A stretch of 35,488 bases of DNA from Micavibrio sp. Lineage in GTDB: Bacteria; Pseudomonadota; Alphaproteobacteria; Micavibrionales; CSBR16-224. The number at the start of each line of letters is the position of its first letter. Position 1 is the first letter of the stretch. Where the stretch lies: contig JALTWL010000290.1 of assembly GCA_027047045.1 (NCBI GenBank), forward strand, positions 1 through 35,488, given 5' to 3'. Below are positions 1 to 35,488 of this stretch, piece by piece. Below the pieces are notes generated by a model. That model saw only the letters and a list, made by a program, of their open reading frames with translations, made no database searches and was not told the origin of the DNA. The translations under genes and the position numbers were made by a program.

Positions 1-2
1 CT

Positions 3-140
3 ATAGCAGTAAAATCTGTGGTAAAACAATGGCTTGATTTTTATAATTCCAAGCGACCGCATTCAACATTTGACGGAGCCACCCCAAATGAGATATATTT
101 CAAAAAACTTCCCCTTAAGGGGAATATAATAGTAGCATGA
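3..140 (+). mobile_element. 3' end of an IS transposase gene (rve/DDE integrase-core C-terminus), 5' part lost at the window edge
   Basis: Frame 3 reads IAVKSVVKQWLDFYNSKRPHSTFDGATPNEIYFKKLPLKGNIIVA, stop TGA at 138-140. The FYNxxRPHSxxxGxTPxE motif is typical of the C-terminus of IS3/IS481-type DDE transposases. It is too short to appear in the ORF track. Confidence 0.6.
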
Positions 141-370
141 TTTATAACATTTATAACGGATAATACCTTAATATTGCTGCTAATTGGTCTGAACAATTGG
201 TACCACCTTAATTGTGCCTCCAATGCTTCTTGCATAGCCAATTCTACCCTCTCATCGGTTTCATCTTTCAGACTAAGGTATAATGAGAATATATCAACCA
301 CAACATTCTTAGCAAATAAAGTAGGGTCATATCGCCACACTTGTATAGTACAAGTATCTTGTGCATCCAT
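41..370 (-). CDS. Small acidic hypothetical protein; its 3' part is antisense to the IS fragment, so it is probably truncated or fused by the IS insertion
   Basis: 109-aa ORF. The N-terminal ~70 aa (MDAQDTCTIQVWRYDPTLFAKNVVVDIFSLYLSLKDETDERVELAMQEALEAQL...) look protein-like. The C-terminal ~35 aa are encoded opposite the transposase reading frame at 41-140. It lies 60 bp downstream of the NYN gene on the same strand. Confidence 0.3.
   Translation of the reverse strand: MDAQDTCTIQVWRYDPTLFAKNVVVDIFSLYLSLKDETDERVELAMQEALEAQLRWYQLFRPISSNIKVLSVINVINHATIIFPLRGSFLKYISFGVAPSNVECGRLEL
140..157. repeat. Tandem 9-bp duplication ATTTATAAC x2 directly after the transposase stop codon (possibly IS-end sequence)
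   Basis: Read directly: atttataac at 140-148 and again at 149-157. Confidence 0.5.
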
Positions 371-429
371 ATTAAAGAATCTTTCTTTTATTTTTCACCA
401 TTTTTAACCCAAACTTAAAACTAAAATAT

Positions 430-1056
430 TTATAACCAATCGCTTGGCTTGGCTATATTCGTATTAGGAATACTCTCTGGTAACTGCGATTTTTGTAAAA
501 CAGACTTTCTAATTTTTCTAACAAAATGAGCATATCTTTTTAGCTGTTCAGATGTTCTTGTTTTTTGACCAGGAGTAAAAAGACCAAGAACCTTCTCATG
601 ATGATATTCACGAACCAATTTCATAGATTCAGCCATATCACTATCATTAGAAATAATAATGGCACAATCAAAAAGATCTCGCCATCCATCATTCAATAAA
701 TGCACGGCAAGATTCACGTCAGAACCTTTTTCTTCTGTTTTGACAACTTCTAAAGTATTAGGCGGAGGATTTGCATTCTCCATTCTTACTGTATGCCTTG
801 AAAAGTGTCCGTAATAAGTGCTTACTTCTGGTATATAGTGCTCTAATGCCCTTACGTAACTTTGCTGTTCTTGGGGCGCGGTCTTATTTCTATTCGTCTG
901 TTTCACACGTGCTGTAAAATATTTTATCTTCTCAATCTCATGATGTTCTTCTAATAAATATTTACACAATACCTTTAAATCTAGCCATTTATATGGTGTA
1001 TTCTTTAAGCAACCATAATATAAATTAAACCCATCAATATAAATTCTTGTTCTCAT
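430..1056 (-). CDS. NYN-domain (PIN-like, LabA/Limkain-b1-type) putative ribonuclease
   Basis: MRTRIYIDGFNLYYG... N-terminal acidic motif, EEKGSDVNLAVHLL and IIISNDSDM motifs typical of NYN domains. I prefer the ATG at 1056, with GGAGAAG 8-9 nt upstream, over the TTG at 1083 used by the ORF track. Confidence 0.8.
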   Translation of the reverse strand: MRTRIYIDGFNLYYGCLKNTPYKWLDLKVLCKYLLEEHHEIEKIKYFTARVKQTNRNKTAPQEQQSYVRALEHYIPEVSTYYGHFSRHTVRMENANPPPNTLEVVKTEEKGSDVNLAVHLLNDGWRDLFDCAIIISNDSDMAESMKLVREYHHEKVLGLFTPGQKTRTSEQLKRYAHFVRKIRKSVLQKSQLPESIPNTNIAKPSDWL

Positions 1057-1084
1057 AGAAAAAATCTTCTCCAGAAAAAGCAAA

Positions 1085-1101
1085 GGCTCCCATAAGGAGC
1101 C
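1085..1101. other. GC-rich hairpin GGCTCC-cataa-GGAGCC in the 5' leader of the NYN gene
   Basis: Six perfect base pairs (1085-1090 with 1096-1101) in otherwise AT-rich DNA, about 30 nt upstream of the NYN start codon on the minus strand. Confidence 0.35.
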
Positions 1102-1624
1102 CTGCGGTCTGCGGACGAATCCAACAGATGTGATAATTTTAATATAGCGTAAAAACCTTAACAGTCAATAAATATTATACTAAAATTGATTATTTTTTCA
1201 TAAGATATATTATCAAATTAAAATATGGGCTTTGATGAAGTCTATATTTGTTGAAAAACCAGATGATTTTTCGTATAATTAAACTGAACGCAACAAAAGT
1301 GAAAAAATCCGAGCTAACAATGGTGTATTTAAATCCCATTCACCCATCTAAGACGATAATAGAAACTAATGATTTCTGGTTGCTAAGCAATAGGGTTCAT
1401 AATAAAATTGCACGTTCTGGGATTATAGAAATTCAAATAAATTTCAAATTAGATAGCACAATGAACCCCAAAATAAAGCAAAGGCTACTGTACTTAAAAA
1501 AGATTAATAGAGAGAATATTAGTTAAGTCCCATAAAGGTACCTAATGTTCCATAGGGTTTTCATTCGAGAGATCATATTCTCCTAGCATATCGATATTAG
1601 CCCAGTGAATAGCCCTACAAGCCC

Positions 1625-3142
1625 TTAACAAACTTTATAAAAAATTAAATTTTTATCTATATGTTTAATGTAAATTTCTTCTACCTTTTCTAAAAAGTCT
1701 ATCTTTTCATTTTTAAAGATACCCTGATATGTAAGTATGTAATCAACATCAAATAGTTTTATACTTTCTTTCAATAAATCAGCGTCTTGATTCCACCAAA
1801 TTAAATCTGTATTACTTTCTTTATTATTTTCAAAACAGTAATACCAATCTGGAAATATAGTTGAACCATTCTTTTGTAATGCGTATGCGATAGGTTCAAT
1901 TATAACTTTATATCCATCAAAAATGTTACTATATTGATTTTTAGGATTATTAAAGAGAAAAAGAAATCTTTTTTTATTACCCATTTTTTTTGCTATGCTA
2001 GCAATATGCTCTATTAATTCTTTGGTATTAACAGGGTTTCTAATATCTGGGCTTATTATCTTTGTTGCTGGACGGCACCCAAGCATAAAATAAAACGGAT
2101 TTATAGAAAGTGTGTAAATTATAACAGTAATTAAATCCAACTCTTTATTTAATAAAGAGAAACAAAATACAGATAAAAATATCATATAAATAGTCTGCTT
2201 ATCTGCAAATCTAAGAAATATAGAGTTTACTATAAACAACAGCAAAAAGATCATTTGCAAAATAAAATATTGGTCTATACCAAATTTAAAGATATACCAG
2301 CCAATAAAGAAAAGACTTAGAGCTAATATGTACAAAAATAAAATGTCAATTTTTTTATCCGATCTTTTATATTTAACCTTATCGTGAACCCCAATAGCTC
2401 CGCCCATTTTCTTCAATGCACCCTCTTTAAAAGAAACCAATACAGGAATTGCAACTTTTATGGTTGCTGGAACGATTGCTAAAATAATATAAAAATCCTG
2501 CCAATATAAGCCAAAAACAAATGTTATAATTCCAAATATAAAAATTGCCGTGAAACTAAAGAATGACATTGCAAATATAATCAGGCCATATAAAAGATAA
2601 CTATGTTCAAAAAGAGTATAAAAAGAAAGTGGCAAAAGCATCCAAGCCAAAATATTATAATTTTGCCTATCAATAAAATTTGCAAAAAAATAGGTGGAGC
2701 TAAAAGCAATCATAATTATTAAAATATTTTGCCACGTAAAATCTGCAATAACAAATACAGAAATACACCAAAATATCATTGCAAAAAATAGCATCATTAC
2801 AGTTCCGAAATGTGACTGAATTCTAAGTGCAAAGGGCATAGTATGAAACCAATTCTTTAAAGAAAAATCACGTCCACCACCAACAAGCGAACTAACTCCA
2901 TATCTACCAAATTTTTGAATATTTAAGCTCTGAATGTAATAAAAATAATTATTGAATGCCGTATGGGTCGTATTCCCACTAAGATAATGCCAATCACCTT
3001 TACTTAGTGCTTTTATAATATTAATCAGACTACCAATTAAAGCATATAGAGTCAGCGGGATCACAAGAATGGGGTGAAGCAATAAAAGTATAAGCCCTTT
3101 ATATCCATATATCTTCATAAATTTTTGAATTTTTTCTTGCAA
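1625..3142 (-). CDS. Large polytopic membrane protein with a C-terminal soluble domain; possible Wzy-like polymerase or other polysaccharide-assembly membrane protein
   Basis: 505 aa. About 10 or more hydrophobic segments in the first ~360 aa, then a ~145-aa soluble tail. It is the last gene of the minus-strand polysaccharide operon, 4 nt after the wzx stop. A GGGAGG Shine-Dalgarno sequence precedes the TTG start. Confidence 0.6.
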   Translation of the reverse strand: MQEKIQKFMKIYGYKGLILLLLHPILVIPLTLYALIGSLINIIKALSKGDWHYLSGNTTHTAFNNYFYYIQSLNIQKFGRYGVSSLVGGGRDFSLKNWFHTMPFALRIQSHFGTVMMLFFAMIFWCISVFVIADFTWQNILIIMIAFSSTYFFANFIDRQNYNILAWMLLPLSFYTLFEHSYLLYGLIIFAMSFFSFTAIFIFGIITFVFGLYWQDFYIILAIVPATIKVAIPVLVSFKEGALKKMGGAIGVHDKVKYKRSDKKIDILFLYILALSLFFIGWYIFKFGIDQYFILQMIFLLLFIVNSIFLRFADKQTIYMIFLSVFCFSLLNKELDLITVIIYTLSINPFYFMLGCRPATKIISPDIRNPVNTKELIEHIASIAKKMGNKKRFLFLFNNPKNQYSNIFDGYKVIIEPIAYALQKNGSTIFPDWYYCFENNKESNTDLIWWNQDADLLKESIKLFDVDYILTYQGIFKNEKIDFLEKVEEIYIKHIDKNLIFYKVC

Positions 3143-3146
3143 ACTA

Positions 3147-4457
3147 CTACCTCCCTAAATAAATAATAATAACCATCGATATAGAAATAAATATAGCATA
3201 ACTGAACCATTGCCATTTTACATACAAGAACCTATTGCTAATATTCATTCCAATAATATTCGCCACCATCAATGATATTATAGTTGCATAAGCCGCGCCA
3301 ATAAGCCCAAAGCTTTTTATTAAAAAATAATTTAAAACCATATTAAGTAAAGCTCCAGTAAAATTCGTAATAATTGAAAGATATGTCTTTTTACTTTTGA
3401 ATATCCCAAGCTCACTTATTAAATAAAAGCCATAAAAAATACCACTCCAACCGAGTATTCCTATTAGTTTATAACTTTCGTAATATTCTTCTGCAACTAA
3501 ATATTTTGCTAAATATGGTGCAATCAGGGCTAAAATTACGGCTCCGATACTACCAAGTAAAATATACCAAAAGCTAATTTTTCTAATAAACTCGCTAGCT
3601 TTTGGTTTATGCATCATATCCATCGCAATTGGCCACCAAGCTTTTCTAAATATTTCAACCGCCAATGCGATAAGCATAGCAAATTTCACACCTACCGAAT
3701 AAATACCAAGATCATGGCTACCAAGCATTTTCATTACAAACCATCTATCACCAGCTTGCATAGACCAAATTGCAAAGCCCGCAGGAACTAATGGAGCGCC
3801 AAATCTTAAAAAATCTCGCCATAAATCTATATTTAGATTTCTAAAATATCTGTAATTTCTTGTAGCAATCAAACCTATAAACATGACAATAAATGAAGCA
3901 ATTAAACTACCTAAGAAAAAGCCATATATCCCCATATCTTCAATATAGGTAAAATATAGTATCAACCCTATATTAAGAATAGTTTGCACAAAGCTAAGCC
4001 CTATATAATGCCACGGTTTATACAGTAATCTAAAAATCTCCAAGCTCTGAGATATAAGATTTGCAAAAAAGATAGAGCTTGCCACCATTAATAGATATAT
4101 CGTTGGCAGGTTAGTTTCAAAAGCAAAATCCAAAATAAAAGGCGATAAAATACCGATAATACCGATAACAATAATACCTAAAATAATTCTTAACCCTAAA
4201 ATCGAAGTAGTGACTTCTTTAATATCACGGTTCTTTTTATTCTTTGCCTCCATGAAATAAAAGCTTTGGGCACTATCAAGCCCCATGGTCATAAATATAG
4301 ATAATATCCCTCCAATAGTCGCGAACATCTCAATCACGCCAAATTCACTTGGAGAGAATATTCTTGTATATATAGGGAGAGTAAAAAAGGCTAGCGACTT
4401 AATAAAAATAGCGCCTAGACCATACACCGCTGAATCTGTAAGAAGTTTTTTATACAT
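3147..4457 (-). CDS. wzx: Oligosaccharide/polysaccharide flippase (MOP superfamily, Wzx-like)
   Basis: 436 aa with ~12 predicted TM segments. The N-terminus LLTDSAVYGLGAIFIKSLAFFTLPIYTRIFSPSEFG is typical of polysaccharide biosynthesis (Wzx/RfbX) proteins. Confidence 0.85.
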   Translation of the reverse strand: MYKKLLTDSAVYGLGAIFIKSLAFFTLPIYTRIFSPSEFGVIEMFATIGGILSIFMTMGLDSAQSFYFMEAKNKKNRDIKEVTTSILGLRIILGIIVIGIIGILSPFILDFAFETNLPTIYLLMVASSIFFANLISQSLEIFRLLYKPWHYIGLSFVQTILNIGLILYFTYIEDMGIYGFFLGSLIASFIVMFIGLIATRNYRYFRNLNIDLWRDFLRFGAPLVPAGFAIWSMQAGDRWFVMKMLGSHDLGIYSVGVKFAMLIALAVEIFRKAWWPIAMDMMHKPKASEFIRKISFWYILLGSIGAVILALIAPYLAKYLVAEEYYESYKLIGILGWSGIFYGFYLISELGIFKSKKTYLSIITNFTGALLNMVLNYFLIKSFGLIGAAYATIISLMVANIIGMNISNRFLYVKWQWFSYAIFISISMVIIIYLGR

Positions 4458-4468
4458 CTATAGTCCAT

Positions 4469-5305
4469 TTAGCATTGTTTTTTCCTAACATTTGCGTAAA
4501 TCATAAATGGAAGACGCTGATCAAGAAAACGATGCAAAAATTTAGGAATTCGTACAGGCAATGCTCGCGCGGGGAAAAAATGATAATATATTTCTTCAAT
4601 TTCAAAATGTGGCGATAACATATCTATAAATTGTTGTTTTGTATACGCTTTACCTATTGGATTATCTGAACCATCATAACACCTGACAATATCAGATGCA
4701 TCTGATGTATCTGCAAGATTCTCACGACCTCGACCCTTTAGGCTAACAAGCCTACCTAACAGACCAAAAACTCCCCAATTACGCAAAATAATATTTTGAT
4801 AATAAACGGACAAACATGCTCTACCATTTGGTTGAAGTACACGGGCAATCTCGGAAATAGCTTGCTGGGTGTCTGGTGTGTGGTGAATAACTCCCTGACA
4901 ATTCACGTGACTGAAAGAACAATCTGAAAAGCTAAGATCTTCAGCGTTTTCTTTAAAAGTTTCCGCTTTTAAATTGTAGTATTCCAGACGTTTTTTTGTT
5001 AAATCAATAGCTTGCTGAGTGAGATCTGCACTAAACATTGCCTCAATAGAACAACGTTTTTGTAGCTCAATCGTCCAAAACCCGGGGCCACAGCCTAAAT
5101 CTAAAACCTTTTCACGATTTTCAATATTAGGAAGCATACGGTCATCAAAATTTCCCGCATAACAATCTGCTATATAGACCTTACGATGCTCTTTAAAATA
5201 ATCAAATGACCCTATATCAGAGCTACTTTCCCCAACGAATAGAGGGTTATTTTCCCAGAAATTATACACATCATCAATATTGGCAGGTTTAGATTTTAAA
5301 GCCAT
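4469..5305 (-). CDS. Class I SAM-dependent methyltransferase
   Basis: SAM-binding motif I VLDLGCGPGFWT, and post-I/II/III motifs (ADLT, VNCQGVIHH, LQPNGRA). Confidence 0.85.
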   Translation of the reverse strand: MALKSKPANIDDVYNFWENNPLFVGESSSDIGSFDYFKEHRKVYIADCYAGNFDDRMLPNIENREKVLDLGCGPGFWTIELQKRCSIEAMFSADLTQQAIDLTKKRLEYYNLKAETFKENAEDLSFSDCSFSHVNCQGVIHHTPDTQQAISEIARVLQPNGRACLSVYYQNIILRNWGVFGLLGRLVSLKGRGRENLADTSDASDIVRCYDGSDNPIGKAYTKQQFIDMLSPHFEIEEIYYHFFPARALPVRIPKFLHRFLDQRLPFMIYANVRKKQC

Positions 5306-5466
5306 TTTCCCTCTTCTTTATGTATTTGTGTTTTTTCTCGATTTATATATAAACGAAAAATATAATATTTACCACCATTAAAGAATATAGGTAGCAGCCT
5401 CAATAGTATACAACTGAATCTTTGATTTATTTTTTATACATAACGTATACTTATCAATGAAAAATA

Positions 5467-6066
5467 TTAATCCTTTATTGAAATTATAATTTTCTCTGGA
5501 TAGCAAGGCATTTCTACCATTTTTAACATTCCTACCATTTTAACTAACTTTATAACCCCTTTATTAGAAACACGAAAACAGCCCCAAAATTTGCTAGATA
5601 CACTTTTTAGTTTCACAATATTATCTTTATAAGCCTCTATAAATTCATTTCTTACAACCTCGTTTCTTCTATGCTTATTATCTATGATAAAAACCCCCAC
5701 ATGATAATTGTATATATCCTCAGGAATAAAATTCTTTAATTTTTTTGTCTTAATGGTCTTATAAAGATTTAATAAAGAAGAAAAACTTAATATATTTTCT
5801 AACAAAAATTTAAATAAATGTATTATAGCTCTTTTTTTAAAATCCGTTTCAAAACCACTGTAATTTAGAAAGATTACACTAAATGCAACAACATTATTAT
5901 CATATATAACTAAATTTATATTAGTATCTTTACGCTGTAAAATTAACTTATAAAATGTACGAACAAAGTTTTCACCTAGAATCATAGATAATTCTTTTTT
6001 ATCCATATTTTGCATATGTAATTCAACAATAGACTCTAAGTCTATAATATTTGCTGTTTTAATCAT
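5467..6066 (-). CDS. Hypothetical protein, possibly a GNAT-fold acyltransferase
   Basis: 199-aa ORF in the operon. Its size and N-terminal layout resemble small acetyltransferases, but the Q/RxxGxG/A motif is not clear. Confidence 0.45.
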   Translation of the reverse strand: MIKTANIIDLESIVELHMQNMDKKELSMILGENFVRTFYKLILQRKDTNINLVIYDNNVVAFSVIFLNYSGFETDFKKRAIIHLFKFLLENILSFSSLLNLYKTIKTKKLKNFIPEDIYNYHVGVFIIDNKHRRNEVVRNEFIEAYKDNIVKLKSVSSKFWGCFRVSNKGVIKLVKMVGMLKMVEMPCYPEKIIISIKD

Positions 6067-6125
6067 TTTGTACTCCTATGAGAAAAATTTATTTGGTTTA
6101 ACCTAACAATTAACACAAACAGAGC

Positions 6126-7379
6126 TTATTTTGAAAGAAAAAATGCTTTAAAGTAATTTTTAATTTGTTCCCTCTTTTGTGTTCTTGATATTAAAAAGAG
6201 AGATTGATGTTCATTCAAACACAGAGGTAGATTAATTATATGCTCCGCGGTATATTTTGCTTCTGGACAAGATACATAACCTTTTTCTTGATAGGCAAAC
6301 ATATCTGCAATACTATAATCGACAATACGCCCTATTTCTACACCAACTTCTTTTTCAAGCTCTGAAATAATCATCTCCATTTTATCAAGGTCATGAACAA
6401 TTACAGGAAAATGGCTCCAAGTATGTCCAGCTTGTGGTTCTTTATAACATAACAAGCCATCATCCTTATAGGGACGTAAAATATCAGCATAAAATACAGC
6501 CAAATTCTGACGATCTTGAATTCTTTGCTCATATCTGGCCAATGAGGACAAACCAATAGTTGCCTCAAAAGAATTCATCTGTCCTTTAAAGTCTTTCGGC
6601 AAATCTATGACATCATCTTGATAATAATCAGTTTCAGAGGACAGCAATTTCGTATTTTTCTGTAACCAATAAACCAATCCATAACCAAGAGATGTAAAAG
6701 CAAAAAAAACTGCCATAACATAGACCCTAGAAAGCAAACTATTCTTATTTTTTATGTCGTCTCTCTTATAGACAATCCTAACTTTATTCGTCAGTTCGGC
6801 ATCTTTTAAAGTCAACATGCCGCCTTTAACACTATTAACCAGTTTCGAAATATTCATGCCAAATAAAGCACCATCACCCCATTTTGTTACAACTTCTTTT
6901 GTACTGTCTTTACAAAAATAGCTATGTGCACAATCTTGTAATACAAATATATGTGGATATTGTATTTTTACGGTCTCGTAAAGCTCCCGTGTCTCCTCAG
7001 CAATGCCAAATAAATGCGTTGGAATAATCATTACAATATCTTCGGGGGATTTTTCTATAGTCGCTATATAAGCCTTAGGATCAGGCTGAAAGCTCCCTTT
7101 CTTATTATCTAAGAATACAGGTATATTGCCAGACATTACAATTGCGTGAGCCACCACAACGCAAGTATAGCTTGGCAAAATTATTTTTTTGTTTTTATGC
7201 CCCAACGCTTTTAAAAGGTAATAAAGACCAGACCGTCCATATCTAAAAGCAACTGCATTCCCTTGTCCTGTTCTTTTAGAAAACTCTTGCTCAAGTTTAT
7301 GCACTGCATTTTCCTTCGCAGGCAAAAAACACTGAAAAAAATCCTTCCATCTATAATCAGGCGAAAAACGTGGTATCAT
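6126..7379 (-). CDS. DegT/DnrJ/EryC1/StrS-family PLP-dependent sugar aminotransferase
   Basis: FRYGRSGLYYLLKALG...ILPSYTCVVVAHAIVMSGNIPVFLD, and a candidate PLP-lysine region FGMNISKLVNSVKGGML. Confidence 0.85.
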   Translation of the reverse strand: MIPRFSPDYRWKDFFQCFLPAKENAVHKLEQEFSKRTGQGNAVAFRYGRSGLYYLLKALGHKNKKIILPSYTCVVVAHAIVMSGNIPVFLDNKKGSFQPDPKAYIATIEKSPEDIVMIIPTHLFGIAEETRELYETVKIQYPHIFVLQDCAHSYFCKDSTKEVVTKWGDGALFGMNISKLVNSVKGGMLTLKDAELTNKVRIVYKRDDIKNKNSLLSRVYVMAVFFAFTSLGYGLVYWLQKNTKLLSSETDYYQDDVIDLPKDFKGQMNSFEATIGLSSLARYEQRIQDRQNLAVFYADILRPYKDDGLLCYKEPQAGHTWSHFPVIVHDLDKMEMIISELEKEVGVEIGRIVDYSIADMFAYQEKGYVSCPEAKYTAEHIINLPLCLNEHQSLFLISRTQKREQIKNYFKAFFLSK

Positions 7380-7384
7380 TAATT

Positions 7385-8935
7385 TTATCTAATTTCCTTG
7401 AATTCTATTAACGCATTTTTTTGTCTAAAAGATTGTTTGTTAAAATAACCACTACTGGCCATATGAATAGCTTTAGATTTACCTAAATGCTTTATCCATT
7501 TTGTGTTTTTAGGTTGTTGTATTTTTTCTTCTATTAATAATCTATCTTCTTCAAAAGTAAACTTCCTAATGACATGCCCATCAATTTTATTTTTGCCCGT
7601 CATGAGTTTTTTTACGATAATTTTTTTAAATAAATTACCTAAAAATACAGATTTAAATATAGTCAAACTTAGCGCTCTTAAAATAATAAATTTTAAAGGG
7701 GTTGGATAATCCTCACCCGACAAATAAAAATCAGTCTTTATAATAAAATCATCAAAATTAATATTATTCTCAAAAGCTTGTGTAGAGAACTTTTTATTAT
7801 TATTTAAGACACCAAATAAACCACCATCTTCAAAAACCTGTTTTGAGTTTTTATCAAATATTTTTATTGTTCCACCTTTTTTATAATTAATTACGGCAAA
7901 ATAATGTTTATTTGAATGAAGGAAAAGCCCCGCTCCTTGAAAATCTTTTTCATCCTCACATTGCCAAAAAGCTTTTAATTTACATTTTTTTATAGCAGCC
8001 TTGCTTTGCTCAAAGTTAATTGCCGCCACAGCATAGGAATTTAACAGTGGAATAAAATTACCTATATCTATTTCTTGGGGTAAAATATGCTGTTCTTTAG
8101 GCTCTAAATATTTTGCCATCAATGCAAAATCATCTATTTTCTCCGCAAGACTAATGATACCAGCAGGATAAAAAACCTCGGTATTTCTTGAACCATAAAG
8201 TCCACCAATACTTCCATCTGGATGAATGAAATGTTTTAAAAAACGAGCTGATTTCTCTAAACTTTTCAGTAGCTTTTTATCTTGAGTAATCTCATAAGCG
8301 CAATAAAGATAATAAGTACATAAAGTTTGATAGGCAGGATCTGCTCCATCATATTCACGATACCAACCTTCTGATGATTGCTGTTTATAAATAATTGCCA
8401 ACAACTCATTAGCATGACAATTATCAGATTCTGTTAATTTATTCCAAAGAGCTATTGCAGCAACCGCTGTCGCCAAATGATTAGAAATAACAGCATGTTC
8501 TTCATTATTTACGGTAATAAAATTAATAAGCGGGCGAATAATATCAAAATATTTATCTATTATAATTTCATCTTGCAAATAGTTTAAAGCCGATAATATA
8601 TCAAATGCCACAAGCGCAGTTACACAAAAAGAATTTTCCGCAGGATACGCTTCTTCCATAGAGCCATTAGAATATGTGATATTGCTAGTCGCATTAATAA
8701 CGCTATCAATAACGTCTAAAACTTTTCTCTTTTCCTCCGCAGTAAACAACTCAAGTTTTATTGCAATGGCAAGGCTATGCACACCACCTTGCATAGTTGC
8801 ATTGGCAAAATCTTTGGTTTTCCAGCCCCAATACTCTCTATCTCCTATACCGTAAGTGGTCGAAAACTTATCTAAATTATATAGATTTAATAGACGGCTT
8901 AAATTTTCAGACAGTATTTGTTTATAAATGTTCAC
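7385..8935 (-). CDS. Hypothetical 516-aa protein of unknown function (possibly an alpha/alpha-toroid-type carbohydrate-active enzyme)
   Basis: Long ORF translationally coupled to the upstream gene by a 4-nt overlap. Segments rich in aromatic residues and Gly (SSEGWYREYDGADPAYQT, HPDGSIGGLYGSRNTEVFYPAG) resemble heparinase-II/III or cyclase-like toroid folds. That is pattern recognition only. Confidence 0.55.
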   Translation of the reverse strand: MNIYKQILSENLSRLLNLYNLDKFSTTYGIGDREYWGWKTKDFANATMQGGVHSLAIAIKLELFTAEEKRKVLDVIDSVINATSNITYSNGSMEEAYPAENSFCVTALVAFDILSALNYLQDEIIIDKYFDIIRPLINFITVNNEEHAVISNHLATAVAAIALWNKLTESDNCHANELLAIIYKQQSSEGWYREYDGADPAYQTLCTYYLYCAYEITQDKKLLKSLEKSARFLKHFIHPDGSIGGLYGSRNTEVFYPAGIISLAEKIDDFALMAKYLEPKEQHILPQEIDIGNFIPLLNSYAVAAINFEQSKAAIKKCKLKAFWQCEDEKDFQGAGLFLHSNKHYFAVINYKKGGTIKIFDKNSKQVFEDGGLFGVLNNNKKFSTQAFENNINFDDFIIKTDFYLSGEDYPTPLKFIILRALSLTIFKSVFLGNLFKKIIVKKLMTGKNKIDGHVIRKFTFEEDRLLIEEKIQQPKNTKWIKHLGKSKAIHMASSGYFNKQSFRQKNALIEFKEIR

Positions 8936-9351
8936 GGCTTATCATTTCTATAAATAAAAGACCAAGACAAATTAAAGTCCATCGGCAATATTCCAAGTGG
9001 TTTTTTAACGGACTTAATATTTATAAAATTATCATCGAGTTGTTTCTTAATTTTATTTACAAAATTAGGGTGCTCCCAACAAATTATTTTATCGTAATCA
9101 ATATCCATGTGTTTCTTTACATACCTTCTTGAGGTTACGAATCTACCTAGACCCCAAGCAATTCCACCTTCAGTCGGCACAGCGCCAATTAAAATACCGT
9201 TAGGCTTTAATATTCTTTTTAATTCTTGTAAATAATATTCATTCTGCCATTTTATAAAATCAGCATCATAAAAATCTGTTTTTAATCCCCATTTTTCCCT
9301 ATCACCAAATAATGGCTTGAATATAAAATACGGTAAATATCTATATAGCAT
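8932..9351 (-). CDS. Methyltransferase-like C-terminal half (lacks the SAM-binding motif I)
   Basis: LKRILKPNGILIGAVPTEGG matches the post-motif-III region of class I methyltransferases. Only ~45 aa precede it and they contain no GxGxG motif. The ORF overlaps its upstream neighbour by 11 nt and its downstream neighbour by 4 nt. Confidence 0.5.
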   Translation of the reverse strand: MLYRYLPYFIFKPLFGDREKWGLKTDFYDADFIKWQNEYYLQELKRILKPNGILIGAVPTEGGIAWGLGRFVTSRRYVKKHMDIDYDKIICWEHPNFVNKIKKQLDDNFINIKSVKKPLGILPMDFNLSWSFIYRNDKP

Positions 9352-10627
9352 TTAATAACTCCTTGTAAAAACTATTCCATTTGTAATCACTATTACAGAC
9401 TCTTTGATGCCAAGAAATTGAAAAATAAGCGGTTTTTGGCGTTTCTTTAGCATTTTTAAATATATCCAAAGCTAAATCTTTTTTTTCATTATAATCAAAA
9501 ATATTTGAATCCATAATGACTTGAGGTATCTCGAAATAATTAAATGCTTTTTTGTCTTTAAAATTATATGGTCGATAAAGGCTGGCTATCCCACTTCTAA
9601 AACCAACCTGATTATTCCACCCTAAACTTGAATCGTATTCAAATAATTTACTGTGACTATATGGAGTAATATTTTCATTATAATTAAGCCAATGCTGTCT
9701 CGTTTTTGTAACCTTTGTTTTTAAGATGCTTTCTAAAATCTGTTTTTCTTTTTTCAGTTGCTCGTAATCTAAAGCGCTTTTATAACTACCATGCAAACCA
9801 ATCTCGAAACCTTTTTTTTGTAATTCTTGTAGTTTAACTCGTAGTTTTTTATTTGAAGCAACGTCATAACTTGGATCTATTAATAACTCTTTTAGAGTTT
9901 TTTTCCCATGCTTTACGTAGATATAAAAAGTGGATTTTTTTTTAAAACCTTTTTCCAAGTCAACCCAATAGTCAAAACACCAATAAGATGGATTTGAAAA
10001 TAAAAATTGCAGCATTCTTTTTGTATTATTTAGAAAGTTTTTATAATCTCTGAAAATATTAACTGAATTTAAGATTGTTTGCTTAAATCTTAATTGCCAG
10101 GTCTTATTTATATAATCCACATCATGCGATAAATCCACAACAGGCACTGCTCTATTTTTAAACTTAAGTGATTTAAAATTCTGCTTTATAAATCCTTCAA
10201 ATTCATTAAATAGAACATTTACAATTGGAATATAAAAACTTTCCCTATCATTTCTTATGTGCTTTATACTGTAGCTTGCCGTGTTTTTAAATTGTTCTTC
10301 ATACCTACTTAAAAATACAAACGCATTCCAGAAAACATCATATTTAAAATTAAAATTATTATTTTCTGTAGCTTTTAAAATATATAAATCTTCTTTTAAA
10401 TATTCAATATTCCCATCTGGCTTAGGCATTAAAGCATTGAAAATTGATACTTTGTCTATAGCTTTATTGGTATAATATATTTCATTTTCAAAAAAAGCTT
10501 GGCTATCAATAGATACTACTTTTATAGTAAACTTAGCCAAATTTATTCTTCTAAATTCTTCTAAAACATATTCTAGAAAGTTAGTCTCTTTTAAATCTGT
10601 TTTTATTACTAATAAATCACCCATCAA
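9341..10627 (-). CDS. Polysaccharide deacetylase-like (divergent NodB/CE4-like) protein
   Basis: 428 aa with DLSHDVDY and GLHGSY motifs, reminiscent of the metal-binding motifs of deacetylase-family proteins encoded next to AsnB-like amidotransferases. Confidence 0.5.
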   Translation of the reverse strand: MMGDLLVIKTDLKETNFLEYVLEEFRRINLAKFTIKVVSIDSQAFFENEIYYTNKAIDKVSIFNALMPKPDGNIEYLKEDLYILKATENNNFNFKYDVFWNAFVFLSRYEEQFKNTASYSIKHIRNDRESFYIPIVNVLFNEFEGFIKQNFKSLKFKNRAVPVVDLSHDVDYINKTWQLRFKQTILNSVNIFRDYKNFLNNTKRMLQFLFSNPSYWCFDYWVDLEKGFKKKSTFYIYVKHGKKTLKELLIDPSYDVASNKKLRVKLQELQKKGFEIGLHGSYKSALDYEQLKKEKQILESILKTKVTKTRQHWLNYNENITPYSHSKLFEYDSSLGWNNQVGFRSGIASLYRPYNFKDKKAFNYFEIPQVIMDSNIFDYNEKKDLALDIFKNAKETPKTAYFSISWHQRVCNSDYKWNSFYKELLNAI

Positions 10628-12488
10628 TAAAACTCCTGAACCAGACCTCTAAACTTAATATCCCCCATAAATCTCTATTAAATTTACCAGAATTCACCAA
10701 CATATTTTCTACTTCTTTAGGATTGTATATTCCTCTTTCTCTTGCTTTTTGAGAGAGCAGGGTATCATGTGCATAGTCTTTTAACTCATTAGATAGCCAC
10801 TTATTTATTGGGGTGGGGAAACCCATTTTATCTTTTCTATTAATAACCTCTTGAGGCAGAAAGTTTTTAATAGCTTCTATCAACATATACTTTGTTTTAC
10901 CACCTTCAAATTTCATTATAGGATTAATTTGAGATGCTAATTCCACCAATCTATAATCCAATATTGGCACTCTAGATTCTAATGAATGAGCCATACTAAC
11001 TCTGTCTTCTACATGTAAAAGAGCAGGAATTAGAGTTTTTAAATCGAAATACGTCATTTTATTGAAAAGAGATTTTATATTTGGATTATTAAAAATAGAT
11101 TGAAACTTGCTAAATAATTTATCTTGTTCGGATAATATATCAAGTTCATATAGTTTGTTTGCATTTAGGGATCTATTAACAAGCTTAAAATAGCTTTTAT
11201 CTATATCTTCAAATATCCCCGTGGAAAAATGGCTTTTCATCATCGGAACATAACCTTGCAATTGTGAAAGATTTGGAATAATTGATTGCAAGGTCACAAC
11301 ATATTCACTTTCTTCTTGAGTTTCAAAAATTGCACCTTTTAAAGCTTGCTCTAAATAAGCAACTAAATATCGCGTATATCCACCAAATATTTCATCACCG
11401 CCATGCCCACCTAAGACAACAGTTACATGTTCTTTAGCAAGTTTTGAGACCATATATTGAGAAAACACTCCAGAACCTGCCTCTGGATAATCCATGTGAT
11501 AAATTATATTTTCAAAATTATCAATAAAGTCGTTATGGGTAGGATATATAACATTGTGAATACTATTAATATTTTTACTAACCAAATCAGAATAAAACGT
11601 CTCATCATATTCTGGGCCATCTTTAAAAGCGCCGCTAAAAGTATAAAGGCGACTGTCATAGTTTTTCGCTGCAAATGTTGCAACTATACTAGAATCTATA
11701 CCTCCACTTAAATAAGCCCCAACTTTAACATCAGAACGAGTTTGAATATTAACAGAATGGTCTAAAATATGCTGGATCTCTGATAAGAAATATTCTTCAC
11801 TATGGGTGTTATCTATATCATAATTCAATTCCCAATATTGTTGCTTTTTAACCACTCTCCCTTCTTTAACTATCATATAATTTGCAGGTTCAAGTGATGA
11901 AATATCTTTAAATAATGTGTTTTCTCCAAGCATTAATTGAAACGTTATATATTCATGTAAAGAGGGTTCATCTAATTTTGCTTGAATATTGGGATATTTT
12001 AAAATTGCCTTTACCTCTGAGGCAAAAACAAAACCATTTTCTACATTAGTATAATATAAGGGCTTAATTCCGAAATGATCTCTTGCTAAAAATAACTCCT
12101 GCTTTTTTTTATCATAAACGGCAAAGGCGAACATACCATTTAGCTTGGTTAAGCATTTTTCTTTATACTCAATATAAATATTAAGTAAGACTTCTGTATC
12201 AGAAAAGGTTTTAAATTTATATCCTTTAGCAATTAAATCCTGTCTTAATTCCAAATAGTTATATATCTCACCATTAAAAATCAAGACATATCTGTCATCA
12301 TTACTGGACATAGGTTGTTTGGCACCTTCAATATCAATAATTGCCAATCTTTTATGCCCTAAGGCAACTCTATCATCAATAAAACAACCCTCATCATCAG
12401 GCCCCCTATGATTAAGAGTGCTTAACTGTTCTTTTAAAATACTTTCTTTATTCTCTATTTTAGAATAAAATCCAACAATTCCACACAT
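10617..12488 (-). CDS. asnB: Asparagine synthase (glutamine-hydrolysing) family amidotransferase, AsnB-like
   Basis: MCGIVGFY N-terminal nucleophile Cys2, the GATase-II domain and the PP-loop SGGIDSS. 623 aa, the full two-domain length. Confidence 0.9.
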   Translation of the reverse strand: MCGIVGFYSKIENKESILKEQLSTLNHRGPDDEGCFIDDRVALGHKRLAIIDIEGAKQPMSSNDDRYVLIFNGEIYNYLELRQDLIAKGYKFKTFSDTEVLLNIYIEYKEKCLTKLNGMFAFAVYDKKKQELFLARDHFGIKPLYYTNVENGFVFASEVKAILKYPNIQAKLDEPSLHEYITFQLMLGENTLFKDISSLEPANYMIVKEGRVVKKQQYWELNYDIDNTHSEEYFLSEIQHILDHSVNIQTRSDVKVGAYLSGGIDSSIVATFAAKNYDSRLYTFSGAFKDGPEYDETFYSDLVSKNINSIHNVIYPTHNDFIDNFENIIYHMDYPEAGSGVFSQYMVSKLAKEHVTVVLGGHGGDEIFGGYTRYLVAYLEQALKGAIFETQEESEYVVTLQSIIPNLSQLQGYVPMMKSHFSTGIFEDIDKSYFKLVNRSLNANKLYELDILSEQDKLFSKFQSIFNNPNIKSLFNKMTYFDLKTLIPALLHVEDRVSMAHSLESRVPILDYRLVELASQINPIMKFEGGKTKYMLIEAIKNFLPQEVINRKDKMGFPTPINKWLSNELKDYAHDTLLSQKARERGIYNPKEVENMLVNSGKFNRDLWGILSLEVWFRSFIDG

Positions 12489-12498
12489 TTATCGCTAT

Positions 12499-13320
12499 TC
12501 AATCATGTAATTTTTTTACGTTTTTATAACCAGTTCTCCACCCGCCCCAAGGCCAATAATATAATAATACCAATGTCATATAGCCAAAAGTTGTAATAGA
12601 ACTAACCATTTTGGAGGCACTTCTTTTTTGATCATATCTCAAAACAAAAGGTGCTTCTCCAAATTTAGCCCCAATGATTTTTAATTTAACAACTTTTTCT
12701 AAAGTAACAGTAAAACCCAATCCCTTTAATTGAATAAAGTTATTTCCAAAAACTTCTATAACATGTTTAATAGCCTTTGCCTTATAAGCCCTAAAACCGC
12801 TAGAATATTCCTTTAATCCCTTTATAGGAAAAAAGAATTTCATAAATAGATTAGCCAATTTTGAAATTGTTGATCTATAACCATCTAAACCTTCTTGACC
12901 TCCACCTTCAACAAATCTTGACGCTATAACGACATCACAACCTTCTTCTATTCTTTCCAATAAGCTTGGGATAAATTGAGGTTCATGAGTATCATCACAA
13001 TCCATTCTTATAAAAATATCATCGTCATTGGATATTTTCGCAGCTTTTTCAAATAAATCCCTAGAAGTTTCTCCCAGCCCTCTATTTATCTCATGAGTTA
13101 TAATCGTCATTGGAAGTTTTTCAGAGTATTCCTTGAGCATTTTTGCTGTTTTATCTCGACTACCATCGTCACAAACTATTATGTGATAATCTAATTTCAT
13201 ATCTTCTTTAAACGCTTTGTCAATTTTTGGCAAAAGATAGTCTAAAGATTCTTCTTCATTATAAGCCGGTAGTAAAATATATATCACTAGATGTTTCCTA
13301 ATATTTTTTAATATAGTCAA
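12499..13320 (-). CDS. Family 2 glycosyltransferase (polyprenyl-phosphate sugar transferase-like)
   Basis: YILLPAYNEEESL, CDDGSRDKT and MDCDDTH (DXD) motifs. The start may be the TTG at 13320 or a downstream GTG. Confidence 0.9.
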   Translation of the reverse strand: MTILKNIRKHLVIYILLPAYNEEESLDYLLPKIDKAFKEDMKLDYHIIVCDDGSRDKTAKMLKEYSEKLPMTIITHEINRGLGETSRDLFEKAAKISNDDDIFIRMDCDDTHEPQFIPSLLERIEEGCDVVIASRFVEGGGQEGLDGYRSTISKLANLFMKFFFPIKGLKEYSSGFRAYKAKAIKHVIEVFGNNFIQLKGLGFTVTLEKVVKLKIIGAKFGEAPFVLRYDQKRSASKMVSSITTFGYMTLVLLYYWPWGGWRTGYKNVKKLHD

Positions 13321-13323
13321 ATT

Positions 13324-13395
13324 TTTAACAGCATAATATATGTTATAATATAAGTTCTAGTATTACTATAAAATAACATATATTATGCTGTTAAA
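13324..13395. repeat. Perfect 23-bp inverted repeat (TTTAACAGCATAATATATGTTAT / ATAACATATATTATGCTGTTAAA) with a 26-nt spacer
   Basis: Arms at 13324-13346 and 13373-13395 are exact reverse complements. The repeat lies in the ~85-bp gap between the GT2 start and the truncated GT4 gene. Confidence 0.9.
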
Positions 13396-13413
13396 CATAA
13401 CCGACATGGCTGA

Positions 13414-14358
13414 TATGAACAACAAAAAAAAACTATATTTGAAAAAATAACAACAATCATCAGATATGCTTTTTATGTTATCAAAGATTCATCAAAATTT
13501 TCGGTTATTCATTGCCATGATTTAGACACTCTACCGATAGGAACCGCAATAAAGTTAATAAACTTTAATAAAAAAAAGCTCATTTATGATGCACATGAAT
13601 ATGAAACGGAACGAAATCATATTAACGGATTTTTAAAAAGTTTATATAAAATTACTGAACGTATATTTATTGGCTTTGCCGATAATATAATTACGGTGAG
13701 TGACGGCATTGCAGATGAATATGTTCGGATTTATGGAGTAAAGAAACCTAACCTAGTTATGAATTGTCCACCTTATATTGATAAAGTTAATAGTAAAGAT
13801 ATTTTTCGTAAAAACTTTAATATAGATAAAAAACAAAACATTTTTCTATATCAAGGTGGATTATTCAATCATAGAGGCATAGAAACAATATTAGAAAGTT
13901 TCCAACAAACCCAAGATAAAATAGTTGTATTTATGGGGAATGGACCACTGGAAGGTATAATAAAACAAGCCGCCGATAAACATGATAATATTTTTTATCA
14001 TAAAGCAGTATCACCCGATGTTTTGTTAGATTATACAGCATCAGCTGATATTGGGATTTTCACATGCCCAAATAGCTGCTTAAGTCATTATTATTGTTTA
14101 TCAAATAAATTATTTGAATATACAATGGCTGAATTACCCGTAATTGTGTCAGATTTGCATGAAATGAAAAGAATAATTGATAAATATCAAAGTGGCTTAG
14201 TAATAAAAAACAATACTAAAGCTCTTACTGAAGTGATAAATAATATAACAGCAACAGATATTAAAAATTATAAAAAGAATATCAAAGCAATGAAGAAAAT
14301 ATATTGCTGGGAGCAACAAGAAAAATCATTATTAAGCCTTTATAATCACAATAACTGA
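13414..14358 (+). pseudogene. Family 4 glycosyltransferase lacking its N-terminal ~60-70 codons and a canonical in-frame start (the ORF track calls only 13696-14358)
   Basis: The frame is open from 13414 and encodes ...FSVIHCHDLDTLPIGTAIKLI..LIYDAHEYETERNH...ITVSDGIADEY...NCP, followed by the C-terminal GT-B domain. There is no ATG, GTG or TTG in frame before 13696. An out-of-frame ATG at 13406 precedes an A9 tract. Confidence 0.55.
13424..13432 (+). repeat. Homopolymeric A9 tract separating the ATG at 13406 from the GT4 reading frame
   Basis: Counted directly. Adding one A (A10) would fuse MADMNNKKK to TIFEKITTIIRY... in the GT4 frame. Confidence 0.8.
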
Positions 14359-15401
14359 GCAATTATTCTTTCTGCTGAATTCCCCGCACCATATATATTT
14401 TCTTTAAAATAATTTACGCTAGATAGTTTTTTAACGGCAGAGAGAATTTTAGTCTTATTTGCCCCAGTTAAAATTCCTATACCATTTTCAATCAGCTCTA
14501 ACCATTCTGTTTCATCTCGCATAATTATAACTGGCTTTTTAAAATAATAAGCCTCTTTTTGTAATCCGCCAGAATCGGTTAAAACCGTTTTTGTATTTTG
14601 CAATAAATATAGCATATCAAAATATCCAACAGGCTCAATTATATGTAAGTTTTCTATATTGATTTTGTATTCTTCCAGATATTTTTTTGTTCTCGGGTGT
14701 AGAGGTAAAACTACTGGATTGTTTTTGGCTATTTCATCTAAGCTAGCAAAAATTTCAGTTAAATTTTGTTCATTATCAGTATTTTCTTGTCGATGGCACG
14801 TGGCTAAATAAAAATCTTTTGGTATATTCTTGGTTATTTCAGATGATTTAATTTTAGCCTTATAATATAATACAGCGTCATACATAACATCACCAACAAC
14901 ATATATATTATCTTTTACACCCTCTTTTTTTAGATTCTCTGCTGACAAATCAGTGGGACAGAATAAATATTTAGACACATGATCTGTAATAATTCTATTT
15001 ATTTCTTCTGGCATGTTTTTGTTGTAAGAACGCATTCCAGCTTCAATATGAGCGATCGGAATTAACAATTTTACGGCCGATAATGCTGCGGCAAGTGTCG
15101 AATTTGTATCACCATAAACTAAGATAATATCAGGTTTTTCATCTATCATAATTTCTTCTAGCTTTATTAGCATTTCTCCTGTCATTGCACCGTGAGATTT
15201 ACCATTAATGGCTAGATTATAATCTGGTTCTGGGATATCCATTTCATCAAAGAAAATTTGTGACATATTATTTTCGTAATGTTGCCCTGTGTGAATAATT
15301 ATCTCTGTTATAACATTAGAATATTTTTCTTTTATTACTCTAGAAATGGTCGCAGCTTTGATAAATTGTGGCCTTGCACCGATAATTGTTAGTATTTTCA
15401 T
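14346..15401 (-). CDS. wecB: UDP-N-acetylglucosamine 2-epimerase (non-hydrolysing)
   Basis: MKILTIIGARPQFIKAA, HTGQHY, YGDTNSTLA, HIEAGMRS and DSGGLQKEA motifs. 351 aa. Confidence 0.92.
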   Translation of the reverse strand: MKILTIIGARPQFIKAATISRVIKEKYSNVITEIIIHTGQHYENNMSQIFFDEMDIPEPDYNLAINGKSHGAMTGEMLIKLEEIMIDEKPDIILVYGDTNSTLAAALSAVKLLIPIAHIEAGMRSYNKNMPEEINRIITDHVSKYLFCPTDLSAENLKKEGVKDNIYVVGDVMYDAVLYYKAKIKSSEITKNIPKDFYLATCHRQENTDNEQNLTEIFASLDEIAKNNPVVLPLHPRTKKYLEEYKINIENLHIIEPVGYFDMLYLLQNTKTVLTDSGGLQKEAYYFKKPVIIMRDETEWLELIENGIGILTGANKTKILSAVKKLSSVNYFKENIYGAGNSAERIIAQLL

Positions 15402-15563
15402 CTAGTAATCCTTTTAGTAAGTATTTTAGCATTGTTTTTATTACTATATAGTACAAACCATTACTAACTAATAACAACAAATATATTTACTATTGAATAA
15501 AAAACTTCTATTTATAACAGTTAAAGAAATCAATAAAAGTATAATGATACTGAAAGGATAACC

Positions 15564-15689
15564 ATGGTTATAAAAGTAGAAATATTGAATAATGATGACG
15601 AGATATCACAACAATATGATAAAATAGAGATAACTAATATAATCAATACACTACAAAATGATCTAATAATAGGTAAAGTATTAAAGTAA
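15564..15689 (+). CDS. 41-codon ORF with a good RBS, in the same frame as ORF 15819-16124 (possibly the N-terminal piece of an interrupted gene)
   Basis: AAGGA lies 6 nt upstream of the ATG at 15564. TAA at 15687-15689. The frame stays open from 15690 to 16124. Confidence 0.3.
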   Translation: MVIKVEILNNDDEISQQYDKIEITNIINTLQNDLIIGKVLK

Positions 15690-15818
15690 CTAGAAAACAA
15701 CCCCTGTAATCTTAGTGATAAAACGGCGGCACATAAAATTATAATAGATAATCATCTAACTGAAAAAACAATCGTTAATGGGAAACTAACAACAATAGAA
15801 ACACCCTTACAAATAAAA

Positions 15819-16124
15819 ATGACTACAATATATGATATAGAAAATAATATAACAGTTCGAGGGATTATAATAATAAACCCCCACCTTCTATTAAAAACAG
15901 AGTACTGTATAGAACAAATAAATAAAGAAACTGGTGAAATAGATATAGAGAAAAGAAAATATACAATGAAAGAGGCTCTTCTATATGCTATGCTGTTGAT
16001 AGTACGAAAACAAAGCTATATAAAATCTGGTTTTATATCTGACAGCGATATAAAAAATCATGATATACACCAACAACTTATGGCATATGTTCAGCAAAAT
16101 CTGGAAAGATTAGAAAGTGCGTAA
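15819..16124 (+). CDS. Hypothetical protein (101 aa from the first ATG)
   Basis: ORF in the track with no recognisable motifs. It is in frame with the upstream 41-codon ORF. Confidence 0.4.
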   Translation: MTTIYDIENNITVRGIIIINPHLLLKTEYCIEQINKETGEIDIEKRKYTMKEALLYAMLLIVRKQSYIKSGFISDSDIKNHDIHQQLMAYVQQNLERLESA

Positions 16125-16555
16125 GCAACACATCACATAATAATCCTATATACATAAAAACCCCAATATCTTAAATTAAGGACGTTTTTACTATACTGGT
16201 TTCAAATGAACCATAATTTGCACAAGATTGATCGATGGTAGTTCAGAAGGCAGAGCAAAGTCTCCTTTTGATCTTAATGAAATTATCATGATTTTTAGGA
16301 GCACGAAGGCTCTTAAAATTGAATTACGAATGATGGACTTGTGTATGAATAATACACTGCACGTCCTCGTATATATTTCACTTGCGTACTCGCAAAGTCT
16401 CATCCTTTGTGTAATATAACTCGATGTAATTTCCGTTTAAAATACGTTGTATTTTTGAATGTAAATTGCGATTAAACGGCAATGTGTTTATCTCCATGAC
16501 ATGGCCTTAAAGAGGGATACAACGGGAGAATGCGGGCAGCAATTTTCTCCCTTGT

Positions 16556-16620
16556 CAAGATTGTATTGTATTGTTCTTTGTTAACATTTTGTTAAACTTT
16601 GTACTACAATACACATCTTG
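16556..16620. repeat. Long imperfect hairpin (15 bp, one bulge) enclosing a TTTGTTAA(A)C direct repeat
   Basis: caagattgtattgta (16556-16570) pairs with tacaataca-c-atcttg (16605-16620). The inner direct repeats are at 16577-16585 and 16588-16597. A 7-bp hairpin GGGAGAA/TTCTCCC sits at 16524-16551. Confidence 0.6.
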
Positions 16621-17018
16621 CGTTAAATAGGAATAGAACAAAAATATAGCGATTCGAATGGGTTTTGTTACTTTGTTAATTCAAAATATTAGGCTCGCTT
16701 AAAATTATTTTGAATTTTTTTCAGCAATAATGTCCGCCCTAATTTTCTTATCCTATTGTATTTCTTCACGCCGCAATCAATTCCAAAAACATTTATATAT
16801 TTTTTATTTTTCTATTAACTACGCAAAAAATATTTACAATACTTAAAGCTCCACAACAATACATCTACCTAGTCATTTATATAACACTATATGCTGAGGA
16901 GTAGCGTATTTAAATGTACAATCTAAATAATTTTAAGAATGGCTATAACACAAAACTAAAGATAGGTACCATACAACACTAATGTAGGATACTAATACCA
17001 AAAAATAGAAATACACAG

Positions 17019-20000
17019 TCAACTACACTCCTGCCATTTTTTAATCTGAGCTACACAGTCATCTATGTTATCCCGTATCTCATACACCCAGAACCTTTTT
17101 ACATCCCAACCAAGTTCGAATAATCTTTGATTCCTAATTTGGTCGCGCCTACATAGTTCCCCAGTCCAGTTCCTGTGGTATCGCTCTCCATCAACTTCGA
17201 TATCCAGCCTACGTTCGTTACTAAATAGTGCTAAGTCAAGGGTATATTTTTCTACCTGATATTGAGGTATAGTTTTTATTCCAGCCTTATATAGTGCACT
17301 ATAAAGCACACGCTCCCATTTAGATACTCTATCTGGATTAGCAACAGTTGGATATTTCTCCCCCAAATCTTGTATGCGGTTTTCAACGCCACTCGTAGAC
17401 ATGGTTTCCAAGTTCTTCACATACTTAGCAAATCTTTCCAAGTATGAAACTTTACATTTAATAATAGATTCTAGATCTCCAACTACTAACAGCGTAGCAC
17501 GAGCTCTCGTTATAGCAACATTGAAAAGATTGCCGTTATTTTCCAAAAAGGCTAAGGCCCCTACCGGCATATTATTGGAAATTACTGGGGAAAATATTAT
17601 AACATCCCGCTCATCACCTTGAAACTTATGCACTGTATCTACTATAAAATCGTGCTCTAACAATTTATCCTGTAAACCATTGCAGTCACCAATAATCCTG
17701 CGTATAAAATTAGCTTGTCCCCTAAAGGGAGTAACTATTCCAATTGTACCGTTATATTTTTTTTCATTAATCAGCCTATCTATTTCTTTAACCACACATC
17801 TAGCTTCTTCCTCATTGACTGCTCCACCAGTTTTAGGTCTTACTACCTCACCTTTTACGTTTATCCATTGCACTCCACGTTTATTGGAATCTATAGGTTT
17901 TAGGCAACTATAATCAGTTGCAACCCTTAGCTTATTTTCATAAAACCCCTTATTTGCAAATTCAATTATGTCCTTATGTGATCTATGGTGATCCCTAAGA
18001 TTAATAATGCTATCTTGCGATGCAAATCCGCACGCAAGATCAAATAAAGAATTATATGAATAAGCCCATCTAACATATTCAGGTACTAAACCATATTTTT
18101 CTAAAAGTTGTTGATCCTGCCCTTTTTTCAAGCCACTAATATGGCATAGTTGTTTTGGATCTCCAATAACAACTGCTTGTTTGGCCCTATATAGCAAAGG
18201 TAAGGCTGACGCAATATCACACTGACTTGCTTCATCAAATACCACAATGTCGAAGTAACCGGCTTCAAAAGGGACTTTTCCCCTAGCGGACAACGATGTC
18301 ACAGCCCATGCAGGTAATAAATGGGATACTTGCTTTGATAAAGCGGAATACTCTCTGTAAATTTTCCTTCCAAGCTTTTTATAAATATCACCTCCAGTCT
18401 CAATAATCATCTTTAACATAGTATGGTAATTTCCAAGCAAATTTCTATCTTCATCTGATAGCCTGCTCGGCTGCAAGTTCAACCATCCTATCCAAATATC
18501 CTTAGCTATACTTGCCATATCTTTTAGTAGAGATAATCTTTCCTTTGCAATCTGTTCAAGAGATTTAGTGTTTTTAAGCTCAGTAAGTATGTCAGCATAC
18601 TCATGCAATACTTGCGCAAACTTATAATATTCAGTTAGTTTCTGGTGTAAATCTGACCACGATTGAATACTATAGCTCACATCCATTTTACTTGTGAATA
18701 TTTCTAAATCAGAGGCAAGATTATGAAATTCCTTCCAAAAATCTTGGTAACACTTTCTACCCACCAACGCCCAGCGTAACATGCCCAAAATACCATGTCT
18801 GTTTTGTAAATGCTGTATCAACGTGTATAAATCATCGGCAACCATCCTGATATACATCGGATCTATATTGTTCAATCTTTCGACTAAGTCAGGAGAAAAA
18901 TATTTTTGCCTATTGGTAATAATCTGGTCTAACTCGTCAATTTTATTACGTAATTCTACAAGCCTATCTTCATATTTTGACAACCGAGTAAACCTTTTTT
19001 CTAGATTTCTATAGCGTTGTTTATCAAATTCAAATTCTTGTGAATCATATACAGAAGAACTGGTTGTCAACAATCCAATCAAATATTCTGCTAGCCTTAC
19101 ATGATACTGCCCTGCCCCCATACGCAACAATACCGGGCGTGGTGCAAGGTTGTTAACTCTTGTTTCAACCACATCTACCGCTTTATTGTTTTTACTTGCG
19201 AACAAAATCTTCTTTCCCCGCCAAACCGCATTTACAAGTAAGTTTGTAACTACTTGCGACTTTCCAGTACCAGGCGGTCCAGTTATAACTGTTAGAGGTG
19301 CATCTAAAGAGCTTTGAATAGCCTGACGCTGTTCAGTATTAAGCGGTAGGATCTCCAATATCGGTTTGTCTTCTGTATCACTTTCCGATTGTTTAAGTAA
19401 ATCTCCACTCACCCACTGTCCTAGTACAGTATCCTTGTATATACTTGGCTCTAATTTCGATAAGGATTTCAATTCTGCCTCCAGACCTCGAGTGTAAGGT
19501 GAACGTTCACCAATGATGAAAATAGCTCTATTGTATATACCCTCTTCTTGTAATTCGCGTATAGGTGGCTCTGTAATAAGTTTATCTGGAACGATATCCT
19601 CCATCCATGGCCACTCTGGTCTGATGTTAACTAATCTTCGTACTAAATCATCAAATTCTGGTAAGTCCTCTCCAAAATCTATACCAAGCTCCTCTTCTAA
19701 CTGTACAAACTCATCCATAAGTTGTTCACGTTCTGCATTAGTAAATAGCTTTAGAACAGAAAAATTTAGCATAGGGAAAGTATCTGTTATTCTGAGCGTT
19801 CCCCTATTTACTTCAGCTGAAAATATGAATACTGGCTCTACAAAAAAGCCTTCCCAACTACTTCTTCGTGACTTCACATATTTTAAAACTGTTGGATATC
19901 CAAAGTATACTTCTTTGTTGCCGCGATCTCTCCTTATTTTGCTCAGTAAATTTTGTACTCCACCAGTATGCTGCAAGTAATCATTGTCGGAGCTTGGAAA

Positions 20001-20348
20001 AGAAACAAGCTCTGTATAATCCAAATCTTTGCCATCTGCAAAAACTCTAATTCCCTCACCTACGTCTTGCCCAAGACAAGCTAGATAATAATTACTAATT
20101 TTTGCAAGTGGTGTCCCTAAAGCAGTATCATCCTCTTTTACAGTTGATACTGGAAAGTCATTATTTAAGTACCAGCAGTACTTATTGTCCTGCATACATT
20201 TATCGCTCAAACTACCGTAAAGTGCTTTGTTAACAAGTTCCTTTTCAACACCAAGTTCAGATGCTATCTCACGTGCCTTTATTCCTGGCATATCTCTTAA
20301 AATAGACAAAATCTTAACGTTCAAATCAGAAGTATGTGAAGCAATCAT
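17019..20348 (-). CDS. Multidomain SF1B (Upf1-like, AAA_11/AAA_12-type) helicase with an N-terminal winged helix and a C-terminal Vsr/DUF559-type PD-(D/E)xK endonuclease
   Basis: Walker A GPPGTGKS (aa 357-364, nt 19257-19280), motif II FDEASQ, III VIGDPKQL, V TVHKFQGDERDVII, VI NVAITRAR. A long coiled-coil-like insert (aa ~410-690) separates motifs Ia and II. The C-terminus YTLDLAL..RLDIEVDGERYH..GWDVKRFW is the DUF559/Vsr-like signature. The N-terminus ILSILRDMPGIKAREIASELGVEKELVNKALYGSL...W is a wHTH. Confidence 0.9.
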   Translation of the reverse strand: MIASHTSDLNVKILSILRDMPGIKAREIASELGVEKELVNKALYGSLSDKCMQDNKYCWYLNNDFPVSTVKEDDTALGTPLAKISNYYLACLGQDVGEGIRVFADGKDLDYTELVSFPSSDNDYLQHTGGVQNLLSKIRRDRGNKEVYFGYPTVLKYVKSRRSSWEGFFVEPVFIFSAEVNRGTLRITDTFPMLNFSVLKLFTNAEREQLMDEFVQLEEELGIDFGEDLPEFDDLVRRLVNIRPEWPWMEDIVPDKLITEPPIRELQEEGIYNRAIFIIGERSPYTRGLEAELKSLSKLEPSIYKDTVLGQWVSGDLLKQSESDTEDKPILEILPLNTEQRQAIQSSLDAPLTVITGPPGTGKSQVVTNLLVNAVWRGKKILFASKNNKAVDVVETRVNNLAPRPVLLRMGAGQYHVRLAEYLIGLLTTSSSVYDSQEFEFDKQRYRNLEKRFTRLSKYEDRLVELRNKIDELDQIITNRQKYFSPDLVERLNNIDPMYIRMVADDLYTLIQHLQNRHGILGMLRWALVGRKCYQDFWKEFHNLASDLEIFTSKMDVSYSIQSWSDLHQKLTEYYKFAQVLHEYADILTELKNTKSLEQIAKERLSLLKDMASIAKDIWIGWLNLQPSRLSDEDRNLLGNYHTMLKMIIETGGDIYKKLGRKIYREYSALSKQVSHLLPAWAVTSLSARGKVPFEAGYFDIVVFDEASQCDIASALPLLYRAKQAVVIGDPKQLCHISGLKKGQDQQLLEKYGLVPEYVRWAYSYNSLFDLACGFASQDSIINLRDHHRSHKDIIEFANKGFYENKLRVATDYSCLKPIDSNKRGVQWINVKGEVVRPKTGGAVNEEEARCVVKEIDRLINEKKYNGTIGIVTPFRGQANFIRRIIGDCNGLQDKLLEHDFIVDTVHKFQGDERDVIIFSPVISNNMPVGALAFLENNGNLFNVAITRARATLLVVGDLESIIKCKVSYLERFAKYVKNLETMSTSGVENRIQDLGEKYPTVANPDRVSKWERVLYSALYKAGIKTIPQYQVEKYTLDLALFSNERRLDIEVDGERYHRNWTGELCRRDQIRNQRLFELGWDVKRFWVYEIRDNIDDCVAQIKKWQECS

Positions 20349-20923
20349 AGTATCGAACCTGTATCATTAAACAACATGTTATGCACTACCGTATTACCTA
20401 ACGTAGCTTTAATTTTTTCTACCGTAATGTATACCATTTTAGAAAACTGAAAGCGATAAAATTTCACAACCTAAACAAAATACAAAACAACAACAAAATT
20501 CATATCCCATAAAAGATTAGAAAATAAAGTGTATCTTATACTTATTAGCATCATTACTTTCAGTGACATACATAATATTTTAAAAAAGTGATGAGCCCAA
20601 CAAAACCTTGCTTTTATACAGCATTTTTTTGATATTCTTCAACTTTAAACTAGCTAAGTGATTCTTTAAAATTTATTCAATAATTATTTACATATATTTC
20701 AATAAGTTATATCGCATCAATAAAAATTAACATAATATTTTAGATGTTAGGCTATTGTTTTAACTAGAGAAATTTAATGGTAGGTGCATTGCTCTGCTAA
20801 AGCGTATAGATAACAATGATGATAAGCTTATAGTTATCCAATACAATGGGAACGTTCCAAGTGAAACAGAAATCCGAAAGCTAGTTCATTTTCAAGAAAA
20901 ATTTTTTAAATCTAAAATCATTT

Positions 20924-20942
20924 TTACCTAACAACTAGGTAA
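20924..20942. terminator. Weak AT-rich hairpin TTACCTA-acaac-TAGGTAA about 30 nt downstream of ligA (possible terminator)
   Basis: 7-bp perfect stem read directly. No strong U-run follows on either strand. Confidence 0.25.
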
Positions 20943-20970
20943 GACTATTATATTTAAAACCAACTATAAG

Positions 20971-23112
<2,142 letters not shown>

Positions 23113-24819
23113 TCAAGCAACTTTCTCTTTAGCCTCAATTTCTTCTTGTTCTAATAATATAAGAGCAGCCGCCCTTGCTTCATTTGTTATTTTTTGTCCT
23201 GCAAGCATTCTTGCGATTTCTTCACATCTATCTTTTAAATCTATCATCTTGGTAATTTTAGTTATAGTATCCTTTGTTTGAGTTTTTTCTATTACAAAAT
23301 GGCTATCACCTTTTGAAGCTACTTGCGGGCTGTGAGTTACTACCAAAACTTGCCTGTTTTTGCTAAGTTTTTTCAAATGTTCGCCAACCGCATCGGCAAC
23401 TGCACCACCAATGCCTGAGTCTATCTCATCAAATACCATTACGTCTGTCATGTCAATTTCTGCTAGCACAACTTTAAAAGCAAGCATTAGTCTTGAAAGC
23501 TCTCCACCTGAGGCTGCTTTTTGTAAAGGGGTAGGGCTTTGTCCTGGGTTCATAGCCACCCTGAATTCAACTTTATCAATCCCGCCCTCATTCCAGTTAT
23601 TTTCATTTTCTATTTTGTCTATCGCAACTTCAAATTTTACCTTATCCAATTTTAAAGATGGTAACTCTTTTGTAAGGGCTAACACAAATTTTTCCGCTGA
23701 GTTTTTCCTGCTAGCGGACACTTCTTTTGCTAGTGTTAAATATCTTGTCTTTGCCTCTTGTTCTTCCTTTTCTAGCTTAAATAGCCTGTGTTCATGATTT
23801 TCTACTAACGATATTTGTTCTTTTAACTCTTGCAATTTATCTGGTAGTTCCGATATTTGGCAATTATGTTTGCGAGCACAATCTTTAAGCGCAAATAAGC
23901 GTTCTTCTATTATATCTAGTGTCATATCTTCATCTACATAGACAGAAGATGCAAGACTATTCAAAGATAAAACAGCTTCCCCAACTTCAACTTCTGCTTG
24001 CTCAATTGCTTTTATTGCCTCATCTAATTCTGCTAGCTCTATATCAGATGCTAGTCTTTCTAGTCTTCCCCTAACTTTAGCGAGCAATATTTCAACGCCT
24101 TCATCACTAGAGATTATATAATCTGCTTCTTTTAGGCCTTCTGATATTTTCTCGGCATTTTTTAATTTTTGCCGTGTGGCAATTAGTTCTTCTTCTTCCT
24201 TCTCAATGGGGCTTAGCTTCTCTAGCTCATCTATCATATGTTTGATATAGTCTTCATCGCTTTTGCTTTTGGCAATATTTGCTTTAGCCTCTGCTAAATA
24301 CCTAGATATTTCTTGCCACTCGTTCCAAGCGGTTTTTAATTTGTCTAACCGCTCTTTGTGATTTGCGTATTTATCTAAAATATTTTTATGTGATTTTGCC
24401 TGTAATAATCCGCTAGTTTCAAACTGCCCGTGTATCTCGACTAGGCTTGCTGATATATCTTTTAAAGTAGATACACTAACCGCATTGTCATTTACAAAAG
24501 CTTTACTCCTGCCATCTTTATAAATTGTTCTTCTTAAAATTAACTCATTTTCATCTATATCAATATCAAGCACTTTTAGTTTGTTAAAAACAATGTTGTT
24601 TTTATCCACAAAACTAAACTGAGCGCTAACGCTTGCTTTATCTGTACCTTTTCTAATAATAGAAGAGCTACTGCGCATACCGATTGCTAGCCCAACTGCA
24701 TCTAGTAATATCGATTTACCTGCCCCAGTCTCACCAGTTAGAACTGTTAAACCTTCCTTGCAGTCAATTTCTAATTTTTCAATTAAAACTATGTTGTTTA
24801 TAGTTAAATTTGTCAGCAT
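23113..24819 (-). CDS. recN: DNA repair protein RecN
   Basis: N-terminal Walker A GETGAGKSILLDA, a long coiled coil, the SMC-like signature SGGELSRLMLA and Walker B VMVFDEIDSG. Confidence 0.95.
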   Translation of the reverse strand: MLTNLTINNIVLIEKLEIDCKEGLTVLTGETGAGKSILLDAVGLAIGMRSSSSIIRKGTDKASVSAQFSFVDKNNIVFNKLKVLDIDIDENELILRRTIYKDGRSKAFVNDNAVSVSTLKDISASLVEIHGQFETSGLLQAKSHKNILDKYANHKERLDKLKTAWNEWQEISRYLAEAKANIAKSKSDEDYIKHMIDELEKLSPIEKEEEELIATRQKLKNAEKISEGLKEADYIISSDEGVEILLAKVRGRLERLASDIELAELDEAIKAIEQAEVEVGEAVLSLNSLASSVYVDEDMTLDIIEERLFALKDCARKHNCQISELPDKLQELKEQISLVENHEHRLFKLEKEEQEAKTRYLTLAKEVSASRKNSAEKFVLALTKELPSLKLDKVKFEVAIDKIENENNWNEGGIDKVEFRVAMNPGQSPTPLQKAASGGELSRLMLAFKVVLAEIDMTDVMVFDEIDSGIGGAVADAVGEHLKKLSKNRQVLVVTHSPQVASKGDSHFVIEKTQTKDTITKITKMIDLKDRCEEIARMLAGQKITNEARAAALILLEQEEIEAKEKVA

Positions 24820-24831
24820 ATTTATATTTAT

Positions 24832-25707
24832 CTAAAATATTCTACCAATTGTTTTTTCATATAAGTTTTCTTTCTTTTCACCACGCATATTTACAACATC
24901 TTCGCCTTTAATTAACTTATATGCCTCTTTATACCAATAGCTTTTAGGATAATTATGCCCCAAAACAGCAGCGGATTTTTTTGCCTCAACTGGAATGCCA
25001 AGCCCAAGATATGCCTCAACCAAACGGTACAGAGCCTCTGGTACATGGGTTGTTGTTTGGTAATCATCAACCACCCTTTGAAAGCGATTAACGGCGGCTT
25101 GATATTGTTTTTGCTTTAAATAATAACGCCCAATTTCCATTTCTTTACCTGCTAGATGGTCTTTTGTTAAGTCTAGCTTTAACTGAGCGTCTCTTGCATA
25201 TTTGCTATCTGGATAGCGTTTTACGACTTGTTTTAAATTTTCCAGCGCCAATTTTGTCATTTTTTGGTCACGTCTAACATCTGATATTTGCTCATAATAG
25301 CAAAGAGCCCTTAAATAATAAGCATAAGCGATATTTTTATCGCTAGGATGCAGCTGAATAAATCTATCAAGCGCAATTATTGCCTCATCATATTTTAAAT
25401 CCCGATAATGAGCATAAGAGCTCATAAGTTGTGCTTTTGTTGCCCATTGCGAATATGGATATTCTCGCTCCACTTCATCAAATTTTTTAGCCGCCTCAAC
25501 ATATTTGCTAGCATTAAGAAGTTTGGCTGCCTCTCTATATAAAATTTCCACAGGTGTTTGCGCAGTTTTTTCACCCACAGCAACCGCGCTATCACTGTTT
25601 ATTTGGTTTGCCATATCTTTGCCTGCCTTATTACTAGAACAAGCGCTAAGTGGCAAAATCATAAATAAAATAATAAACAAACCAAGCTTTAATCTATCGC
25701 AAAACAT
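24832..25707 (-). CDS. bamD: Outer membrane protein assembly factor BamD (ComL/YfiO lipoprotein)
   Basis: Lipobox LPLSAC, then TPR-like repeats (YREAAKLLNASKYVEAAKKFDEV..., YPDSKYARDAQLKL). Confidence 0.9.
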   Translation of the reverse strand: MFCDRLKLGLFIILFMILPLSACSSNKAGKDMANQINSDSAVAVGEKTAQTPVEILYREAAKLLNASKYVEAAKKFDEVEREYPYSQWATKAQLMSSYAHYRDLKYDEAIIALDRFIQLHPSDKNIAYAYYLRALCYYEQISDVRRDQKMTKLALENLKQVVKRYPDSKYARDAQLKLDLTKDHLAGKEMEIGRYYLKQKQYQAAVNRFQRVVDDYQTTTHVPEALYRLVEAYLGLGIPVEAKKSAAVLGHNYPKSYWYKEAYKLIKGEDVVNMRGEKKENLYEKTIGRIF

Positions 25708-25788
25708 AAAATATCACTCACTTAAAAATTTAACATTATCAAAGATTATATAGCATGTTTTTACAGTTAAAAGCAAAAATATTTAAAT

Positions 25789-27834
25789 TTAAAAGAAACT
25801 ATACGGGTCTATATCTATTTTAAGTTTTATTTGAGATGGCTTTTTAACACGAGCAAGCCAGTTTAAAATAAGCGTTTGAATATTGATATTTTTATCTGTT
25901 TTAATTAAAAAACGTCGCCTATGATTATTTCTAATAATTGCCATCGGTGCGATGGCTGGGCCAAGAATTACTGTTTTTTCATATCTAGGGGCAACGCTTG
26001 CCAAATAATTACAAAAATCATCAAGTAATTTTTCTTTTGGAGAAGCTATTATCAAAGATGCCAGCCTGCCAAAAGGTGGCATTTTTGCCATTTTTCTAGC
26101 ATTTATCTCTATTTGTAAAAATTCATCACGATTGCCCGCAATAATTGATTTTATAACTGGTGTATTTGGCATATAGCTTTGCAGATAAACCTGCCCCAGC
26201 TCTTTTTCTCGCCCTGCCCTGCCTGCAACTTGTTGAATTATTTGATAGCTTGACTCAGCTGCTCGCAAATCGCCACTTTCAAGTCCCAAATCAGCATCTA
26301 CAATTCCAACAAATGTTAATTTTGGAAAGTGATGACCTTTTGCTATTAGTTGCGTCCCAATAATTATATCAATTTCTTGGTTTGATATTTTATCTAAAGC
26401 CTCTTTTAGTTTTTTTTCTGAATTTGTAATATCGCTTGATAAAATTAAGCTATTTGCATCTGGTAGAAAATCTCTGACCTCTTCTTCTATTCTTTCAACT
26501 CCAGGACCACAAAAAGCAAGTGTGTCTTGTTCTTCACATTCGGGGCAAATATTTGGAGTTTTTATCCCAAAACCACAGTGATGGCACTGCAATTGTTTAT
26601 ATTTTTTATGTTTAACAAGCCAAGCGCTACAAGTTGGGCATTCAAGCCTATGGCCACAATTGCGACAAATGGTAAGCGGAGCATAACCACGCCTATTTAA
26701 AAATAGTAATGATTGTTCTTTATTTTTTAAATTTTCAACTAGTTTTTCTTTGACTTTATCTGTTAGAAAGCAACTTCTTGTTGCGGGAGGGTTTTTCTTC
26801 ATATCAATTACAGATATTTTAGGCATAGCTGCCCCGCCATATCTTCCTTTTAAAACTATATGTTTATATTTACCCGCTCTTGCATTAACCATAGTTTCTA
26901 AAGCAGGAGTGGCAGACGCAAGTATTATTGGAAAATTTTCAATTTTTGCCCTTACAATTGCCATATCGCGAGCATGATAAATACAGCCCCCTTCTTCTTG
27001 TTTGTAAGATTTGTCATGTTCTTCATCAACAATAATTAGTTTTAAATTTTTAAATGGCAAAAATAAGGCCGAGCGCGCCCCAACAACCACTTTTATTTTA
27101 CCTTTTGCAACCAAAAGCCAAGTATCGCGTTTTTTTGCAGGTGTTACTCCAGAATGCCAAACAGCTGGTTTTTCCCCAAATCTTTCTTCAAATCTTGTAA
27201 CAAATTGTTGTAACAGAGCAATTTCTGGCAATAATACTAATATTTGTGCATCTTTATTTTGCTCTATAATATTTGCCAAAATTTTAAAATATACCTCTGT
27301 TTTGCCAGAGCCTGTAACCCCGTCAAGTAAACATGTTTGATATCCATTTACACCAGTAGTTTGAGTTAACTCAAATACCGCTAAATTTTGCGCATCTGAG
27401 AGCTTTATTTCTCTATATCTAGGATTTTCACATATTGGTTTTTTTGTTTTTTTATTTACCAATTTCGCCTTTGCCATAACACCAAAAGACATTTTTAGCA
27501 CCATACCCAAAGGGGACATGCTATATTTACTAACCCAATTTATAAATTTAATCATATTTGAAGGAAATGAAGGAATTTCTGTTATTTTTTCAATAATTGG
27601 CTTTAATTTAAGCTCTGCATTTTTCTTTTTTTCTGATATATCCCAAACAACGCCCATTACATCTTTATTGGCAAAATTCACTTTAACAATATCACCTAAT
27701 TTTAAATCCATATTATCTGTGATTTGGTAAGAATAGCTTTTGTTCAACATTAAAGGCAATAAAATATCGGCAGTTTTTACTGAAGAACTGCTACTGTTTT
27801 GATTTTTAGCTTGCGTTTTTACTATTTCTTGCAT
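25789..27834 (-). CDS. priA: Primosomal replication-restart helicase PriA
   Basis: Walker A GVTGSGKTEVY, DEEH box, Cys-rich zinc region CRNCGHRLECPTCSAWLV...CHHCG...CPEC, and QVAGRAGR. Confidence 0.93.
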   Translation of the reverse strand: MQEIVKTQAKNQNSSSSSVKTADILLPLMLNKSYSYQITDNMDLKLGDIVKVNFANKDVMGVVWDISEKKKNAELKLKPIIEKITEIPSFPSNMIKFINWVSKYSMSPLGMVLKMSFGVMAKAKLVNKKTKKPICENPRYREIKLSDAQNLAVFELTQTTGVNGYQTCLLDGVTGSGKTEVYFKILANIIEQNKDAQILVLLPEIALLQQFVTRFEERFGEKPAVWHSGVTPAKKRDTWLLVAKGKIKVVVGARSALFLPFKNLKLIIVDEEHDKSYKQEEGGCIYHARDMAIVRAKIENFPIILASATPALETMVNARAGKYKHIVLKGRYGGAAMPKISVIDMKKNPPATRSCFLTDKVKEKLVENLKNKEQSLLFLNRRGYAPLTICRNCGHRLECPTCSAWLVKHKKYKQLQCHHCGFGIKTPNICPECEEQDTLAFCGPGVERIEEEVRDFLPDANSLILSSDITNSEKKLKEALDKISNQEIDIIIGTQLIAKGHHFPKLTFVGIVDADLGLESGDLRAAESSYQIIQQVAGRAGREKELGQVYLQSYMPNTPVIKSIIAGNRDEFLQIEINARKMAKMPPFGRLASLIIASPKEKLLDDFCNYLASVAPRYEKTVILGPAIAPMAIIRNNHRRRFLIKTDKNINIQTLILNWLARVKKPSQIKLKIDIDPYSFF

Positions 27835-27877
27835 AACTTCTAGCTTATAGCATTTTTATACAAAAAGGGGAATTGTT

Positions 27878-28552
27878 ATGAAATTTTTTATTGATAGTGC
27901 TGACATAAATGAAATTAAAGATTTAGCTGATAGCGGTCTTTTAGATGGCGTTACAACCAACCCATCATTGATAAAAAAACAATTAGATAAAACTGGTGGT
28001 GATTTTTTAGAACTTATCGCTGATATTTGTAAAATTATAGATGGTCCAGTTAGCGCAGAGGTTGCCGCTCTTGACTTTGACACAATGCTAAAAGAAGCAG
28101 AAAAACTAGCTAATATTGCTAGTAACATTGCAGTTAAACTGCCCCTTACCCCTGCGGGGCTTAAAACTTGTAAAATTCTATCTCAAAAGGGAATAATGGT
28201 AAATGTAACACTGTGCTTTTCTGCTGCGCAAGCACTACTTGCTGCAAAAGCAGGCGCAACATTTATATCCCCTTTTGTTGGCAGATTAGATGACCTATCA
28301 CAAGATGGCTTACAACTAATTGAAGATATTGTTGATATTTACGAACAATATCCCAACTTCACAACCGAAGTGCTAGTAGCCTCTATTAGAAATCCAAATC
28401 ATATAGTAGAATCCGCCAAAATGGGGGCGCATGTGGCAACAATCCCCCCAAATGTTATAAGACAGCTTTACAGTCACCCGCTAACCGATAAGGGGCTTGC
28501 TACTTTTGTGGCAGATTGGGAAAAAACTGGACAGTCTATTTTAGCAGCATAA
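27878..28552 (+). CDS. tal: Transaldolase type 3B / fructose-6-phosphate aldolase family
   Basis: [14 protein letters not shown]...GVTTNPSLI, the Schiff-base lysine region VKLP and [10 protein letters not shown]. 224 aa. AAGGGG RBS. Confidence 0.9.
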
Positions 28553-28580
28553 TTACAATTTTAAAAAAGGCTTTAAGGCT

Positions 28581-29039
28581 ATGAAAACACTTACTATTAA
28601 ACTAATACTTGCAATTATACTGACAATTATAGTTGTTAAGGTTTACTCTGAACATAAAGCTCCTTCCCCAGATGAGGTAACAGCTCCTAAAGTTACTGTA
28701 GCCAATAAAGTAAATGATGACTTTGCAATAAAAAAACAAAAAATAGTTGAAAATTGTATTCAAGAAGCAACAAAACAAGGAGTAGATACAAAATTAGCTG
28801 ATAAAAATTGTAATTGTTTTGTTAAAATAGCTGAACAAAATTATCCAAAAAATAATACAATAGATATCCTAATGGCCAAAGCAAATAAGGACGGAAATAA
28901 AGAAGAAAAAGCCAATTTTAAAATAATTAAACAATGTTTAGAAAAAAATAAAACAAAAAATATTGATAAATTATCCGTTGATGTTATAGTCGGGCAAGAT
29001 GAGGTTGTTCTACCTCAAAAATCACTTAAGAATAAGTAG
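28581..29039 (+). CDS. Hypothetical secreted or membrane-anchored Lys-rich protein
   Basis: 152 aa with an N-terminal hydrophobic segment LILAIILTIIVV. No recognisable domain. Confidence 0.55.
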   Translation: MKTLTIKLILAIILTIIVVKVYSEHKAPSPDEVTAPKVTVANKVNDDFAIKKQKIVENCIQEATKQGVDTKLADKNCNCFVKIAEQNYPKNNTIDILMAKANKDGNKEEKANFKIIKQCLEKNKTKNIDKLSVDVIVGQDEVVLPQKSLKNK

Positions 29040-29160
29040 CAAATTACAAGCCCTTGACATACACAAAACAATTATGTTAGTTGTGTCATATAGTTATACG
29101 AAGTTGCTAATCTTATTGCTTAATATTTGTTTTGTATAACAATTTTAAGATAGGTTGCCT

Positions 29161-29628
29161 ATGCCCATTTATAGAGAAAAATATTCTAAGATACAAAATG
29201 CTGATATAATAGAAGCTGTAGATAGCCTATTTGACAAAGCATATGGATATGGATTAGTTGAATATAAAATTGCTGTTGAAGATAGGATTGATACGATAAA
29301 TGATATGTTTTTGACTATGTATAAAAATAATGTTATAACCGCATCAGAATTTGAAAAACTTGACAATCCTAGTATAATAATAGATACAATTGCAACACGC
29401 ATAAAATTTATGGAAGATACTAAAATGGAACAAACAAAAAATCAAAAATCAAAAAGTTTAAAACAAATTTTTAGCACTGTTTGGAAAGAAATCAAAAAAT
29501 CTGGCGATGATCAAGATGAAAAAGTATATTTTGAAGCTGGACGGGTAATTGGTAAAAAAATTGACAATACTGCCCAAAAAATAAGTGGAAAAGTAAAAAA
29601 ACGCTTTTACACTTTATTTAGAAAATAA
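29161..29628 (+). CDS. Hypothetical protein
   Basis: ORF in the track (29155-29628). I prefer the ATG at 29161, with AGG 6 nt upstream. A TTGACA -35-like hexamer is at 29055-29060. Confidence 0.5.
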   Translation: MPIYREKYSKIQNADIIEAVDSLFDKAYGYGLVEYKIAVEDRIDTINDMFLTMYKNNVITASEFEKLDNPSIIIDTIATRIKFMEDTKMEQTKNQKSKSLKQIFSTVWKEIKKSGDDQDEKVYFEAGRVIGKKIDNTAQKISGKVKKRFYTLFRK

Positions 29629-29633
29629 TTTAA

Positions 29634-30479
29634 ATGACCAAATCAAAAATAGCATTTCAAGGCAATTTAGGCGCATATTCTGATATGGCTTGTCGTTCTA
29701 TGTGTCCAGAAATGGAGGCCATTGCTTGTAAAACATTTGCCGATAGCTTTCAAGCAATAAAAGATGGGCGCGCAGAATATGCAATGATACCAATAGACAA
29801 TGCAATCGCAGGTAGAGTTGCAGATATTCACCAATTACTACCCAACAGTGGCTTTTATATTATAGGTGAGCATTTTTTACCCATCAATCATTGTTTACTT
29901 GGTACCAAAGATAGTAAAATAGAAGATATAAAACATATATACAGCCATGTGCATGCTTTACCACAATGTAGAAATTTTACTAAAAAACTAAATGCAGAAG
30001 AACATGTATATGGGGACACGGCAAATTCTGCAAAAAAAATATCTATGATGGGGGATAAAAGCTCTGCTGCTATTGCATCATCACTTGCAGCTGAAATATA
30101 TGGTCTTAAAATACTTGCTACAAATATTGCAGATGCTACCTATAACACTACCAGATTTGTATTACTTAGCAAAAAATACTCTATTCCCGAATATAAAAAA
30201 GATAAAAAATATATAACATCACTATTATTTAATGTTAGAAATATACCAGCTGTTTTATATAAAGCACTTGGTGGATTTGCAACCAATAATGTCAACTTGA
30301 CTAAGCTAGAAAGCTACATGGAGGGCGGGCGTTTTGTATCTACCCAATTTTATTGTGAGGTAGAGGCTCATATAGATGAAAAAAACTTACAACTAGCCTT
30401 AGATGAACTAAGCTTTTTTGCAACAGAAATTAAAAATATGGGTACATACGCAGCAGATGCCTATAGAGGCTCTCTATAG
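29634..30479 (+). CDS. pheA: Prephenate dehydratase
   Basis: IAFQGNLGAYSDMA and AMIPIDNAIAGRV, a PDT domain followed by an ACT-like C-terminus (TSLLFNVRNIPAVLYKALGGFA). The TRF motif is present (TTRFVLL). Confidence 0.9.
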   Translation: MTKSKIAFQGNLGAYSDMACRSMCPEMEAIACKTFADSFQAIKDGRAEYAMIPIDNAIAGRVADIHQLLPNSGFYIIGEHFLPINHCLLGTKDSKIEDIKHIYSHVHALPQCRNFTKKLNAEEHVYGDTANSAKKISMMGDKSSAAIASSLAAEIYGLKILATNIADATYNTTRFVLLSKKYSIPEYKKDKKYITSLLFNVRNIPAVLYKALGGFATNNVNLTKLESYMEGGRFVSTQFYCEVEAHIDEKNLQLALDELSFFATEIKNMGTYAADAYRGSL

Positions 30480-30507
30480 AAAATTTGAACAATTAAGTGC
30501 AAATGAA

Positions 30508-31233
30508 TTAGCACCCGTGTTTAAATCTTGTTTTTTTCTTGCGACATTTTTTTCTGGGGGGATTTTCTGCCCATTTTACTATTTTATCTCCTAAAATCAT
30601 CCAAAAAGGCGCAAATGAAAATAGTCCAAATAAACCAAAAGCAGAAAGAGTTTTTTGATCTTGAATGCGATATAGTCGTTTAGATACCGCCTTTGTAAAA
30701 TCTTCCTTACTGGTAATTTGAAGTTCTGAGCTTGTAACATCTTCTCTTGCTTCTTTTAAAAAGCCAAAATCATAATCACTTCTATATATATCACTAACAG
30801 ATTTAGGAGAAACTTCTTCTGATGCCAAATCCCAAAGTTCACTTGCTTGTTTTTCAGAAATATTATTATCTGTTAATATCTTAGAAAATATTTCATTGGC
30901 TGTATTATTAAAATTAAGCTCTATATTATCCACCTCCCGCTCAGAAAAAGGTGCTTTACCATTTTTTACAATATAATCTTTGATATAGTCAAATTTTTGT
31001 GATAGTTCAGATAATTTAGATATATCTTGCTTTATATCTGCAACAACTTGTGGGGCATTATTGGTTACAACATCATCTTCTGCTTTGTCCAAAATTGTAT
31101 ATAAGCCTACAACACCTATTGCAGCCCCAAAAAAAGCAACCATCAAATTAACTGTTTCATCATTTTCCACTATTGTCTTTGCGACCTTGTGTTTTGCACT
31201 GTCAATTTTATGTTTAATGTCCGCCATTTTCAC
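30508..31233 (-). CDS. Hypothetical membrane protein with a polybasic, Cys-containing C-terminal tail
   Basis: 241 aa. Hydrophobic segments LMVAFFGAAIGVVGLYTIL and LSAFGLFGLFSFAPFWMIL. Tail PPRKKCRKKKTRFKHGC. Confidence 0.55.
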   Translation of the reverse strand: MKMADIKHKIDSAKHKVAKTIVENDETVNLMVAFFGAAIGVVGLYTILDKAEDDVVTNNAPQVVADIKQDISKLSELSQKFDYIKDYIVKNGKAPFSEREVDNIELNFNNTANEIFSKILTDNNISEKQASELWDLASEEVSPKSVSDIYRSDYDFGFLKEAREDVTSSELQITSKEDFTKAVSKRLYRIQDQKTLSAFGLFGLFSFAPFWMILGDKIVKWAENPPRKKCRKKKTRFKHGC

Positions 31234-31366
31234 TCTCCAAATAAAAATTATCTTACAACAAGTTATACCTTATACAATTTTACATATTATGTCAATATGT
31301 TTTTTAATTACTCTATAATTATGATTATAGCTATTCTTAAAATTATTTAGACTATTGGTTTAAACG

Positions 31367-31375
31367 CCCCCCCCC
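31367..31375. repeat. Homopolymeric C9 (G9 on the minus strand) tract in the intergenic region upstream of the 241-aa membrane protein gene
   Basis: Counted directly (acg ccccccccc tctcc). It is conspicuous in AT-rich intergenic DNA. Confidence 0.8.
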
Positions 31376-31578
31376 TCTCCAGCATTCTGGGTTATGCAAA
31401 ACAGGGGAGCTGATATCTTCCAATCAACAAAAATACTATTTTTTTTATATCCATTAAAAATTTATATTTGGCGACTTATAGATAATAAAAGAATTTACAC
31501 TGAACATAGTACCGGCGACCACGCACGCTTAGAGCCAACCTATCATTAAAATAATATCTGGTAATTATTTAAGAATAA

Positions 31579-33105
31579 CTAACTTTTAGGACCTCTTTTA
31601 ATACGGCGCCTATTAGTTCTTTTTCTAATCGTTGCCCTATTTATATCACTAATAATTTTAGAAATATCAACCTGTTTTTTATGACGTTCTGGAACATTTT
31701 TCCAAACTATATTCATCTCTTGCAGCCGTCCTGCCCATATTTCTGGTGCTAGAGCCTTATCTAATTGCTTCTTTTCTATTAAAATATCTAAAAGAGAAGT
31801 ACCATTTTTGTTAGTATCCAAAAAGTCCTGTACCTGTAAGTTATTATTTTTATTTTTGTTATTGATTATATTCAATACACTGTCAAAATTACCACTTTTA
31901 GCTGCAACCATCAAAACATTATTACCCAAAACACCTGTCTTCATCTTTAAGTCAGCAACTGTTATATCTTCTCCTCTTTTTTGTAGTCCTTCACGTAAAA
32001 CTTCTATATATTGCCATATGCTACCAAGCCCCAATGGAATAACGTTAGAAACCTGACCTTTACTTGCTGTGATTGGAGTTGTTAATATCTCTCTTGTAAC
32101 ATTTTGAGCATGTATTGAAGATACAGAGCTCTTATATGTCATATCTTCAACTTCAGCCACAACATCATCAAATTTTTTAGATTTAATATTTCTTTGCGCT
32201 GGAAGAAGTTTTTCCCAAAGCGCTAACATTTCTTTTTCACGCCCAACCCAATATTTAGCGGTAAATACCTTATCTAAAGCCCCATGTTGTACCGCACGTT
32301 CAATTATTGATGGCTTTCTACCACGTTTAAAGGTAAGTTCCTCAACACCAAAAAATTCCTCACCCCCTTGTTTTAATGTGGTCATAATTTTATCATAAAC
32401 ACTCCACGCTGCCGCGTGATGAAACATTGTATCACCTTCACGATTAACAAATAACAAATCCTCTTTTTTAAGCGACATATTATTCTCATAGAGTTTTTGC
32501 AAAAAAGCATCAAAAATACCAGATTGCCTAAACATATTTGGAATATCTTTATAATCAACGCCAATTTCTGCTAGTTCATCTTCCCTAAGCTTATGATTGC
32601 TTGGTAAATCTAAAACTTCACGCTTTAGATTAAGTGGAATTGTGCCGCTATCATCACCTGTTATTTCTCTACGTTTTGCGGGGGGCATATAGTACCAAAG
32701 ATTTTCCATCTCTTCAAAACGCCCTTTCCAAACATGGGCATCAAACACAACGTCTAATTTACAATGAGAACTTATACTTTCTATTATAGGCCGTCTGTAA
32801 TAGCTATCATCTGATATTTGTAAAAAATCCTCAGCTGTAAATTCTTCACCATTTTCACGCACTATATCAACTATAAAATGAAAATTATCCCAAGCCCTCT
32901 CATGCGCTAAAAAGCAATTGCCTTTTTCATCTTTAGCCAAAAAATCGGCCTTACTAATAATCTCACCTGCATCTTTAAGCTTTTTATAAAGCCCTTTTAA
33001 ATCTGCATTTTTAAAAGCATCTTTTTGAAAATCTGTAGCTTTTGGATGTTTACAAATAGTAGCAATAAAAGCATTTTTTAAAGAGCCCTTATTTCTATCA
33101 GTCAT
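31579..33105 (-). CDS. Orphan protein built from three copies of a ~105-aa module, with a strongly basic C-terminal tail
   Basis: Modules at aa 51-156, 213-316 and 382-486 (numbering from the track start at 33129). Each ends in W.GR..EM...W...P. Tail RKRTNRRRIKRGPKS. I prefer the ATG at 33105, preceded by GTGGGGAA and lying 1 nt after the upstream stop, over the ATG at 33129. Confidence 0.65.
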   Translation of the reverse strand: MTDRNKGSLKNAFIATICKHPKATDFQKDAFKNADLKGLYKKLKDAGEIISKADFLAKDEKGNCFLAHERAWDNFHFIVDIVRENGEEFTAEDFLQISDDSYYRRPIIESISSHCKLDVVFDAHVWKGRFEEMENLWYYMPPAKRREITGDDSGTIPLNLKREVLDLPSNHKLREDELAEIGVDYKDIPNMFRQSGIFDAFLQKLYENNMSLKKEDLLFVNREGDTMFHHAAAWSVYDKIMTTLKQGGEEFFGVEELTFKRGRKPSIIERAVQHGALDKVFTAKYWVGREKEMLALWEKLLPAQRNIKSKKFDDVVAEVEDMTYKSSVSSIHAQNVTREILTTPITASKGQVSNVIPLGLGSIWQYIEVLREGLQKRGEDITVADLKMKTGVLGNNVLMVAAKSGNFDSVLNIINNKNKNNNLQVQDFLDTNKNGTSLLDILIEKKQLDKALAPEIWAGRLQEMNIVWKNVPERHKKQVDISKIISDINRATIRKRTNRRRIKRGPKS

Positions 33106-33106
33106 T

Positions 33107-33469
33107 TTATTCCCCACTTTCTTCCACATATATCACTTTAGCATCAGCAAATTCAGAACATATCCTACGCAATTGTACAATTGGTAAAATATCCTTAGTT
33201 TTCACACCGTCAGCATTTAAATAAGGGATAAATATAGTTTTAATATCGGTATTTTTAAAAGCCTCCCTAAATTCCTTTAAATTGCTGACCTCTTTTACTG
33301 CACCATCATTCTTTATGATAGAAGTTTCCCAATTTTTATCAACAAAATAAATTTTTGTGCCATGCCCCAGAATTTCAAACCTGTATTCTGTTGCTTTCAT
33401 TCTTGCTGCTATTTTTGCCATTTCCTCCATAGCATTATTTTCATTATTTTTTACTAGCTCTTCTGACAC
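33107..33469 (-). CDS. Hypothetical 120-aa protein, tightly coupled to the downstream repeat protein
   Basis: ORF in the track with no recognisable motifs. Its stop abuts or overlaps the next gene's start. Confidence 0.55.
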   Translation of the reverse strand: MSEELVKNNENNAMEEMAKIAARMKATEYRFEILGHGTKIYFVDKNWETSIIKNDGAVKEVSNLKEFREAFKNTDIKTIFIPYLNADGVKTKDILPIVQLRRICSEFADAKVIYVEESGE

Positions 33470-33543
33470 AATATATCCTTTAGGTAAGATTAACAGCTAA
33501 GATTGTACAAAATTAAGTAACAATCTTAGCTGTATGTTAATAG

Positions 33544-35488
33544 CTACATTTTTCTAGGCGATTTTTTTGCAATCAAATATTTACCAAAATATGGCTCATA
33601 AGAATGCAAAATATCTTCTATATTTGCCTTTTTATTTATATCGCTTAGCTCCCTATCTGTCATATTTTCTGCTCTTTGTGGTTCATTGCGATAGGTCAAA
33701 GCACTTTTAACATTAAGGCGTGTTGCCTCTGTTGTGCCACGAAGTATATCATCTAGAGCCTCACGTATAGCTTCTTTTGCATTATCAGCTGTACGATCAA
33801 CATGGGCAATACCGACCTCACGGAACATTGTTGATAATTTCTTAGATGTACCGTTGCTAACAACTAGTGTTTTTTGGCTATTATTATTAACAATGATATG
33901 CACGGGAACGGCTTCTACATCTCCATTATCATTTGTTGCTTTTACAACAACGGATGTTGCCCCAATGCCTGTATCTGAATTATTCTCAGCAATTCTAAGA
34001 TCATCATCTAACATAACTTCATCTATGCTAGGAGGCAAAATAGAAGTAATATCATCTTCCACAGCAACACCGCTATCAATAAGTCCTTGTTTTACTTCTT
34101 TAATTTTTGCTTCTATTTCAGAAACATCACCACCCAAAGCCTTTAGCTGTTTGATATTTTGCCTCATAAAATCAAGTAGTTCTTTTTGCTTATCTATTAG
34201 CTCACTAGTATTTGGTGGGTTAGAATTTTTTAAGACTTCAACTTCAGCTTCCAGTTCATTTTGCTTATCTATTGTAGAGCTTCTCATAACCAAAAGCCCG
34301 AGATTATTAGCCCTGTCCCATACAGCTTTTAAATTATGGTCACCAACTTTTGGTAAAGCAAGGGTTGTCATAAATGCTTCATACTCGATTAAATCATCAT
34401 ATGTGAACTCAACCTCTGCATCTTCTGGTTTTGCCTCATTGATTATTTTAGCCTCAATGAACGGCTCTGCATGTAGATTTTCGGGGTTAGTATTTGGAAT
34501 AGCAAGAATTTCTGTATGTTCACTATCCTCAAATCTATCTAATACCTCTTTCATTTGAGCCACAGTAATTATATTTTCATTATCTGCAGTAATATCAGGA
34601 TTTTTACTGCGAATATAATCACAAAACATATCTTGAGCAATTTTAATTTGCTCCGTTAAATCTGTGGTATCAAATAGAGAAATATTTAATGCAGATTCAA
34701 CAGATTTTGCATTACTATAAGCACCTTCTTGTAGATGTAAATCTTTAATACCGCATTTTTTCATTAATTCTTCTAGATGCCCATAAAGAGCAGGTTTACC
34801 GACAGCGCCTGCAGTTTCATAGATTTTATGAGCCAAAAGATTAGTTAAGCGAGTACCAAAATTTCTCTCCAAACTTTCTTCTTCTTGCTCCACTATTTCA
34901 GGCTCTTGGTTTGTCCAAGAATTTGGATCTATATCTAGATTATCTGTTGCATCATCTGTGCTCATAGCAGGGCGAATTGGCATTGCATATTGGATATGTT
35001 GAATAACCTTACGAAAATCAATACTGACTTCTTTTTGATATTCTTCATCAATTTCCTCAACCAAATTACCATCTTTGAGCATAGCAAGGTCAGGGTCTGT
35101 AAGTTCTGCCCAGCCTTGATAAAATTCAGCAAGTTTTTCCGTTGCAATCAAAACATTTTTCCAATTTTTAATTAAGGAAATTTGTATTTGTGGAATATTT
35201 GCCTTTTCATCTTCGCTAAGCCCTGCAGTTCTCCAATGCATAAGCATCTCTGTAAATTTATCAGGATTAGCATCTGCTGCTTTACGATATGTTGAATATA
35301 AGGTAGAAATTGGCAGTCCAGTCATAATCTGGCAAATTCTATGTTGCCAATCCATCAATGTTGGCTTTGGAATAGTAACTGGAGTTAATCTTGAATAAAC
35401 AGATTTATTCAAAGAGCGCGTTGTCGTGCCGTCTTCAACGGCGTTCCCTGTTAAAATCAATCCCCACCCAGCTTTCACATCTTCACGT
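33544..35488 (-). CDS. Large acidic hypothetical protein, 5' end outside the window
   Basis: The frame stays open to the window edge (..REDVKAGWGLILTGNAVEDGTTT..). At least 648 aa are visible, with Asp/Glu-rich stretches and no motif I can assign. Confidence 0.6.
   Translation of the reverse strand, partial: REDVKAGWGLILTGNAVEDGTTTRSLNKSVYSRLTPVTIPKPTLMDWQHRICQIMTGLPISTLYSTYRKAADANPDKFTEMLMHWRTAGLSEDEKANIPQIQISLIKNWKNVLIATEKLAEFYQGWAELTDPDLAMLKDGNLVEEIDEEYQKEVSIDFRKVIQHIQYAMPIRPAMSTDDATDNLDIDPNSWTNQEPEIVEQEEESLERNFGTRLTNLLAHKIYETAGAVGKPALYGHLEELMKKCGIKDLHLQEGAYSNAKSVESALNISLFDTTDLTEQIKIAQDMFCDYIRSKNPDITADNENIITVAQMKEVLDRFEDSEHTEILAIPNTNPENLHAEPFIEAKIINEAKPEDAEVEFTYDDLIEYEAFMTTLALPKVGDHNLKAVWDRANNLGLLVMRSSTIDKQNELEAEVEVLKNSNPPNTSELIDKQKELLDFMRQNIKQLKALGGDVSEIEAKIKEVKQGLIDSGVAVEDDITSILPPSIDEVMLDDDLRIAENNSDTGIGATSVVVKATNDNGDVEAVPVHIIVNNNSQKTLVVSNGTSKKLSTMFREVGIAHVDRTADNAKEAIREALDDILRGTTEATRLNVKSALTYRNEPQRAENMTDRELSDINKKANIEDILHSYEPYFGKYLIAKKSPRKM

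Follow-up and report, generated by a model that had tools for sequence, protein, structure and literature searches.

The window analysed here (35,488 nucleotides of contig JALTWL010000290.1 from Micavibrio sp.) contains, on its minus strand, an ORF that starts with ATG and encodes a protein of 1109 aa followed by a stop codon. The original prediction described the product as a winged helix, an SF1B helicase and a Vsr-type nuclease in one chain, and the three parts are all present in the ORF. The features of the gene and its flanks are the following.

17019..20348, minus strand: whole ORF, with a Zα-like winged helix (wHTH), a conserved N-domain, an SF1B helicase carrying a helical insertion and a Vsr-like nuclease
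20163..20327, minus strand: Zα-type winged helix, residues 8-62 (from family profile, Pfam z-alpha, Foldseek and own-sequence match)
19359..20114, minus strand: conserved alpha/beta domain (the N-domain), residues 79-330 (from conservation)
19107..19343, minus strand: N-terminal portion of RecA1, which holds motif Ia and the Walker A sequence GPPGTGKS (K363), residues 336-414
18309..19106, minus strand: all-helical insertion in RecA1, about 265 aa, residues 415-680 (from the AF2 model)
17454..18308, minus strand: remainder of RecA1 (motif II DEASQ, motif III GDPKQL) and RecA2 (motifs V and VI), residues 681-965
17028..17321, minus strand: Vsr/DUF559/MTES_1575 nuclease of the PD-(D/E)xK type, residues 1010-1107 (from Pfam, conservation and model)
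15402..17018, no strand: gene-poor stretch of 1.6 kb downstream of the gene, with small ORFs only and no family matches
15819-16124, plus strand, and 16191-16403, minus strand: small ORFs in this downstream gap, without family matches
20349..20970, no strand: AT-rich spacer of 0.6 kb between ligA and the gene, presumably carrying the promoter of the gene

The gene lies between polysaccharide genes on one side and ligA-recN-bamD-priA on the other and has no operon partner, as had been claimed, and what surrounds it in the window is of housekeeping or polysaccharide type, with no defence gene among the neighbours. In the scans of the window, promoter sites were no more numerous than in shuffles, no terminator was found, and no RNA family of Rfam was detected anywhere. 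Neither an integrase, nor a tRNA, nor att-like repeats were found near the gene. With a GC content of 0.36-0.39, the ORF does not differ from the core genes beside it; composition is therefore uninformative on an island origin, and a compositional island was rejected. At the syntenic ligA site, located through LigA homologues, the gene is absent in the two closest relatives; in the closest one, ligA is directly followed by hydrolase genes and the gene-bearing segment is missing, in line with the variable presence among close relatives that the original prediction had envisaged.

The helicase core is matched in Pfam by AAA_11 at residues 336-734 (E 3e-23) and AAA_12 at residues 767-958 (E 5e-33), and the motifs quoted beforehand are found in the translation: GPPGTGKS (357-364), FDEASQ (704-709), VIGDPKQL (727-734), TVHKFQGDERD (905-915) and NVAITRAR (943-950). 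Searches of the PDB by sequence (E 1e-15 to 2e-30) and by fold with Foldseek (E 1e-16 to 1e-10) place the core in the Upf1/SETX/IGHMBP2/Aquarius/Dna2/ZNFX1 type of SF1B, and, as judged from its sequence, the chain carries a complete motor of the SF1B Upf1-like helicases and belongs among them. The insertion, announced as coiled-coil-like and of about 280 aa, is present and forms long helices in the AF2 model (433-481, 497-548 and 561-629), although its length is closer to 265 aa; it is less conserved than the rest of the protein, with few invariant columns in the homologue alignment. The C-terminal domain matches MTES_1575 at residues 1012-1102 (E 3.6e-12, 46.6 bits against a curated cut-off of 38.2) and DUF559 (E 1.6e-7, 31.6 bits against a curated cut-off of 20.6). 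The helicase motifs and the acidic residues of the nuclease are invariant across 41 homologues, including the candidate catalytic residues D1038, E1051 and D1053 named in the original prediction, and H1058, R1068, D1069 and R1072 are likewise invariant; by these sequence features the C-terminal domain is a nuclease of the Vsr/DUF559/MTES_1575 family with its catalytic motif intact.

The N-domain starts at a 'YYLAC' motif, retains a series of invariant residues (Y87, L89, C91, D110, Y111, P152, P172, R243, E245, W248, N273, E290 and E292), and has no match in Pfam and no fold match in the PDB. Among the Pfam families expected for the protein, AAA_11, AAA_12, DUF559 and MTES_1575 were recovered, with the exception of DUF4011, for which there was no match at E<=1 either in the protein or in the N-terminal regions of 16 homologues; the identification of the N-domain as DUF4011 was rejected on this ground. 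The N-domain is also present in relatives without the wHTH.

The N-terminal winged helix had been correctly anticipated, and a narrower assignment is now possible: it is Zα-like. The top 17 matches of the family profile in the PDB are all Zα domains (best E 4e-7); Pfam z-alpha (PF02295) is the top-ranking family and matches 22 of the 32 family members (best E 4.6e-6); the first 75 aa of the protein match the Zα of ORF112 at E 4.5e-4; and Foldseek of the wHTH reaches probability 1.00 and rmsd of 1.3-2.6 A with Zα structures only. These four independent routes, through sequence and a predicted structure, agree on a Zα-type domain at the N-terminus. The wHTH of the present protein on its own gives no Pfam z-alpha match at E<=1, with generic HTH_24/MarR scores slightly above that of z-alpha. 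The model has pLDDT of 81-93 across residues 11-60, and the target-normalised TM is 0.82 (4wcg), 0.80 (4kmf) and 0.65-0.75 (ADAR1), with rmsd of 1.3-1.9 A. K36, N40 and Y44 lie on the recognition helix and W59 in the beta wing; N40, Y44 and W59 align to the N, Y and W of the ORF112 Zα, and we take N173, Y177 and W195 of ADAR1 to be their counterparts. N40 and Y44 are kept in at least 90% of the family, and W59 is invariant. The Zα domains of ADAR1, ZBP1, PKZ, poxvirus E3 and CyHV-3 ORF112 have the same fold as the wHTH, with 24-34% identity, superposition over almost the entire domain (rmsd 1.3-2.6 A) and conservation of the helix-3 N and Y and of the wing W; the present domain differs from them in being bacterial and fused to a helicase-nuclease, in having E37 in place of ADAR1 K170, and in the replacement of the canonical Pro-Pro of the wing by Y57-C58 (Y-R/C in the family). 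Regarding the KK..N..Y..W signature, the family consensus has KK ahead of the N and Y, the present protein K36-E37. One betaproteobacterial subclade is without the signature Tyr and another subgroup of relatives has no wHTH at all, so that Z-form recognition is not essential to the core activity. Sul7s, the assignment given for the wHTH of CnuH from Type III-B CoCoNuT, gave no match in sequence or fold searches with the wHTH of this clade, and a Sul7s-like wHTH was rejected.

No earlier report of a Zα-type sensor domain in bacteria was found in the literature searched; two recent surveys for Zα in bacteria described degenerate versions only, and in one of them the bacterial Zα-like domains assayed so far failed to bind Z-DNA. 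The sequence and model comparisons make it conceivable, if rather doubtful, that the N-terminal domain is a working reader of Z-DNA or Z-RNA and that the family is a predicted bacterial immune sensor for left-handed or strongly underwound nucleic acid, which would come from phage replication, transcription or base modification and would be answered by the built-in helicase-nuclease. The generic HTH score, the missing wing prolines, the losses in subclades and the failure of bacterial Zα-like domains to bind Z-DNA count against the Z-form reading.

Relatives at 41-62% identity are spread over many phyla and reach into the archaea, with at least 594 species carrying one; their distribution across phyla is patchy, and the carriers make up a small fraction of species. 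In 29 of 54 loci the nearest gene on the same strand is more than 100 bp away in both directions, and 5 of the 54 copies are split. There is no conserved partner, no partner family being present in more than 8 loci, and among about 60 loci of the closer family McrBC adjoins the gene in only 2. The recurrent neighbours, according to a rough count made without a matched background control, are HsdR, GmrSD, MTase/type IIG, type I RM, CBASS cyclases, McrBC, ARMADA-I, ZorD, NERD and HNH; the homologues are sporadic, widely transferred and, on that rough count, often next to defence genes. In Halomonas and Simiduia, a homologue of about 50% identity has an ARMADA-I-like cassette on one side and McrB/McrC on the other, and in the Halomonas locus the reading frames overlap; an ARMADA component was rejected, since ARMADA types I and II as defined do not comprise such a helicase. 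Only 4 viral relatives were found in 2.9 million viral contigs, and this, together with the lack of integrase, tRNA and att-like repeats near the gene, led to the rejection of a phage or prophage origin. The family appears to be a distinct, mostly solitary and horizontally scattered clade.

Membership in an already named system had been considered as a possible outcome of HMM searches; none emerged, all curated cut-offs being missed widely. Hhe, a validated single-gene defence system named 'DUF4011 domain-containing anti-phage protein' by NCBIfam, resembles the present protein in placing a Vsr/MTES_1575 nuclease behind an AAA_11/AAA_12 helicase in one chain, and its models match residues 679-1089 (NCBIfam, 139 bits where the cut-off is 2000) and, partially, 695-1102 (PADLOC); Hhe, however, has about 1800-1900 aa, DUF4011 and a different N-terminal half. 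In the PhageMaP preprint, which presents Hhe as one gene encoding a helicase-nuclease, a screen flagged seven T7 class II DNA-metabolism genes as potential triggers of Hhe, and the Bas63 gene g40 proved toxic only with Hhe present. The best-scoring named models are ProA (NCBIfam NF058533, 'anti-phage protein ProA'; 208.7 bits against a cut-off of 1500, residues 694-1103 only) and the PADLOC candidate PDC-S37, which have the RecA2 and Vsr-like C-terminal half in common with the present protein; residues 693-1103 match profile positions of about 930-1700 in profiles that are much longer (1550-1903 positions). No paper on ProA/PLuB or on the ZorC C-terminal domain was found in the literature searched. 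MkoA and MkoC of Mokosh have the same Upf1/Mov10-like helicase core (PADLOC E 2e-63 and 5e-51), with matches limited to the helicase (328-995) and the Vsr domain of the protein outside them; the Mokosh effector is a PLD-type nuclease, and Pfam detects no PLD domain in the protein. Membership in Hhe, ProA, PLuB, Mokosh, PDC-S37, Nhi or Gabija was rejected, the matches being partial and far below the cut-offs.

The original prediction also regarded the domain order with this N-terminal sensor as undescribed, which does not hold: the helicase-Vsr half is found in Hhe, ProA and PDC-S37, and the CnuH of Type III-B CoCoNuT, predicted computationally by Bell, Sahakyan, Makarova, Wolf and Koonin in eLife (Bell et al. 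2024, PMC11090510), was described as combining a wHTH, a UPF1-like helicase in which a helical/coiled-coil insertion follows Walker A, and a fused Vsr nuclease. The present protein has the same order of parts, and thus the CnuH architecture, and is homologous to III-B CnuH from about residue 266 to the end, with an N-domain motif 'RYY..' common to both. The genuine III-B helicases are 28-38% identical to it over residues 266-1104 only; the first 265 residues or so and the insertion do not align, and the III-B wHTH has neither the Zα signature nor Zα matches, unlike that of the present clade. Downstream of the III-B helicases lie CnuA, CnuB/McrB, CnuC/McrC and one further, fourth gene, whereas the present gene and most of its clade are solitary, and tblastn of McrB, McrC, CnuA and the fourth gene from genuine III-B loci against the 35-kb window gave nothing below E 0.07. 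A full Type III-B CoCoNuT was rejected, the partner genes and their remnants being absent in the window and the genuine III-B loci apparently forming a separate subgroup.

Taken together, the context suggests that the product of the gene is probably a self-contained helicase-nuclease with a protective role against phages or other invading DNA. The Zα-like domain, perhaps jointly with the N-domain, would recognise the shape of a nucleic acid, not its sequence, the candidate targets being DNA or RNA in a left-handed or strongly underwound form, which may arise behind fast phage transcription and replication or within modified DNA; recognition would load or release the motor, which would track 5'->3' on a single strand, and the tethered Vsr-like nuclease would nick or cut the molecule being tracked. 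Self-association or autoinhibition may be the role of the long helical insertion, and DNA or RNA as the target, and direct clearance or abortive infection as the outcome, are left as alternatives. Counting for defence are the invariant catalytic motifs, the Upf1-like fold, the Zα identification, the scattered distribution and the defence neighbours, as well as the Hhe homology of the C-terminal half and the match to the predicted CnuH architecture; counting against it are the housekeeping and polysaccharide neighbours in its own window, the roughness of the neighbour count made without matched background, and the DUF4011 helicase gene that is core in P. aeruginosa, indicating that such proteins are not always accessory.

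A defence protein acting on RNA (Z-RNA or structured phage transcripts) and not on DNA appears unlikely, since the Vsr/DUF559-type nucleases characterised so far have DNA substrates, the neighbours are mostly DNA restriction systems and the potential triggers flagged for Hhe are phage DNA-metabolism genes. On the other side, RNA is a common substrate of Upf1-like helicases, Z-RNA is bound by Zα besides Z-DNA, and for CoCoNuT systems RNA targeting has been argued, with such nuclease families said to be able to cut RNA (PMC11090510). A function in host genome maintenance, as a Dna2-like/Vsr-like repair helicase-nuclease, or in RNA surveillance, instead of defence, is improbable: the gene adjoins ligA-recN-priA and has the GC of the adjacent core genes, the helicases Upf1, Dna2, SETX and IGHMBP2 serve repair or RNA quality control, Vsr acts as a nuclease in repair, and the core status of the P. 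aeruginosa gene points the same way, but the absence from the syntenic site in the two closest relatives, the patchy cross-phylum spread over a small fraction of species, the variable and often defence-type neighbours and the split copies argue against it. Least probable of all is a gene product that does not work alone but belongs, as an orphan or in trans, to a McrBC-type system of several genes (CoCoNuT Type III-B or an array of ARMADA-I/McrBC), which would agree with the III-B CnuH architecture (PMC11090510) and with the Halomonas and Simiduia loci, but not with the lack of any McrB, McrC, CnuA or CnuD homologue or remnant within the 35-kb window (the part of the genome in view), the rarity of McrBC and of any recurrent partner beside the family, or the separate grouping and different wHTH of the genuine III-B loci.

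For the favoured reading as a self-contained defence gene, what is new is the Zα-type sensor on a solo helicase-Vsr gene, the architecture being otherwise partly known from CnuH, Hhe, ProA and PDC-S37. Of the known single-gene helicase-nuclease defences, such as Hhe, little is understood, in particular what they sense, and the family represents a compact variant of 1109 aa in which a sensor module can be recognised; its wHTH keeps the KK..N..Y..W signature at the family level and superposes on Z-DNA-bound Zα structures. If the domain does not bind Z-form nucleic acid, the gene would still offer a clean model, free of partner genes, of the helicase-Vsr class and of solo CnuH relatives. If it does, nucleic-acid conformation as an infection signal in bacteria would become directly testable, Z-form sensing, as by ZBP1, ADAR1 and PKZ and as antagonised by the viral E3 and ORF112, would be an immune principle common to bacteria and animals, and the Zα domain would have a prokaryotic root or parallel.

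The original prediction of an SF1B helicase fused to a Vsr/DUF559-like nuclease is borne out by the translation of the window gene, in which the ORF and every motif quoted from it are present; of the Pfam families proposed for it, AAA_11, AAA_12, DUF559 and MTES_1575 are found, while DUF4011 is undetectable. The gene and its Pfam matches are as follows:

17019..20348, minus strand: window gene ORF, ATG start, 1109 aa
Residues 336-734 of the window protein: AAA_11 (3e-23)
Residues 767-958 of the window protein: AAA_12 (5e-33)
Residues 1012-1102 of the window protein: MTES_1575 (3.6e-12, exceeding its own cut-off)
Window protein: DUF559 (1.6e-7)

PDB sequence searches return Upf1-like SF1B helicases only (SETX/Sen1, Upf1/Nam7, IGHMBP2, Dna2, Aquarius and ZNFX1), and Foldseek with the full-length AlphaFold model (pLDDT 76.5) recovers these proteins again, at E values of 1e-16 to 1e-10. 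Across 41 full-length homologues (49-63% identity), Walker A, DEASQ, GDPxQL, HxFQGDxRD and NVxITRA are all invariant, as are D1038, E1051 and D1053. The helicase insertion is real and, in the AlphaFold model, consists of long helices placed in RecA1 at residues 415-680, although its length is about 265 aa rather than the 280 or so first claimed. At the level of sequence, these analyses show one chain predicted to combine an intact 5'->3'-type SF1B motor, an intact Vsr-type nuclease, a Zα-type reader and a conserved N-domain; the last, residues 79-330, is strongly conserved and has no match in Pfam or the PDB.

The N-terminal winged helix (wHTH), also anticipated, is Zα-like by several independent searches. 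When a profile of the first 75 residues of 32 homologues was compared with all PDB sequences, the 17 best matches were all Zα domains (fish PKZ at 4e-7, CyHV-3 ORF112 at 2e-5, ADAR1 at about 1e-4, poxvirus E3 at 1e-3), followed by ZBP1 at 0.05-0.1, and the recognition helix vdKKqvNslLYg of the family was aligned with lDKStvNrhLYn of Zα. In Pfam, more members match z-alpha than any other family (22 of 32, best 4.6e-6), with HTH_24 behind; the window's own copy is not among these matches. The window's 75 residues alone recover ORF112 Zα at 4.5e-4 over residues 6-61, with VNKALY on VNRHLY and the wing CWYL on VWYL, and the six best matches are all Zα. For residues 1-335, modelled separately with AlphaFold (pLDDT 79.7, and 81-93 over residues 11-60), Foldseek gives a probability of 1.00 together with good superposition only for Zα structures, including the Z-DNA-bound domains of ORF112 (target-normalised TM 0.82, rmsd 1.3 A, 34% identity) and PKZ (TM 0.80, rmsd 1.6 A), as well as zebrafish PKZ and ADAR1 Zα (TM 0.65-0.75). 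The IclR-type matches of Foldseek superpose at about 19 A rmsd, which is not meaningful.

The counterparts of Zα N173, Y177 and the wing Trp are N40 and Y44, each kept in at least 90% of homologues, and the invariant W59. The canonical wing Pro-Pro is replaced by Y57-C58 in the window and Y-R/C in the family, and E37 stands in the window where the family consensus is Lys. The strict Zα signature occurs in about half of 71 full-length relatives, and the domain HMM matches 52 helicase ORFs in the fetched loci. In a betaproteobacterial/gammaproteobacterial subclade (L029, L032, L033, L035, L037 and L038) the Tyr is lost to Ala, Thr or Ser (VNRCLA..), while the Asn and wing Trp are retained; it looks like a natural variant series for that residue. 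Two surveys of Zα beyond animals and viruses reported only two kinds of bacterial domain, namely ArsR-type variants with Arg replacing the Asn, and Zα-like domains of sigma-54 regulators, in which N173/Y177 are missing and which did not bind Z-DNA; a literature search found no paper linking Zα to phage defence. The PADLOC model for ZorC, the EH signature protein of type I Zorya, also matches the Zα-like domain (about residues 8-64, 20163-20327, E 1e-9) through its C-terminal end (profile positions 616-672 of 687), and on this sequence match ZorC may carry the same kind of winged helix.

The nearest description in the literature is CnuH, the helicase of Type III-B CoCoNuT systems (Bell et al. 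2024, PMC11090510), which is computationally predicted to have an N-terminal wHTH, a UPF1-like SF1 helicase whose Walker A is followed by a large helical insertion, an OB-fold and, fused directly to the helicase, a Vsr-like nuclease, and is encoded, mainly in Alphaproteobacteria, with CnuA (coiled-coil only), CnuB/McrB, CnuC/McrC and CnuD. The domain order of the window protein is therefore not undescribed, as had been suggested, although no named system is reached at HMM cut-offs. Genuine III-B loci were found among the distant matches (L072-L085, Alphaproteobacteria, e.g. L073 and L077 from 10001 onward), with the order helicase-Vsr, coiled-coil-only protein (~534 aa), coiled-coil plus AAA_5 McrB-like protein (~700 aa), DUF2357 McrC-like protein (~517 aa) and a ~785-aa protein that no Pfam family matches; L077 also has a type I HsdR gene, 13 bp upstream. 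Their helicases share only 28-38% identity with the window protein and align from about residue 266 onward, the insertion not aligning, and no trace of the partner genes is seen in the window; the window gene thus appears, from these comparisons, to be related to III-B CnuH and to belong to a clade apart, most members of which are solitary. Unlike that of the window, the III-B wHTH has no Zα similarity, and one subgroup of relatives lacks the wHTH and starts at a conserved RYYLAC motif; the wHTH is thus a modular addition to a conserved core.

Every HMM match to other named systems is partial. PADLOC gives MkoC, PDC-S37, MkoA and Hhe, and NCBIfam scores fall far under their cut-offs for ProA (209 bits against 1500), Hhe (139 against 2000) and PLuB (130 against 999), which rules out membership in these three. 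The Hhe, ProA and PDC-S37 matches span residues ~680-1100, so the RecA2-plus-Vsr half is common to them and the N-terminal half is not. In one array shared by Halomonas alkalicola (L003 1-17209) and Simiduia (L005 1-17241), a homologue of about 50% identity has McrB and McrC downstream and, upstream, a cassette of a YprA/DUF1998 helicase, a Snf2 helicase and a PglX/MmeI-like methyltransferase, as well as a 407-420-aa protein (with WYL in one of the two). McrB is ~880 aa in this array, and in L003 its start is overlapped by the helicase stop. The cassette agrees with the definition of ARMADA Type I in the YprA preprint, where canonical McrBC is described as a frequent neighbour of cassettes of this kind; ARMADA as defined has no window-type helicase, which was rejected as a component.

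The lack of an operon partner is upheld across the family: clustering of ORFs in 85 loci, six genes per side, revealed no conserved partner, the biggest clusters being type I restriction HsdR (8 loci), GmrSD (5) and PglX/MmeI-like methyltransferases (4), and in 29 of the 54 closer-family loci whose flanks were adequate, the 100 bp to each side hold no gene on the same strand. When 134 nearest neighbours from 60 loci were compared with Pfam and PADLOC, the commonest families were Helicase_C, N6_Mtase, ResIII, GmrSD_N, MmeI_Mtase, Eco57I, McrBC, HSDR_N, NERD, HNH_2, WYL and integrase in Pfam, and HEC-05, mad2, PDC-M55C, CBASS cyclases, DrmMI, type IIG enzymes, PbeA, DrmD, ZorD and DpdE/F in PADLOC; housekeeping genes were present too. 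One homologue sits in an island bounded by an integrase, together with CBASS, GmrSD, Mrr and NucS-like genes, another beside a DpnII-type nuclease, an AAA_21 protein and a serine recombinase, and a third beside a polysaccharide gene and an integrase. This recurrence of known defence genes, a rough count made without a matched background, supports an association with defence islands. ZorD-like genes adjoin the helicase in two loci. In L001 (Prosthecochloris sp. ZM), a DUF1889 gene lies 75 bp upstream of the homologue, and a 448-aa protein, GrpE-like and Hsp70/MreB-like proteins and an AAA ATPase are encoded 6-9 kb downstream (19158-23330); CnuD of CoCoNuTs is Hsp70-like.

The family is large, with 2465 relatives (E<=1e-10) in a large protein database, more than 120 of them full-length (~1105-1130 aa), named, where at all, only as AAA domain-containing, DUF559 domain-containing or very-short-patch-repair endonuclease. 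Searching one genome per species recovered relatives of 41-62% identity in at least 594 species, including Flavobacteriales, Auribacterota, Planctomycetota, Dehalococcoidia, Patescibacteria, Nitrospira, Firmicutes, Pelagibacteraceae, many Proteobacteria and archaea. This spread across phyla, together with the closeness of the window's alphaproteobacterial copy to MAGs of Flavobacteriales and Auribacterota (62%, the closest named relatives), indicates extensive horizontal transfer, and the presence of relatives on only 4 of 2.9 million viral contigs marks a cellular gene. Five of the 54 closer-family copies (L015, L042, L057, L059 and L066) have the helicase frame broken into two or three ORFs. 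Pseudogenisation or frameshifts in the assembly could be the cause, and the splitting would agree with an accessory gene that is dispensable.

The surroundings of the window gene are as originally described, with ligA, recN, bamD and priA upstream on the minus strand and, downstream, a 1.6-kb gene-poor stretch followed by a polysaccharide cluster:

1-15401: polysaccharide cluster (UDP-GlcNAc 2-epimerase, glycosyltransferases including GT2, AsnB-type amidotransferase, DegT aminotransferase, SAM methyltransferase, flippase)
430-1083, minus strand: NYN-domain protein (predicted RNase), 217 aa, at the far end of the cluster
13696-14358, plus strand: GT1-type glycosyltransferase ORF, 220 aa, inside the otherwise minus-strand cluster
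15402-17018: spacer without a convincing gene, 1.6 kb
15819-16124, plus strand: small ORF, 101 aa, no Pfam match
16191-16403, minus strand: small ORF, 70 aa, no Pfam match

The plus-strand glycosyltransferase ORF shares 13 bp with the end of the epimerase gene, has the C-terminal Glycos_transf_1 domain only and may be a truncated gene. The spacer holds no Rfam family and no remnant of known partner genes. In the window as a whole there is no integrase, tRNA or Rfam family and no convincing repeat flanking the gene; promoter-like sites are no commoner than in shuffles, and the search for terminators found none. The ORF has the GC content of the adjacent core genes (0.36-0.39), so that composition gives no foreign mark; that of the polysaccharide cluster is lower (0.27-0.35). 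LigA matches, the best on one contig at 84% identity and the next at ~62% (Micavibrio, Rhodospirillales, other Alphaproteobacteria), show that the host is a divergent, AT-rich alphaproteobacterium. The TAL-priA-bamD-recN-ligA block is kept in the 84% and in one 62% relative, where alpha/beta-hydrolase genes come after ligA, immediately in the former and beyond two small genes in the latter. Neither the helicase gene nor a polysaccharide cluster is found there, which places the window gene in a variable segment; this segment may extend into the polysaccharide cluster.

The absence of an obligatory partner and a genomic behaviour resembling that of defence genes are thus shown, and the window gene is probably a stand-alone defence gene. 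The reader domain, perhaps with the N-domain, would recognise a nucleic-acid conformation, upon which the motor would be loaded or released and the tethered nuclease would cut the tracked strand. That the N-terminal domain serves a bacterium in sensing Z-form nucleic acid is a tentative proposal, less likely than not. Experimentally, the closest parallel is the single helicase-nuclease gene Hhe, for which a PhageMaP screen (preprint) pointed to seven T7 class II DNA-metabolism genes that may act as triggers, the authors inferring a response to the action of these genes and not to the proteins themselves; the Bas63 gene g40 was toxic only with Hhe present. Defence acting on RNA, a variant of the stand-alone defence explanation and not an exclusive alternative to it, is unlikely; a role in host repair or RNA surveillance is rather improbable. 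Dependence on unseen McrBC-type partners is likewise improbable. As a single-chain Upf1-like helicase with a Vsr nuclease, the window protein belongs to a kind already known from Hhe and the predicted III-B CnuH; its family, judged from sequence, is a distinct and widespread variant, solitary and shorter, with a conserved N-domain of its own and a putative Zα-type winged helix in which the signature residues are retained.

What the first reader, a model, noticed from the sequence alone, without database searches (positions are those of the whole stretch)
20163..20348. N-terminal winged helix carries the Z-alpha signature K-x3-N-x3-Y plus a wing tryptophan
Residues 12-60 (KILSILRDMPGIKAREIASELGVEKELVNKALYGSLSDKCMQDNKYCWY) align by eye with the ADAR1 Z-alpha domain (..[55 protein letters not shown]). 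K36/N40/Y44 fall at the spacing of ADAR1 K169/N173/Y177 in the recognition helix. W59 falls where W195 sits in the beta wing, although the two wing prolines are absent. If this is a true Z-DNA/Z-RNA-binding module, its fusion to a helicase-nuclease would imply sensing of left-handed or otherwise unusual nucleic acid conformations by a bacterial effector.
Basis: inference. Interest (0 to 1): 0.7.

Follow-up and report, generated by a model that had tools for sequence, protein, structure and literature searches.

The report
Bacterial Z-alpha domain on defence helicase-nuclease
The first 60 residues of a 1109-residue bacterial helicase-nuclease are a real relative of the Z-alpha domain that animal antiviral sensors use to grip left-handed DNA and RNA. 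The same domain recurs on many bacterial anti-phage proteins, so shape-based sensing of nucleic acid may be shared by bacterial and animal immunity, though binding itself is untested.

Summary
Window 20163-20348 (minus strand) encodes aa 1-62 of a 1109-aa ORF (17019-20348). K36, N40, Y44 and W59 are there and are conserved in orthologues (105, 106, 106 and 117 of 120).

Sequence, profile and fold searches all place the domain nearest to Z-alpha, not to a generic MarR-type winged helix.
- Family profile against the PDB: CyHV-3 ORF112 Z-alpha E 2.6e-9, PKZ 2.7e-7, ADAR1 about 1e-4. The best ordinary natural winged helix scores 6e-3.
- hhalign against canonical Z-alpha: 97.7% probability.
- The AlphaFold2 model's best PDB match is ORF112 Z-alpha bound to Z-DNA (rmsd 1.3 Å).

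The two wing prolines are replaced by K56 and Y57. Pfam's z-alpha model does not reach this particular sequence.

The domain is mobile. It is fused to other helicase-nucleases, a PbeA-like helicase, Mrr nuclease, a ZorC subfamily, WYL and sigma-70 proteins, and it is missing from some orthologues.

The host protein is a standalone Upf1-like SF1B helicase with a Vsr-like nuclease, and it often sits in defence islands.

Z-form binding cannot be tested here. I found no paper linking Z-alpha to phage defence.

The parts
17019..20348 (-). Whole ORF of 1109 aa: Z-alpha-like domain, linker, conserved middle domain, SF1B helicase, Vsr-like nuclease
   Evidence: ORF; Pfam AAA_11, AAA_12, MTES_1575/DUF559; more than 100 full-length orthologues of 1105-1130 aa
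20166..20339 (-). Z-alpha-family winged helix, aa 4-61, with topology a1 (4-19), b1 (23-24), a2 (25-32), a3 (36-44), b2 (51-53), b3 (58-61)
   Evidence: AF2 model, pLDDT above 90 for aa 11-60; PDB phmmer and profile hits to Z-alpha; hhalign 97.7%; Foldseek
20217..20243 (-). Recognition helix a3, aa 36-44 (KELVNKALY). K36, N40 and Y44 correspond to ADAR1 K169, N173 and Y177; K41 corresponds to R174; E37 stands where ADAR1 has K170
20166..20198 (-). Beta wing, aa 51-61 (CMQDNKYCWYL). W59 corresponds to W195. K56 and Y57 replace P192 and P193. Q53, D54 and Y57 are family-specific conserved residues
20112..20165 (-). Variable, low-confidence linker, aa 62-79
   Evidence: pLDDT 58-62; variable columns
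19344..20111 (-). Conserved middle domain, aa 80-335 (motifs YYLACLG at 87-93 and RPEWPW at 243-248), with no detectable relative in the PDB
   Evidence: alignment A2; AF2 pLDDT 81; no PDB sequence hit; no meaningful Foldseek hit
17454..19343 (-). Upf1/Sen1/IGHMBP2-type SF1B helicase core, aa 336-965. Walker A GPPGTGKS 357-364, Walker B FDEASQ 704-709, motif III GDPKQL 729-734, motif V 907-915, motif VI 943-950. About 300 aa lie between Walker A and Walker B (aa 365-703)
17037..17315 (-). C-terminal Vsr-like (DUF559 / REase_MTES_1575) nuclease domain, aa 1012-1104, with LDLAL and DIEVDGERYH motifs intact

Best explanation
Residues 4-61 are a true (homologous) member of the Z-alpha branch of winged-helix domains. 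The domain is attached by a flexible linker to a standalone defence enzyme made of a 5'-3' Upf1-like SF1B helicase and a Vsr-like DNA nuclease.

Proposed mechanism:
1. The domain binds the sugar-phosphate backbone of a duplex by shape rather than by sequence. It uses the same surface as animal and viral Z-alpha: helix 3 (K36, N40, K41, Y44) and the wing (W59 buttressing Y44, with K56 and Y57 in place of the two prolines).
2. It therefore prefers, or stabilises, left-handed or Z-prone (underwound, alternating purine-pyrimidine, junction-containing) DNA or RNA. Such forms should arise on incoming or heavily transcribed phage nucleic acid.
3. Binding concentrates or licenses the helicase, which translocates, and the C-terminal nuclease cuts.

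What is shown: homology, fold, conservation of the contact residues, the modular use of the domain on many defence proteins, intact catalytic motifs, and single-gene organisation in defence islands.

What is inferred: nucleic-acid binding by this copy, preference for the Z form, the order of events, and the anti-phage role of this particular gene.
For: Homology to Z-alpha:
- phmmer of aa 1-75 against the PDB gives ORF112 Z-alpha at E 4.5e-4, followed by PKZ Z-alpha; E3 and ADAR1 Z-alpha also appear (10 of 14 hits).
- The family profile A1 gives ORF112 2.6e-9, PKZ 2.7e-7, ADAR1 9e-5 to 8e-4, E3 about 2e-3 and ZBP1 4e-3 to 2e-2. The best ordinary natural winged helix (PapI) scores 6e-3, and MarR scores 0.35 or worse.
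- hhalign of A1 against canonical Z-alpha gives 97.7% probability and E 1.4e-12 over 57 columns, including the wing tryptophan.
- An HMM built from 7 canonical Z-alpha sequences hits 263 of 269 family proteins. Unrelated flanking ORFs score 5.7 bits or less.
- Pfam z-alpha hits 56 of 93 family copies at E<=1. It passes its 21-bit gathering score in P0144 (24.1 bits) and P0152 (23.8 bits).

Fold:
- The AF2 model has pLDDT above 90 over aa 11-60 and an a1-b1-a2-a3-b2-b3 topology.
- The Foldseek PDB rank 1 hit is 4wcg, ORF112 Z-alpha bound to Z-DNA (TM 0.82, rmsd 1.3 Å, 34% identity). Z-alpha or Z-beta structures take 12 of the top 16 places.
- In the viral library, the rank 1 hit is a phage protein annotated 'Z DNA-binding protein'. 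Poxvirus E3 homologues and ORF112 also rank within the top 15.

Contact residues are conserved.

Defence association of the domain: it is found on a PDC-S37-like helicase-nuclease, a PbeA-like helicase (three copies, with a PPxW wing), Mrr_cat, an MzaA-like sigma factor, ZorC (EH_Signature), WYL and Zn_ribbon_Top1 proteins.

Defence context of orthologues: they lie next to McrBC, an MmeI-like methyltransferase and a WYL protein, a Type ISP enzyme and a reverse transcriptase, or MNT/HEPN. No neighbour is conserved across 60 loci, so the gene is a single-gene unit.

Other support:
- The domain is optional, because the orthologues in L045 and L041 lack it.
- Catalytic motifs are intact.
- In E. 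coli ZorC, a C-terminal globular domain is required for sequence-independent dsDNA binding and for defence (PMC11946911). The ZorC subfamily modelled by PADLOC PDLC00623 carries this domain at that position.
Against: - No binding data exist for any member of this family.
- Pfam's z-alpha model does not hit the window's own sequence at E<=1. Its only Pfam matches are sub-threshold HTH_24 and MarR.
- In Foldseek, generic winged helices (methyltransferase N-domains, IclR, TFE) are interleaved from rank 8 at similar E-values.
- P192 and P193 are replaced, and E37 replaces the second lysine of helix 3 in this copy.
- An almost invariant acidic residue (D54) sits in the wing.
- Published bacterial 'Z-alpha-like' domains failed to bind Z-DNA, although they lacked the Asn and Tyr (PMC11298590).
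- The ZorC experiment used ordinary short dsDNA. I could not show that the E. coli ZorC C-terminal domain is the same domain.
- Fusions to sigma-70 and WYL proteins are also compatible with plain DNA binding.
- The window gene itself lies between a polysaccharide cluster and ligA, not in an obvious defence island.
Confidence: 0.45

Rival explanations
1. The homology is the same, but there is no Z-form specificity. The domain is a Z-alpha-derived winged helix that binds ordinary B-DNA (or A-form RNA or hybrids) non-specifically through the backbone. It simply adds affinity or processivity to the helicase-nuclease, as accessory winged helices do in many helicases and in ZorC.
For: - E. coli ZorC needs its C-terminal globular domain to bind ordinary 18-bp dsDNA in a sequence-independent way (PMC11946911).
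- The wing prolines are absent.
- Bacterial Z-alpha-like domains tested so far do not bind Z-DNA.
- Generic HTH_24 and MarR matches are as frequent as z-alpha matches among family members.
- Fusions to sigma-70, PC4 and Zn_ribbon_Top1 are typical of general DNA binders.
Against: - The residues that are near-invariant across very different architectures are exactly the Asn-Tyr-Trp triad that gives canonical Z-alpha its conformational specificity.
- Ordinary winged helices read bases in the major groove and do not conserve this triad.
- The sequence relationship to Z-alpha is about six orders of magnitude better than to any other solved natural winged helix.
Confidence: 0.35
2. The N-terminal winged helix is an autoregulatory or operator-binding module. 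It binds a specific site upstream of its own gene and represses expression of a potentially toxic nuclease.
For: - Weak Pfam similarity to MarR and HTH_24.
- Tandem copies fused to WYL domains resemble BrxR/CapW-type defence regulators.
- Some copies are fused to sigma-70.
Against: - There is no operator-like palindrome or direct repeat in the 620 bp upstream of the gene.
- The same domain, with the same conserved surface, occurs in unrelated loci and at the C-terminus of ZorC, so a shared specific operator is implausible.
- Orthologues without the domain exist.
- The conserved residues are backbone-contacting rather than base-reading in the Z-alpha template.
Confidence: 0.07
3. The resemblance is convergence or a shared generic winged-helix core. 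The domain serves protein-protein contacts, for example autoinhibition of the helicase or sensing of a phage protein, rather than nucleic-acid binding.
For: - The domains are short, and individual Foldseek E-values are modest (6e-4 at best).
- W59 and L43 are core residues that any such fold might keep.
- D54 is an invariant acidic residue in the wing.
Against: - Profile E 2.6e-9 and hhalign 97.7% over the full domain.
- A reciprocal hit from a canonical Z-alpha HMM and from the curated Pfam model on many members.
- The solvent-exposed N40 and R/K36 are conserved.
Confidence: 0.05

Closest known systems
Z-alpha domains of ADAR1 p150, ZBP1/DAI, fish PKZ, poxvirus E3 and cyprinid herpesvirus ORF112 (Pfam PF02295)
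   Same: - Same a1-b1-a2-a3-b2-b3 winged helix.
- Same K/R-x3-N-x2-L-Y motif in helix 3 and same wing Trp.
- Best sequence, profile and fold matches.
- Both sit on immune or effector proteins, and tandem copies occur in both (for example P0132, P0125 and P0152).
   Different: - Bacterial rather than animal or viral.
- The wing is 3 residues shorter.
- P192 and P193 are replaced by K/x and Y, and there is a family-specific Q-D-x-x-Y-x-W wing motif.
- This copy has E where ADAR1 has K170.
- The fusion partners are helicases and nucleases, not deaminase, RHIM or kinase domains.
- Z-form binding is untested.
- The Pfam model misses this particular sequence.
C-terminal domain of type I Zorya ZorC (PADLOC model PDLC00623, positions about 616-680)
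   Same: The PADLOC ZorC model matches aa 8-64 at E 1.1e-9. ZorC-type proteins P0166 and P0263 carry two copies of the domain after the EH_Signature core. In E. coli ZorC, a C-terminal globular domain is needed for dsDNA binding and for defence.
   Different: The window protein has no EH_Signature domain and no ZorABD partners. Identity of the E. coli ZorC C-terminal domain with this domain was not shown. That paper does not describe the domain as Z-alpha (no mention in the passages read).
Single-protein helicase-nuclease defence proteins: Hhe, PDC-S37, Mokosh MkoA/MkoC, ProA
   Same: The Upf1-like SF1B helicase core and, for Hhe, PDC-S37 and ProA, the C-terminal Vsr-like nuclease give strong partial matches: MkoC 2.3e-63, PDC-S37 4.2e-55, Hhe 4.4e-31, ProA 1.2e-61.
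   Different: The matches cover only the helicase and nuclease parts. Scores are far below NCBIfam cut-offs (ProA 209 against 1500; Hhe 139 against 2000). The N-terminal Z-alpha domain and the 250-aa middle domain are not part of those models. No experiment on this family was found.
Previously reported bacterial 'Z-alpha-like' or 'Z-alpha-related' domains: sigma-54-interacting regulators (PMC11298590) and an ArsR subset (PMC11293857)
   Same: They are bacterial winged helices noted for resemblance to Z-alpha.
   Different: Those have Ser and Asn in place of N173 and Y177 and do not bind Z-DNA, or have Arg in place of Asn plus a longer wing. The present family keeps Asn, Tyr and Trp and sits on defence enzymes rather than transcription factors.

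Membership tests
Z-alpha domain (PF02295; ADAR1/ZBP1/PKZ/E3/ORF112) | Winged helix-turn-helix with a1-b1-a2-a3-b2-b3 topology, about 60-65 residues | tested here: met
   AF2 model with pLDDT above 90 for aa 11-60: H4-19, E23-24, H25-32, H36-44, E51-53, E58-61. TM 0.82 and rmsd 1.3 Å to 4wcg_A.
Z-alpha domain (PF02295; ADAR1/ZBP1/PKZ/E3/ORF112) | Specific sequence similarity to canonical Z-alpha, stronger than to other winged helices | tested here: met
   The PDB profile search gives 2.6e-9 (ORF112), 2.7e-7 (PKZ) and about 1e-4 (ADAR1), against 6e-3 or worse for ordinary natural winged helices. hhalign gives 97.7%. The single sequence gives 4.5e-4.
Z-alpha domain (PF02295; ADAR1/ZBP1/PKZ/E3/ORF112) | Passes the curated Pfam z-alpha gathering score (21 bits) | tested here: not met
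   The window sequence has no z-alpha hit at E<=1. Other members of the same domain family do pass: P0144 at 24.1 bits and P0152 at 23.8 bits. 56 of 93 members hit at E<=1.
Z-alpha domain (PF02295; ADAR1/ZBP1/PKZ/E3/ORF112) | Helix 3 contact residues Lys169, Asn173 and Tyr177 | tested here: met
   K36, N40 and Y44 align to these residues and are conserved.
Z-alpha domain (PF02295; ADAR1/ZBP1/PKZ/E3/ORF112) | Wing Trp195 packing against Tyr177 | tested here: inconclusive
   W59 aligns to W195 and is invariant in 93 of 93 copies.
Z-alpha domain (PF02295; ADAR1/ZBP1/PKZ/E3/ORF112) | Wing prolines Pro192 and Pro193 | tested here: not met
   K56 and Y57 occupy these positions. Y57 is conserved as Y in 73 and F in 11 of 93 copies. 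Some family members, such as P0152, do have PPxW. From my own knowledge, not checked here: human ZBP1 Z-alpha2 also lacks the prolines and still binds Z-DNA.
Z-alpha domain (PF02295; ADAR1/ZBP1/PKZ/E3/ORF112) | High-affinity, conformation-specific binding of Z-DNA or Z-RNA, and B-to-Z conversion | not testable with these tools
   This needs CD, EMSA or ITC with the purified domain.
Hhe / ProA / PDC-S37 / Mokosh helicase-nuclease defence proteins | Full-length match above the curated family cut-off | tested here: not met
   ProA scores 208.7 bits against a cut-off of 1500, and Hhe 138.9 against 2000. PADLOC matches are partial and cover only the helicase and nuclease regions.
Upf1-like SF1B helicase | AAA_11 and AAA_12 domains with intact Walker A, Walker B and motifs III, V and VI | tested here: met
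Vsr-like / DUF559 / REase_MTES_1575 nuclease | Pfam match above the cut-off, with the acidic motif present | tested here: met
   MTES_1575 scores 46.6 bits (cut-off 38.2) and DUF559 scores 31.6 bits (cut-off 20.6). The DIEVDGERYH motif is present.
ZorC (type I Zorya) | EH_Signature core domain | tested here: not met
   There is no EH_Signature hit in the window protein. Only the terminal winged-helix part of the PADLOC ZorC model matches.

The most novel reading that the evidence does not exclude
Z-alpha-based recognition of left-handed or torsionally stressed nucleic acid is a prokaryotic immune strategy. On this reading, a bacterial Z-alpha clade serves as the sensor or targeting module of many anti-phage effectors: this helicase-nuclease, PDC-S37-like, PbeA-like and Mrr-type enzymes, and a ZorC subfamily. 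It would share ancestry with the sensor domain of ZBP1, ADAR1 and PKZ. Small phage-encoded Z-alpha-like proteins (top BFVD hits) could then act as decoys, as poxvirus E3 and herpesvirus ORF112 do in animals.
Probability: 0.3. Interest if true: 0.9.

Novelty: new variant of a known kind. Interest (0 to 1): 0.75.

Why it matters
Z-alpha is the only protein fold known to read the left-handed conformation of DNA and RNA. So far it has been treated as a feature of animal innate immunity and of the large DNA viruses that counter it.

A bacterial clade that keeps the Asn-Tyr-Trp contact triad and sits on nucleases and helicases in defence islands would have four consequences.
1. It would add Z-alpha to the list of immune modules shared by bacteria and animals.
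2. It would give a concrete, testable idea of what such single-protein helicase-nucleases recognise.
3. It would suggest a function for the unresolved C-terminal domain of at least one ZorC subfamily.
4. It would make the long-standing question of whether Z-form nucleic acid has a biological role in bacteria directly testable, using simple mutants (N40A, Y44A, W59A) and phage assays.

If the domain turns out to bind ordinary duplex, the result still defines a widespread, unannotated DNA-binding module of defence proteins.

Tried and rejected
- **Pfam and NCBIfam on the window domain alone.** Only sub-threshold MarR, HTH_24, Csa3 and similar matches. These are uninformative by themselves.
- **Top PDB profile hit 8vd6 'CAP repeat'.** This is a designed repeat protein that scores by adding five weak HTH stretches (each i-Evalue 2.5-4.6). 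I rejected it as an artefact.
- **P0124 in the representative search (15 stretches).** A low-complexity repeat protein; discarded.
- **The search for homologous proteins with the domain alignment A1.** Returned 1 hit only. The same tool with the first Z-alpha copy of P0152 returned 4 near-identical fragments. Neither helped with census or bridging.
- **Identifying E. coli ZorC in the PDB.** I queried with a ZorC-type protein that carries the domain (P0166) and got no hit. ZorC was also not among the 60 profile hits listed, of 75 in all. The link to the experimentally studied ZorC C-terminal domain therefore stays unproven.
- **tblastn of a family member against GenBank phages and PLSDB plasmids.** No hits.
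- **IMG/VR scans.** The alignment A1 was too diverse to make patterns. The window domain gave nothing. A narrower alignment gave one contig that carries a full-length orthologue, not a phage decoy.
- **Operator search upstream of the gene.** Nothing convincing.
- **tblastx of the two non-coding gaps around the gene against all fetched loci.** No remnants of neighbouring defence genes.
- **Search for a conserved partner gene across 60 loci.** None found.
- **Middle domain aa 62-338.** No PDB sequence or fold relative.
- **Literature.** No paper linking Z-alpha or Z-DNA with anti-phage defence in the held library. Nothing on this helicase family either.
Full report
**1. What is at the coordinates**

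Window 20163-20348, read on the minus strand, is the first 62 codons of a 1109-codon ORF (17019..20348).

The rest of the protein has these parts:
- a low-confidence linker (aa 62-79);
- a conserved middle domain of about 250 aa;
- an SF1B helicase core (Pfam AAA_11 at 336-734 and AAA_12 at 767-958), whose nearest solved relatives are Upf1, Sen1 and IGHMBP2;
- a C-terminal Vsr-like nuclease (REase_MTES_1575 / DUF559, aa 1012-1104).

Walker A, Walker B, motifs III, V and VI and the acidic nuclease motif are all intact.

**2. Is the motif more than chance?**

The protein has more than 100 full-length orthologues of 1105-1130 aa at 49-63% identity. In an alignment of 120 of them:
- K36 is kept in 105;
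- N40 in 106;
- Y44 in 106 (plus 7 Phe);
- W59 in 117.

L43, G45, Q53, D54 and Y57 are also nearly invariant.

An exhaustive HMMER search of 1.84 billion representative proteins with aa 1-75 found 227 proteins at E<=1e-3. From the best 150 I extracted the domain copies and aligned 92 of them with the window sequence (A1). In those 93 copies, taken from many different proteins:
- position 36 is Arg or Lys in 86;
- N40 is kept in 87;
- L43 in 86;
- Y44 in 74 (plus 9 His);
- D54 in 84;
- Y57 in 73 (plus 11 Phe);
- W59 in all 93.

The signature is therefore the defining feature of a domain family, not an accident of one sequence.

**3. Is the family Z-alpha or a generic winged helix?**

Pfam on the window sequence alone is unhelpful. 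It gives only sub-threshold HTH_24 (E 1.5e-3) and MarR (E 2.5e-3) matches and no z-alpha match. Every more sensitive test points to Z-alpha.

(a) *Single sequence against the PDB.* phmmer of aa 1-75 against all PDB sequences returns 14 hits at E<=10. The six best, and 10 of the 14, are Z-alpha domains: CyHV-3 ORF112 (4.5e-4), then goldfish and zebrafish PKZ, with vaccinia E3 and ADAR1 further down.

(b) *Family profile against the PDB.* The A1 profile gives ORF112 2.6e-9, PKZ 2.7e-7, ADAR1 9e-5 to 8e-4, E3 about 2e-3, and ZBP1 Z-alpha1 and Z-alpha2 4e-3 to 2e-2. The best ordinary natural winged helix (PapI) is at 6e-3, and MarR proteins are at 0.35 or worse. The nominal top hit, 8vd6, is a designed repeat protein that sums five insignificant HTH stretches.

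(c) *Profile against profile.* hhalign of A1 against an alignment of seven canonical Z-alpha sequences (A3) gives 97.7% probability and E 1.4e-12 over 57 columns, wing included. It maps K36=K169, E37=K170, N40=N173, K41=R174, Y44=Y177, N55=T191, K56=P192, Y57=P193 and W59=W195. The ORF112 and PKZ sequences came and 27 output.

(d) *Reciprocal tests.*
- An HMM built from A3 hits 263 of 269 family proteins. The window protein scores 19.7 bits.
- About 700 unrelated flanking ORFs score 5.7 bits or less.
- The curated Pfam z-alpha model hits 56 of 93 copies at E<=1, second only to the generic HTH_24 model at 73 of 93.
- The z-alpha model passes its gathering score in P0144 (24.1 bits) and P0152 (23.8 bits).

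(e) *Fold.*
- AlphaFold2 with A1 gives a confident model (pLDDT above 90 for aa 11-60) with the a1-b1-a2-a3-b2-b3 topology.
- Foldseek against the PDB ranks ORF112 Z-alpha bound to Z-DNA first (4wcg_A: E 6.3e-4, TM 0.82, rmsd 1.3 Å, 34% identity).
- PKZ, apo ORF112, ZBP1 and ADAR1 follow. Z-alpha or Z-beta structures take 12 of the first 16 places.
- Generic winged helices are interleaved from rank 8.
- Against predicted viral structures, the best hit is a 72-aa Siphoviridae protein annotated 'Z DNA-binding protein' (E 6.9e-6, TM 0.88). Poxvirus E3 homologues and ORF112 also rank within the top 15.

I conclude with about 85% confidence that this is a homologous, divergent bacterial branch of the Z-alpha family.

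It differs from the canonical domain in four ways:
- the helix 3 to wing loop is 3 residues shorter;
- the two wing prolines are K56 and Y57, in a family-specific Q-D-x-x-Y-x-W wing;
- this copy has Glu where ADAR1 has K170 (most family members have Lys);
- the wing carries an almost invariant Asp (D54).

Some members, such as P0152, do have the canonical PPxW wing.

**4. Where else the domain occurs**

Of 149 representative hits, 57 are the same helicase family, many of them as fragments. The other hits fuse the domain, often in two or three copies, to the following partners:

| Partner | Example |
|---|---|
| 1608-aa PDC-S37-like helicase with MTES_1575 nuclease | P0144 |
| PbeA-like SF2 helicase, three copies | P0152 |
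| Mrr_cat restriction nuclease | P0159 |
| MzaA-like sigma-70 protein | P0161 |
| ZorC (EH_Signature), two C-terminal copies | P0166, P0263 |
| WYL domain | P0125, P0126 |
| Topoisomerase-type zinc ribbon | P0128 |
| PC4, DnaJ | one each |

Consistently, the PADLOC ZorC model PDLC00623 matches aa 8-64 of the window protein at E 1.1e-9.

The domain is also dispensable for the enzyme. Orthologues in L045 and L041 (about 1035 aa) start directly at the middle domain. This is the behaviour of a mobile sensor or targeting module.

**5. What the host protein is**

The helicase and nuclease parts give strong but partial matches to known single-protein defence helicase-nucleases: MkoC, PDC-S37, MkoA, Hhe and ProA. 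The scores are far below the full-length cut-offs, so it is a related but distinct family.

Genomic contexts of orthologues:
- In Halomonas and Simiduia the gene sits in the same island: SNF2 helicase, MmeI-like methyltransferase, WYL protein, this gene, McrB, McrC, then an integrase or transposases.
- Elsewhere it lies beside a Type ISP restriction enzyme and a reverse transcriptase.
- It also lies beside an MNT/HEPN pair and an integrase.
- In an IMG/VR contig it lies between a Fic protein and an XRE/ImmA pair.

Across 60 loci no neighbour is conserved, so it is a single-gene unit. It is spread patchily from Patescibacteria to Bacillota, Bacteroidota, Pseudomonadota and Acidobacteriota, as expected for a horizontally moving defence gene.

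In the window it is solitary. It lies between a low-GC polysaccharide-synthesis cluster and ligA-recN-bamD-priA. Its G+C is 36-39%, above the 28-31% of the polysaccharide side and similar to the 34-40% of the ligA side. No partner remnants are detectable.

An anti-phage or anti-plasmid role is likely (about 70%) but was not shown for this family.

**6. Mechanism**

The best-supported model is as follows.
1. The Z-alpha domain, on a flexible linker, binds duplex nucleic acid through the backbone in a shape-dependent, sequence-independent way.
2. This recruits or licenses the 5'-3' helicase.
3. The Vsr-like nuclease cuts.

The conservation of precisely the Asn-Tyr-Trp triad argues for recognition of left-handed or Z-prone (underwound, junction-containing) duplex. 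From established structural work on ADAR1 Z-alpha with Z-DNA (my own knowledge), this triad makes the conformation-specific contacts. I put about 45% on this reading.

The main rival (about 35%) is that the domain has kept the fold but binds ordinary duplex. The evidence for it:
- the E. coli ZorC C-terminal globular domain is needed for binding plain 18-bp dsDNA (PMC11946911);
- the wing prolines are missing;
- the bacterial 'Z-alpha-like' domains tested so far did not bind Z-DNA, although they lacked the Asn and Tyr (PMC11298590).

I could not verify that E. coli ZorC's C-terminal domain is this same domain.

An autoregulatory operator-binding role is unlikely (about 7%). There is no operator-like repeat upstream, and the same surface is conserved in unrelated loci.

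**7. Novelty**

Published surveys of Z-alpha outside animals and their viruses report three groups:
- giant-virus and protist members, plus non-binding bacterial sigma-54-regulator look-alikes (PMC11298590);
- an ArsR subset with Arg in place of Asn (PMC11293857);
- structure-similarity lists of generic winged helices (PMC8775963).

Six of the seven literature searches that combined Z-alpha or Z-DNA with phage-defence terms found no paper joining the two. One search found a paper that mentions Z-alpha only on eukaryotic proteins. The passages of the Zorya structure paper that I read do not call the ZorC C-terminal domain Z-alpha, and one search counted no occurrence of the term in it. The library lacks most subscription-journal papers, so prior description cannot be excluded. 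An automatic 'Z DNA-binding protein' label on one phage protein shows that pipelines have brushed against the similarity.

I classify the finding as a new variant of a known kind: a known fold family in a new kingdom, with a variant wing, in new architectures.

**8. Verdict**

- The Z-alpha homology is supported by independent sequence, profile and fold evidence.
- The Z-form-binding function is plausible but untested.
- Interest is high (0.75). One CD or EMSA experiment and a handful of point mutants would decide whether bacteria use the same nucleic-acid-shape sensor as ZBP1 and ADAR1.

Noticed in passing
window 19344-20111 (-), aa 80-335: The conserved middle domain (invariant YYLxC, RPEWPW and G-L-E-x-E-L motifs) is predicted confidently (pLDDT 81). 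It has no sequence or fold relative in the PDB: the best Foldseek E-value is 0.059 at TM 0.09. It may be an undescribed fold that forms the constant N-terminal module of this helicase family.
   Followed up: partly
window 18240-19256 (-), aa 365-703: About 300 residues lie between Walker A and Walker B of the helicase, so the Pfam AAA_11 match is stretched over aa 336-734. By eye the sequence of aa 396-700 looks helical and charge-rich. Not analysed.
   Followed up: no
L045 5944-9051 and L041 344-3454: These orthologues of the helicase-nuclease (about 1035 aa) lack the N-terminal Z-alpha domain entirely and start at the middle domain. In L045 a second, 1590-aa paralogous helicase lies immediately downstream (10250-15022).
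   Followed up: partly
L003 1-15209 (Halomonas alkalicola) and L005 1-15241 (Simiduia sp.): The same gene order recurs in two genera: SNF2/SF2 helicase, 1164-1347-aa MmeI/Eco57I-like methyltransferase, WYL protein (about 410 aa), this helicase-nuclease, McrB, McrC, then an integrase or transposases. This may be a composite BREX-like or type IV island, or a multi-gene system.
   Followed up: no
BFVD hits A0A8S5QI74 (Siphoviridae sp. ctNs77, 72 aa) and A0A7T6ZMK1 (Vibrio phage PH669, 70 aa): Small stand-alone phage proteins are among the best structural matches to the domain (TM 0.79-0.88), and one is auto-annotated 'Z DNA-binding protein'. They could be phage decoys, analogous to poxvirus E3 and herpesvirus ORF112. 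Their sequences could not be retrieved here.
   Followed up: no
P0152 (743 aa): This protein has three tandem copies of the domain, with a canonical PPxW wing (GELPPRWSV), in front of a PbeA-like SF2 helicase. It looks like the most 'canonical' bacterial Z-alpha and may be a bridge between the bacterial and animal/viral branches.
   Followed up: partly
P0166 (777-832, 916-971) and P0263 (627-683, 811-867): ZorC-type proteins (EH_Signature) of the PADLOC PDLC00623 subfamily carry two copies of the domain at the C-terminus. This suggests an identity for the unresolved C-terminal globular domain of at least some ZorC proteins.
   Followed up: partly
window 15402-17018 and 20349-20970: There is 1.6 kb downstream and 0.6 kb upstream of the gene without convincing ORFs (only short AT-rich ORFs and one 101-aa ORF at 15819-16124 with no Pfam match). 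The gene's G+C (36-39%) stands above the 28-31% on its polysaccharide side. This is consistent with a horizontally acquired insertion.
   Followed up: partly
window 1-15401: Among the ORFs scanned at 6126-15401 are polysaccharide or O-antigen-type synthesis genes: a DegT aminotransferase, asparagine synthase, GT2 and GT1 glycosyltransferases, and a UDP-GlcNAc 2-epimerase. The GT1 ORF at 13696-14358 is on the opposite strand and short (220 aa), so it may be a fragment.
   Followed up: no
Genome-contig scan: No identical or near-identical copy of the window protein exists among 185,579 species-representative genomes. The best is 64% identity, in a Candidatus Moranbacteria MAG. The source organism of the window is therefore not represented there, and its taxon was not determined.
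   Followed up: no
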